A model generated the notes under the pieces. It was not told the origin of the DNA, made no database searches, and saw only the letters and a program-made list of their open reading frames with translations. Of a stretch of 64,000 nt of DNA, positions 1 through 64,000 are shown one piece after another; the first letter of the stretch is position 1, and every line of letters starts with the position of its first letter. Source of the stretch: Yuukianura sp. NJ FZ-2021 (taxonomy: Eukaryota); NCBI GenBank assembly GCA_046563655.1, contig CM102284.1, forward strand, positions 4,898,001 to 4,962,000, read 5' to 3'. The position numbers and the translations under genes were made by a program.

Positions 1-684
1 ACCCCACAAACGCACAAAGTTCATTGTTCCAGCTCGCACAGGAAGCTGAAACTACCTTAGTGTCCACATTGGACTTCTTGTCCAAATTACAAGGAAATCT
101 TTGCAACACGAGTCAAAATCTGGCTTGTCTTCCCGAGGGTACTTGCGGATGTGCTGAAAATGACATGTCATCGGGCTACACCGTTTCGTTTGAGCGTGAA
201 GGAAACGCATGCGTCGTCAAAGCTGGAACCAACGCTGTTTGTATGTCAAAGGAAATGATGCCCAAAGCGACACAAGGCGGGGGTCCACCACCACCAATGT
301 TTCGCAACGCTGCTAGCGTCGATAGTGCGGTGACTTGTCCAGCATCGGAACGCTGTTTGATGAAGGACAGTATGGATGAATGTAGCAAGGAGAAAGTCCA
401 AAAGAAAATTGCGGCCGACATTGCAGAACAGTTGAAATCTGGCAAGTTAAATTTGGGATCGCTGATGGAAGGCCCTTGCGTCTGCGCTGGAACGAATCAA
501 GGTTACTATTGTAACGTCTTCTTTAAAGTGAACTTGGGTGAATTCATTTTTGAAAATTTTGCTTAAAAATTTAGAGCTCGAGTTACTGCCCAACCTCTTA
601 AAGACCAACCTTGGAACGAATCTTGCAGCGTCCATTTTGGTCATCACCGTTTCCACAGTGGTCGGCGTGATTCGGCGGTTTTAG
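1..684 (+). CDS. 3' part of a cysteine-rich, probably secreted or GPI-anchored protein (5' end outside window)
   Basis: Frame is open from the window start and has many Cys (CNTSQNLAC...CGC...CVVKAGTNAVC...CPASERC...C...CVC). Intron 502-574 (GT..AG) joins it in frame to ELELLPNLLKTNLGTNLAASILVITVSTVVGVIRRF*, a hydrophobic C-terminal tail. Stop TAG at 682-684. Confidence 0.6.
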
Positions 685-918
685 AACACAAAAAGCTTTC
701 GTAATTTCTAACCTACGAAAAATGTTGCCGTGAATCTCGTGGACGTGAAGATGACATTAAGTAAAACAAAAAAAATACAGATGTATTAAACTAATTCACC
801 TCCCTGTTTTTTCAAGTAAAATACACGCTAAAACTATTTGACAATGACCTAAATCTGACCTAGTTGAATTTAGCGTACGTACATGAAATCAAATCAAATC
901 ATTTCAAACACACTTCAA

Positions 919-1229
919 TCTAACATATAATACACAGTGTGTGTCCGGGTGTGACTAAAAGTCGGAATTCTGCTCACTCCTCGGATTTGTATGAGGGGTG
1001 GGAGTTTACATACATTTCTCCAAGCACTGCACTGACTTTTTCTCTCATAGGTACCAACTTCGAGCAAAAAATGAAAACACAAAAATTGGCTGCAGTAAAC
1101 CGGAATTGCATCCGCTGTATGCGGTTCTGCCAACTCGGATGCGTTTCGTTTGGACTTTAGTCTGTCAATTCGGTTACGTACGCAACAACCTAGGCTTTCG
1201 ATTTGCCGTGAGGCAAATCGAAAGCCTAG
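919..1229 (+). mobile_element. Non-autonomous Helitron-like element (311 bp)
   Basis: Starts A|TCTAACATATAATAC and ends CTAG|T, i.e. inserted between A and T with no TSD. Perfect 18-bp-stem hairpin at the 3' end (ctaggctttcgatttgcc-gtga-ggcaaatcgaaagcctag, 1190-1229). Confidence 0.65.
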
Positions 1230-1686
1230 TTTATCAATATCAGCAACAAGAAAATACTCAACTCGGAGTTGTATGATACTTCGCGTGGTCAGTTCAGTTG
1301 ACAGCAACACCCTGACACTTGTAATTTTGAAGTACTAATAGTGCCACAATAACAAAAGTACTACTAGATTTGTACAAATCGCAATTTAACTGAATTGATT
1401 AGATTCTGTCATAATTTACAGGTGTTTGTACTTGAAATACAAACATTCAGGGAATCAATTGAAAAACTGCGCAATGTTGCAAATTCTGCTTATCATAAAT
1501 CAACCGATTTTTATTTTGAACGTTTTACAAAGATATAAAAAGAACGATAGTAAGAACAACGTAAAAAGAAGGAACTGTAGTTTCACCAGGCAATATTTTG
1601 TACAGAGAATGAACAAATGTTGAATAACTTACTAGTACACAATATTTGCAGTATTTGAGCAATTTGATTTACATTTGACCTCTGAT

Positions 1687-4600
1687 TTAGTATGACGTAA
1701 GTAGCAGTTCGTTGAGACCTTGAGACTTTGGCATAAAGTGAGAAAATGACAGTGGGGTCTTGCGGATGTGAAATCGCACTGGAGTCTAAAAAAACAACAA
1801 GTATTTTTCAATCAAACCTGAATTTTGCCTTATTCCAAACAGGAAAAACAATTGATTCAAAAATTCTAACAAAGAAAATAAAAAGTTAAAAATAGTAAAA
1901 AGTCAAACGCCAAACCTTAGAGAGCTGCCCTCTAGTGAGTATTCCTCCATAGTATTTGAGATTCAGACGTTCCAGTATCCATGCCATTTGCTGCGGTGAC
2001 ACTCTCTTGATAACCGCTTTTACACCGTTTCCAGGCAATTGAGTTCCCTTCAACGCATTTCGTTTGACTGAAATTGCTCTTTGACCTACGTGGCCAACGT
2101 CTCCTTGATTATGCTCTGACTTTGTTTCACGAATTCGTCCTTCCTTGATATCAACTTGAATTGAAACATCACCAGCTCCAGACTCATGAGAATTTGTAGA
2201 GGTCATGACTATTGTGTTGCTTGCAGTTGCCAATTTCTTCTTCTCTGTCATTAACTTCCAAGCTCTCTGTACTACAAGTGCCGAAAAACGTTGTATGAAA
2301 GACTCCAATTTCTTGAGAAATGCAAAAGCTTCTTCCGTTAGAAATATTTGTTTAAGTCCAATTCGAAATTCAGTTTCTCTGCTGCTAAAGACGTGTGATG
2401 ACATCGTTCGTCTTTTGAAAATTCGAATTACAATTCCATGGAACAAGTCCTTGAATTTAGTATGCAAAATTCTGAAAATAAAGTAACAATGAGTTGGATT
2501 TGGCAGAAAAGTATTTTCCGGATACGAGCAAATTGCTCCAATTGCTTCGACTAAAATGTTTTGTTGTGAATTTGTGGTCGGTTAGTGTTAATACCTTATG
2601 GGGAATCCATTCCCAGTGATCTTGATGACATCAACTAGTCCAGCCGAAAATAACTGTCGTTTGACAACACTTGGAGAAATGTTTCCGATTTGAGTGTCAT
2701 CACTTGGTCGAACACATTTGATAAAATGTGTATCTTGATCTTCCTTGACTAAGTCCGAAACGAGATCATCTACTGACAACTTGAAGCATTGAAGAATTGT
2801 TTTCTCACGTTTACTACTCTTGCTTGCCCTTTGTTCGTTGGAATTGAGAGTTTCTTCAGTGGACTTGTTAAACAAAGAGCGAATAAACGCATTTGAGCTT
2901 CCTTGGAACAATTCCCGAAACTCGTCTGGAACCTGAAACGAAAGCTTGGAATTAACACAAAACATGTTTTTTTTTTACATTCGCTTGAAACCGTTGTAAA
3001 GCTTACGTTATCTGAATTTTTGTCAATCATTCCGACGAAGCGGTAGTTGACTTCTGCTGCATAATGCTTCACAACGAACGGACAACGTGAATCACTTGTT
3101 CTTCCGGTCCTTTAAGCAATTTACATGCATTAAGATATAAGGAGACACAAACAAACACTTCATAATAGTGCATGTGAACTCGAATGACTCACTGTATAAA
3201 TTTGTTTCCGTGTGTTAAACCCTTGACGCGCTGAAAGGCATCGGCATCAGAAACTTTTCGATTGAGGAGACAAGCCTAGAACGTTAAACATAATTTTCAA
3301 TTTTTTTTTAAAACATAAGTTATAGGTACTTAAAAAAAGGGTTTTATAAAGTTACTTCATCCAGCGCAAGGAAAATTGTGGTATGAATGCTCTTCAATCG
3401 TTCCTCAGATTCTGCTTCTATCATGAAAAGTTCTAAAGAAGGTATCAGATCGCTGTCGAGAGTTCGGAGTTCGTTTTCTAGAGATTTCATTGTTTGAATT
3501 TGGACAAGTTGCAGTCGTTCATTGGCGTAGTTGATGCAGAGTTGTTCCAAACTGTTGGAAGTTAGACTCTCGAAGCCGTATAAATCCAGAAGTGAAATCG
3601 AGTGACAGCTTGTCTGGCATGAGGATGAATCTGAACTTGGCGAGCGGACATTGAAAAGTGAATTGAGCTTCCGGAGAATATAGTCGAACAGGACGTTGTA
3701 CAAGGCACTGCAAATTGTGAAATTCCTGGTGTCACATTCTTCAGCACTGCTACAAGTTTTGCGAAAAACACTTTGTCGCCTGGCACGTCCACCTAACAGT
3801 AGAATTGGTTATGAAAACCAACTTAAATTAATAATCAGTTAAGGAATCTTCTTTTTATTGGTTCAAAACTTACCATGGACAGTGATGGTACTCGAGACTA
3901 GAATTTCAGAAAGAAGTATGGGATCAACTCCGAGTAACTGCGCCACGGTCTTTAGACCCTCTTCATCCAACGGAGTGTATTCGTTGGATTCACTTCCGCT
4001 TTCTGGCTCTTGTTCAAAAAGCGGTATGAAATGAATTCCAAGCAGCAACATGATCCCAAAAATCAAACGACAGATGTTTCGTAGCTCATGGCTTAGTTTA
4101 AGCGCTTGGAAGGCAAAGATCAAAGATTGTAGATTGATTGCGTCTGATTCTTGTTCCCCAGAGTAGAAATACACAGGTATGTGATCCTCCCATTTCAGTT
4201 TCCCAATCCCCTCAACATCATCCAGAACGTCTAATGTTCCGGACGTTATACCGGCCAGTACCTATGGAAAAATACGAAGTTTTATTTCCAACTGTAGCTA
4301 GAAACGAAGATTTAACAATTGAATTTTAAGTCAACTTACGTAGTAGAAAATGTGGAAGTTTCTTCCGGATTTCTCGAATTTGGAAACGCGATGTTTCTCG
4401 AGTAAGCAGGTTCTAATTTTTGCTGCCACGAGGCTTTTAGAGGGTACATCGTAGTGCAACTGAATGAAACGACCAAATCGGCTGCTGTTAGAGTTTGTAG
4501 AAGTACTGGCATTCCCCAGAGATTCCAACACGATTGTTGCAAAATATATCTGAAAAAGAATAAGCGAGGAAAAAATTAGTTTGGTTAAATCAGGTGTAGA

Positions 4601-5393
4601 CTAAAGTGAATATTTTGCATCACCTTTTTGTCAAGAGTTGTCGGAGTGTATGCTTCCGCTGCGTAGACCCGATTACTTTCCTGGATGAAGTAGCAAAGGA
4701 GTTGTTGGGTTACCGTAGTTTTCCCGGCCCTGAAAAAGATTCAGCAAATATTTTAACATAAATCTGTGAAAAACGGGGGAATCTTCTTAGATATATTTCC
4801 TACCCTGAATCTCCAGAAACGACGATAACTTGACCGCTTCCAGTATTGAATAAACTTTCCAGACATTTCTTCCCAATACAGAACACGTCTGGATTCTGAT
4901 GTGTCCTCCGTCAAGAAACAGATTTTGAAATGAATGTTTAAACAATCATCGCTACTTTACTTCGTAACTTTTAGTTAAGTTTACCTCACCTCAAGACTGG
5001 CCTCGCTAGAACCAAGTACGACTTTGTCAAGGTTTACTGGAAGAGACTTCCTTCCTTTCGAAGTAAGTGGATTTAAGGCAATCAGTACAGCGCCGGCGAA
5101 TGTGTAAAAGTTGCCATTTTTATATCTTTCTGTCAAGCATTCCACAACTGCGTAAAATCAACACAAACAATAATCTAAACATCATCATCATTCATCAATT
5201 TTTACAACGCAGCATAACAGGCAAGCTGGCTACTTTAGAACATACCTTTGGCAAGTGTGATTTCTTCTAGATCTCTTAAATCTGTAACGAGCGCAATGTC
5301 CACCTCGACATTATTCGTTCCAGTTCCATAGGGCTCCAATGTTGATTTAATTTTATCTGCACTCCTTCTGCCAAGTGTCAGTCGACCTGGCAT
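1687..5393 (-). CDS. MYO19: Unconventional myosin class XIX (mitochondria-associated myosin), multi-exon
   Basis: Spliced motor motifs: VVECLTERYKNGNFYTFAGAVLIALNP, P-loop VSGDSGAGKT, GNASTSTNSNSSRFGRFIQL, LLEKHRV..RNFHIFY, LLDLYGFE..NSLEQLCINYANERLQ, HFIKCVRP. Short tail ends TPVRFHIRKTPLSF..GLNELLL, matching the Myo19 C-terminal motif as recalled (IKFHCRKSPL...GFNQILL). ATG 5393, stop 1687-1689. Confidence 0.85.
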
Positions 5394-5698
5394 CGCCTGT
5401 GTAAGAATCAAATCTCTACTTCATCGAACGTTTAGTCGTCTTGCCAGTTAATTGGTTCACAAAAATACAATTGCTTTACGTACCAAATCGTTGTGAATTC
5501 CGTTTGACGCCTTTGTTCCTTTCAAAACAATGTCTCACCTAATGAAAAAGTTAGACTAATTAATAATATTTTACTAATTTATAATAATCTTTGTTATAAT
5601 AATAAACAATGAATTGAACATAGAACAATGAAAAAATTAAACAAACACAAGCGCAGAACATAAAAACAATGAAAGTTCACTAAAGTACTATAATTCCC

Positions 5699-5715
5699 GG
5701 CGGGAATTTCCCGCC
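5699..5715. promoter_or_regulatory. Inverted pair of E2F-like sites (GGCGGGAA-T-TTCCCGCC) upstream of Myo19
   Basis: Perfect palindrome containing TTTCCCGC in an otherwise AT-rich region, about 300 bp upstream of the Myo19 ATG. Confidence 0.4.
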
Positions 5716-7083
5716 TATTTTCTATGTACCGCTGCGTGTAAAATTTGAGTACGGTTAATGAAGGTCAATGTAACCACAAACCACCTTTAATGGCTACACG
5801 AGTGGCAAGTGGCAACGGCAACTTAGTAGCGTATTTAACCGAACATCGAATGGAAACAAAACTTTTGCACATAGTGGCCACCAAGGTGGTGGCATCAGCT
5901 GTAACCACAAAGTGGCCAGGCTACATTGTGCGTCTACAATGACGTTCGTTATACATTACTCCAACCAAAATTGATCTTGTGCCAAGACGTTTGACAGGAA
6001 GTGAATCAGCTGACAGTAGTGCGAAATTCCCGAGTTCCAATCTCAGCTGACGTAGCACAGCAGTACTTACGTCTGACATCAGCTCCGCTCTGCAGGTAAA
6101 GCAGTTGCGCCTTAGTATCAGTTTAGCTAAGCACTGACCTTGGCATTCGTTTAAGTCCACTTGTATCTGGGAAAGCAAAAAGGAAGGTGGTGTGATCTCA
6201 AAAAAAGCCGGATCTCTACGTAATCTTTGTGTGGGTAAGTTAATTTCTATTCCAAGAATTTTATTTTTAAGTGCATACCTGCTAAAACCTAACCTAACGT
6301 GGAACTTTCTGCGTGGAGATGACACTGAGGTGGACTTTGCAATAAGTTAAAAGCTGACATTGAGTATTTCAGAACTCACGTGGAAACTCGTTTACGTTTA
6401 TTAGTAGTAAAGTAAGGCAGTCCTACTATTCAACCGGTTTCTTTCACTGTACGGTTTACTTTCTTTTTTGTGCAGGTCTGTGGACTTTGGACTCGGAACT
6501 GACGATACTTTCACGCCATCATCACCTGTCACTCCACTTTCCACTTCCCTTGGCAGAAAAACACACGAACAGCATCGGTGAGGGTGAAAACAATTCAAGT
6601 CTGAAGGAAATCCATCCTGCCGTTCTCATACGTTAAGTGAGCAAAGTCCAATTCAATATTCGCTCCATTCGCACCTCACCCAACAACATCCACCGTGTCA
6701 TTGCGTTTTCACAAATTGCCGAACAAAGTCCAGCCTCATTCATTGCCAGTTTATCGTGTGAGATTATCATTTTATTTTTCTTTTGGCAATTCTCGTAAGG
6801 CTATATAAAGCTGGCAAGTGCGTCATACGAATTCTTGGCGTTGTTGCGTTCGACCTCGAGCACTACTGTTAGATCCTTTCTTGACTAAAGAACGTGTCGA
6901 CATAGTCTTTTGTGCAAATCATAAACTCAATCCTTTCAATTTCCAGGTGAAAGCTACTCGGAGTGAAGAGCAGCGCAGATCAATAAATTGAGCATAAACC
7001 CACTTCAATTATTAACCCGAGTGCTGTATTACCAGAACCTTCCTATTTCGCCAAAATCGATTTTCACTATCATTTCTGACAAC

Positions 7084-8613
7084 ATGGTTGAGCAAGTGGT
7101 GAATAATAATGTGGGTAAGTTAGCCTCTAATTTTTGGAGTCCTTCATCATTTACTATCCAAACATTATTTAGTTACTAATTTTAAAACGTTTTAATTTAT
7201 CATGAAGCAAACGGTATCGTGAAACAACGTTCACAAGGCGGGAAAGAAGAACCAACAACGAAGGCCATGGACTCGGAGAAATCGAATGCTAAGAAAGAAG
7301 CATATATTGAAGAGGACCACGCTGACTTTGGAGTTTTCGCTGTTGAATATCCGGATGCAAATGTTGAGGAAGCAATATGGCCAGTTTCATCGAAGACTGA
7401 AAACAAGCCGCTCGTTGTCGTCCTTCTAGGATGGGCTGGAGCAATCGATAAACATTTGGCTAAATACTCGGACATTTACTTGTCTCGAGGGTAAAGTACT
7501 ACTTATGGAATGCACATTTAAGCATCAATTACTATAATTTGTCGTTTTGATTGTTGATTTTCAGATGCATTGTTGTCCGTTACACTGCTCCGCCAAAAGT
7601 TGTCATGTACCACGATGATCAACTTCCGAGACTGGTGAGTAGGTTACTTGCTTTTCCTGGATTGCACCAGTTTTTTATCAGATTTGTAACTTTTATTCCT
7701 TTTTTTAGACTGCTAAACTGATTGAAAGGTTGAAGAAGTTCGAACTGGATTCGCATCCCATGTTCTTTCATTTGTTCTCCAACGGTGGTGGATTCACTTA
7801 CTCGTACATGCTGGCGGAGCTGGTATTTCTCCGTGAACACTTCGATATCCGTGGAACGATTTGTGACTCTGCCCCAGCTCCGAGGCGACTAGGCGGTTAC
7901 TACCGAGCACTGCTTACCATTTTGCAGCCAAATTATGGCATGTACGAACGACATTCTTAGTTTTCCAATTCCTCTTACGACAGAACACGGAAGATTTTAA
8001 ATCGGTTTTCCGTATTTTTTCAGGTTTCGCTATGCAATGGCGGCTTTCATGGTTTGCCTTTTGGTCGTATCCATGTTCTGGGCATATATGAAGAATGCCT
8101 ATCGCTTCTTGAAGCACGGAGACATCATTGGATTTGAGCGATGGCATCCAACACACAACTGGCTAGGACGGATCTCACAGTATCGAAAGCACAATTTCCT
8201 TCTCATTTACTCTGATGCAGATACCATCATTCCCAGGTTCGTTTTTATATTAGGATCGATGGATTTATCGAATTTCATCAAAAAATTGTAGAATTGCTCC
8301 AACATCTTTTGGAATTTAATCATGAATTATTATTTTCAGCTACTTGGTTGAAAAGTTTGCCCATTTCGTTGAAAAGAACAACAATGTCAAGTATCTCAAA
8401 TTCACGGACTCGGCACACGTTCAACACTATCGTGCTTATCCGGAGGTTAGCAAAAACTAAACTAAAAGTACAACTGATTCGGAAAGGAGTTTTTAATGAT
8501 TCTATACTAACTTTTCTAATTTGTAATAGGAATACGTTGGAGCCATTACTGACTTTGTCCGAGAAGTGATGGGCGCTGGAGAAAATCAAACTCAATATCC
8601 AACTCAGTATTAA
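7084..8613 (+). CDS. TMEM53: Transmembrane protein 53 (DUF829 alpha/beta-hydrolase-like), multi-exon
   Basis: Motifs VVLLGWAGAIDKHLAKYSDIY, FFHLFSNGG, GTICDSAP, LIYSDADTIIP and FTDSAHVQHYRAYPE are joined across GT-AG introns. ATG 7084, TAA 8611-8613. Confidence 0.9.
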
Positions 8614-9553
8614 AATTCCTCAGAGTCTACGATTCTGAAGTATTGGATCTGTCATCGATCAATTGAACAAAGAAGTTATTGAACTCCATGCTGGAACTGG
8701 AGTTAAGTTAGTTAAGGTCGGAGACATGTTAGGTCTGATGTCCTTGTTTACTAATCGACATTAGGTCATTTCTCAGTGTCCTACCAGTGATCTACATTCA
8801 GCATTTTCATTTCCAGTCTCTTAGTTCTAAATATTAGGTGTGTATCTCGAGTCTCTTTGTGTGTTAGTTATTCGTTTAGCTTACACAATTTGTTTTGCTA
8901 AATCTAATACTGGGTGATGAACTGGTCCTACAAGTATTGAACAATTTGCTTTAATTCAGTAACTTCAAAATATTTATTAAAACAGTGTTAGTCATCGAAA
9001 AATGCTGTGTTTGTTATTACTTATTTGTTAAATCGTTAGAAGAGCTAGACCACAAGGGGTATGCGCTTGAGCGCTTTTGGTTATTCCGGAAGTTACACAG
9101 CGAGAAAGCTATCCACAGGTAAAGGGGAACGAATAGAGAAAGTTCAATTAATTCTTTCTCTGGCTTTGTTCTGAACACAAGGTGGCCAATTCCGTGGAAC
9201 AAAAGCGTTTTGTTAACAGCGATTCCTTACGGTAGCATAAAAATTGTTACTTTAATTTAAAATTTTTTAAAAATTTTAAAATTTTACTTTTATTTTTACT
9301 GTTCAAAAATTTTTGCAGTAAACCTAATGCTTTTAGGAGAGTCATTTCCTCGTTTCATTCTTTTTCACTTCACATAGTATTAGTACTACTAGTCACATCA
9401 CAGGTCAAGGTTTTGCGGAAGGTTTGCAATTCCTTGTCAAAATCAACAACTGCATTGCACATTTCCGCTTATTTGAAGTTTAATTTTCGTTTTCGAACAA
9501 TTTTTTGAAATTATTTCGACTTGTTCAATTCACAGCAAATATAATCTTGTGTC

Positions 9554-9895
9554 ATGGCGGACATTGGAACTACTGGAGCCGACGGAGTGGATAAAAGTGA
9601 CCCGAAAAATATGCAAGAGTTGACTGAATATGTAAGTAACATTAATCGTGAAAAGCATTTACGGTATTTAGTTTAGTTAATTTGAATACGTGTATACTTT
9701 GTTAATGGTTTTCAGGTTCAAAGTCTTCTGCAGTCACTGCAAGATAAATTCCAAGGCATGTCGGACCAAATACTGAACAGAATTGATGAAATGGGAAGTC
9801 GGGTCGATGAACTAGAGAAGAATATTTCGGATTTGATGACCCAATCTGGTGGCGGACCACCTTATGATGCTGGAGCAACTGAAACTCCGCGTTAA
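9554..9895 (+). CDS. HSBP1: Heat shock factor-binding protein 1 (2 exons)
   Basis: Spliced product [71 protein letters not shown]... is the HSBP1 coiled-coil signature. It is absent from the ORF track because it is short and split. Confidence 0.95.
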
Positions 9896-10459
9896 ACGTC
9901 AAAGTAATTAGAAATGTACACTTCGAAGGTTCGATTAACGTAGGTCATAGTTCGTTCCTCTCGTATGCCTTTACCTATTCAGAGGCCAGTTTTTCATAAT
10001 TTAAGATATCATTGGACTACTTTGGCAAAAAACCTGTGCCTAATTGACTACGTTTCAATTAACGATCATTGCTACATTGTCTAATAACGTAACCTAATCT
10101 AGCTCATCATGGTTTGCAAATTGCAATTTATACTGAACATTTTTTCGATTACGTATGACATATTTTTCGTTTCTTAAAGTTCCAGTTTGCTCAGTTAAGT
10201 TATTAATCGATTAAGAAAGTCCGGAAACTTGCAATTTTCGAGATCCCTGAAGATACCCGACACTAACCAGCAATGCTAATGTGGAACTAATTCCGTCGTA
10301 AACATATCGGGTTCCGGACCGACAGAATTGTTATTATTTCAACATGTTTTCTACCAGATACTGCCAGTACCAGGAGAGATTTGGTTAAAATAAATTAAAA
10401 CCAATTTATTCCGTTCTGAAATAATTGTGAATAACCTAACCCAATTTAAGTTAAAACGT

Positions 10460-12943
10460 TTAAAACGATGGTAGCACGAACTCTGAGTTGAACAAGGCAG
10501 TTTCATCTCCAATGTAGCAAGACAGGATGAATTTAAGTTTGATTTCCTTTGACGATTTCCCTTGTTCAGGAAGAGGCGGAACCAAAATCAAGGCTACTTG
10601 GGTTAAAAGCGGTGGGCTTAGAAAGCGTTTCCTCCACGGACTCAGTTCAGTACAAGACGGTGGGAACAGTTTCACCTGTAAATTGAACAAATCACGAGAC
10701 ATTAATTTCCAATTTTAGTCAATTAGCCACACGCAAAGTCCTTTATTGATATATTTAACAATTTTACCTGAAATCCCTTTGGAGGTAGGAGTTGAAACGA
10801 GTAGTCAGACACAGAAGAAATTGGATTCCGATTAGTCACGGTAATTACGCTGACTTTTACGGACCGTGGAAACCCTGGGAACGTTCCAAATGTAAAACTC
10901 AGTTCAACCAGGTCCTTCCTATTTGTATTGGAAATGGAATCCAACGGGATCATAAGTGGGGTAACGTCATCCAGTATTTCAATGTTCTCTAAATCCAGAT
11001 CCTGTATGCTGTCCAAGGAGAATCTAGAATTCGTCGGAGGTTCATCGGTTAACAATCGGTTGTCTGGAGCTATTCCGGATACTGCGCAAGTTTTATTTGC
11101 TTTTTGAGAATCAGCATCGTTGAGAAGCAGGATTTTGTCATCCTCTATTGTCGAATGTACTGCGGTGGGGTCGTCCTTGTTTGATGACTTGGTGGTTGTA
11201 CAAGATTTTTCTAAAAATTCTAAATCCAGCAGCGAGATACTATGCCTAGGTGTACTTTCTGGAGCGAGGATTGACATTGAAGAGGTTGTTTTAGAAACTG
11301 GTGTTGAGATGAAAGCTGGAGAATTCTTCTGTAACTGGTTCAGTGTTATTTTCTGGGTATTACTGTTGGTAAAAAAAACAAAATGGGGGATGAGTTACAC
11401 AAAAAACGTAAAGAATTTGACAGTTTTCGGCAGTACAATGTCAATTACCTTCGCACTTCTCCAGTAAAAAGTTTGCTGCTGACTTCTCGTCCCATCAAAT
11501 TTTGTTCCATCAGTTGACGACTGATGAGACTCAGCTCATCCAGTCCAGCACCTTTCCTATTAGTATTGGAATTCGATGTCGCAGTTGCAGTGGTATCTTT
11601 TTGTTGAACTTTGGTAACGTCCAGGTCAATGTCAAAATTTAAAAGATTACTTCCTCCATCATCGTCTAGGTCACTTCGTTTCACGCCGTTTTCACTCGCT
11701 GGTGATTGCCCAGCAACAGCCACAGGTCCAAGGTCCATACCAATCAGTAGTTCGTCAGCTAGCGACAGCTTTGGTGGCTCAGTCGTCTTGGTGGCTTCAA
11801 GCACTGGATGTTCTATTAAGTTGAGATCCTGCGATTTCGGTTCAGCTACGGTTGTGGTCTTCACTTCGTTTTTTCGTCGTTCGTAAAACTCAAGAGCCTT
11901 TTCTATATTTTCACTTGCTTGCAGCAGTGAACATGTTTCTTCATTCGTTTCAGTCCCGATTTCACCCAGTCTGTTCCTCAATGTTCGACAACTGGAGGCA
12001 AGGTCATCCACAATTTCTTTGTCAATTTGTGGCTGGCTGCACATTTCAGTGAGTAGAGTGGTCGACGTCTCGATTCGGTCTATGAGAGAATGAATTTCGG
12101 ATCGTCTTTCGTTCCTTTTGGTTTCTTCGTCAACCAAGTTCTTGATGAGACGATTTGCAGCTTGTAAGTCAGAAGGATCCTTGGATTGCAGTAACTTCTT
12201 GAGCAAGATTGCATTTTCTCCGCGTTCAAAAATACTTTTGTGGAATTCGGCATCCGGGTCCTCGGCATTGGGCTGACATAAAACACGATGTTTTACTTTT
12301 CGTATTTTGAAGTGTGAAATTAGGGAGTTCATGAGCTTACAAGAATGACGCCGCCCTCCACAAGCGAATTATACACAGCATCGATTTTTGAATGTTCAGA
12401 AGGAAACCATTTTCGACGTTTGGATCCTGCAGCATCCGTAAGAAACTTGATTGCTCGATCCTTCACTATAGGAATGGTTTGTGTTCCGTAAAACTTCGGT
12501 GACAAAATCCTGATAAGTTCGTTAAGGAAGCGATATCGTCCCACTTCAGTTCGAAATTCAATGGAACCTTCAGTCTCTAAATTCAGTGCAGCTTCCAAAA
12601 TCTGGGAAAAGGATTAAGCAAAAATCAATATTTAGGAATTCATTTGTATTATTATCTTGCATTTAACAACAAAATCATAAGTTTACATCGAAAGCCCGCA
12701 TTGCTTGAGTCTCCGACCCTGACTGAATTTTTGAAGCCAACAACTTGGAAGTTATTAGTGGGCCTGATGTGGTCTTCCGCATTTCTTTTAAGAAGTGTGC
12801 TAATTCCGTCTGTGGAACTGAACGCTTTTGAAGAAGTCCTTCTATAATATGAACAGTACATTAAACTTTGCAAGCATAAATAGCTTTTAAACCCACACAG
12901 CTCCAGTTAAGATATGCTTACCAAGATATGTCGAGAGATCCAT
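10460..12943 (-). CDS. GGA: GGA adaptor (VHS-GAT-GAE), ADP-ribosylation factor-binding protein
   Basis: VHS: GPLITSKLLASKIQS...EVGRYRFLNELIRILSPKFYG. GAT: LLKKLLQSKDPSDLQAANRLIKNLV. GAE: FQLLPPKGFQ|VKLFPPSCTEL. ATG 12943. Confidence 0.9.
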
Positions 12944-13847
12944 AGTTCGTCAACTGGAAACTGTTAAACTGTTGAAAACACTTGACAGACCAGCGAAGCT
13001 CCGCCTTGAAATTTAATAGATTTATCTGTTCCGTCCGTGCTCTTGCCCAGCCCGTCCCCGCTACCAAATTCCAAATCCAAGCCCTAAACAATAAACAATT
13101 TAAAAATTCAGTTTTAACAATTCTACTTAACTTTCACACAATTTTCCTATGTTTAGGCGTACCAATTTCTTCGGGGGACAACGACATTCACTGCTGAGCT
13201 GAGCAAGAGTACAACAGTAATAAAGTGAGCACTTTATCAATTGCCAAACTTTTTCAAAATTTTACGAATAAAAGGGCTTGTCAAAATTCAAAAAACAGAT
13301 TTTATTTTATTTTTTTCTCATTCTAAAAATTTAAAATCCGGTTTGACTAAAAGTCACTTGCACTGCCTGAATCACCCAGTCCACGAAAACATAAACATTG
13401 AACATGTGTTTATTGGGATAAAATTTAGCGGGAATTTTCAAAATGTTGCAATTTTAAAAAATCAGTCGTGTCATTCATTTCATTGGGTCTTTGTCATTTG
13501 TGCTTTGTGCATGAATTTGCATACCTAAGTTCCAAATAAATTGCAAATTTGCCATTTCATTCATTTTCATTTGTCATTTTTACTTCGTCGGTCGTTGACC
13601 TTTGTGCTCCCAGCTGAGGCTGTGAACCACTGTTAAATTTTAGAAGTTTCAGTGTTTGATTGATACCTTGAAAGGTCAAGTTTGGTTAGAGCGGGAACAG
13701 CGACGTCTATAAAGTAATAAGACTTTTAACGTAATATTTAATTATCAATCATCAAATTATCACTAAGGATTGTTTTTCTTGCAGATTGTCTCGTTCGTCC
13801 TACAGTCCTCGATACTCAAATCTCATCTGTGTGTTTTTATTTTCAAG

Positions 13848-16601
13848 ATGGGGAATGACAAGCAAGTAAGTCAGACGGAATCCTAATCGGTTCATTACTG
13901 CAAGTATCGAATTATTTTCGTGCTGTAAGAACGTTAACCTAGAATTGTATTTTTCAGATTATCATTCGTATCCAAGCTCGCGAAGGCACAAAACGAATTC
14001 AAGTAAACCCAGCGATGGCCACAAAACAGTTATATGAGTTGGTACGTTCATATTTAAAAATTTTGCTAAATTACAGGAATGGAAAGGGATTGTTTGTACG
14101 GGAATGGAATGGGATTGACCTGCCTTAGATTTTTGTTAAAGCGAAGGCCAAACCGTTTAGTAAAGGAACATTCTGCTAACTTTTACTTTTCTGCAGGCAC
14201 AAGAGGCCTTTGGGTTCAGCTCCTTTGATTATCAGCTGTATCGAGACAAGGAACGGAAACTGCCAATTGTTTCGTCACCATCAAGAACAATAGCTTCAAA
14301 TAGCATTGGTCACGGAGAGTTACTTTTTCTTACCCCAAATAATGGAGCAACACTTTACTCGGATGCAATGGATGGAATCGAATCAGCTGGGGAATCGTCG
14401 TCCGGAAATGTCAGTAACTCAGGGTCTACGACTTCTTTGAGATCGGGTAAGACTGGAACTGTAATGTTTGACAAGGGTTTCATAGATGACCTTTTCATGT
14501 ATTTTCAGCCCCACCGTTGGTCGAGGATGAAGTGGATACAAAATTGAAAAGTCTGGATGGTCTCATCAAAAGACCAATGGACTCAAAAATGTGTCGACAC
14601 GATGACAATGGTTGCTGTGTCTTCTGCGCTCCGTTGGAACCCTACGACGAGGGATACCTAAAAGCTAACAACATCAAGCACTTATCCTTTCACTCGTATC
14701 TCAAGAAGTTGACTGGTGGGATCGATAAGTAAGTGTTCAAGATCAAAGATCACAACTGAAAGAAACATTTCCGTGTTTTTGAGCTTTACTATGTAAAACC
14801 ACCTCTTCTTTTGCAATAGGGGAAAATTTGCAGCGCTGGAGGACTTGAATGTCAGTATCAAGGAAGGATGTGTAGCACATCCGCCATGGCCACGAGGTAT
14901 TTGTTCCAAATGTCAGCCGTCTGCAGTCACTTTGAACCGTCAGGTTAGTTAGTAACTCTGCCGTATGATATTTGTCGCATTAGTGAAATCTACTTTTTTT
15001 TTACAGTCTTACCGACATGTAGACAACGTCATGTTTGAAAATCCCCAAATTGTGGAAAACTTTCTCAAGTACTGGCGTTCATCGGGCCATCAGCGCATTG
15101 GTTTTCTCTTTGGCAAGTTTGAGGAGCATACTGACGTCCCTCTTGGAATTCGGTAGTTGTCTTTGAGTTTGTTCAGAATGTTTCAAGATTTTGATTGTAA
15201 GTGTAACAATCATTTTTTTACGCTATCACAGAGCTCGAGTAGCCGCAATTTACGAGCCACCACAACAGAGTACGCGTGATAGAGTCCAGCTTCTGCCTGA
15301 CGAGAAGGCGGGATTCGTCAACGAAGTTGCAGAAGGACTCGGGCTGAAGTGTGTGGGATGGATATTTTCTGACCTCATTCCGGAAGACGTCACTGCCGGT
15401 ACAGTGAAGCATCTTCGAGGGATTCATACGTACTTCCTCTCAGCCCAGGAGTGTGTCTCTGCTGCTCATTTACAAAATATGCATCCTAACGTCTGTAAAG
15501 CTGCACAAAAGGGTACATTTGGCTCTAAATTTGCCACGGTACTTGTCACAGGTAAGTTGTGAATACAAATATTCTTCATATTACTATCAAAAACGTATTC
15601 AAAGGCAGCATTCTTCTTTTGTAGGTGACGAATCGCACCACGTTCACATGGTAGGGTACCAAGTGTCGAATCAGTGCATGTCACTAGTTCGTGAAAAAAT
15701 CCTGGTCCCAACGAAAGACGCTCCTGAACTGGGGTACATTATTGACTCTTCGGAAAAGAAATACGTTCCCGATGTTTTCTTCAAGGTAATTCGAAATTTC
15801 AAAACTACAGATTCGTTTTGTGTGTTTGATTCAGGATCAACTGAGATTTTGAATGTTTTTGTATAGCAAAAAGACGAATACGGGAACGAAGTAACGCGAC
15901 TGGGTCGTCCACTACCGGTTGAGTACTTGCTTGTGGACGTCACTGTGTCAACGCCGATTGAACCCAGATCCATGTTCACACTCAAGGAAGGCATAACTCC
16001 ATTTCCAATTGAAAATCGTGAAAATGTCGACGGCTCCCTTCAAGTAAGATTTGTTGAATTTTGAAAGCAAAGAATTGTACGGTTCATTTTGTCGATTTTG
16101 CGTCGAATTTCAATTGAACTGTAATAAAATTACAGGATTTCCATGCACTCGCAACTTACTTGAGCCAATTTACACGACGAGATGCATTTCTGCGTGTAGC
16201 CAGTGATTTCCACTTTCTCATTTACATCGCCACAATGGAAATTGTCCAACTTCGGGATTACATTGGACCGTTGCTAACAGCAGTCAAGAATCGCGACGGT
16301 GACGCAGCTGAAGAATGGGCCAAATCTGATTTCTGGGCAACTGTACGTTAATTCTAAAACAAAAGTATGAAAATCTAACGAAGTGTAATTAATTAAATTC
16401 TTTTTACTTTAGGTGGAAAGACTAATTGAAGCCTCAACCATTTCTCCATCGAGTACTCAGTCAGGCGTTGCTGGACCAGGACAAGGTCGTCAGCAAGCAA
16501 TCATCTCACCGCAAGCAACTTGGACTTGTGAGCGCTGTACATATCTCAACAGTGGCACAGCAGCGACGTGTGACGTTTGTCAATTTTCTCGTTTCTCATA
16601 A
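13848..16601 (+). CDS. NPLOC4: Nuclear protein localization protein 4 homolog (p97/Ufd1 cofactor)
   Basis: Motifs [83 protein letters not shown] and [12 protein letters not shown], plus a C-terminal NZF finger [10 protein letters not shown]...CDVC. Confidence 0.95.
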
Positions 16602-16771
16602 ACAATTTCTCTAATTCTACGCATTTGTAAGTGACCGATCACATTTTCCAAACGTAGTAACTTATATTGGCGCATCACTAGGAGCGAGAAATTAATATTT
16701 AGTTGGAACAACGCGATTTAAAAATCAACCAAATTAAACAGTCATTTCATTTAAAAAGGTTTCGTTACGGT

Positions 16772-17437
16772 TTATTGCAGGTACTTTGACAATATCCAGT
16801 TTTCAGGTATTATCATCGTAAGTAAGGACATTACTAACAAAATACTGGCAAGTAGTATCTGTGTCCAAGTTATTTGGAAAACGCTGTCATCTTCTTCAAA
16901 CAGTTCTTGGACGACAGAGTCATACATGGTATTCAGCGGACAGTCAATTTGGCAGCAGCAACCGTTTGGAAACTGAAGCACTGTGTGTCCTTTTTGTAAA
17001 GTTTTTTGAATTGTGTTTAGTGCAACAGTGACCCAAAATGTGGGATCAATGTCCACTGACCCCATGGACATAACGTTTCTGTTATTATTGAAACTAGCGT
17101 AGCACTGGAGTGCAAAATCTTGACATTCGGATTCTTCCGGAAGTTGTCTCCGTTGTTTCTTGTTGACAAGGGATACTACATGGTAGAAAAATGGTTCCTG
17201 GCACATCGTAAAAAGCGCGTGCTTTTCAAACATGGCTTGCAGAATTGCGCCATGATCCAACTCCATCTCCATTGGAGGTGGAAGGGGCTCATTTCTTTCG
17301 GTAGCTGCAATTTTAACACAAAGTATTTCAATTGCTTTGTTAATTTTAAATTTTGCTGGTACAATTGCACTCGTAAAGTTTTTCTAACCTTTACCCGTTT
17401 TGTGTTTTGTCTTTTTCAGTTTTCTCGTAGTTGTCAT
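16772..17437 (-). CDS. Uncharacterised protein with a C-terminal transmembrane helix (2 exons)
   Basis: Exon MTTTRKLKKTKHKT (ATG 17437) splices in frame (phase 1) to the 166-aa ORF, which ends in a hydrophobic segment WTQILLASILLVMSLLTMIIP. Confidence 0.5.
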
Positions 17438-17789
17438 AAGTCGTAGCGTTTTTCGATAACTGCTCCAGACTAAACAAACCACTTTAATTTTTAAACGTAA
17501 TTTCCAATTAACGTTCACCTAGCTCTCAAATCTTAGGTTTCAGCGCTGCGTCATCACAACGTAACCGCAAAGATTAAGAATTAAAGCGCTTTGTTATGTT
17601 ACTGCTAGAAAGTAAAGTGAAAAACACCTTTCACCTTGCATATTTGCGTGCAAATTTTGATTCTGATGAATCAAAGCTTATTCAACAAACTGAAGTTTTG
17701 AAATTTTTAGAACCGAACTTTAATATCAACGATATTTGAAATGTCTGAAGAATTAAAACGTAATGGATCTGCGAAACTTGTGAATCGCT

Positions 17790-19280
17790 TCAGGGGGAAG
17801 TGTTTATTAATGCGCAAGGCTCAAGGCCAAGGACGGCAGTATTGAAGGCATTCCATAACTGATTGTTGGATGTGCATACTGTCACTCCGCCCCGAGATGC
17901 TTGACCTTTCTGAAATGGCACAAGACAAAGTTTACTGAAAATTGTTAGGTTAAGCAATGTGCTTATTAGGTGACCTTGACCTTTGACCTTACCATTCTGT
18001 TTAAATCCGAAACACAAATCCATGAATTGTCACTTCCTTTAGGAGTGACCAACCATTTGCTATGGTCGTTTCTCGTAAAATCGTTTCCTTCAATGATTGC
18101 TTTCTTTTCAATGTTCATCACTTGGTAGGAATGATCTTCGCAACTGGAATTTAGCACGCCCTGACCCATTCTCCAAGATTGCACTTCTAAATCGCTTTTT
18201 AGTGCTGGGGCTATCCAATCTAAGTAGATTTCTGCAAAACAGGTCAAAGGTCAAACATTTAACCATTTTAGTTATGAGCATTTTTGGGAAGCTGAATCCT
18301 GGAGTCACCTTTGTCAAATTTTGGACTTTTAGCAAAAACTGTAAAAGCTAGTTGTCCAATTTTAAAATTTGATGTTGCGTTGAGTGGTCCACCGGCCCGG
18401 AATCGCTTAGTCGTCACGAACTTTTGTAATTTCGGAAAAAGTTTAACAAGATTTTCAGGAATTGAAGAATTTCCAATATTGGCTCGAGTTAGAGTGAACG
18501 TATCTCCGAGAGAATCAACTTGACTGGCCGTGCGGAGTGTCATGCAAAGAAACATTTGACCGTTGACCAAACCATTGGACGGGTAGAAGTTGTCGCCAGG
18601 GGAAGGAAACTTCGGGACGCTGTGGACAAGCCACAGGCCACCGCCGCCATTTGCAAGCACAATTCCCTTGGAGTGACCATTTCCTGAAAATGCATCTCGG
18701 TCTGGTGGCTGGTCATTGTAGACAATGCTGAGCATGTCGGATCCTGATGACTGTAAATTACAAAATTACTTTAACGTTATAAATTATGAACTGAGTTTAT
18801 CAAAATTTGAAAATGAAATTACAGGCTCCAAATACTGGCGTATGGACTGGCCCACGATGGAGTTGAGGTTACTAATGGGTCTGTCGGATGGTCGCCATGC
18901 TTTGTACCCTGGAAGAAGATAGGAGTATCCAGTTCCTTGACGAAAAGTTGACCCAGACGCTGACCTCAGTTTTGGAAGTTTGTAGGCAATGAACCTACAA
19001 AATTTGGAAAAAATTCAAAATTTGGAGAAACATTTGTGCTAAGTTGTACGACATACGCTTACCATGGAACTGGGTTACCATTTTCATCTTTACATTGGAT
19101 CTTGTTCGTCGATTGGACCGACTGTTGATTTTCGCTGGTCAAAGTTGGTTCTAGTTGGTCCGAAACTGCATCGGATGTCGCTCCAGTGTCGTCTCTTTGT
19201 GTCATACGGCGACATTCCACTTGCACTCTGGAGGTCAAACAAACTGCTGCAAATATTGCCAGCAGTCGCAGAAGCTTCAT
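17790..19280 (-). CDS. DNASE2: Deoxyribonuclease II / plancitoxin-like, paralogue 1
   Basis: Signal peptide, then CKDENGNPVPWFIAYKLPK, YNDQPP..GHSKG, WLVHSVPKFP, NGQMFLC, DHSKW, WICVSDLNRM and RGGVTVC. Both HxK catalytic motifs are present. Confidence 0.92.
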
Positions 19281-19297
19281 TGTAATTGTGAGCCTTC

Positions 19298-19305
19298 TAT
19301 CGATA
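19298..19305. promoter_or_regulatory. DRE-like palindrome TATCGATA between divergent DNase II-1 and the orphan gene
   Basis: Exact match to the arthropod DRE octamer 18 nt upstream of the DNase II-1 ATG. A single 8-mer could be chance. Confidence 0.25.
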
Positions 19306-19907
19306 GTCCTCTCTGTTCAGCATATTCGACACATTTGCTGAAATTTTTGTGTAAATTTTCAATAGATTTCCGCAAAACCAAAAAAAATGTTTGCGGTAAA
19401 TGCGGTCATTTTTTGTATCAAGTTAAAATATATGACGCGTTTTAGTATTTCAAATTCAAACAGGCTTTACTGACAAAGTTGTTTTTTAACCGCATCATCC
19501 TATTGAAAAGATATAAATTATAAGATGCTTCATGAATTTCAACACGGTTGAGTAATTTTGAAAACCTAATTTCCAAAATTATTGCCCATTGTTCAACCCA
19601 TTAATTCAAAAGCATGACCAAAATCTATACACGCGATCAGCCAACATCTAATTTGCAATTTCAATTTCTTCTGACGTAGGTGAATTTTTGACACATGCTT
19701 ATCCCCTTAGCGATGTTGAATAGTTACTTCTATGTTTGTTTGACCTTGACCTTAACACATAACCGAATTTGCTGGTCAGTAAAAATGTCACGCTCTTCCT
19801 ATCAACCAAAATTTTGAAAACACAAAGAAATCGCGTCCTTTTGAAAAAAACGGAAAAGAACGCGACTTTGTTAGAATTGCTTGAAATATCGTTAATGTGA
19901 AGCACTT

Positions 19908-22583
19908 ATGATGGAGGCCGTAAAATCCAAAGAGACAGTCAATTTCAAACATTCAAATGATGTGTTGCTTCCAGACCTGGAGCCTCCAGCGTCCTTGGAC
20001 CAAGACCTCCGTGACCTGGCATCTCTTGACCTCGGAGAGCTCAATCACAATTCCGTACAGGAAGATGAATGTCGTTCAAATTCAGAAAAGCCCGCGGAAT
20101 CCACGGATGTCACTGACACCAAGAATGAGGCTAATACGTCGCCGCCAGTTGTCAACGAATGTACTACGACTGTCGAAAGCAATGAACCGGTCTTCAAACT
20201 TGTAATGCCCATCAAATGCTATTCGGATCCGGAACTTGTGATTCCAGAATCTTATATAGTAAACACAGAAGCAAATGATCAGGTCAAACCGATTTTCGAG
20301 TTGTTCAAACAGGCGCAACAGAAACTTCCACCAACAGCAAGCCAAGCTGGTCCAGAAGCATCCCAGCCTCAAGATGGCGTAGTTTCAGGAACCTCCAAAT
20401 CGAAATGTACAGATCCAGATTGTTTTTGTTCAAGTTTGCACTCGACACTTGGAATAAATGGCGCAGACAAGACGAAAAATTCTACTGCCAGCATTTGCAA
20501 GCATTCAAACTCCTACATGCTACGGCAAAAACAACGACAACATGCTAGTAAAACCGAAGCCATGTCGGCAGTACTCACATCTTACAAAACTTCCAGGCAA
20601 CGGAGCAAGAGTCGTTGGCAGAAATTTTTATCAATTTTCCGGAAGTCTGGAACAAAAAGTTCAGCAAATCGAAGCAAAACTAAACCGAGTTGGAGAGACG
20701 AAGCTAACGCAGTTGAGGAGTTGAGCAATCTAGCTCTGGGAAAGTCACCAACACTTCGGTTCGCCAATAGACACCAAACGATTGACGTTGATTCGGAAAG
20801 GTCATGCGTACCGTACTCGGATTCAGTGCGTGGTAAAGAGTACACGGCAGAGCATCTCTGGGAATTGTACTTTGGAATGAATAAATTCATCGATACGGTC
20901 TACGGTAAACTTTATTTTCAGTTTCAATTTCAGTTTTTCATTTTTTAAACTAATTTTTCGTAATTTTTTGTTTGAAATGACTCAGGACCGTCTGGGTTAC
21001 GCCGCTACCACTACAAGCTACACCCAAGTTCAACTGTGTTGACCAGGATTGCAGAATCGGCAAAACCGATCCGCCGATTCCGCTATTTTCTTCTGATTCT
21101 TCTTGGATACAATTACGATGTGGACGCAATTCAGCGGGACAAACCCACACATAAAGTCACCGGACTTGACCATCTTACGACCCTCATTGGCCGAAGTGAA
21201 ACTGTCATCCGCAGTTGCATGAGTGAACTGATAATGTACGACTTTCCACAATGTGTCAGAGACAATCTCCTGGAAGGACTGAAACATATCCAGTCTCTAG
21301 TCAACCCAACTCCAGAGACCCAAGCTGACGTTTTTGGCCAGCATCGTCACCATCCCGGTGGATTCGTTTTGCCAACTTACTACCCACCGCTACCCTCCAG
21401 TCAAAATGACACTGCAATGTCATGTTCCAAGAAAAGTAAGCGTAACAGCAAAGCAAATAAGGAATTGATCGAAAAGTACTCCGTGGATCCCATTCCACCG
21501 TATCGGTCGGGAGCAACTCCTCCACCCATGGTTCGGAATCTGAGAAACAATAAGATGAAGCCCATCACTCAAACTCCGAAACTGGCCAAAAATTTCAACA
21601 TGTTTGAGTTCGTGTTCGATCAGGATCCGGGAAATACCGATCCTCCACAGACTTTCGATACACGTTTCCCTGCGTGCCCTCTTCCGAGCGACATTTCTTC
21701 CAAGCCTCCTTTGATCCTCAGGGGTATAGGCAACGACAGACTCAAAGCCGACTCAAGTCGAACTTCATCATGTCTGCCGGTACAACGCAACCCATTACGC
21801 CTTCAGCCTTCCACGCGGGAAAATTTGGTTCGTGATGAACTTGCTTGCAAATCTCATTTTTACAACCGGGAAAAGCTGTTTCGCTCAGCTCAGGATAATG
21901 TTTCCGTCGCTTATGAAAATTCGCTTGACGATCTGCTCGAAAGAACCAAATTTTACAAAGATCCCACTGCTGCTACAACGATTTTTCGAAAAGAAAAGAA
22001 GAGCAAGACGGTAAAAGAAGAGAATAAGAAGGAAAGACAAGAAATCGTGAAACTGCCATATTCTTATGAAGAACTTACAAAAATGATCACTGATGAACCG
22101 GCGACCTCTGACACACCAGCGGCAAAAACTGAAACCAAGTCTACCACTATCGCTGGACAAACTACTCAAAACGATCTGATTGGCGGAGCAGTGGACGATG
22201 CCGATGGATTTGTCATTCCGCCGTCAACGTCGCCAAAGAAGAAGCGCAGCATGAAGCTAAGAACCAGAAAGCGAATTGAGTCATACTATCCCTCACTGCC
22301 ATTGTCACGGTTTTCACTTCCGGTGGACGCCAGTCGACTGCGCTGGAGCCTCGAGAGGTACAACAACCACAATAGCTTCAAAAGTACTTCGGAAGTTGTT
22401 TCTAGCAGCAGTTCTGACGACGACGACCCATTTGGAATGTGGCCACGCCGACGCAGCTCGACTTTACCGCCTTCAACGACTCTTGAAAACGTTTCGGCAG
22501 AGCTGAAGGGATGGGCACGTCGGAAAGGACGCCAAATTGGAGAGGTCAAGTCTCGTGTCACAAAACTATTCAAGAAGAACTAA
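19908..22583 (+). CDS. Uncharacterised Ser/Pro/Lys-rich protein, about 864 aa (2 exons)
   Basis: The 346-aa and 515-aa ORFs are joined in frame by the 81-nt GT-AG intron 20905-20985. No recognisable domain. Confidence 0.75.
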
Positions 22584-22743
22584 AACTTCAAAAAAGTTAT
22601 TTTTACATTCACAAAATAAGCTTAATCAAACAAACAAACTTTAGTTGTGATTTTGAAATAGTACAATGAGTAGTTCAACAAAATTGGTCATGGAGGGCAA
22701 AGGTCATTGAAGATTGAGAAAAACAAGAATTTTTTAAACATTT

Positions 22744-24340
22744 TTAGAAAAAGAAGGTTCTTCTTGGACACGGTTGAATTCCGGTTATGGATGCAGTAAG
22801 GAGGTTCCACAAGGAATGATTTTGAGTACAAAGTACTGCCCCGCCACGGACTTTCTGATGTTGCTAAAAGTTTGAAATTTTGAAAAATTTAAAAAAAATG
22901 TTTTTGAAAAGTTGAAATTTTGTTTGAACATTTACCATTCTGTTCAAATCTCCGATGCAGATCCACGGACTACTCTCCTCTGCTCCTACCGCCCTACATG
23001 GAAAATTTTAGTTTAAAAATTTAAATTCCCTGCGCAGCGATTTTGAAAATTTTGATGGGTTCAAAATGAGTGACTTTTCACAATTCAGATTGACTTTTTT
23101 GAAAAAAAAAATCAAGTTTACCATTTTGAGTGGTCCGAATGGGACGAAAAATCTTGTCCGTTCAATTTTTTGAGCAAAACGTTGTGTACTGTTAGATTTG
23201 ATGCAGTACAGTTAGACGGAAATGGATTCGGGCCATTCAGCCAAGATTGCACATTTAGTGGACTTTGCAATTCTGGAGCAATCCAGTCAGCATAAATTTC
23301 TGCACGCAAAAAAATTAAAAATTGGAATTCAGAATTCTACCTACAGGGTAAATTACTTTCCGATTCCAACTTCGCGATTCTTACCTCTATAGAATTGCGG
23401 TCCTTTGGCAAATACCGTAAAATGCAAAGTGTCAACATCCAATTGCAGCAATTTGTACAACGGTGGACTCTTGGTTGACCTTGTCATTGACCCGTTTTTC
23501 TTTTTGACCAATTTGCTCAAATTTGGTAATTGTGGAACCAGGGCTTTAGGAATCGAGTAGTTGAAAATATTTGGACGCGTGTAGGACAGGATTTCAGCGA
23601 TTCCGTCTACTTGTGATACGTTAAGGGTAAGACATAGGAACATTTGACCATTGGTGAATCCAGTTCTTGGATACGAGTAACGTGAACTTAACGTTGGGAA
23701 ATGTGGTACGGAGTGGATGAGCCAAATACCGCCTTGGGCGTTGGTGACAATGACCCCCTTGGTGTGACCGTTGCTAAAAATTGTTGGTCCATTTGGTGGC
23801 TGGTCGTTGTACAAAAAGTAGGCGGTGGAAGAATCCTGAAAAACGAAAATTTCACAATTCCTCTGGATGACTTTTTATTGAAAAATTTTGAAAAGTTTTA
23901 CATTTTGAAATATTGGTCCAAGCGTTCTGCCAATGATTGACCTGGGGTCATCTATGCCTTCTTCACTTTCTGTCCACTGCGATGCCTCTGGAGTGACGAT
24001 CACATGACCTGCGCCTCTTCTGTAAATTGGATCCGCAGAACCGCGAACTTTTGGAAGTTTGTAGGTCAATGACCTGGGAACATTATATGGGTCACCTCAG
24101 TTAATCAAATTTCCACAACCTTAACCACAAGCGGCTTTTAAAATGTGAACTAAGCTTTTAAAAAGTTTGCAAATTTTGTCTGCTTAAATTCGAAATGACT
24201 AACCAATTGATTCTGTTTCCATTTCGATCCTCACAAGCAATTCCATTTTGTCCAACGTTTCCTTGAACGAAACACAAAATTCCAGCGACGACGCAGACTA
24301 AAACGGAGCCAAAATTTGGTTCTGGAAGATTTTTAAACAT
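22744..24340 (-). CDS. DNASE2: Deoxyribonuclease II / plancitoxin-like, paralogue 2
   Basis: Signal peptide, then CEDRNGNRINW..TYKLPK, YNDQPP..GHTKG, WLIHSVPHFP, NGQMFLC, DHSKW|AV, WICIGDLNRM and RGGAVLC. Stop at 22744-22746. Confidence 0.92.
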
Positions 24341-25132
24341 CTGGAATATGCTAAAACAAACTGCTAAAAGTGAAACTTATGCAGCAGAAGATGGTGATGA
24401 TGTGATGAATCACTGGATCTCTTGAAACAAAACTAAAAGCTAAGGGGCGTATCCTTCCCTATGTTATTACACTTCCAACATTTTATGTCAAAATGTTCAA
24501 GTGAAACATCGAAAAGTGAAATTGGATGTATCTATGTCCTAAGATGCCAAATTCTTATCATCCAGACTTAACCAGATGAAAGAAACTCTCCAGAAGACTC
24601 TGGAACGGTTCTTGTGTGACATGACATTGACACACTGCTGAAACAACAAAAATTTACTACTCCATAAAAAATTTTCCAAAAAAATTTCTGTACTTTTACT
24701 GATGCTGACGAATCTCAAAAAAATTACTGTATGAGTAACATAATTGGTTTTTTTAATATCATAATTTTAATAAATTACAATTTACAAACGGAAAGTTTTT
24801 TTAAGGACTTACAGTATTTTGTTGGCTTTATAGAAATAAATACTGAACATTTCAACGTCATGTCTCGAAGAGTTAACACAAAACCTTTAGTTGTAAGTTA
24901 AGTGTAACCAACAATTAAAGTTAAGGTATTACTTTGTTTACATTAGTTTCATAAATTAGGTTAATGTTAACGTCAGAGGAGTGGTCAACGCAGTAGCTTC
25001 CCGGATTTAGTTACCTCCGCTATAAAACGGAAATGCTATTTTTACTGTTGCCTGTGCTTTGTTGGTTACCCTTCAGTTTCTCGAGTTAGGCGTAGAATTT
25101 TGAAATTGTGATGAAATTTTGAAACTGTTGAA

Positions 25133-25576
25133 CTATTTTCCAATTCTGTATAAACTGAAAACAGTTCTCTGGCGACATCTTCCAGCGTAGTCCATGACAT
25201 GGTCAAAGGGACAAGGTACAGTGACATGTGTCCTCACTTTCTTCTTACCCCGATGTCTTATGGGTTGGTCTTGACCTTGACCCCACGCTCTACTCCAAAT
25301 TCCAGACTCTGTTGCAGGGGCATGGGCACTCGGAGTGCTAGTTGACCTGTCCCTGGCAGACGCTGACTCACTCAGACTAGACTGAAAGAGGAAGTTGGCT
25401 GCTGGTTGTGTCCAAGGACTTCTGTAGGGGCGGGGCAAAGGACTACTGCCCACACTCTGTAGCAGTACAATCATGGCAATCAGTATTTCAATCCTATTGG
25501 AGTTTGACCATGAGGAAAATCCTGGTGACCTTTGACCTTTTCGCCTTTCTGTGCATCTATTTCCTAAAGATGACAT
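25133..25576 (-). CDS. Putative secreted peptide precursor with C-terminal two-Cys loop (GBP/ENF/SRP cytokine-like)
   Basis: Single 147-aa ORF with hydrophobic IEILIAMIVLLQSVGS, a Ser-rich pro-region, basic KKKVR and then THVTVPCPFDHVMDYAGRCRQRTVF. Confidence 0.55.
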   Translation of the reverse strand: MSSLGNRCTERRKGQRSPGFSSWSNSNRIEILIAMIVLLQSVGSSPLPRPYRSPWTQPAANFLFQSSLSESASARDRSTSTPSAHAPATESGIWSRAWGQGQDQPIRHRGKKKVRTHVTVPCPFDHVMDYAGRCRQRTVFSLYRIGK

Positions 25577-26089
25577 TTCTAGAAACTTTTGGAAGTAGAA
25601 ATAGTAAACTTTCGACGCGAATCTCGTAGAAATACACGGATTTAAAATTTTTTTGAAACTTCGAAGAGCTTTTGCTGTTCTTGTTCACAGTGCCAAAAAC
25701 GAGAATTGAAAAGTAATTTGAAGAAATGTTGGCCAATCGAGATCACTGACACCTTAACTTTAACTTTGTAGTTGATTAATTGACAATTATAAGGTGCACT
25801 TGTCTAGACTATGACTTTAGGATGTTTACAGCTCAAAAGTCAGAAACAAAGTGGTGAGCACGAATAGTTTCACGAAGAAGTAGTGAGTCCGTGCGAATTG
25901 AACTGAATTTCAGATTGATGAATAATTGTATGCGTGTATACGGTCAAGTACTTTAAATGCTGAATTGGACTTTATAGACATACGAAGTGTCCTTCCGCCT
26001 GCCTGCCTGCTTCCTCGTGTCTGCTCAATCTAAATCTCCCAATCACAAGTTCTTGCTCTGCTTAACATTTGTAGAGCTCTGAAGAGTTA

Positions 26090-27543
26090 GAGAGTAATTG
26101 CAACTCACTTTATAGAAAATATAGAATATAGAATATAGATATAGAATATGGAACGCTCCATATTCTATATTTTGCGATTATGGGAAATATAGAAAAGTTC
26201 TGTAATTTCGATTATGAAATATAGAATACAGGAGGAAAAGCCCTTTGATTGAGAAAATTGAGACGCGCAGCGTAATTTTTAAAACAACAGTCTTGTTTTA
26301 AACGTATCGTTACTAAATGTCGCCATGTAGCTTCTTAAAATAAGATGAAATGACAATGTCGCCGTAACCTAAGTCTGCTAAAACAATGTCGCCAGTTGCA
26401 TTTTCAATTGCAATGTTACCAATTGCAATGTCGCCACTTGAAATGTCGCCATAACGTATGCCATTTCAAATGTCGCCATAACGTATGCCCATTTGAAATG
26501 TCGCCAATTGCAATGTCGCCAAATGAAATGTCGCCATAACGTATGCCATTTCAAATGTCGCCATAACGTATGCCCATTTGAAATGTCGCCAATTGCAATG
26601 TCGCCACACGAAATGTCGCCATAACGTATGTCCATTTGAAATGTCGCCAATTACAATGTCGCCGCTTGAAATGACACAATAACGTATATCTATTTGAAAT
26701 GTCGCCATAACATATGTCCATTTGAAATGTCGCAACAACGACGTCAAAAAGGTAGTTGTAACGTCGCCAAAGGTAATGTCGTCAAACGTAATGTTGCCAA
26801 TTTCAACGTCAGTCGCCAATAGAGACAACTTAAAACGATAATCCCGCCGTAACCGATGTCGCCGGGTCGAATTTTACTAGTTTCAATGTCGCCATAACCT
26901 GTCGCAAATTGCAATGTCGCCAACTAATGTCCTTAATTGCCATGCTGCCGAAACTCGTGTCGCCGGTTTCAATGTCGCCAGTCACCCTTATTGCAATTAA
27001 CGAATGTTGTTGCTTGTGGCAAATAACTTAGGAATGTCGCCGATTCAAGTTAGTTGAAATGTCGCCGTGCGAATGTTGGAAAGATGTAGTAAATTTGAAT
27101 GTCGCCATCAGAAATTTCGTAAGATGTCGACTTTTGCCAATACAATGTTACAAAAAATATGTCGCCAAGTGATGAATGTCGCAAATGTCGGCAAGTCGCA
27201 GAATTTTTGACACTTTCCCATCGTAACAACTTACTTAAGTGTTTTCTAATTCCTTAAACTTTACGCTAGCATTTGGCGACAAATGACAATTTACCTGGCG
27301 ACACCAATTTTGGCGACATATACCTTCGCGACATTTATTTTGCCCACTTTGCCAGCGCAGTCTACTTTGGCGGGTTTAAACAGGACTCAACCGTTTGAAA
27401 TTCCTGTAACTTATATTTATAATTTTTTTGTATAAATTGTGCAATAAGTGTAGCTGTTCCATATTTCAAAATATAGAATATAAATATAGAATCTATAATT
27501 ATATTCTATATTTCGCTCTATATTTCGGTTTGCAATTACTCTC
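26090..27543. mobile_element. PIF/Harbinger-like non-autonomous element (1454 bp)
   Basis: 14-bp perfect TIRs GAGAGTAATTGCAA (26090-26103) and TTGCAATTACTCTC (27530-27543). 3-bp TSD TTA at 26087-26089 and 27544-27546. Subterminal ATATAGA repeats at both ends; no transposase ORF. Confidence 0.8.
26316..27335. repeat. Minisatellite array of AATGTCGCCA cores inside the Harbinger-like element
   Basis: Dozens of (A)ATGTCGCC cores with variable spacers. A higher-order 85-bp unit (15+15+27+28) occurs at about 26420-26720. Inverted TGGCGACA copies lie near 27270-27335. Confidence 0.9.
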
Positions 27544-28282
27544 TTAGACACTTGTATCACGATGAAAAACAAACAAAAAGCATTGTACTAAAAACAGAGT
27601 TGCATGTACACTAGTAGCAGCATGCAAAAGTAGACGCCTAAATGCTTAAAATGAGTAAGATGCTACCGTTTTGGTAGGTTGCAGGATGCTTTTTCCCCTA
27701 AAGGTAATTCAATTACTTTTCGTCAGCTCTCACGAGTCATCATCCTCCCATAGTCATTTTTTGTGCACTGAATCAGCCCGGGTTGACTGTGCCAAAAAAT
27801 GTGACAAAGATTTAGAAAAGCGGAAGCATATGACAAGATTCCACGGAAAAAAGCGGAGGAACATTTTAAATTGTGTTCCACATTATGGTAACAGCTTACC
27901 GGAAAGTTTTGTCATGGAAGATGTCAGTTTCCAGACTTATATAAAGTAAAACCAGAGTTCTGGAGCAATATTTCAGGATTGCATTGCAACCCTGCAAGTT
28001 TAGTTGCACAAACTGTCGTCCCTGTTGTTTGGCAAGAAACATTGAAGAGTGCACAAGGAATTAATTGTTAATTGGGTGCATCCTAATTCCGCTTCATTTG
28101 AAACTCAAATAGATTATTTGTCGTGAACCTGGACGAGTTAAAACCAGTTGGACAATTCCCTGTGATTATGTATTTCACGATACACCAGAATTAATCAAAA
28201 CTTGGATCTAACAAGAACTACTCCAAAAAGAATTTGAAATTTTTCAAGTAAAGTTCGATGGCCTCCGCAGATATTTCGAATT

Positions 28283-29976
28283 TCAGTTTGTTTTTTGAAT
28301 TGGCTTCTTCGAACTCTTCAAAGCCTTGCTTCTTGCACGTTTCATGTTTTGTAGCAGCGCATACGCAACTAGAATCACAGAAAATTATAAAAATTATAGA
28401 AATGATAAAAATTATACAAATTATAGCGTAATTTTATGTTTCTTACTTGGAATGATGCCAAAGAGTAGATATCCCCTCATAATACTTGGAAAGTGAAATG
28501 TCATGTTATAATTGTTCGGAAGAGCAAGTGAGTATCGCCCAGTTTCAACAAACAATGGAATGGATCTAAATTTTGAAGAAAATTGGTTTGAGGCAAAGTT
28601 GGAAGCGTGATGTAAACTGGGAAATGTTTTAAAAAATTGTGAAACGCTTACGCAAAAATTACAATGGCCTCACAGGCAATTCCAGCAGGATAAAGCAAGA
28701 TCCATGCAGAGTATCTCAGCCAAAGGAGTGGATAGAAATTGACTTTGTAAATTTGGAGCATGTAGAATGGATAGCGTATGAGATCAGCTAGTGACCAAAT
28801 GTAGAATAGGATGAAGACTACTGGCAATGGCTGGATTCGTTCTTCGGTGCTAATCAATGCAAACAGGATAAAGTTCCTGCCGATAATTTGAAGTAATGCT
28901 GGGCCGATAGATGTTTTAGTGAAACCTAGCAGTGGATGCAATATTTCCATGCACTGGATGAGCTGCGAGTAGCGAAATACACTTCCAACATCTTCATAGG
29001 CTTTGTAGAAAGCAGCTGAAGAAAAAAAAGAAGACTTTTAGGAAACAACTTAAAAATTGTTGGCGGAACAAAATTTTTGATAGAAAATGACCTTGGCCAT
29101 CTCTGGAATATTTGACCGATAAAACTCCAATGATGAACAGATTCATGACAAATTGAAAGAGGTTGTACATGAACAAGTAAACGCTTCGAAGACTTTCGAT
29201 CTTGTAGCCAAATTCATCTCGTTTCAAAGATTCGAGCAGGTCGGGAAAATCCTTCATGACATCTTGTGGAACCATGTCTTCGTCGTCTTGTGATTTCCAT
29301 CGGTCAAAGTCCACCTTAAATCAGATGCTGCTATTAACTTCTGGATTACAATTTAGATCCAACCAAGATCAAAACAAGGTTTGTATAGTTAAAATTAGTT
29401 TACCTTGAGCCAGGCTGGCTTCTTATGTGACAAAGTGACCTTCTCCCACCAACCTTTGTCTTCTTTTTGTAACAGGATGTCAATGTCCCGATCCAGGACT
29501 CGATAAGTACTTACCTGGGAGTATAAGAGTGAAAACCATTTTAAATCATGAACTAAAAATCCCGAATTTTGGTATCAAACTAACCTTGGGGTTCACTGCA
29601 TGCGGAAAGTCAAGTTCGAAATGATACTCGTTTTGACCTTGAGCACCTTCTCCAATACTGTCGAAACAAATCTTCGTTTCCGCAATATGGACTCTTGGAT
29701 TCTAGAAAACCAAACAAAATTCGCACACTTCAGTCCCAGTTAACAGATTTAGCGAAATTGAAATTGCATTTACTTGTGCATTCCGGATGTCAACGCGTAG
29801 TGTCACAGCGTTTTCAGTTTGAGCTAGAAATTCAATTTAAAACATATTAAGTTCAACATATTAACAGATCTAATTTCAATTGTAAAACTGGAAAGCGTGT
29901 TACCCCAATAGACAAACGGAGAGCGGACAATGACCCCGGGTCGGTCCGAGCTGATTCTTGGCTTGTCAGCGGCCAT
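28283..29976 (-). CDS. HACD3: Very-long-chain 3-hydroxyacyl-CoA dehydratase 3 (CS domain + PTPLA domain)
   Basis: N-terminal CS domain SPFVYW|AQTENAVTLRVD...WWEKVT..KPAWLK|VDFDRW. PTPLA motifs YLFMYNLFQF, MEILHPLLG, LQIIGRNFIL, DLIRYPFYM and WLRYSAWILLYP. Stop 28283-28285. Confidence 0.93.
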
Positions 29977-30562
29977 CTTAGGTCTGAAACTATAACAAAA
30001 AAATCTCGATTAAACCGCAAGATCGTACCCAGCCAAATTTAGTAAGTGCTTTCGGAAGTGCTCCTTAAAGTACTTTGAGTTTCACTTTTCACCTCACCTC
30101 TTTCTGAATCTGAAGTACCTTACACTTCAGAATATTTCCCGTTCCCAGTAATAAACAATTAAGAAATTGCCAATTTAAAAACTCTCCTTACCTCGACAAG
30201 TGCCTGAAATTAACAGGAAGCACACGGTGGATGTCAATGATCCTTGTCCTGTTTGTTTCCCTCCTTCTAGAAAATTCGATTGGATTGTTTGTAAAGTGAA
30301 TTGAATTCCGCGAAAATTTTTCGCGAAATGCAAACTAACGAGAGGCTTTGTTTTATGAGAGCTTATGAGGAGGAACCTGCCACGTCTTTTTAATCTTATC
30401 AATCAGCTGTACTTATACAGTTAATTCCTTGGGGTTGGGTTAACACGTCACTGGCTTGTTTTGTCTTCTCCAAATTTGCAAATTTTCAGTTTGACAAACG
30501 GCTGACATTGTTGACATTAGTTTGTCAAGTAAAAGTTCACACATAAAACGATCTGTCAAAAT

Positions 30563-30882
30563 CATAGTTCGGCACTTTCGCGATCCCAAGCCAGCGATCC
30601 TGCGCTCCCCGATCTCCGATCCCAGATCGGGGATCGCTTCCAGTAAGATCGCGGGGAAGGCCCAAAGATCGGGGATCGCCTCCAGTAAGATCGCGTGGTA
30701 GGCCGAAAGAGCGGGGATCGCGTCCAGTAAGATCGCGAGGTAGGCCCAAAGAGCGGGGATCGCCGCCAGTAAGATCGCGAGGTAGGCGCAAAGAGCGGGG
30801 ATCGCAGCCAGTAAGATCGCGGGGTAAACGCAAAAGATCGGGGATCGGGTGTTTGGGAGCGCGCCAGAAGTGCCGAACTATG
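30563..30882. mobile_element. hAT-like MITE, copy 1 (320 bp)
   Basis: 15-bp TIRs CATAGTTCGGCACTT / AAGTGCCGAACTATG and five internal 42-bp tandem units. Flanked by GTCAAAAT (30555-30562) and CGTTTGAG (30883-30890). Confidence 0.9.
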
Positions 30883-31284
30883 CGTTTGAGACGCTTTTAT
30901 GAACTTTTCATTTTCATTTGAAATCACAATCACCCATCCACAAAAACACAAAAAACCTAAATCCAAAAATTCGCAATTCTACAATGACATTAACATTTTT
31001 TCTACGGAACATCTTTTTACGCAATTTCTCCTCGCCATAGCAACGATCAACGATACACCTAAAAATTCCAAATTTTGTAAACATTTCTGAAACAAGCAGC
31101 AAAAATTCTGAAAACCTCACAACGGTTGGTTCTGAATATTTGAAATCTAAAGCAGAGTCAGCATTCAGCAATCGAATCTTATTTTTCTGTCACTTTTTGG
31201 AGAAGCCTCTTATTCGTTACTTCGAACAATTCTACAAATACTTCATAGAATTTCAACTATAATTCGTACATTGTCAATTCAGTT

Positions 31285-34200
31285 ATGCAAAGAAACGAAC
31301 GAACTCCAGACAGAGGAGGTGGAGGTGACACGTACGTCCAAGCATCAGGCGGAACCCGTGGTGGTGCTGGAACAACATTTTCCAAAGGCACCAAATCCAA
31401 CATCGGCATTCAAAAACCACGCCCATTCAAAACTCCCGCACCTCTCTTGGGTTCTCCATCTGAATTCATGCAAGAAGCTCTACTCAGAGGCTTACTTCCT
31501 TCAGCAACTGCCCATGCGCAAACAACGACTCAAGAAATCTGTCGTACATCTAAATCGAGTTATGAGTACGACAGTTTCCCGCCAATTTTGCTTCAGCGTG
31601 AAGCAACCAAATCATCTACCAAACAACCTCCAGAGTCATGCACCTCCTGTTCAGAATTCCCGCCCAGCCAAGGTCACTTGCTCGAAGAACTCCGAGCCCA
31701 ATGTCGGCGGGAAAATCGGAATCCAACTCTGTACCGAATTGCAACTCCTTTAGAAATCTCCCGAATTCCAGAACATCTCCGGAACCTCAAAACAATTCCA
31801 CTGGAACCACCAAAAGATGACATCGATGACGACACTCCTCCAGACGCTCCATTACCTTACTACCTTCCTAAAGCGCCTTCCAGTGACAGTCCGAAGAAAC
31901 AGGGCATCAAAAAACCGAAACATCCAAAGTTAAGTCGGAAGCCACAAGCATATTGGCGTTGGGAGAAACCAGACAAGACAAAACCCATCGAACTGCCTTC
32001 TGCCTGTCGAATTGTAGAAGAAGCTCGGCAACCGGAAATTCCCACCGCCGCGGAGCCGAAGAAACCACATCTAGCATCACTTGTAGACTTCGAAGACGGA
32101 GAAAGTGAATCAGACGAAGAACTCATGCCTGAATTTACATTTGAAATTGTCCAAGAACCACCTACACGCAAAAATCCAAAACCAATCACTTCATCCACTC
32201 ATTGCGGACCAAAAATGTAATGAATCAAAATTATTTCAAAATTAGTCACTTCAATTAGTCATTTCAACTTTTAGAAATGAATTAAGTCATGTTTTTGACA
32301 AAAACAAAAGTTTGACGAATTCCGAACACTGAAAGTATCTAAATTCAAAGCAAAATTTCAAAAATTTTGGAAAATTTTTCACATTTTGATCTTCCAGGCC
32401 TCAGAAGCAGGACCAAATTCACACGGCGGAGTACAACATTTACCGCGGACCAAAACTGCTGATCAAAACACGTAGCCACGAGATCATTTTGCATAACGAC
32501 CCGGATTACGAACACAACACTCCAATCAAGCTCTTCATTGAACCATTCGATGACTTTGCAGCCACTTCCAGTACAAAAAAAATACCCTAAAAATGCAATT
32601 TCAATTAAAATTTAGTAAAAAAAATTTAACTTTCAACATTTCAAAATTTCCTAAAATTCGATTTCAGAATGCTGCGAAATCCAAAAAATTACTTTGCTTA
32701 ACGAAGGAACTACTGCTATAAGATTCCAGTGGATCAGAGCTCCTCCAGGTCCATGCATTCAAAAGTTTTTGGGAAACTCTGCAAAATTGCTCGACGCTGG
32801 CAAATCCCTACGACGTCGACACTTTCCCCTTGCAGTTCAAGCTGCCGCAAATCAAAAACATCAGCAGCATTGTAACTTCCAATACAAAAATCCAGCAAAC
32901 AAAAGTTTCTTTCAACTTTTTCAAAATCCTAAACTAATTTTTGTTCAAAAGGCGGCGACATTAGCAGTGGACCACGGAAAATGGCTCTGCATTTGACAAC
33001 TTCCCGTCGCGTCAACCCAGCTTTAACTCGCGCAATTAAAATTCTGAACAACACTGTTAGCTCTGACACTGCTTTTCGAAACTTGCTCCTTCTTCTGTCA
33101 CTTCGCGTTCCAAGATTAAAACGCGAACTGATTCGGCGCACAAAACGTCAACTTAGCAGCCGAACTCTTCCAAGACAAATTCACGACCTTTATCTACGAC
33201 TTCGGAAACAAAGACGTGTCAAGTACTACCAACCTGTGAAGGCTAATAGACGACGACTCCAGTCCCGAGCCAGTTTTGCATATCACGAGGACTTACCAAA
33301 AGGCAACTCAAAATTTAGACATGTGCACCAACAAATTCGATAAAATTTGACTTTCACAATTTTAGAAGAGTGCACCAAGAAATTCGATCAAATTTCATTT
33401 TAAAAATCAAAATTTTAGAGTTGTGCACCAACAATTCGATAAAATTTGATGTTCAAAATTTCAGACGAGTGCACTTGTGACCTGCCATCGGACGGGGACT
33501 CATCGGATTCGTCCCAATCAGATGCTTCCTACAACTTCTTCCTGTTTCCCAACAAACTGCCACACGAATGTGTCTGTTCCCGCCCAGCATCTCCACCCGC
33601 CGCCCCACCGACAACCGCGCTTCAAGAGGAATGCGTTCCCGAGGACACTTCAACTCCACCAATCACGATGCTGCCGGAAGACATGATTTGTTTCTACCCA
33701 CCACAAATGGAATGTATCTGCGAAGGAATCTGCATTTGCGAACCTCCAGCTGAAGATCAAGGAATCTGCGTCTGCGGTCCTTGCTGCATCTGCAGTCCGC
33801 AAGCATCTTGGGGAGCATTGAAATACTGGAGTGCCGGTGAGCAGGAAACGTCAAGTTGTACTTGTATTGGCGTCTGTTCCTGTGGTTTCCCGGCTACGCC
33901 TCCTCCGACACACCGTGCCGAATCCCAGACTAGCTGCATTTGTATCGGAACGTGTGACTGCGGTCAACCGAAACCGGAGTACATCAACTGCACTTGTGAC
34001 GGCCCTTGTATTTGCGAACTTCCTCCAGAGGACGAAAGTTGTCCCTTCGAAGCTGAATGTACAGAAGATGCTTGCCCATGTCCAGACCCATGTGCATGCG
34101 ACATTCCAGAAACAGTTCTTTGCACTTGTGGACCAATCTGTACATGCATTTCTCCACCATTCTCCGCAAGTTGTTCCCAAGGCCACCTTCCAGGAAGTTG

Positions 34201-36263
34201 TCTCTGCACACCCTGTACCTGCGATCCACCTCCCGAAGAAGCTGTTTGTACTTGTGGACCATTCTGTACTTGCAAAACTCCTCCAGCATCGGACGTCTGC
34301 TTTCCAACACTGCCCATCATGCCTCCAGAAGACTGTACTTGCTCAGCTTGTAAGTGCGGTGACTTTCAAAGCTGTGAAAACAAGCTCATGAGCCGCGGAA
34401 CGCAACTTCATCCATTGTGCTACGAACCATATACGCCGCCGCAGACTCAACTGGAGGAGACAGAACAAGCTGGAGAGGAATATGAGGTTCCCGATTCTAG
34501 AAAAGCCAGGCCGAGTTATTTCCTGCGATTCTACAGTGACCAATTCTCAAATACATGCGTGGGGGAAGACGCTGGAGAAGGAGCCATTTGCCCTCCGGCT
34601 CCAAAAGAAACAGTTCCCAAGAAAGCTCCAGTAATCTTAAGCATAATTTACATAAAATAATTTCATAGTCACATAGTCACTTAATTTCAACTTTTCATTA
34701 CTAACTTTTTCCAAAAAATTTTCTCCCTTCCAGAAAATCCGAAAAACCCGAAAAGTGGAATTCATCAAACCAAACTGTCCCGAATTCATTTTCTGCGAAC
34801 TTCCACAAATACTCCTTCCAGGACAAAAGTACAAGTTTGAAATCATGTTTCGTCCAGAAAAACCTGGAATTTACTCCGAAACGATTTACTTGTTGACACA
34901 TCCACGACTAACTTCCGGTGCCTACGGAATTCATCTCCGTGGACTCTGTATCAATCCAGAAAGTTCTCCAGAAACTTGTAATTTTCTGGACAATGTCCAG
35001 GACGACCGAGGCGACCATGAACCTTCTCTCGACACATCCTGCATATCAAAAACTCTCTTTTCAAAAATATACGATCGGCAAGCGAACCAAGCCCTTCACT
35101 CTATCATGGATCATGTCCTTCACTTTCAGCCTGAACAAAAGTTGACATGTCCATACGGGTAACATGAAAATGCTAAAATCCCAAAAACTCATTTGTGACA
35201 AAAATTACAAAAATCTGCTAAAACATTCAAAACTCGTCTCCTTTTTATAGGCGATTGACGTCCGAAGCCATTTTCAAAACTCACAATCGTCACCTCCATT
35301 ACTATCCAGACTCGAGTGAATCAGCGCTGCACATTGTCAAAACGTTGCTCCAACTTCTTGTAGCCAAGACCAACATTGTCGACAATCCCGCTATTTGCGA
35401 ACGTAACATCACGGTAACACGAATCATTCTCCAATAATTTAAGCTTACCGCCAAATTATTGTTCTCCAGCCGATGTACGAACTTCCGAAATCTCGAACTT
35501 TTCAAAATTTTGAATCTTGTTTTCAGAAATTGTACTACGAATTGCTCAAACCGTCTTCGGAACAAGATTATTTCGATGCCAACCTACTTTCAGACGAAGT
35601 GGAAGGTTTGCTGGCCGAATTTCGTACCATTACGACCGAACTTACGAGACCTCCAGTATTCATGGGCATGTCAGCTGCCGAACGCTGTGACGTTGGGCTA
35701 TCAGTGTCTATCCATGCAATGGTCGACGAACTGACCCATTCATTCAACAGGATTTCAGAAACAGTCAAAAATAAATTTACAACACACATTTGGCGAACCG
35801 TATTGGATGGGAAATTGACCAAAGTACGAGAAGCCGAAATTGAAGCAAAACTCCAAAACCAACGTCTAAGAGTATGAATCACCAAATTAACCAAACCAAT
35901 TAATCGGTAATTCATTAACACCCCAACTTAACATTTTCAATTTGTTTCTAGATGGAAACTAAACAACGAACGATGAAATGGGACATTTCTACCCAGACCG
36001 GAGACAATTCCGTTCCGAACTTAGACGACGAAGACGACATCCCTGTACCAGAAGTTCCTGCGGAAGACATTGAATATCAACTGCACCGAATGTACGCAGA
36101 ATCCATTCGGGAATCACGTCTCGCTTCTGCGCAGAGCATAATTGCAAATGCTATTGAGCGCATGGTTTCCTTTATGGACGCTTCTGAAAATCTTTGTGAC
36201 TATGAAAAGCAACAAGTGATTGTCAGCCCAGGCGATGACGATCCCTTCAGATGCTGCCAGTAG
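31285..36263 (+). CDS. MYCBP-associated protein-like (cilia/sperm) with a large Cys-rich internal exon, multi-exon
   Basis: Exons join in frame. Motifs GPKLLIK, TLLNEGTTAIRFQW and ILLPGQKYKFEIMFRPEKPGIYSETIYLLTHPRL..GIHLRGLC resemble the MYCBPAP Ig-like region as recalled. Cys-rich exon at about 33465-34630; stop 36261-36263. Confidence 0.6.
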
Positions 36264-39200
36264 TTTGAAATCCAATCAACGAAACGAACCAACCGACTTA
36301 AGAATCGTAAAAAAAACTTTTAGAAGAAAATAAAAAATAAAAAACACTATTCACCAGAAAATTAAAATAAATTTTGAAGAAAAAAAATTGTTGTTACCTA
36401 TTTCTGCCACTTTGCTGACAAAACTTATTAGAATCGACAGTGTGTTTTCGACAAGTTTTTTTTTCACTTACTCCGGCCTGAACCCTTCACCTTAACAATG
36501 ATCGATTTGTAAAAAAATTCAACCACTTTTCAAAAAAGCTTTTGTCCGTATTCTAACCTTGAAGCTTTTCAAAACACGAAACTGGACAATACAAACAAAC
36601 TAGTCGATTTTCAACGTGTCACGAACACTAAAACTTTTCTATTATTGACGCAAGTTCTTATCCATTAGTGTCAGGACATCCCTAGAGTACTGGCAAAGCC
36701 ACGCGCTTGCAAAACTTACGCTTGACCCATACCCATATACTTCAAAAACATCCAGGACACTTTTTCAATCTAACATTATGTTTTTCTAGATTTAGGGCAA
36801 GATAGCCAAAAAATTTCGCACCGAATTTTAACACAGTCGTCACAATTCCAAATTCCACAAATTCGCCAAAAATAAATTTTTATCTGCTGAAGAAACTGCA
36901 ACAAGTCAAATACTGATCCCGATCTGTTAAAAACAAAAACAGGAAAAGAATTTTGAAATTGGAAAAGTTTGTTTTCCCTCATATTTTTTTTACGATTCAA
37001 AATTTCCCACGCCCTGGCCATGATCTTTCTGCCTTCAAAACATTTCAAGTTCCTCTTCGTGACGGCGACATCAAAAAAAGTGGGCTCAAAATTTTGAATT
37101 ATTGAAACAATCTACTCCAAACGGAATCGAAAAAAAAGAAAACTATTGACACGCCAAGGACAAAAGTACAAAAGTCAGTCATGAACATACATGATAGAGC
37201 AATTCCCGTCTCTCTAATTTCCCTACACTCGAAACTCCAAAAACCAAAATCCAACCAAATCCGAATTTCAAAAATTTCCATTTCAAAATTACATCCATCT
37301 CAAATCCAATGCTCCCACAAGCTCCCACAAAGTATCTCTTTAGCACTTTTACTTTTTTAGCACCTTGACCTTGCCCGTCAATTTACCACCACAGTAGTTT
37401 ACCAATTCACAAGATCATCTCTTCTACCAACAGACATCTCTTTAGTAGCCAACTCTAACCAATTCGACCTTGATGCACTTAAAACCAAAAAGTAAAAAAT
37501 TTGCACTTTCCACACCCCAATTCCAAAGAATAATTTAAGCATTCCACAAGCATAGAATTAAACCAAACCAAGTAGATATGAATTGCCGCCAGCATTTTCA
37601 CGCCTATCAAAAACTCTTCAACTGTTAAAAGAACAAAACGGAATGAATTTCACTGCCCAATGCCATTTACACCATGTTCAAAAATCTTAACACTAATTTA
37701 ATTGCTCACGATCAAAATAGTTAACCACAGGATGCTAGTAGTTAAAAAAGAACCACTCTAGACTAAACACTTCTGTTGAAGGAAACAATTGATCATAAAA
37801 AAGATTTCGATTTTTATCAAGTGCCAAGACCCATTATTAAAATTCACTAATTAAATGTTGCACATAAAATTTTCCAAGAAAATTTTTCGTGTTCCTCTTC
37901 CATCTAATATCGTCATGGTCCGTTCGTCATCTTTAAAATCCAAAATCTTACAAGCTCCAACCATCCTTAAATCTTGTTTCCTAAAACTTCTTTTGCAATT
38001 TTACAATTCCGCTTCCTATTCCGCTCCTACCTTAAACTCAACGTTAACTAAAGTTAATCTTCACATTCGCAAGTCCTTTACCTTGCAAAAATCTTTAGTC
38101 GCAGAATACCCTACATACATTCTACTTAATGCTCCGCTCCTTAAACCTTAAAGCCTCCGAGATACTTGGTCCTTGTGACCTTAATTCGCAGGTTCTCATC
38201 AACCTATAACTATGATTGAGGGTGGTAATGGCAGCACATCAGTTAATCAACTGCTACTCGCAAGTACTTTGGTACTGGCAGCATCGCCAGCAGGCTATCT
38301 TCCAATCACATGACGCTCCTGTACCAACTACTTAATTGCAACGGACTTAATTGAACATTTGCCATTGTTCTGACTATCTTCCTGCTCAAAGTTGAAACTG
38401 ATTCGTATTCCCCACTGGTTACTGGTTTCTTTGTGTAACATAGTAAGCGAAACTTCCTACTGTGGAAGATGCAGCATCTCTCTTTCTACAATGATGAAGG
38501 AAGATGCCCTGCATCCAAGATTTTTATGGAAGATTAGGATATGGATACAAACTACTAACAAGAAATTGAAACTCGAATTCATAAAGTTAAGCAGCCAAAA
38601 ATTGAAAAAAAAAACTAGGTTGCTATTCTACGCCCTTTCATCTCCACAGGCCACAAATTACCAATTCATTTGAAAACATGTACGCAAAATGACACCACCC
38701 GACCCACCCTGTTTAAGGTGCGTTTTCGAAAGACATTCACAATTGATGCTAATGTGAATTCTAAACTTAAACTTTAAGAATTGGATTTAACGTTAAGAAT
38801 AACTACCATCACAGTTAGACCACTCATCATCACTTCTCATCCTTGCTTCCGGGTATGTTAAGTCTGGGACTAAAACATGACAAAGTCACACGCTATGAGC
38901 TTACACACAACAAAAGTTTAACAATTTTGAGTTTTACAAATGGAGTGGCTTTTCTTTTTTCTACTTTGGGTGGCAACAAGGGCGGAGAAGGAAAAATTTA
39001 ATTTTTCAAAATTGGAGCAGACCTCAGGCAATGTACTCGTTAATTTCAATTTTTTTTTCTTGAATTTTAGGAAATTAGAAAGCAGTAAGAAATTTAGGTA
39101 AGAGAAGAGTTAAATTGAATGTATGCTGAATGTTTTCTCAGAAAATCGTAGTATATGACTTGTGGTTTAGAATTCATTCGTTCATCACTACTCGAGTGAC

Positions 39201-39636
39201 CTGTCTGATGATCTCTGTCACAGAAAATGAGGAAGATGTGAAAAAACTGGTCAAGCAAGTGAAAGAAGATTAATCTCAAGGCAAATGTATCTATTATGCA
39301 GTTTAGTTACAAACGTTGGATCTCCATTCTTACGTTATGCTTATGCCTTAAAGTAAACCTCGGGATTGAAAAGCATATGGGGCAGTATGATACTGCCAGC
39401 ATCACAAAGACTATAAATTGAACCTTGTATTTTGCATAGTAGTAAGTGCCCCTAACACACATTTCGAAACAAAACTCCCCTCATATGAAAAACAGTCGTA
39501 AATCTTTCATCTGAAGCCTAATTAAAACTAAGTTATTGTTAAAACTCAAAATGGTTACAAAAGTTTTGTATTCTTTGTCCTAACAAAAGAAATGAATGAA
39601 TCACAATTTTTGATTTTTTAGAACAAGGAAGCTGGG

Positions 39637-40705
39637 ATGTCGTCATTGAACAAACTGATTCTGCAACGCCCCAGGGATTCTGAACATTCGCAACCGGAAG
39701 GCTCTGGTCAATTTTCTCAAGGCAGTGGTTCGTCACAGCAAGCACCCAAAGTGCCTGTCCTTTTGAAACGCCCGGAAGGAACAACTACGACACAAGGACC
39801 AGCGATAGTCTCAAGGACACTGACACTGGGACAATCACCAGCCATTGTCACTGAAGACAAAGCTAGTCAGCAGACCAAAGTCGTCCAGGCGGAAAAGAAG
39901 AAGCATATTCTTCAGCGAACCGGTACACCGACAGTGGGTGGTGACCAGGGAGATCGTGAACGTGATCGTGTATCTTCTGCAGGAACTAATTTGTATGATC
40001 AATTGAAACCTTATGAATTTCCTTACGACAAGGCAGTTCCACTCATTCACAATGACTTATCGTTCAAATCTAATCGGAAGTTCCTCAAGTCTCTGAAGTC
40101 AACATATGACTACTTGGTGGTTACTGTCATTGGACCACCGAGATCAGGTTCGACAAGAGCTTAACTTAACATGAAATGATTTATATTATAAAACGTTTTT
40201 AAACGTTTTAGGAAAGACGACCATTTTGAACTACTTAGCGGGAGCTCCAGAAAACACTGAATTCAACTGCGAACCGAAAATTTTCACGCCGCGGAAGGAC
40301 ATCGACGATGAAAAGCTCTGCACGTTCTACATTACTCCCCAAAATATTGTGTTTATCGAAATGGCGCCAATTTTTAATGCCTCGGCTGCGGTTGACCTCA
40401 TTCCAACTGTTGACAAGTATTCTACCCTCGAATCCGTGACCACGGTAAGTTTTCATGAATGACTAATTGATCAATATTAACTTAACCCCAATTACTTTGT
40501 ATGTTTATGTTCCTGGTTATATTTTTTGTGAATCAGGCCTGGAATTTGCGGCTGATGCGTTGGACACTCTCCGTGAGTCATCTGGTTATCGTCACCAGTT
40601 TGGCTGTCATCGAGCCCAAGACTGTTCAATTGATTCACTCAGCAGCCAACCTTCAACCTATGGTAAACCTGGCCGACAAAACATCTTTATTAATTCTGTG
40701 GCATG
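39637..40705 (+). pseudogene. SMG9: SMG9 (NMD factor) 5' portion, apparently truncated at its 3' end
   Basis: DYLVVTVIGPPRS|GKTTILNYL (P-loop), FYITPQNIVFIEMAPIFN and LRLMRWTLSVSHLVIV match the SMG9 G-domain. Coding character is lost after about 40705 and no downstream SMG9 exons are seen before MITE copy 2. Confidence 0.65.
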
Positions 40706-41343
40706 CATTTCAAATTTCGAAAAGAAACATGAATGTTGGAGAAAAAAAAAACAAATGTTGTCAGTTTTGTCTGATCAGCTTGTCTAGTCACTGACGCAGA
40801 CGCTGATGAGTGTTGATGTCCCCAAAATGAGACAAATTTTAGTTGTTGACAAATATTAACTTCCTCAAAACGAAAAAACACAACTTATTTTTAAACTCTG
40901 CCTTCCGCAAACTACAAATATGAAAATCTAACTTATTTTTTTTATTATGAAGCCGAACCGGAAGATTTTTAGAAAAGACGGAAACCCCTGTTACTATCAA
41001 AAGGCTAGAATTAAGTTGTCCACTGCCCAATTCAAATGCAACAGGCAGAATAAACGCCCCACTCTACCATTTTTACTCACAAATATCACATCTACATCAA
41101 GATTTGATTCAACTTCACCTTCCATCTTAATTCCTAACCCTATTATGTTATATCACATCCCAACTAATAACCTGTTCACCAAATATAGGTCAACTACAAC
41201 AATATTTCAGTCTCACGCTTCAAAAAAAAAAACATAAGTTGCTCACCTCACAAAAAAATTGAATCAAACATGTAGCCATAACGTACTAATTTTTTTTGTA
41301 AAGTGATTCCATCGAATGTGTCGTTGGTTTGCTTACGTTTGAG

Positions 41344-41663
41344 CATAGTTCGGCACTTTCGCGATCCCAAGCCAGCGATCCTGCGCTCCCCGATCTCCGA
41401 TCCCAGATCGGGGATCGCTTCCAGTAAGATCGCGGGGAAGGCCCAAAGATCGGGGATCGCCTCCAGTAAGATCGCGTGGTAGGCCGAAAGAGCGGGGATC
41501 GCGTCCAGTAAGATCGCGAGGTAGGCCCAAAGAGCGGGGATCGCCGCCAGTAAGATCGCGAGGTAGGCGCAAAGAGCGGGGATCGCAGCCAGTAAGATCG
41601 CGGGGTAAACGCAAAAGATCGGGGATCGGGTGTTTGGGAGCGCGCCAGAAGTGCCGAACTATG
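41344..41663. mobile_element. hAT-like MITE, copy 2 (320 bp, identical to copy 1 by eye)
   Basis: Same TIRs and 42-bp units as copy 1. Flanked by CGTTTGAG (41336-41343) and GTCAAAAT (41664-41671). Confidence 0.9.
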
Positions 41664-41773
41664 GTCAAAATCAATACAAAACAGCTGTGCGGAGAGACCG
41701 GAATTGCTGGGAAAGCTAGCTAAAAAGAGCAGCAGTATTAACTGACCTGACACCACTTGACCTTAACGGGAAT

Positions 41774-42546
41774 ATGGAAGGACCAAATCCCACGATTCCC
41801 TCTGGATCCATGTCATTTCCTGCAATCAAATTACCGTAAGTTTATCTGTTCCACTCTTCGTGTCTCAGAGTTTGCACCGTTTCATAAAGTGACAGCAGTA
41901 GTAACTTAACTACCTTGACTGAATTTACAGGAATGATGGCAAGATCAATTTTTTCCAGTTGGAAAAGTTTCAACTATCAAAACAACAGGTCGTGGAGTGG
42001 TACACTGGAGCCCGTGCGAAAATCAGACCATGGATGACATTCTTCGCTACAACGCGATACAAAGTACCAGTGTCACCGCAGCAGCTACCTCGACGGATCG
42101 TCATGAATGTCGAATACTTTCAGAGCAATTACCTTTTCGTATTCATTGGACTGTTCTTCTTTTGCCTGTAATCGAGTTAACCGTTAATTCTTTGAACAAT
42201 CAAATACTAAATCATTTCTAATGCAATTCGGATTCTTTGCAGGATAACATCACCGTTTCTTTTGCTGGTAATGTTGCTGCTATTCAGCTTTGCATACTGG
42301 ATCATTGTCAATGACCGCTTGGCAGTTGTCTTTGGCCACAGACTTGCCTTGCCTCAGCAGTGTTCACTCATTGGACTCTGCTCAATGCCAATTTTGTACA
42401 TCGCTGGAGCTGGAGCAGCACTGTTCTGGGTACTAGGAGCTTCATTTTTCCTTATCATGACGCATGCCATTTTCTACGACATCCAAAGTTTGCTGGACCC
42501 GGTGAATGATGAAGGATTCGAACTCACCATGGAACAAGTCGTCTGA
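41774..42546 (+). CDS. RABAC1: Prenylated Rab acceptor 1 (PRA1 family), 3 exons
   Basis: Motifs IRPWMTFF, RRIVMNVEYFQSNYLFVFIGL, ITSPFLLLV and AGAGAALFWVLGASFFLIMTHAIFY; ends ELTMEQVV*. Confidence 0.92.
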
Positions 42547-43241
42547 ATGTCGCAATCTCGTAACTATCGAACGAATCAAAAACGTCACTAGAGAAGTAGA
42601 TACATCAGTACCTGTATCGCGCTAAAGAACCTACAGAGTATCAGCAAATCAGTAGCGAACCCCACAGCTTCTGTTGTTATCCCTTGCACTTTTTATTTAT
42701 TAAAGCATTAGGTACATTGTTTTTCCGAAATACAAATGAATTATAATGCAGAGAATTAACAAGCAATGACATTTCAATCTTACATTCTAGAATGTTAGAA
42801 CTAATTCATTTGTGCAGAAACAGTAAAGATAGTAAAAGTAGTTGAGTAGTAAAAGCGACATAGGATAAGCTAAGCTACTAACATAAGATTCTAAACACTT
42901 GCGTCTAGTGCCCAAAAGCAATTTTTCAACAGTACAATGATACCTTACAGAAAACAAATTGAGAGTTGTAGTAGAACTTGCATTTTTTTTTATATTTTAC
43001 GGAAAACTATTAAGGCGCCAGCCCAACTAATCTTCTAAACCTAGAACTTTGTTTCACAAACCGAGAAGCACATAATTTGATCCTTTGGTTAACAATTTAC
43101 CGTAAGTTGATCTAGGTTTCTTAACACATGCCTTTCCTTTCTTAAGGTCAAAGGTCATCTTAATTTCACTCTTTCCGTCATTACTTCTCTTCTGGATCCT
43201 AATCTTTGATCTTGGTTAGATTTGGAATGGTCGCAGGAGTT

Positions 43242-44871
43242 TTAGTTCTTCTGACCAAGAAGTCGCAGCAAGTAAAGGAAGATGTTAATAATGTCGAGGT
43301 ATATCGTCAATGCAGCAAATCTATTAAAAACATAATGAATTAGCGAGTTAATAAGTTGCTGTTAAAAATGTTTACTTACACGTAGTCTTCTGGTGAAATT
43401 GCCTGCTTGTGATGCCCTCCTACCAACATCTGCACATCATGGACGAGGTATGCCGAGAAAAGAAGTGCACCAAGAGCTGTCAAACAATTTTAAATATGAA
43501 TTAGTAAGTTTTCCAGAGCCTGCTGAAATACTTTAGTACAAGAGTTTCAATATTTACCGGAGTAGACCATTCGCAGAACAGGAAAGTAAGCTCTGAGAAA
43601 AATAGTCATGATTCCAAACAACAACAGAACAATGAGCATCACAAAAAGAATTCCCGACATTCGCGTAAAGTCAATCTTCGTTTGGAAGGCGAAAATCGTA
43701 AGAGATACGCACACCACAACAGTAATTCCAGCCGCCAACAAGACAGTGTCCACTCTGGAAATTGAAAATATAAAAATGAGCCCTTAGGTTTAACAAGGAG
43801 CATTTAGTACCTAGGAGTTATACAATTGAGCTTACTGATAAGTGGAACACACAGCTCCCACAACAATGGACGTTGCAAAAGTGAATATCCCCAAGAAGAT
43901 GTAATTGCCTGGTGCCGTACGCTGAACACTTTGACAACAGATCAGCATGCATGCAGTAACGATATAAACACCTAGCACTACCCATAAAAACCATGGGTTT
44001 TCCATCGTCCACTTCTGAAGCCCTTCGTGATACAGGAACAAGCCAATGCAGGAACTGGTAATCAGCATTTGGACCGAGAGAATACCGAAGACCTTCCTGT
44101 AATAACAAAATCAGCAGTGCTTTAACAGTAAATCCACGAATCAGCTCAATCAGTTTGGAGTTGCGCAAACTCAACTCCAAACTGATGAACAGGTTATTTA
44201 CCACAAATAGTAGTGTTGGTCCAAACCTAATAAACGCCATCCGGATGCTCTTTTCCGAAAAAGCATAGCCAGCAATATCATTATGAAATGTTGTAAATTT
44301 CGGTTCCTCGTCATCACTGTGGTTAATTGGCTGTTGGGATTGTGCCGGAGGAATGTAAAATCCAACTGGCGGAATGGCAGCACCACCACCACCATATATT
44401 TGTCCAGTAGAAGCTGGAGCTGCAACTGATGCTGGCGGAACCGCTGCATCGCCGCCACCAGTTACTTGTCCATTGACAGCTGGAGCAGCTACTGGTGCTG
44501 GCGGGTATGGCAGATCTTTGCTAAGGGGTTGCGATTGTACTGATTGTAAATAGGCTTCATACGGATATGCAGATCCCGTGCTGGGGCCAGTATAAGTCTG
44601 CGACTGGCCGAATTGTTCCGAAGGTGGAAAATATGACGAATGTTGCTGCTGAGGCGCATATGGAGTGTACGGAGTATTACTATACGGCGGAGGATTCATT
44701 TCACCAGTTGTCGATGATGTCAAATTCTTTTGATCTAAAGGAAAGTTAAACACAGGCGTTCGAATTAAACTACTAAAAGGTCGAACTGAATCTTAATGAA
44801 AGTCTCAAGGGTGTGCCTGGTTAAAAGCTTTACAATTACCAAAAGCAATAATACGAATACGACTTACCCAT
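43242..44871 (-). CDS. Protein lifeguard / TMBIM (GRINA/FAIM2-like), multi-exon
   Basis: Pro/Tyr-rich N-terminus, then FSEKSIRMAFIR|KVFGILSVQM, PGNYIFLGIFT, FAFQTKIDFT and SPEDY|VFAALTIYLDIINIFLYLLRLLG. ATG in a micro-exon at 44871. Confidence 0.92.
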
Positions 44872-46871
44872 GATGGTTATCTCGTCCACTCGAGAATGAA
44901 TAAATCACCTCCCGAACCCGATTTCCTCTGATAACGTTTGGAATTGGATGTAAAAACCACTGCACTAAAAGCGCCTGAAAACAGTAGTATTTAAAAAAAT
45001 TATAAGTTGGATTGGATCTGGAATCTGGGGTCTGGAGTGTGGAGTCTGGACGTAACTTTACTTCAATTGTAAACTAAATTGTGAGCTAAGGAGAATTGTC
45101 TTCTCTTAGTGACTAACCGAGGTAAGTTAGTTACCTTTAGAATTAACTAATTGAAGCGAACTTACCCGTACGGTTGTCTCGCGGTGGTCAAATGTCGACT
45201 GTTTCTTGATCTGTTCGGAATCGGACAATAAAGACGTTCATTTCCTTGCAAATTGTCGATCTTTTGCTTTTCATTTCATGTCTCTCTCACTTCAGAGAAT
45301 TGTTTTCCAAACAAATTACGTCAACACCACTGACTTACATAAAATTCCAAACTCCACCCTTTCGGTTTTTATTTCAGAGTTCAGTAGATTGAAAAAACAA
45401 AAAACGTTATTTTATTAAACTGCAAAACATAAAATCGTTAACCAGAATCCTGCTAAAATAAACCATATAAGTACTAACAAACGACTGCCACAGCCACATA
45501 CCACATTAACCCAAAACCACAGAGAGATACAAAACTTTTAAAATTAAAGAATTTTCTTTAGTAATTAGCATTGGTTAGCTGTCGCTTGTCGGTGACATTA
45601 GGGTTGCAAGAAAATTTTTCAAAAGACTTTGCTGACTGTGTCGTAGCTGTTACCGCGTTATAAGTGTGATGACGAGTGAGTGAATGTAACAAATTTTATT
45701 CATTGCACCAACGTAACCACCCAGATTATCACGTAATATGTGAAGCACCCCAGTTACTTTAGCCAAATTTTTTAAAAAGTATCTGTTTTTCGTCTGAAGA
45801 TGACGTTAAATTCGTATGAATCGATGACGCAAACCAAAGCCAAAAGCAAAGCCGCAACATTTGAGATACACATAATAATTATTGACTGCTGAAATAATAT
45901 TTTTATGATCGAAGCATGACCCATTTGTGATTGTGACCTCTTTTGCTTCTTTATTAGCGTAAAACGACAAAAAAAACCATATGGAATGTTTTGAAATCAC
46001 ATAAACATATACTATGTGACATTTGTTTTCTAAATTTACCAAACCATCGAAGTACCAAACTATTCAGTGTGTTCCATTGACCTTTAAAGCTGGAAGTCAG
46101 CCCGTCGAAAGCATTGACATTTGACCTGGCTCTGGCTGACGACGCGACGGGGCTAATTATAAAAAAAAATCTCGGATATTAATTGCCCATCTCAGTTGTT
46201 GTTGGCGGTTGGGTTGTATTGAAGTAGCTTTTAGTACGACCGCCTGTTTTTTTTTTTCGAATTTCAATTTTTATTTTTCTTTCTGTCCTTTCGTGTTTAG
46301 TGTTTCTGGTGCCTCTGCACTTTCTAGTGCTTACTTCGTGCTTACTACTAGTACTGCGGGTTTCTGGATTGTTTATAGACTGATTGATCGATTGATGGAC
46401 GCTTCACGATATCAGAAGGTAAGGATGTATGGATTACTTAACTAAGCACTTTAGTAATTAACGGTATTGTTACTATATTTGGTACAGGTTACATTAGTGT
46501 CGTGTTATTAGTATTCTCATTCTCAAGTCAGCTGCTTGCTACCCTTGCTCTTCTCGCTAACAAATATAGATTGGATATCGTTGCGAGCTTAACTAACCAC
46601 ATAACGTTTATTTAGAGATGTTACACGGATTGAACTAAAACTACTAAGTCAGTTGGTACTAATTCTACTCGTACTCGGCGAGAAAGTGAAGTTAAGACCG
46701 AGTGAGGACGAGGAGAAGAGTGAGGGAGTGACGGTATGATACGGTCTACCTTATTTTTTAAATTGATTGTTTGTTCTTTGTTAGTAAGATTTCATTACGA
46801 TTCTAGGTAGAAATATCCTCGGGTCGCTGTTTGGATTAAGCCGAACGTTAACGGAAACCTCGATTGAAAAA

Positions 46872-49800
46872 ATGGCTGGAAAACGTGAGATGGAAGGTGT
46901 ATTCTGCAAAAACACAAACCCACTTCTGTTTCCAAGTGTAAGGTTACTCATTTTCTAAATCCAGTTTTCAGGCTTGGTCATTCATTGAGCCACTAATAAA
47001 AACTAGGTACTAATTGTGAATTCTCTTTTACAGATACTTCATGAAATCTTTCAATTCGTTAAGGTCAAAGAACTCAAGCAATGTCGTCTTGTTTGCCGAG
47101 ATTGGGAGTTGGAAGGGTACCGGGCCATGAGAGGGAAAGTCAGAATCTCAATTACAAACTACATGCAGGTCAAGTCTTACATCAACTTAGAGGAATCCAG
47201 GAAAGACTTCTGTGACTCATTCATCGTCAGCTCCGGTATTAACATCGACACGCCGTTGACCAGCAGATTGTTTGCTGAATTTGGCCACCGTATCAGATCG
47301 TTGACTTTGCAGAAGGCAAAATGGAAGGATTCACAACTGACGACACTCCTGTTTGATCGATTACCCAACTTGGAAAGACTCACTGTCGACTGCACAGTTC
47401 CGAAACCCAATGCAAATGGCCAGTTTCTTTACCTTGAAGATGGTTCCGAAACCAGGCGTACTCTGCCAAAATTGAAGTATTTGAGCGTCAACGCCACCGC
47501 TTGGGATACAGTTGACATTAGTCCTTCTACTGTGATCAAGACCTTGCTGAGTGACTTCTTCACAATTGCACCAAACCTTGAAGTTGTTTCCTGTCCCAAA
47601 CCGGTGACAAATTATCACCCTCTGGAATTTCTCTTTCCGTTGGACGTCGCTCATATAGCAACGTTTATTAACGGCGAAGTTGTGGATGCCCTGGATGAAC
47701 TGAGCGGTCTTGGGTTCGAAGCAAACACTCGACGGATCCTGTTCGATAGCCTTGTGGCCATTGATGCTCGATCTCCGAAGCTCGCAAAACTTGCTGAAAT
47801 CGATATCAACATGATCTTACGAGATGAGCACGTCCGGAAACTAACTGCCAGGAATTATTCACTACGAAAGTTGCAAATGGTCGTCACGCAATCAGTAACG
47901 CTCAATAATCTTCACACTTTACTCAGAGGACTAGCCCCGTCGCTGAAAGATCTAAACCTTCGCTACCTCCGGCGCTCAACATGCAGCCAAGCATTTCCAA
48001 GTTCTACTCATTTATCTCATTTGACCTCGCTAACGTTGACGGGCTATCGTGGATCTCTGGGTTTTATTCAAAACTTTACAAACCTCCAGCGTCTCACTGT
48101 CGTCAAGATTCCATCACTCAGCGTCTGCTTTCCTCCGAATAGTTTGGACTTTCATGCCCCGTTGCTTCAGCTGAAGACGCTTGAGATTTATGAAGAGGAA
48201 GCCGGAAGTAATCGGGACGTCCGACCGAATTTTATAAAAGCCTTCCCCGCTATGTTTCCAAATCTTCGCCGTTTGAGACTGGATCATATTTGCGACACCT
48301 CCCTCAGAAATATTTATGAAACGGCTCCAAATCTGGAAGAACTTATTGCTAAAAATGGGAAGTTTACGGGTAAGGCACAACTCAGTTTGATTTTTTATTT
48401 CTGACCGTTTGTTTATTTCATTTTCCCGTCCTAAAAGCAGTTGCACGTCAAAATAGTAGGAATTTTTGCTGCCGAAAATTACTCTTATATTGGGTGTAAA
48501 AAGCTTCTGCCGTCTAGCGCTTCCACCAAAATGTTGCCACGAATAGTGGGATCACGTTTTAGGTTTCATTGGGGCGTTCATGTGAAATTTAAAAACCGAA
48601 GCACTTGAAGTTGAAATTCACGATTTTTTCACTTTTACCGACATTTCGAAATGTCTTTCGAAATTTTTTTCCCAAGAGCTTCCGCCGTCTAGCGCTTCCA
48701 CCCAAATGTTGCCACGAATGGTTAGGTCACGTTTTGGTGGGTTTCATTTTCATTGGAGCGGTCATGTGAAATTCAAAATTAGAAGACTGGAAGTTGAAAT
48801 GCACGAATTTTTCGCTTTTTCGGACATTCCAAATTCAACCCTTACCGACCGACCCCTGTTTTTTAGTATTATAATATGTTGTAGATAGTACTACACCATA
48901 AATTTCATACATAGATTTCATCAAGAAAATTTTTTTCGTATTTCTGAGACTTAGGTTTCATCAACACGAATTTTGTGTTTGTAAAATTCCAATATTGTTG
49001 TTTTGAAACACACATTCTAACTTTACTTTTGGAGAAACGAGAAAGCCACGATTAGGCTAAAATATTCCCTTCCTAATAATATGTCTTCCACATTTATGGA
49101 AAATTTTTATAATGAAATCGCTATGTTTAGTTATATGAATTATGGGATACTTCTTTATTTTTTGGCTCTTTTTTCAGATGGTGGACTCATCGGGATTACT
49201 GAATGCCGCATAGTGCCGAAATCAATTACCAAGAAACGGCGTACCACACCACAGCCATCAATTTTCTGCCTTGAGAGTAAAGCTAGACTTATTTTAGCTA
49301 TAAATACCGTTAATTGAATTTTTGCAATTTTTTTAATCGAATGAGTTGATTGTACTTCCAGATTTGAGAGTGCTGGACCTCCACTCAAAAAATTTAGGCG
49401 ATTTGGGAATCATTTCTGGAGTGGTGTACTGCAAAAAGCTAAAGAGGTTGACTCTGATGTCATATAAGGTAATTGGATTTCAATTGATTAAGGATCGCTG
49501 AACTTCAATTTGAAAAGCGCTCATCAGCAGTGCAGCGAGAAACATATTTTTAATCCTGATTTTTCTTAGATCACCGACTTTGGATTGAGAGCAATTGTGG
49601 ATTCGCTGGATCTGGAGTATCTCAAGACAGAATTTTGTTACCAAGTAACAACAGAAACGGCTGACTACGTTACTGAAAAGATGAGTGGAATGGAAGTGTC
49701 CATCAATGAGTACGAAGGGCCAATGAACGCAATGGAGATGTGGAAATTTTTGAAACGAAACAACAACATGCAAATTCCCATCACTAGAATGACAACAAAA

Positions 49801-49896
49801 TCAATTCAAGATTGTAAAAATTCTCTGCAAGTCCGTGAACCACAGCCCTCAACGTCAGCGGCAGCTAGGGCTTCCTCAGCCTCCTTCCGACATTAA
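46872..49896 (+). CDS. F-box / leucine-rich-repeat protein, multi-exon
   Basis: N-terminal F-box NPLLFPS|ILHEIFQFVKVKELKQCRLVCRDW, followed by LRR-like LPNLERLTV, LPKLKYLSV, FPNLRRLRL and APNLEELI. Later exons continue to stop 49896. Confidence 0.8.
48500..48885 (-). repeat. Intronic ~175-bp tandem duplication, possibly the 5' part of a Helitron-like element
   Basis: Two degenerate copies starting gcttc(t/c)gccgtctagcgcttccacc (about 48503 and 48678). The minus strand begins A|TCTACAACATATTATAATAC at 48885, similar to the 5' end of the 919-1229 element. No clear 3' CTRR end was found. Confidence 0.5.
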
Positions 49897-50389
49897 ACCG
49901 AGCTGTTTTTAAGTATCAGTTTCCGGTGGTTGTGTTTTGTACAGAACGTCGCAATTTGAGTCCTCGAATACAATTGTAGTCAGGTAATCGCTGTTCAAGT
50001 GGGTGTGTAAGAATTAATTGTTTATTCTCTCTACTACTTCCTTTGGTAAGTTTACTTTCTAGCTGATCTTTTTTTTGTAGCTTCAGGGATGAGAGTTTTT
50101 TCTTTCCTGATAGTAGTTCAATTATTGTACTTTGGTATAATGACAAACAAACTTAAATTAACGTTTATTTAACCCGAGGGTTATTTGTCCTTGCCTCTGA
50201 ACGAAGTTAAGAGAGATAGAGTATCTTTATGATCTCTTTCTCGTTATGAAGCTCATCAGGGTTAATGATTTTTCCTTAACGCTTCGTAACACTAAACAGT
50301 TTTGTCATTTTAATTTTTTTTTGTTCCAAGAACCCGTAGGAAGTAAGTTCGATGGAATTGTGAAAAATATCTTAAATAAATTTTCAATT

Positions 50390-53300
50390 ATGGCAATCGA
50401 TTTACGTTTTTCAAGTTTAGGTTTTGTATTGGTCCTCACTGGTTTGATTTCGAGCGGAACAAGCGTCAGTACAAACGATACGGACACAACCACGCATCAA
50501 ACGGAAGCAATCTCAACAAAAGTGGTGAGTAATTTGTTTTTGTTTAATTAATTAGAAGAATATTACTTGAAGTGTTCTCTGCATGTTGCGCCGAGCGCTG
50601 AATTCCAAGAAATCGCTGGAAAGTTGCTATTTTCAAAAATTTCTTCAGAAACAGGTTTCAAAGTTTGTGTTTTGATTGAGTTAGACGCCTGTTAAAATTA
50701 AGAATATTTCAACCTTTCCATTTTAATAGTTATTTTGTGGTCAGGAATTATTAGTTTTTCAGGTGGAATGAAGGTTGACAATTTCGCCAAATTTTGAACA
50801 TGTAAAATCTTTTCTCATGACCATTAGACTATTCCTGAACTATTATAAATGGATTTATATTTTCAAAGTTTGATAAAATTCCGAAAATGCTTTTTTTGAG
50901 AAGTTTGTTTTCAAAGTTTTCTTGAAGAAAAAATTGGAAAAGTTTTTCTTTGGTTAAGGTGGAGGCCAGCTAAAACTAAAAATATTCAGTCGTCGGATTT
51001 TAATTATTTTTTTAATGTCAACAGTTTTTCATTTTTCTGGTGGAATGAAGGTTCTTTCTAATTTTCTTTTGCGGTTTCTTTATTTTATTTTTTTCAAAAT
51101 TTTACCAAATTTTGAACCTGTAATTTGTTTTCAAAAATTCACATGACTATTCTTGACGTGACTGGAATATTGTTTATGATCTTTTTTTCAAAATTTTGGC
51201 AGAATTCCGAACGTGCGTTTTTTTTTTCAATATGCTCTTGAAGAAAAAGTTCGAAAAGTTCTTTTTTATGGTTAGGATTGACGCCAGCTGAAACTAAAAA
51301 TATTTCAGTCTTGGTATTCTAATTATTCTTCTTATACTAAAAGTTTTCCATTTTTCAGGTGGCATGAAGGTTCTTTCTAATTTTCTTTTATGGTTTTTTT
51401 TTCCGAAATAAATTTTAATCCGAATTTAATTTAAATTTTAATCCGAAATCGAAAATTTGACTGATATTTACCAAAATTCCTGAACTATAGTCCAGGGATT
51501 TTGCTAATTTTGAAGGTGCTTCGTTTGGACAATGTTTGCACCAGGGTAAATACATTATACAATCATACAATATAATTATACATAAATAAATAATATAAAT
51601 TGATAGATTTATTTATTTTTATAATCCAACTGTGGATTTTCATAAGCCTTATTTTCATTTTTAAACAAACGAAACTACAGCCTTCGTATTTTCTAAAAAA
51701 AAAAAATAAGAAAGAAAGAAAAAGAAAAGTATTTTCTAAAATGTCTTCATTCATGCAGAGCTTTCCAGTGACAGACTATGAAATTAGCAACAATAAAACA
51801 AATCTCATGTTAGTTCCAGTAGCACTTTTAATATTTATGATTAGCTAAATCACGAAAGTAATTAATTAGCAGAGGTGCTAATTATTTTGCAAAAAACATT
51901 TGGTTCTGACAACTGGAATGAGGCGAGGAGTTTTATAGCTACAACTAGACGCCACATAAAAATTAACTAATTTCATCCATGGTTTTCATGCCTAACACAA
52001 CTGTACAAAAACAGAAAATGTTTTACACGGCGTAGGAAAATAGCATGCGAAAAAACTTAATTTTCAATTAAATTTCATTATTTGGCAACAAAATAAACGC
52101 TGAAATGCAAATATAAAGAGATCCTCACTCGTTTGAATTTCAAAAATTTGATTATCCGATGATTTAAAATTCAAAAACAATGAATTCCGTGAATTTTTTG
52201 AAAACACAGTTTGAAACTGTTGCACCAAAGTATGCGAAATCCTGTTCTGCAACTTCAACCTGTCGATGAAGTCGAAGAAATTGCAAGGAAGTTGAAATTT
52301 TTGGAAAATTGTGATTTGAGGAATTGCGAAGTGTCCGGAGTGAAATTGGACGATTTTAGATAGGGGATTATACAAAGCCAAAAGGGCTTCCCCCTTTTTG
52401 GACTTTTGTATAAAAAGAAAGGCCGCCAGCGGAAAAAAAATTGAAGAAGGAGAGGAGCCTTTCTGGATCGCCTAATCCCCGCATAGCTCCGGACAGTTTT
52501 TCAGAGAGCCTCCAACCTCACAATGGAAAATCTCTTTCCAAAAATTCATCAAATTCAAAAACTTAAAAAATTCATAACTCAGGAATGGAATGTGTTATCA
52601 AACTAATTTCTTCACACCTAAACGCAGAATGATCTTAACAATATTTTAGCACAAAAAACCGAAATCCAGAATTAGTTTGATTTTTGACAAAATCTCTTCG
52701 TAAAATTTTGAGGGGCCGTTATTTGCAAAATTTTCGCAGTACGTTATGCGAAAAGATGTTTTGCAAGGTGAGTCGAGTGACGAAGCAGCAGAAACGTTGC
52801 AAGATTGAATTTTTTTAAATTTTCTAAAACGGGACAAAATTATTAACTGTGCGTCTGTTTCGCAAGTTTTTAAATTCTTTTTCGGATAAGGATCGTCTTA
52901 GAAAGCAGAAAAGATGTACTGTGCAAACAATTTTTATTTCGAAATTTCAAAACATTTTAAATGTAAGATTGTTTGCAAATTTTTATGCAAAATTAAGTGT
53001 AATGATATTTGCAAAGGAGATAGATGCGGGCGATGTACTATCGATGGACTTGAGTGGTAGAAATGTACTAGCTGTGAAGATGAGTGTGAGCTCCAAGTTC
53101 AAGTTTCTAAAGAGTCTTTTACATGGGAGGCCTTCGGGAGAGCAGAAAAGTTGACAGGGGATCGTACGAAGCGAAGAGGCGAGATAGGTCTTCTGCTCTT
53201 GTGTGCTTTTTGTATGGGAAGGCCACCGGAGGGAAAAAAGTTGAGGAAGGAGAGGAACCTTTTTGAGTCGCCTAATCCCCGCATAGCTTCGGTCAGTTTT

Positions 53301-54168
53301 TCAGAGGAACCACAACTTCAGAATAGAAAATCAATTTCCAAAAAGTAAAAAAACTTTCAAAATTCATAAGTCAGGAATGAAATGCTTTTAATTGCTAATT
53401 CTTTCACGACTGGATCTAGAATGACCTCAATAATTCTTCTACATAAAAATGAGCAAAAATAATGCCATTTGTTTTCCACCTTTCCAGCCGGATCGCTTGG
53501 TGGTGACTGTTTTCTACCAAACGCTTTGCCCTTACTCAATTGAATTCTTCCGGACGCAACTAATTCCTGCTTGGAAGGAAATCGGTGACCAGGATTACTT
53601 GGATCTTCGTCTCGTTCCTTATGGAAATGGCCATGTAAGTCATCAGACTTCAGAAGACAAGTTTGACATGTCAAGGACGCTTACTTTTTCTTTTTCCGGA
53701 CAGACGTTTTTCCAGCCAGGACTCGTTGTTCATGGATGTGACCATGGTACTGACGAATGCTTCGGAAACAAGTTACATGCATGCGTCCTAGAATACTTGC
53801 CGAAAGATGTTGCCAGAGAATTCGTCTTTTGCAGTATGATGTCGGACTACCCTCCAAACAGTGCCTCAAACTGTTCCAGTATCATTCCAGTTGACCTCAA
53901 TTTCAACACTGACGTTATGGACTATTGTGTTGAAAGCCTTGCTGGAGACTTAGCTTTGGCCCTTAAAGGGCTCCACTCCCTAGACTTCGTTGGAAATGGC
54001 GTCCCAAGCATCAGCGTTAACGGTGTGCTGGAAGAAAGTGATGATCCGTTAGTGGACTTTTTGACCTACATTTGCAATATTCTAGCAAATCCACCAACAG
54101 GAAATCAGGGTAGTGAATTTGATAGTTTTCAACTACCTGATGCTTGTTACACAACTGAAGAAACCTAA
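50390..54168 (+). CDS. GILT-like (gamma-interferon-inducible lysosomal thiol reductase family) protein
   Basis: Signal-peptide exon (ATG 50390) and a ~3-kb intron, then VTVFYQTLCPYS (CxxS active site), LVPYGN and the signature CDHGTDECFGNKLHAC. Stop 54166-54168. Confidence 0.88.
50640..51400. repeat. Degenerate ~300-bp tandem repeat (about 3 units) in GILT intron 1
   Basis: Recurring blocks tttttc(a/t)ggtgg(a/c)atgaaggtt (about 50756, 51033, 51352) and cttgaagaaaaa..gaaaagtt...ccagct.aaactaaaaat. Confidence 0.6.
52430..53430. repeat. Two dispersed ~200-bp direct repeats (about 52430-52635 and 53232-53430) in GILT intron 1
   Basis: Shared core gaaggagagga.cct....tcgcctaatccccgcatagct.cgg.cagtttttcagag...gaaaatc...ttccaaaaa...aattcataa.tcaggaatg. 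Confidence 0.65.
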
Positions 54169-54606
54169 AAAAATATACTGCCTAAATCATAAGTAATCTT
54201 CTAAAACACTTTAAAGTTTTCACTTTTCTACTGGTTTACTTTTTTCCGTTCAATTTCTCCAAATCATGAGTATACAGGGAGTCAGTGGAGGAGAAAGTTG
54301 AACATAAATTGGGAGTGGGAGTAGTAATTTGGAAACTAATTCATTTACAACATTCCCTGATACTTATTAACTCGTTCGTATAAACAATCTGCAACTAAAA
54401 GTCAAGACTATCCTTTAAGACGGCGACATTACATTATTAGTTTGGTAACAACTAAAAAAAAACAGTTTCAAAAATACAAACAACTATCAGTTAAATTGAG
54501 AAAAAAATGAGATTGAGGCATTACTAAAAATGAAAAACGCTCCGGTAAATGCTAAAGAGGAGTTAGTTAAGGTGGTATTAAACGCTAACACTTGCAGTGG
54601 CGGACT

Positions 54607-57600
54607 TCAAGCCCTGTTGCTAGCAGCTTCAAAGAAAAGTCTCAAACTATGTCCCGCCTTTCCAACTGGAGAGTCATCTTCGTTAAACGTCAAACAATTA
54701 TCAAAGATTAGTCGGATATCACCCAGAAAGTCGGCTTTCGTTTTGTACGTTGACATTTTTGCACGAATTGATGCCAAGTCCATTGGATTCTTAATTATCT
54801 GCAAACATTTTCAAATCCAAAATCATGTAAATCATAGAATTCAAGTTTGTAAATGCAATTTTAAGTTCGCTTCAACTTACCTTCTTGTAAGTAGGAAATT
54901 GTCTCGTGTTTACTGGTTCAAGCTATCAAAAAACGTCAAAATTACGAAAATACTCACGAAATATTTCATTTTCTTTAAAGTACTTACGAATGGCCAAGCA
55001 TCTTCGTGCTTCGACAAGTCATCCAACAATTTCTCACACCAAACGATTTCTGACTTTGTCTTCTTTGAAGATTTCTTACTCGGTCCTGCTACATTACTGT
55101 CTCCAGACTCCGACTTTCGTTTTTTCGTAGGAGATTTGTGGTCCGGACAAAACCATCGCCCTCGCGGAACCTGATACAAAAACCACACTTAAAATTGAGT
55201 CCAATTTTTTTTAGAATTTAGAAAATTATTTTCATCAAAAATTAAAAAGTCTAACCTTTCCCAGTGGTGGTTGAATGCAATCCAAATGATAGGCCTTGTT
55301 GGCACACTTGTCACACGAAATAAGTTTAGCATGCTCGGAGCCTTTGCCACAAACTATACAGCCCTTGGTTCCAGTCGCTTTGTTGATACACTCCCAACAA
55401 AACCAATCTCCGTCTGGAATCGTTTCCAACGGAGGCTTGAAGCAATACGTGTGGTAACCACGGTCACATGCATCGCACAGGAGGAGCTTATCTTCATGAT
55501 CTCCTCCCTTACACAGTTGACAACTGGCCTGTAATCAAAAAATGTAAAGTTAATTGTACTACTCTTACCAAAATTCTTCAACTTAAGCAATTTCTTCAAA
55601 ATATCCGTCACCTTTACCTTCATCACTGATTTATCCCATGCAATAGACGTGTCCAAGGAGTGAACAGCCATTGAAAGAACAGCGGGCGTACTGGCTCGAC
55701 TTATCGCTTCTCTCCATGTCATCAATGCTCTAGAAACAGACAAAAAGAGACATTTCTTTTTAGAAACTAGTTTAGAGTTATATCACAATTCAAAGAAGCT
55801 TTTGATTTATTGAGCTTACTTCGGTCCGACATAAATGTCAGCTCCACCTTCGGCAACATTGGCAAGGAGATTCAACTCATTAGCGGACTTCCCCAACGGT
55901 GGTTTCAAGTATCTTCGTTCAATGGCATTCTCCAGTCCCAGAAGCCTGTCTTTCACCAGCTCAATTATGTCGTGCTCACTGAGATCCTGAGCTGGTCTCG
56001 CTGGAACTTGCCATCCTTTGACTTGAAGACTTGCTGAAGCCACTCTCTCTTCCAGCGTCTCCATGGTTTCCAGTAGCTGGAGATGAACCTTGTAGGCTAA
56101 TTCTGGATCCCATCCGTTTGCAGGAGAGTGAACATTGACCGGAATTTCTTCATCTTCGAGTTCATCTTCAACGAGAGTCGGAGGAGTGGCAAGACTCGAC
56201 AAGGCAATCTGTAGAAGAATTTGAAATTGACATTAAAATTCAAACTTTAAAAACTTAAAAATTAGTTTTCAAATTCATTACTTTTAAGGCAGGCTCACGA
56301 ATTCCAGTTGTACAAAAATCTTGGACAAATTCGCTTATACTACCATCTAATTTCCACCATGAATCCCATTGTTTAGGTTCAATCACAGAAACTAAGGTAT
56401 CATCTTCACGTTTCTCTTCTTCTACTTTCACAGGAACATCTTTGATTCTACCGCTGCAACCTTCTCTTGGAGCAAAACTGAAGATTTTCAGACACGGAGG
56501 AGGAACGTCCTCAACCTCCATGGGCTTTTCTTCTTCTTTCTTCGCCACCGTTTCCGGTACTTCGGTCTCTCCAGCTTGAAATTTCTGTGCTACGCGTTCT
56601 TTCAGTTCATCAAATTCCGCACTAGCTCCGCCCTCTACATATATCCCTCCAGCTGCCGGAAGATTCCAGTATCGTCTACGGTAGCGATCTTGACCAAGAC
56701 AAGTACTGCGAATGACTCTTGTAGAAATTCCTTGTTGATGCTTGAGTTTATCTGAGGAACGCTGGAGACAGTTCATCTTCTGACGGATTTCGTCTACAGA
56801 AAGTTTAGCATCTGAATCCGAATCTTCCGAACTGGAGCTAGACGAGAGAAAAGAGGCATCGTCATCTGGAGGTAGATTTTTCAAGTCGATTTTGGCAACA
56901 TCCTCTGCCTCAGTGGCGCCAATGCTGGCAATATTTTTGCAGTCATTGGACGAATGACTGTCGTGGACGGAGCGCCCGATTTGGTTGTTGTCCAAAGCAG
57001 ATTCCAGTGATTTCTCCTTGGAATTCTTGGCGCTGGTCGTGGAGTCTGTCGTATCCATAGGAGTTTCAGCAAGTCCAGCATTTTCCTCTTCAATCTTAGC
57101 CTTAATTTCATCGAAAATGTCGTTTGTAGGTTTAGGATGCTCTGATTTCACATGGTCTTCTTTTGGCGCTTGAACTTCCAATGTTTCTTGTTTAGACGAA
57201 CTGTCGTCAATCTCCTCCTTGATAATTGTGCCATTAGAGTATTGTGGCTTCTTCTCCGAGTCATTTCCGGATGACAATGGTTTCTCCGGCTCACTCGACG
57301 ACTCGAAGATGTCCTTCTTCAGAGTAAGTTTAATTTCTTCTTCTTCATCGTCTGGCTCGTCTTCAATCCGTTCGCTCTCCGCAGCGGCAGCAGCTACAGT
57401 CTTTCTAGAGCATAAAACGCGCAGTCGTCGTAGTTTGATTTCGTTTTGCTGTCGTTCCTTTCGAGTGGAATGAGCTGTTTCAGTTGAGGTTTCTAAATGC
57501 TTCAAAACTGCTTTGTTCTGGAGTAAGAGATCACAGATAAATGAAATAATACTAGACTTTCGGGTTGGCGAGAGAGCAAGGAATGGAACTTCTTCAAGCC

Positions 57601-60600
57601 ATTCGCAGAATTTAGATGCTTCCGGTTCGGAGTCACACACAGCTTGAAGGTAGAGGCTAATATGTAAAAAAAAAAAAGACAGTTGATTTTGTTAGTTGCT
57701 CGTCCATCTATTATTATTATAGTAATTATATACTAACTACTTTAAATTTAAGAAATTTCAAGAAACTCCAGAAGTAGGAAGTACTGGAGTAAGTTTCTAT
57801 TTTTGCTATTCATTCCTTGCAGAATTTTTTGAAAAATTTTAATTACAGTGAAAAATCTACAACAACCCTAAATCCCTACAGGATTGTCAACGTTTTTGCA
57901 TTCAAAGTTTTAAAAATTAAACCCAAATAAAACATTATATTTTTTTAAATTCTGATTCTCTTTGCTGTTTCTTTACGCCACACAAAATTATTTTCGTATA
58001 TAGCCTGCTGCTTTCAAGCCGAACCAGCAAGAAGAAAATTATTAATTTTCGGTTGGCGTTTAAATTTGAAACTGGAAGTTCAGTTTCCTGTAAAATTTTT
58101 CATTTCAAATCAACTAAACTGATCCTAAAAAATGCAATTATCGGTTTTGGTAGGCTTCTGCGCACATATTTTCTCGAATCCATAAAAATTTATTTTGAAA
58201 ACACTGCTTTGTGAAAAAAAAATAGAAAAGAAAATCTTCCTATTCACTTTGTACCACATTTTGAGCCATTTCTGATCATTTTCCGCAAAAAAGAAAGTTT
58301 GTTTTTAGAATTTTTTGTTAGAATTACCGTAAGATTTCGGATAAGCCTCCAAAAGTAATATCAGCCTGCTTGAGAGTTTGCCCAAATGCTGTCAAGTGCT
58401 TATTCGGATTCGGCATTCCTGGATCTACACAGCAAGAGAATATACGATAAATGCGTTGAATTAATTGCTGATTTTCGTATTTTATAGAATTTGTACCTTC
58501 GACTGCACAAACAAGTAAGTGGCTAAGGACGCTCAGGAGTTCCTCCTCGTTCTCGTCGATATGAAGAAGTGCCTTCTGCAGGTTGCTAAGAGACGGCAGA
58601 CTGTCCATGTCGAAGCCTAGTGTACTTCCAAAAGTATGCAGAAACTCGTATATGTGAAGCATATTTGCAAAAGCTTGCGGACTAAGGCGAAGACCCTTGA
58701 TGGTTCCAAGGTCATTCAACTTCTTTTCCCACAAAACTTCATCTACTTCAATCGGTTCGGATTTGACCTCTTCTTGAGTATTTTCTGCACGTTTCTTCAA
58801 TTTTCTTTCTTGTTGCATCTTATGACGACGTCGAGCACGGCGAAACAATTCAAGGGCTAAAAAAAAAGAAAACGGAAAATTAGAATTCAAAATTTCAAAA
58901 GTCGAATTTCGAAAAAGCGTTTAAGTACCTCGAACTAAACCAGCATGTTCTTTCTTTCGTTCCCTTTCGTTTTTAACTCGTTCCTCTTCCTTCTTATTTT
59001 GTTTCGCTTCTTCCTTGAGCCAGTTAGCCAACTCGTTACTGGTCAACTTGAGAACTGTTCCATCTTCACCAGGTAACAAAAAGTCTCCAATAAGTAATTT
59101 ACAACTAAAACTATAATTTTTAAGTCCATTGTTTCCAACAACTTTCTTCAACTCCTGCATGGACTTGACAGTAATATTATTTGGACTTATGTAGGACACT
59201 TCTCCGTTGAGTCCATGGGATGAAAGTCCTTTCAATAGTGTTTCACGCCTCCATCCATTTTGTAGCGGTGCGTTAAGATCTGGCTCAGCCTTTGGTTTTG
59301 GTTGTGGAATGTTTAGTTCAGCCGTGTTTAGCCAAGGACGATGTGGCGGAGTACTTGAAGTAGGAACGACTTTTTCGGGAGTCGATCTCTGAGAGAGTAT
59401 CTGTCCTTGTTGCATTAGGAGTGGCGAAGCGTTTCTATCCGAGTTACGACTCGTAGCAGAGTTTGACGCAGCAGCTTTTTCTGCCTTGCTCGTTTTCTCA
59501 TTAGCATGATGGTGGTCTTGATTTTTGTCGCTGGATCTTGTGTTTCTCTGCGGTTGATGATCCGATTTAGGCAAAATTTCTACGTTGCCAGTCAATGATG
59601 CTCCGCTTGCCGCTCGACTCTGTTGTAGTAAACTTGCAACTGTGGACTTCCGCTTCACTTTTTCGCCTTTTACTAAACCCAGTTGCGGAGATTTCGGGAC
59701 CGTATGTGAATACAGACTTGGATTTGACATGTGCGCTGGTTTCGGGACATAATCCGACGGAAATCTTGGACATGTGAGTGAATCTGGTTTTGAATGTGCA
59801 TGAGGAATAATTGTAACTGATGAAGGTAGGTTGAGTGACTTGTTGCTTGAGGATTCTCCAGTTCCTTCTGGCCCACAATTGGAATTTGGAGGTTGCTTGA
59901 GGTTACTTTTGGAAAGATTCAAGGCTTGCTGGTGGTCTACTCGAGCATTTGAATTGTTCGGTGTTGGAACTGGTGGGACATGGGCCGCTGTCGACCGAGA
60001 ATTCTTTGCAGAGAGTAACTGTACTGGCGGAATCTGCGGGTATGAACTTGCAGCGATTGCCGCGGCGGCTGCTGCAGCAGCAGCACTACTGGCTCCTCTT
60101 CCTCTTCTGCTTGTCGTCCTTGTTGTTGTGTGACCGTCCCTTTCAGTTCGTCTTGAAGTACTTTGTGAATTTCGATGTGGAGGGGGCAGAGGAAGGCTGG
60201 GATGTGCTGATCCAGCATCTGACTGAGCCTGTGATGACTGTTTTCCTGGAAGTATAAAATTCGCATTTAAGTTTCTTCTCAACTTCGCTCAACTACTATT
60301 AAATTTGGTAAATTACCAGTTTTCCTTCTACCCTCTCCGTCACCACTCTGTCTACCGCCGCGGTGAGTTGGCGTGCGTGATTCATGTTCACGATCTCGGT
60401 TTTCCATGTTGCCAGCCGTCGCTGCAGCTCCTGCTTGCAGATTTGGAGCCATTTGAGCTGCCTGGATTCGGCTTAAGTATTCCAAGTACCACCAAGCTGC
60501 TGGAGATGCATACTGCATGTTCATTTGTTGTTGTAAAAGAGCCAGCGGATTTGATCCAGGGCCACCCATTCCTCCACTTGCCAGTAGATTATGTGCAGCT
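54607..60600 (-). CDS. BAZ2B: Bromodomain adjacent to zinc finger 2 / toutatis (TAM-MBD, DDT, WHIM/WSD, 2 PHD, bromodomain); 5' exon(s) not located
   Basis: MBD/TAM PLQNGWRRET; DDT AFANMLHIYEFLHTFG; LGQDRYRRRYW; LENAIERRYLKPPL; SIAWDKSVMK; PHDs CQLCKG..LLLCDACDRGYHTYC..IPDGDWFCWEC and CIVC..CDKC..YHLDC..PRGRWFC; bromodomain IIKNPMDL..IFDNCLTFNEDDSPVGKAG. Confidence 0.92.
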
Positions 60601-61070
60601 AAGAAAAACAAAACGACAATTAGAAATTAAACACGGGAAAACTTTAGACTTTTCAAATCGTAACACTTTATTCGTAACACAAGTTCATCATTTATTTGCA
60701 AATTTTTAATTCCGCGTGTTCCGGATCGTAACTCCGGAATTAATCGGTGACTTCCCGATGAAATCCTTACACAATTCTTGTGCTTAGCAACCGTTGCACT
60801 GTAATCTAAACTCACAACAAACTTTGCAATCCTACGCATAGAATTCCTGTCATACCTTATTGATTAGAACTCACTCACTCACATCATGAGTCCATTTTGT
60901 TTCATGTCTTTCTAAAAATAGTCAAGTTTTAGCAAAATCTTGGGGTTTAGGTCGCAGAAAAAGTAAATTCGCGAGCTAAACATTAGGTACTTAAAATTAA
61001 CTTATAGAAATATGAAGTCCTAAAACGCCGCTCATTCATTTAACGTCATAGTCTAGCAGTCCATCATAGA

Positions 61071-62778
61071 ATGTCGCAGTGTCAGTCCTTAAGTATACCA
61101 AGAATTGGCAGTGTCACTGTCCGACACTCCAGAATTCGGTTGGCCGATCGCCTTGGCAGTGGTTACGAAAGAGACCCAGCACAAAAGCAGAGCATCGCTG
61201 ACATCGAACCTCCTTCAAGGAGACAAAACCGAAGATCTCTGGAGGATTCTGAAGCGGAAGATCAGAATTGGTCTTTGGTGGAACTGCTTGGTCGTTCTGC
61301 CAGTGCCAAAAGTCCTCGAGGGAGTAAATCCGCAGCATTTCTTGCTCCACATGGCCATGGACCTGCTCATCGACGTCTCAGCAAACCAGAAACTGCAAAC
61401 TACAGACAAGTTCCTCCATTCCGGAACAATTCCTTGTCCAAAACTGGTGGACCTGCAAGGTTATGGAGGCGACCGGATATGTTCATGGCACGGGAATATA
61501 GTTTGAACGAGAGTCACGAAGATACGGATTATGAAGATACTTGTGTCGGAAGTGAATCCTACCGCCCGATTAGCTCTACCGGAAGTTCGATTTCTTGGGC
61601 TGATGATGTAAGCAAAACTTTATAAACTAGAAACACTAATTTCCATTTTATAGACGTTTTGAACTAATTTCTAGGCTATGGAAGCAGAACAAAGTGAAAC
61701 TTTAGCTAAACTTTGGAATGAAGTGGAAACAGTATGTGCTGGAGGAGAGCGACCACCTAAAATGTCTGACGACGTTTACGAAGAGTGTCTTTTATGGCGG
61801 CGCGGATTTCCGACTGAAGCTTCAACTCGTCCGAGTCGGTAAGATGAAAAACCAATTAACATTACAAATCAAAATTGAGTCAAACAATATCAAAACCTGA
61901 TTATCCGAAACTGATACCACGATACCGGTACCGGGATCTGGAAAAGCGTAACCGGATCTCGGAACCAGACAACGGTAGAAGGAAAGTGAAAGAAAAGTAA
62001 TGTTTAAATTTCGATTAATTTCAGATTCGAATCCATGGAGGAATTCCTTGAAGAAATTGAAGATGACGGTGACATAACTCCGACAAATGACACAAAACGC
62101 TTTCCGGAGGATCCTAGTGACCTAATTGTTCCAATGCGCATGACACACAGTGCTCTGGATCAACGCATGACCCCTCATCAAAATCAGAACAAACGAACTG
62201 ACTTTGTTACCTCATGGCTATCCAGTTGCAAATTGCATGAAGACGGAGATGATGAAGATGCTAAAGAAGATCATTACCACAGTGACGATATGGCCAAGAC
62301 CATACTGCATGGCAATGAAAGTGACAACGTTGTTATCCAATCGTCACACTTTCAGCCGTCTAGAAGACGAAATGTAGAGTTGTCAATACCAGCATTACAA
62401 CAACGCTTGCCCGAATCCGATCCATTTTTCAAACAGGAATGCAGGACTCCATCTTTCCGACTTTCGTCATGTTCATCATCTTCTCGTCTTCCAAGAACTA
62501 CTGGGTCATTGGATACGACAGCACATGGGAATACCCCGTGTCTTGCTAAAGAAGATGCAAAAGCCCGATCGCTTGGGTCAACAGGACGAGCATGTGAAGA
62601 GGATTGTTCCAGGATACTAAACGTGATTGATGAAATGCCTCTGGACAGTACTAACACTACCAAGCGAAAAACTGGTCCTGTAGCATTTCATGTACCACGT
62701 GAGGACAAGGTACTTGGTCGTCAAAATTCCGGAAAACCATTTATGTTGTGGTTATTCGACCGTGATTCGCCAACTTAA
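61071..62778 (+). CDS. FAM149 / DUF3719-like protein (3 exons)
   Basis: Exons 61071-61607, 61675-61838 and 62025-62778 splice in frame. The junction gives SSISWADD|AMEAEQSETLAKLWNEVETVC...VYEECLLWRRGFP, matching the recalled FAM149 pattern SW.DD.FE.....V..L..EID.....EEC..W...FP. Confidence 0.6.
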
Positions 62779-62982
62779 GTTTAGGTAGTTAAATGTTAGA
62801 GCAGTCATTTACGCGTGACGAGAGCTTTACGATGATATAACAACAATTAAAAATGCGACAACTAACAAAAATGAGACATTGCATAAAAATCAAACTACTG
62901 CGTAAAAAAATTGCACTAAATAGCTAGACGATAAACAAAGGTAAAGTCATTGGTTAAGTCCAAGGGAAAGTTGGCGCTTGAT

Positions 62983-63318
62983 CCATGGGCATACTCCGAA
63001 ACCTCTAGTCTATGTATTTCGGGGACACCCCCCTCGAGCGGTGGTCCGAGGGACACCCCCCGGCTCTCAGGGGTGTCCGGACGCTCTCGAAGTGGCCTAA
63101 AATCTAAAAATCGGCTACTTTTCTAATGTATTTAGAGGCTTTTCACCAATTTTGAGCACCAAAAACTCAAAATTTCGTCGCGCCTACGGCGCGAGTATTG
63201 TTTCCAAGCCATTTTTGTGCTTTAACACGAAAATCGGTACCTCACGGGACACCCCCCACCCTGATTTGGCGTCGGGACACCCCCCTCGGAAACTCGAGGT
63301 TTCGGAGTATGTCCATGG
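62983..63318. mobile_element. MITE (~336 bp) with 27-bp imperfect TIRs
   Basis: CCATGGGCATACTCCGAAACCTCTAGT versus the reverse complement CCATGGACATACTCCGAAACCTCGAGT (2 mismatches). Internal GGGACACCCCCC repeats; no exact TSD. Confidence 0.75.
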
Positions 63319-64000
63319 GAAAGTCAGCACTTCGTTCAAGCGAGTACAACACTTCATCTTTTTGTTTAAAAAAGGAAAAACAATTCAAGTATTTTCAGCA
63401 TCTTCTGCCTCGATTAATCCCGAATTTGCAATTTTTTGATTTATGCATTATGAAAGAAACGTTGGGTAAACTTATACCCTGACTCGGCGAAAAGAGAGTG
63501 ACAGTGACAGTGTTAACGACTGTTTGGCGGTCATTGACCTCCAGAATTCCATAAATGCCTAACCTGCCCTAGAAACAGTTAACTTTTAAATATCTAAATT
63601 CACACGGTAGTTAAATTCCTAAACGAAAAGTTAAGTTAACTACGGGACTTGTTACGACAAGAAGAACTTTTGGCCTTTATAAAATCTTGAGCCGTTTTAG
63701 ATTCCTCTTTAGAGATAACATATTGACCTACTTACTGCCTATCTTCCACGAATGACCTCTTATCGTTTGTTACGAATTTCTTCACATTAATAGTAATTCG
63801 ATTAAGATTACCTCCGAGTTAAAACTGTTGCTTTTCAAATTACAAATGTCACTAGCTCTACAATGCCCGGACCACCAACAGCGGCCCGCCCAAAATCAGG
63901 TTCAGCTGATTGTCTCTATGTTTGTCAGCCGTTTACACACCATGTCCCGTTATACGATTACGATTTGTTTATGATTACTTTAGGCAAATTAGCACCTAAA

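Follow-up and report, generated by a model that had tools for sequence, protein, structure and literature searches.

A stretch of 64,000 nucleotides from contig CM102284.1 of Yuukianura sp. NJ FZ-2021 (hereafter the window) contains two identical 320-bp MITEs in direct orientation and, between them, a cargo of 10,445 bp with two genes (30891–41335, + strand). The most plausible reading of the cargo is that it represents an additional, circularly permuted copy of a native segment and was inserted between a HACD gene and a PRA1-family gene. The 8-bp flanks of the two MITEs are exchanged, and the two ends of the cargo, which lie far apart in the window, are joined to each other in sequencing reads.

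The MITE copies occupy 30563–30882 and 41344–41663 (both + strand) and are equal at 320 of 320 positions, each with a perfect TIR of 15 bp (CATAGTTCGGCACTT). Their shared identity ends at the element termini, extending 0 nt further on either side. The left copy stands between GTCAAAAT (site A, 30555–30562) and CGTTTGAG (site B, 30883–30890), and the right copy between CGTTTGAG (41336–41343) and GTCAAAAT (41664–41671). The order is thus GTCAAAAT-M-CGTTTGAG ... CGTTTGAG-M-GTCAAAAT (M, MITE), with all four 8-mers on the + strand; the reverse complement of neither 8-mer was found across the window. Each exchanged pair matches over exactly 8 bp, and the ninth bases are unequal. The probability that two random 8-mers of the window are equal is 3.5e-5, and that of both pairs matching is 1.2e-9, or 1.1e-8 when calculated from the real frequencies of these two 8-mers. 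A chance origin of the exchanged flanks, with a probability of about 1e-8 to 1e-9, was ruled out, and the exchange is a confirmed observation in the window. The comparison also bears out an earlier note on this DNA, which had described two identical direct TIR elements of 320 bp, neither with its own TSD, whose outer flanks match each other and whose inner flanks match each other.

The interior of the MITE is made up of a 42-bp unit in 5.3 repeats (89% matches), and its GC content is 0.61, compared with 0.40 for the window. As single-stranded DNA it folds with −76.2 kcal/mol (z −4.86). In the window the TIR 15-mer matches exactly at each of the four termini and nowhere else, and with three mismatches at five unpaired places; there is no third MITE copy. 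Besides the MITE pair, the cargo and the remainder of the window share no repeat of at least 40 nt. In the reads the MITE is multi-copy and has variants, with other letters at 41609–41614 and differences in length, and the MITE end had 0 matches in metagenome scans. The TIR of 15 bp begins with CA, and the 8-bp TSD known from hAT MITEs is present, a feature that is not specific to hAT. Transposons of the P superfamily likewise make 8-bp TSDs, and that of the P element itself is 8 bp. Site A fits two of two positions of the hAT target consensus nTnnnnAn and site B one of two, which is too weak for assigning a superfamily. The MITE may be regarded as a candidate hAT-superfamily element, with the P superfamily fitting the 8-bp TSD too.

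The first cargo gene belongs to the MYCBPAP family (31285–36263, + strand), as the earlier note had proposed, with a Pfam match to PF14646 (E 1.7e-12) on the ORF at 34677–35162. Another of its ORFs (32655–32996) has a weak Pfam match under the cut-off, and a Cys-rich ORF of 405 aa (33443–34660) lies inside the domain. The tentative ATG at 31285 and the TAG stop at 36261–36263 were checked in the sequence. The second cargo gene (39637–41237, + strand) is a series of ORFs with checked ATG and TAA that encodes a putative P-loop G-domain protein; the only lead is from the Atlas (G-domain clusters, scores up to 0.90). Three of its ORFs gave no Pfam match, one of them having a DUF match below the cut-off, the PDB search was blank, and a word-based search scored 0 of 84 candidates. 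The earlier label of this gene as SMG9 was accordingly not confirmed by the Pfam, PDB and word searches. To the left of the insertion, an exon of the HACD (PTPLA) gene lies at 28648–29037 on the − strand (PF04387, E 1.4e-34), and this gene is transcribed away from the insertion. To the right lies the PRA1-family gene (41923–42546, + strand), supported by PF03208 on two ORFs (E 6e-14 and 7.7e-12). Rfam and tRNA scans of the window found nothing. A DNase II-like ORF was also observed, whose best match in a homology search is metagenomic and 54% identical, the rest being at most 42% identical (insects, cnidarians, vertebrates); a close relative was not found in that search.

The read evidence consists of contigs (k=31) of four public sequencing runs, X1 to X4, from two studies, X4 being from the second. 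Of 1167 contigs, 21 joints and 254 loose ends, it covers 32, 15 and 24, respectively. A contig of X2 joins the right end of the cargo (41335) to its left start (30883) over a single CGTTTGAG and without a MITE; this joint goes back 10453, eight letters fit both sides, and its side is 45. In X1 and X4 the same joint is present as a variant, with 13 other letters for the window's 15 just left of B. Since a contig with k=31 cannot jump through an 8-mer, molecules with cargo end, B and cargo start in succession exist, and the two ends of the cargo are therefore contiguous elsewhere. The block order is reversed, as 41335 and 30883 adjoin natively and are the far ends of the cargo in the window. One contig of X1 begins exactly at 30883, which is the branch expected between MITE-B-cargo and cargo end-B-cargo. 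The occurrence of two junction alleles over two samples argues for an old native arrangement.

The best explanation is that the native arrangement, with one CGTTTGAG and no MITE, persists in the same animals, though the junction could instead stem from tandem cargo units at this locus. Contigs running from the cargo end through B into a MITE would look alike for the insertion and for a native allele occupied by a MITE at B, so that such an allele is possible as well. That the empty junction arose by precise excision was rejected, since hAT-type excision normally leaves footprints and the variant junction allele is present in the second sample. Metagenome scans gave 0 matches to the native junction. 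The earlier note had suggested looking for a donor-type empty site, and this site is found, without a MITE, in read contigs of the two studies. The note's reading of a circular or duplicative origin requires cargo ends that are contiguous elsewhere and is supported to that extent; the junction seen has no MITE. Its interpretation as a whole is partly supported, the donor-type empty junction speaking for it.

At site A, contigs of the left flank (x) enter the MITE unbranched, to 30590 in X1 and X2 and to 30578 in X4 (16–28 nt), as do those of the right flank (w), from 41635 in X1 and 41637 in X2 (27–29 nt). As the x and w contigs are unbroken at A, an empty A allele is not visible in either sample. 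A contig of X3 runs from the cargo end 23 nt into MITE copy 2. With bridging defined as at least 31 letters on each side of a boundary, no contig bridges a flank/MITE boundary, and no piece among the contigs listed covers the MITE-B-cargo boundary. Since contigs enter the MITE for only 16–29 nt, the A-M-B and B-M-A linkage rests on the assembly.

Among the 32 contigs listed of 1167, depth was 314–442 for the cargo and 225–272 for the flanks in X1, 80–154 and 38–109 in X2, and 6.7–10.4 and 4.9–6.3 in X4. Cargo contigs listed thus have 1.2–1.6 times the flank depth, a noisy ratio, and contig depth is no copy number. The contig with the variant junction in X1 has a depth of 120, about one third of the cargo depth. 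These values fit three cargo copies to two flank copies, from which we infer two native alleles plus one insertion, with a solo MITE on the other A haplotype. The comparison of read depth proposed in the earlier note gave a cargo deeper than its flanks, which at these ratios is a weak hint only.

Every route that could lead to this structure requires an internal junction, J, within the cargo. It was not located; the candidate zone is 36.3–39.6 kb, between the two cargo genes. Reading the sequence at 36.2–39.7 kb for J gave no answer, and a fine composition profile revealed a G-poor tract without a decisive break. Among the 24 of 254 loose ends, no place had matching 'behind' and 'before' ends. 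Direct repeats flanking the segment at the native locus were considered from two loose ends of X4 (37086, before; 38928, behind) and rejected, since the depth there is not raised.

We tentatively favor, at a probability just short of even, an origin in which a transposase combined the ends of two copies of one MITE, each copy supplying a single end, as in sister-chromatid or hybrid-element transposition. The MITE-free junction, together with A flanks that run unbranched into the MITE, suggests a third route beside the circular and duplicative ones of the earlier note, with a resident MITE at A, its sister copies, and a circle opened at B. A MITE would already have been resident at A, where GTCAAAAT would be its duplication. 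Once replication had produced sister MITEs, the right end of one and the left end of the other would have inserted together, and their target would have been site B on an extrachromosomal circle derived from the native locus. The circle would thereby have been linearized between two MITE copies and CGTTTGAG duplicated. Within the transposase class this is the version we prefer, as a possible but rather unlikely course of events. Alternatively, in the manner known from maize, the native locus would have carried the MITE at B, and ends of its sister copies would have inserted into A, followed by re-replication of the flanks, fork abortion and end joining, in which case GTCAAAAT would be the new duplication. 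We infer that a circle and a transposase step were involved, in what order the events took place and how many copies there are, and to our knowledge no hybrid element has been described that inserted into a circle. The transposase class is favored by the 320/320 identity, since hybrid-element models predict identical copies (PMC2775673), and by the precedent of maize Ac/fAc composite insertions (PMC4270019). That sister copies of a resident MITE each lent one end into a circle with two intact genes in the germ line of an animal, making a eukaryotic 'cointegrate', is in our view unlikely when taken as a complete statement.

The flanks could also be of homology-driven origin, by MITE-MITE recombination or repair with no transposase at the decisive step, which we consider doubtful and rather on the unlikely side. 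A circle already carrying a MITE at B would, as in the first option of the earlier note, have recombined with the identical resident MITE at A, and the flank pattern is indeed that of a single crossover between circle and chromosome, like a cointegrate or plasmid integration. The MITE at A is apparently on both haplotypes in both samples, so that a resident target existed, and reversed-order circular intermediates are described for human (PMC7450558) and cattle (Durkin 2012, via PMC12235870) duplications. In another version, broken ends left by excision at A would have been copied outward from an ectopic MITE at B, with template switching within the MITE and then end joining inside the cargo. 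However, a homology-driven origin presupposes that the native locus had a MITE-bearing B allele, and the junction demonstrably seen is the empty form only, although an occupied one is possible. It also needs A and B copies that were identical over 320 bp, but family members in the reads differ, and recombination predicts chimeric copies where a hybrid element predicts identical ones (PMC2775673). Exchanges between chromosomal MITEs, unequal or single reciprocal, were rejected, as the hybrid junctions would lie on different products or far apart. Inversion by ectopic recombination was likewise rejected, the copies being direct and the flanks not reverse-complemented, as was a larger segmental duplication, since identity stops at the TIR ends.

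It should be noted that no contig bridges a MITE and that consensus polishing can make repeat copies perfectly identical, so an assembly artefact has to be considered, in which two true loci, x-A-M-A-w and a native locus with a MITE at B on one haplotype only, were threaded together via the 320-bp repeat. All five junction types (x-A-M, M-A-w, cargo end-B-M, B-cargo start and cargo end-B-cargo start) are compatible with it. We nevertheless regard it as improbable: it needs three wrong joins within 11 kb, at both MITEs and internally, since the left part of the cargo does not lead back to its right part when the native locus is linear. The window contains no N, and the listed cargo contigs are deeper than the flanks in four runs, unlike what a single diploid native locus would give, although this point is weak. 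Macrotransposition, in which a tandem-duplicated native segment MITE-cargo-MITE moved by its outer ends into an empty A, fits the outer 8-bp duplication and the outward termini of a two-element macrotransposon, and the identity of the inner flanks would follow from the tandem duplication. We consider it very improbable, as it needs an additional, unobserved tandem duplication and an allele with a MITE at B. It also predicts that A was empty beforehand, whereas flank x continues into the MITE in both samples, with an empty A visible in neither, and the footprint allele expected at the native locus was not seen among 15 of the 21 joints.

The topology is the same as that of bacterial cointegrates and the IS26 translocatable unit, in which two direct copies bound one replicon. 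There the order is donor flank, element, target flank, one whole replicon, target flank, element, donor flank. It results from DDE reactions, replicative or conservative, between circular replicons. The recipient here, unlike in those systems, is a linear animal chromosome, and we know of no replicative chemistry of hAT or P transposases, nor of a replicative or targeted-conservative one in eukaryotic cut-and-paste families. In maize, Ac/fAc composite insertions carry 14–23 kb of donor flanks, are bounded by transposon termini and 8-bp TSDs, and contain an internal join made by microhomology or HR (PMC4270019). They resemble the present structure in their outward transposon termini, the 8-bp TSD on the whole insertion, the donor flanks inward and the requirement of an internal junction, which was not located here. 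In the window, the left end of the MITE forms the left boundary and its right end the right boundary, while the DNA inside adjoins the opposite ends. The maize outcome is duplicative, with the donor retained; for the present case this is probable, a donor-type junction being present in reads. In contrast to the maize cases, which involve reversed ends of two neighboring elements, the present case concerns an animal and a non-autonomous element of 320 bp, whose two copies are complete, identical and in direct orientation, so that a version with sister copies of a single element would be required. Its donor junction in reads is empty, and its inner flanks duplicate each other over 8 bp.

Sister-chromatid transposition is documented in an animal by hybrid-element insertion of the P element (Gray et al. 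1996, as cited in PMC2775673), which takes one end per copy at the same site and predicts identical copies and exchanged flanks. Its products, as given in that source, are inversions, deletions and duplications of adjacent DNA, and the capture of a separate circle is not among them. A two-element macrotransposon is known for Ac (Huang and Dooner 2008, as cited in PMC2775673). At Drosophila inversions, Galileo and the MITE BuT5 have swapped flanking duplications (PMC2775673, PMC3355041), and the diagnostic logic of two copies of a cut-and-paste element with swapped TSDs is the same. Those cases have inverted, chimeric copies with reverse-complemented flanks and result in an inversion, whereas the copies here are direct and identical and the result is an insertion. 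Duplications through circular intermediates (cattle Cs29/KIT, Durkin 2012; human cSDPs, PMC7450558) share the circularly permuted copy. Their breakpoints show only microhomology or short indels and their segments are far larger, but here the circle would have been opened at a transposon target site, and both boundaries are whole MITE copies with exchanged TSDs. In a non-exhaustive full-text literature search, exchanged TSDs were found only for inverted copies and inversions, and no animal was found in which MITEs in direct orientation enclose a permuted insertion with genes.

The event looks young, given that the two MITEs around the cargo do not differ and that these animals have kept the native junction. 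The routes of whole-gene duplication to new locations that are known mechanistically in animals are few, namely retroposition, NAHR and a handful of cases with circular intermediates, and plants have Helitron and Pack-type capture. Direct copies with the flanks A-M-B ... B-M-A are a clean signature that can be scanned for genome-wide and across species. If the transposase route is true, alternative transposition and composite insertion of the maize type would extend to an animal MITE, and if the circle route is true, eccDNA would be tied to heritable gene relocation. If sister copies of a resident MITE did insert into such a circle, MITEs together with a trans-acting cut-and-paste transposase could turn eccDNA into heritable, relocated gene duplicates.

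Two directly oriented copies of a 320-bp element (the MITE, M), at 30563-30882 and 41344-41663, match at all 320 of 320 positions, and their identity ends precisely at the element termini on both the left and the right. Both carry a perfect 15-bp terminal inverted repeat (TIR) and have an interior of 5.3 repeats of a 42-bp unit; the element has a GC content of 0.61 (vs 0.40 for the window), and its folding as single-stranded DNA is far beyond that of shuffled sequences (z -4.86). The left copy is preceded by GTCAAAAT (site A, 30555-30562) and followed by CGTTTGAG (site B, 30883-30890), while the right copy is preceded by CGTTTGAG (41336-41343) and followed by GTCAAAAT (41664-41671), with all four 8-mers on the plus strand. 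The probability of both flank matches occurring by chance is 1.2e-9 from the window's own 8-mer spectrum and 1.1e-8 from the frequencies of the two 8-mers themselves. The direct pair of identical TIR elements and the swapped 8-bp flanks (A-M-B ... B-M-A), both claimed in the earlier note, can thus be read directly. No third MITE copy was found within the 64-kb window, where the four exact TIR matches are the four termini and the five matches with 3 mismatches are all unpaired. Besides the MITE, a repeat search of the window found no repeats linking the cargo (30891-41335, the 10,445 bp between the B sites) to the remainder. Target site duplications of 8 bp are typical of P elements as well as of hAT elements; site A fits the hAT target consensus, and site B only half fits it.

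On a linear chromosome, A-M-B ... B-M-A with direct copies resolves to a chromosome x-A-M-A-w, where x and w are the left and right flanks, plus a circle, and this is its only one-step topology. Inversion was rejected, as it would need inverted copies and reverse-complemented flanks and the copies here are direct. An exchange between two chromosomal MITEs, whether unequal or reciprocal, was also rejected, since the two hybrid junctions would fall on different products.

The region was found in five public sequencing runs from two studies, of which four were compared over 27001-45000 (X1-X3 from one sample and X4 from another). A single contig of X2 passes from 41335 to 30883, going back 10453, with 8 letters fitting both sides and 45 letters on the shorter side; it reads cargo end, one CGTTTGAG and cargo start, with the MITE absent. 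A variant of this joint, in which 13 other letters replace the window's 15 just left of B, was found in X1 and X4. This native junction is therefore present as two alleles, in two samples, and the donor-type junction across B that the earlier note had proposed to look for exists in the reads in an empty, never-occupied form. Together with the topology, it indicates that the cargo is an additional copy, circularly permuted, of a segment that natively runs from the second cargo gene to the MYCBPAP-family gene.

The runs consist of k-mer contigs, so no contig can cross a 320-bp multi-copy repeat. Contigs of the left flank enter the left MITE without a break at A (to 30590 in X1 and X2, to 30578 in X4), and contigs of the right flank likewise enter the right MITE (from 41635 in X1, from 41637 in X2). 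They reach 16-29 nt into the element. In X3, the cargo end continues 23 nt into the right MITE. None of these contigs has the 31 letters on both sides of the boundary that count as bridging. A contig of X1 starts exactly at 30883, where a branch is expected from two predecessors, the MITE and the cargo end. The MITE-B-cargo boundary is covered by none of the listed pieces of X1-X4, and an empty-A joint is absent among the 15 of 21 joints displayed. The earlier interpretation of a cargo closing into a circle and moved by a MITE is partly supported, and the native junction strengthens it; several mechanisms would fit, and the linkage across the two MITEs is that of the assembly.

Depth was taken from 32 listed contigs of 1167. 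Among these, cargo and flank contigs had depths of 314-442 and 225-272 in X1, 80-154 and 38-109 in X2, 154-303 and 90-248 in X3, and 6.7-10.4 and 4.9-6.3 in X4; contig depth is no copy number, and these values give a weak hint that the cargo is present in extra copies. The variant-junction contig of X1 had a depth of 120, roughly one third of that of the cargo. As the most coherent account we infer one inserted copy in addition to two native alleles, with a solo MITE on the second A-locus haplotype. Bins over the MITE were 5-8 times deeper than adjoining bins and contained variant letters and length variants, implying that the element forms a multi-copy family with some differences among its members. 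A tandem array (26405-26926) of 85-nt, 58-nt and 28-nt units with a recurring AATGTCGCC motif is a high-copy satellite or repeat family, since the bin next to it (27001-27600) had 5-10x the depth of the bins around it in each of the four runs. Contigs of X4 break away from the window sequence past 35514 and past 38928 and come into it at 36379 and 37086, with bins 35401-36600 about 2.5x deeper than the other cargo; here the second sample differs in structure or has additional partial copies. In X1 and X3, a contig leads from 37144 back to 32347 through 40 other letters, among them a short CCTAA-type telomere-like repeat; this could be a chimera mediated by repeats, or a further rearranged copy.

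The host sequence is that of an animal, with compact, intron-containing genes. A HACD/PTPLA gene lies left of the structure on the minus strand (Pfam 1.4e-34) and a plus-strand PRA1-family gene right of it (6e-14 and 7.7e-12). Within the cargo, a plus-strand MYCBPAP-family gene (Pfam 1.7e-12 on one ORF, and on another a weak match below threshold) has a tentative ATG 394 nt past the left site B. A 405-aa open frame with many short Cys-containing repeats (33443-34660) falls between the gene parts matching Pfam positions 266-286 and 294-363, making it a large lineage-specific insertion in the protein. About 3.3 kb of non-coding DNA separates this gene from the second cargo gene, a plus-strand ORF series whose final long ORF stops ~100 nt ahead of the right-hand site B. 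Its earlier label, SMG9, could not be confirmed in Pfam, PDB or word-based searches, and a language-model comparison gives a lead to a P-loop G domain. The MITE cuts the relocated copies of both genes off from their native upstream DNA. Elsewhere, two minus-strand DNase II-like ORFs 5 kb apart (18268-18765 and 23353-23874) are apparently paralogues. With the latter as query, a protein similarity search found no close annotated relative; the closest match was metagenomic (54% identical), the remainder were at most 42% identical, and all matches listed carried PF03265. At 50666-51400, within the most AT-rich part of the window (GC 0.30), three unit copies spaced by ~278 and 319 nt each terminate in a tttttcag resembling a splice acceptor, after which comes a short, conserved stretch that looks coding; these may be tandemly duplicated exons.

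Every route to the structure requires an internal join (J) inside the cargo, which, provided both genes are intact, presumably falls in the spacer at 36.3-39.6 kb; J was not located in the run contigs, the spacer sequence or the composition profile. The spacer contains a 2-kb tract strongly G-poor on the plus strand (36250-38200, GC skew down to -0.53, a fairly sharp end near 38.2 kb), whose ORFs have no Pfam match; it may correspond to a long 3' UTR or to a repeat, or may lie beside J.

Several routes yield the identical product. Transposition using the ends of two element copies is quite possible as a class, if short of probable. Within it we tentatively prefer that a MITE was resident at A and that, after replication, one end of each sister copy (hybrid-element or sister-chromatid transposition) would have inserted into a circle copied from the native segment, at its site B; that site would then be the new duplication and the native locus would remain empty. 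The MITE copies are identical, a MITE at A is apparently on both haplotypes and in both samples, and only the empty B is demonstrably present, so this route calls for fewer unobserved alleles than any other; we infer the circle, the action of the transposase and the sequence of events. Conversely, the native locus could have held a MITE at B whose sister-copy ends inserted into A; re-replication, fork abortion and end joining would follow, as in maize composite insertions, which span 14-23 kb, have termini and 8-bp TSDs as their boundaries and are joined internally by microhomology or homologous recombination (PMC4270019).

A MITE at B also enters two homology or repair routes, jointly rather unlikely: recombination of a MITE at A with a circle bearing a MITE at B, or excision at A followed by gap repair templated by the ectopic MITE at B. 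In the Galileo literature the classical discriminator is that hybrid-element insertion gives identical copies and ectopic recombination chimeric ones (PMC2775673; see also PMC3355041). An assembly artefact is improbable, and tandem duplication followed by macrotransposition is more improbable still.

In animals, a non-exhaustive literature search found no permuted, gene-carrying insertion bounded by direct copies of a MITE. In its workings the structure resembles a bacterial cointegrate, although we know of no replicative chemistry for such transposases. It equally resembles a maize composite insertion, but lacks the donor with two reversed elements found in maize. Durkin reportedly described a circular-intermediate duplication in 2012. 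Such duplications share the permutation signature (PMC7450558); however, their breakpoints carry only microhomology, unlike those here. The structure is thus not a clean member of the cointegrates, the maize composite insertions or the circular-intermediate duplications.
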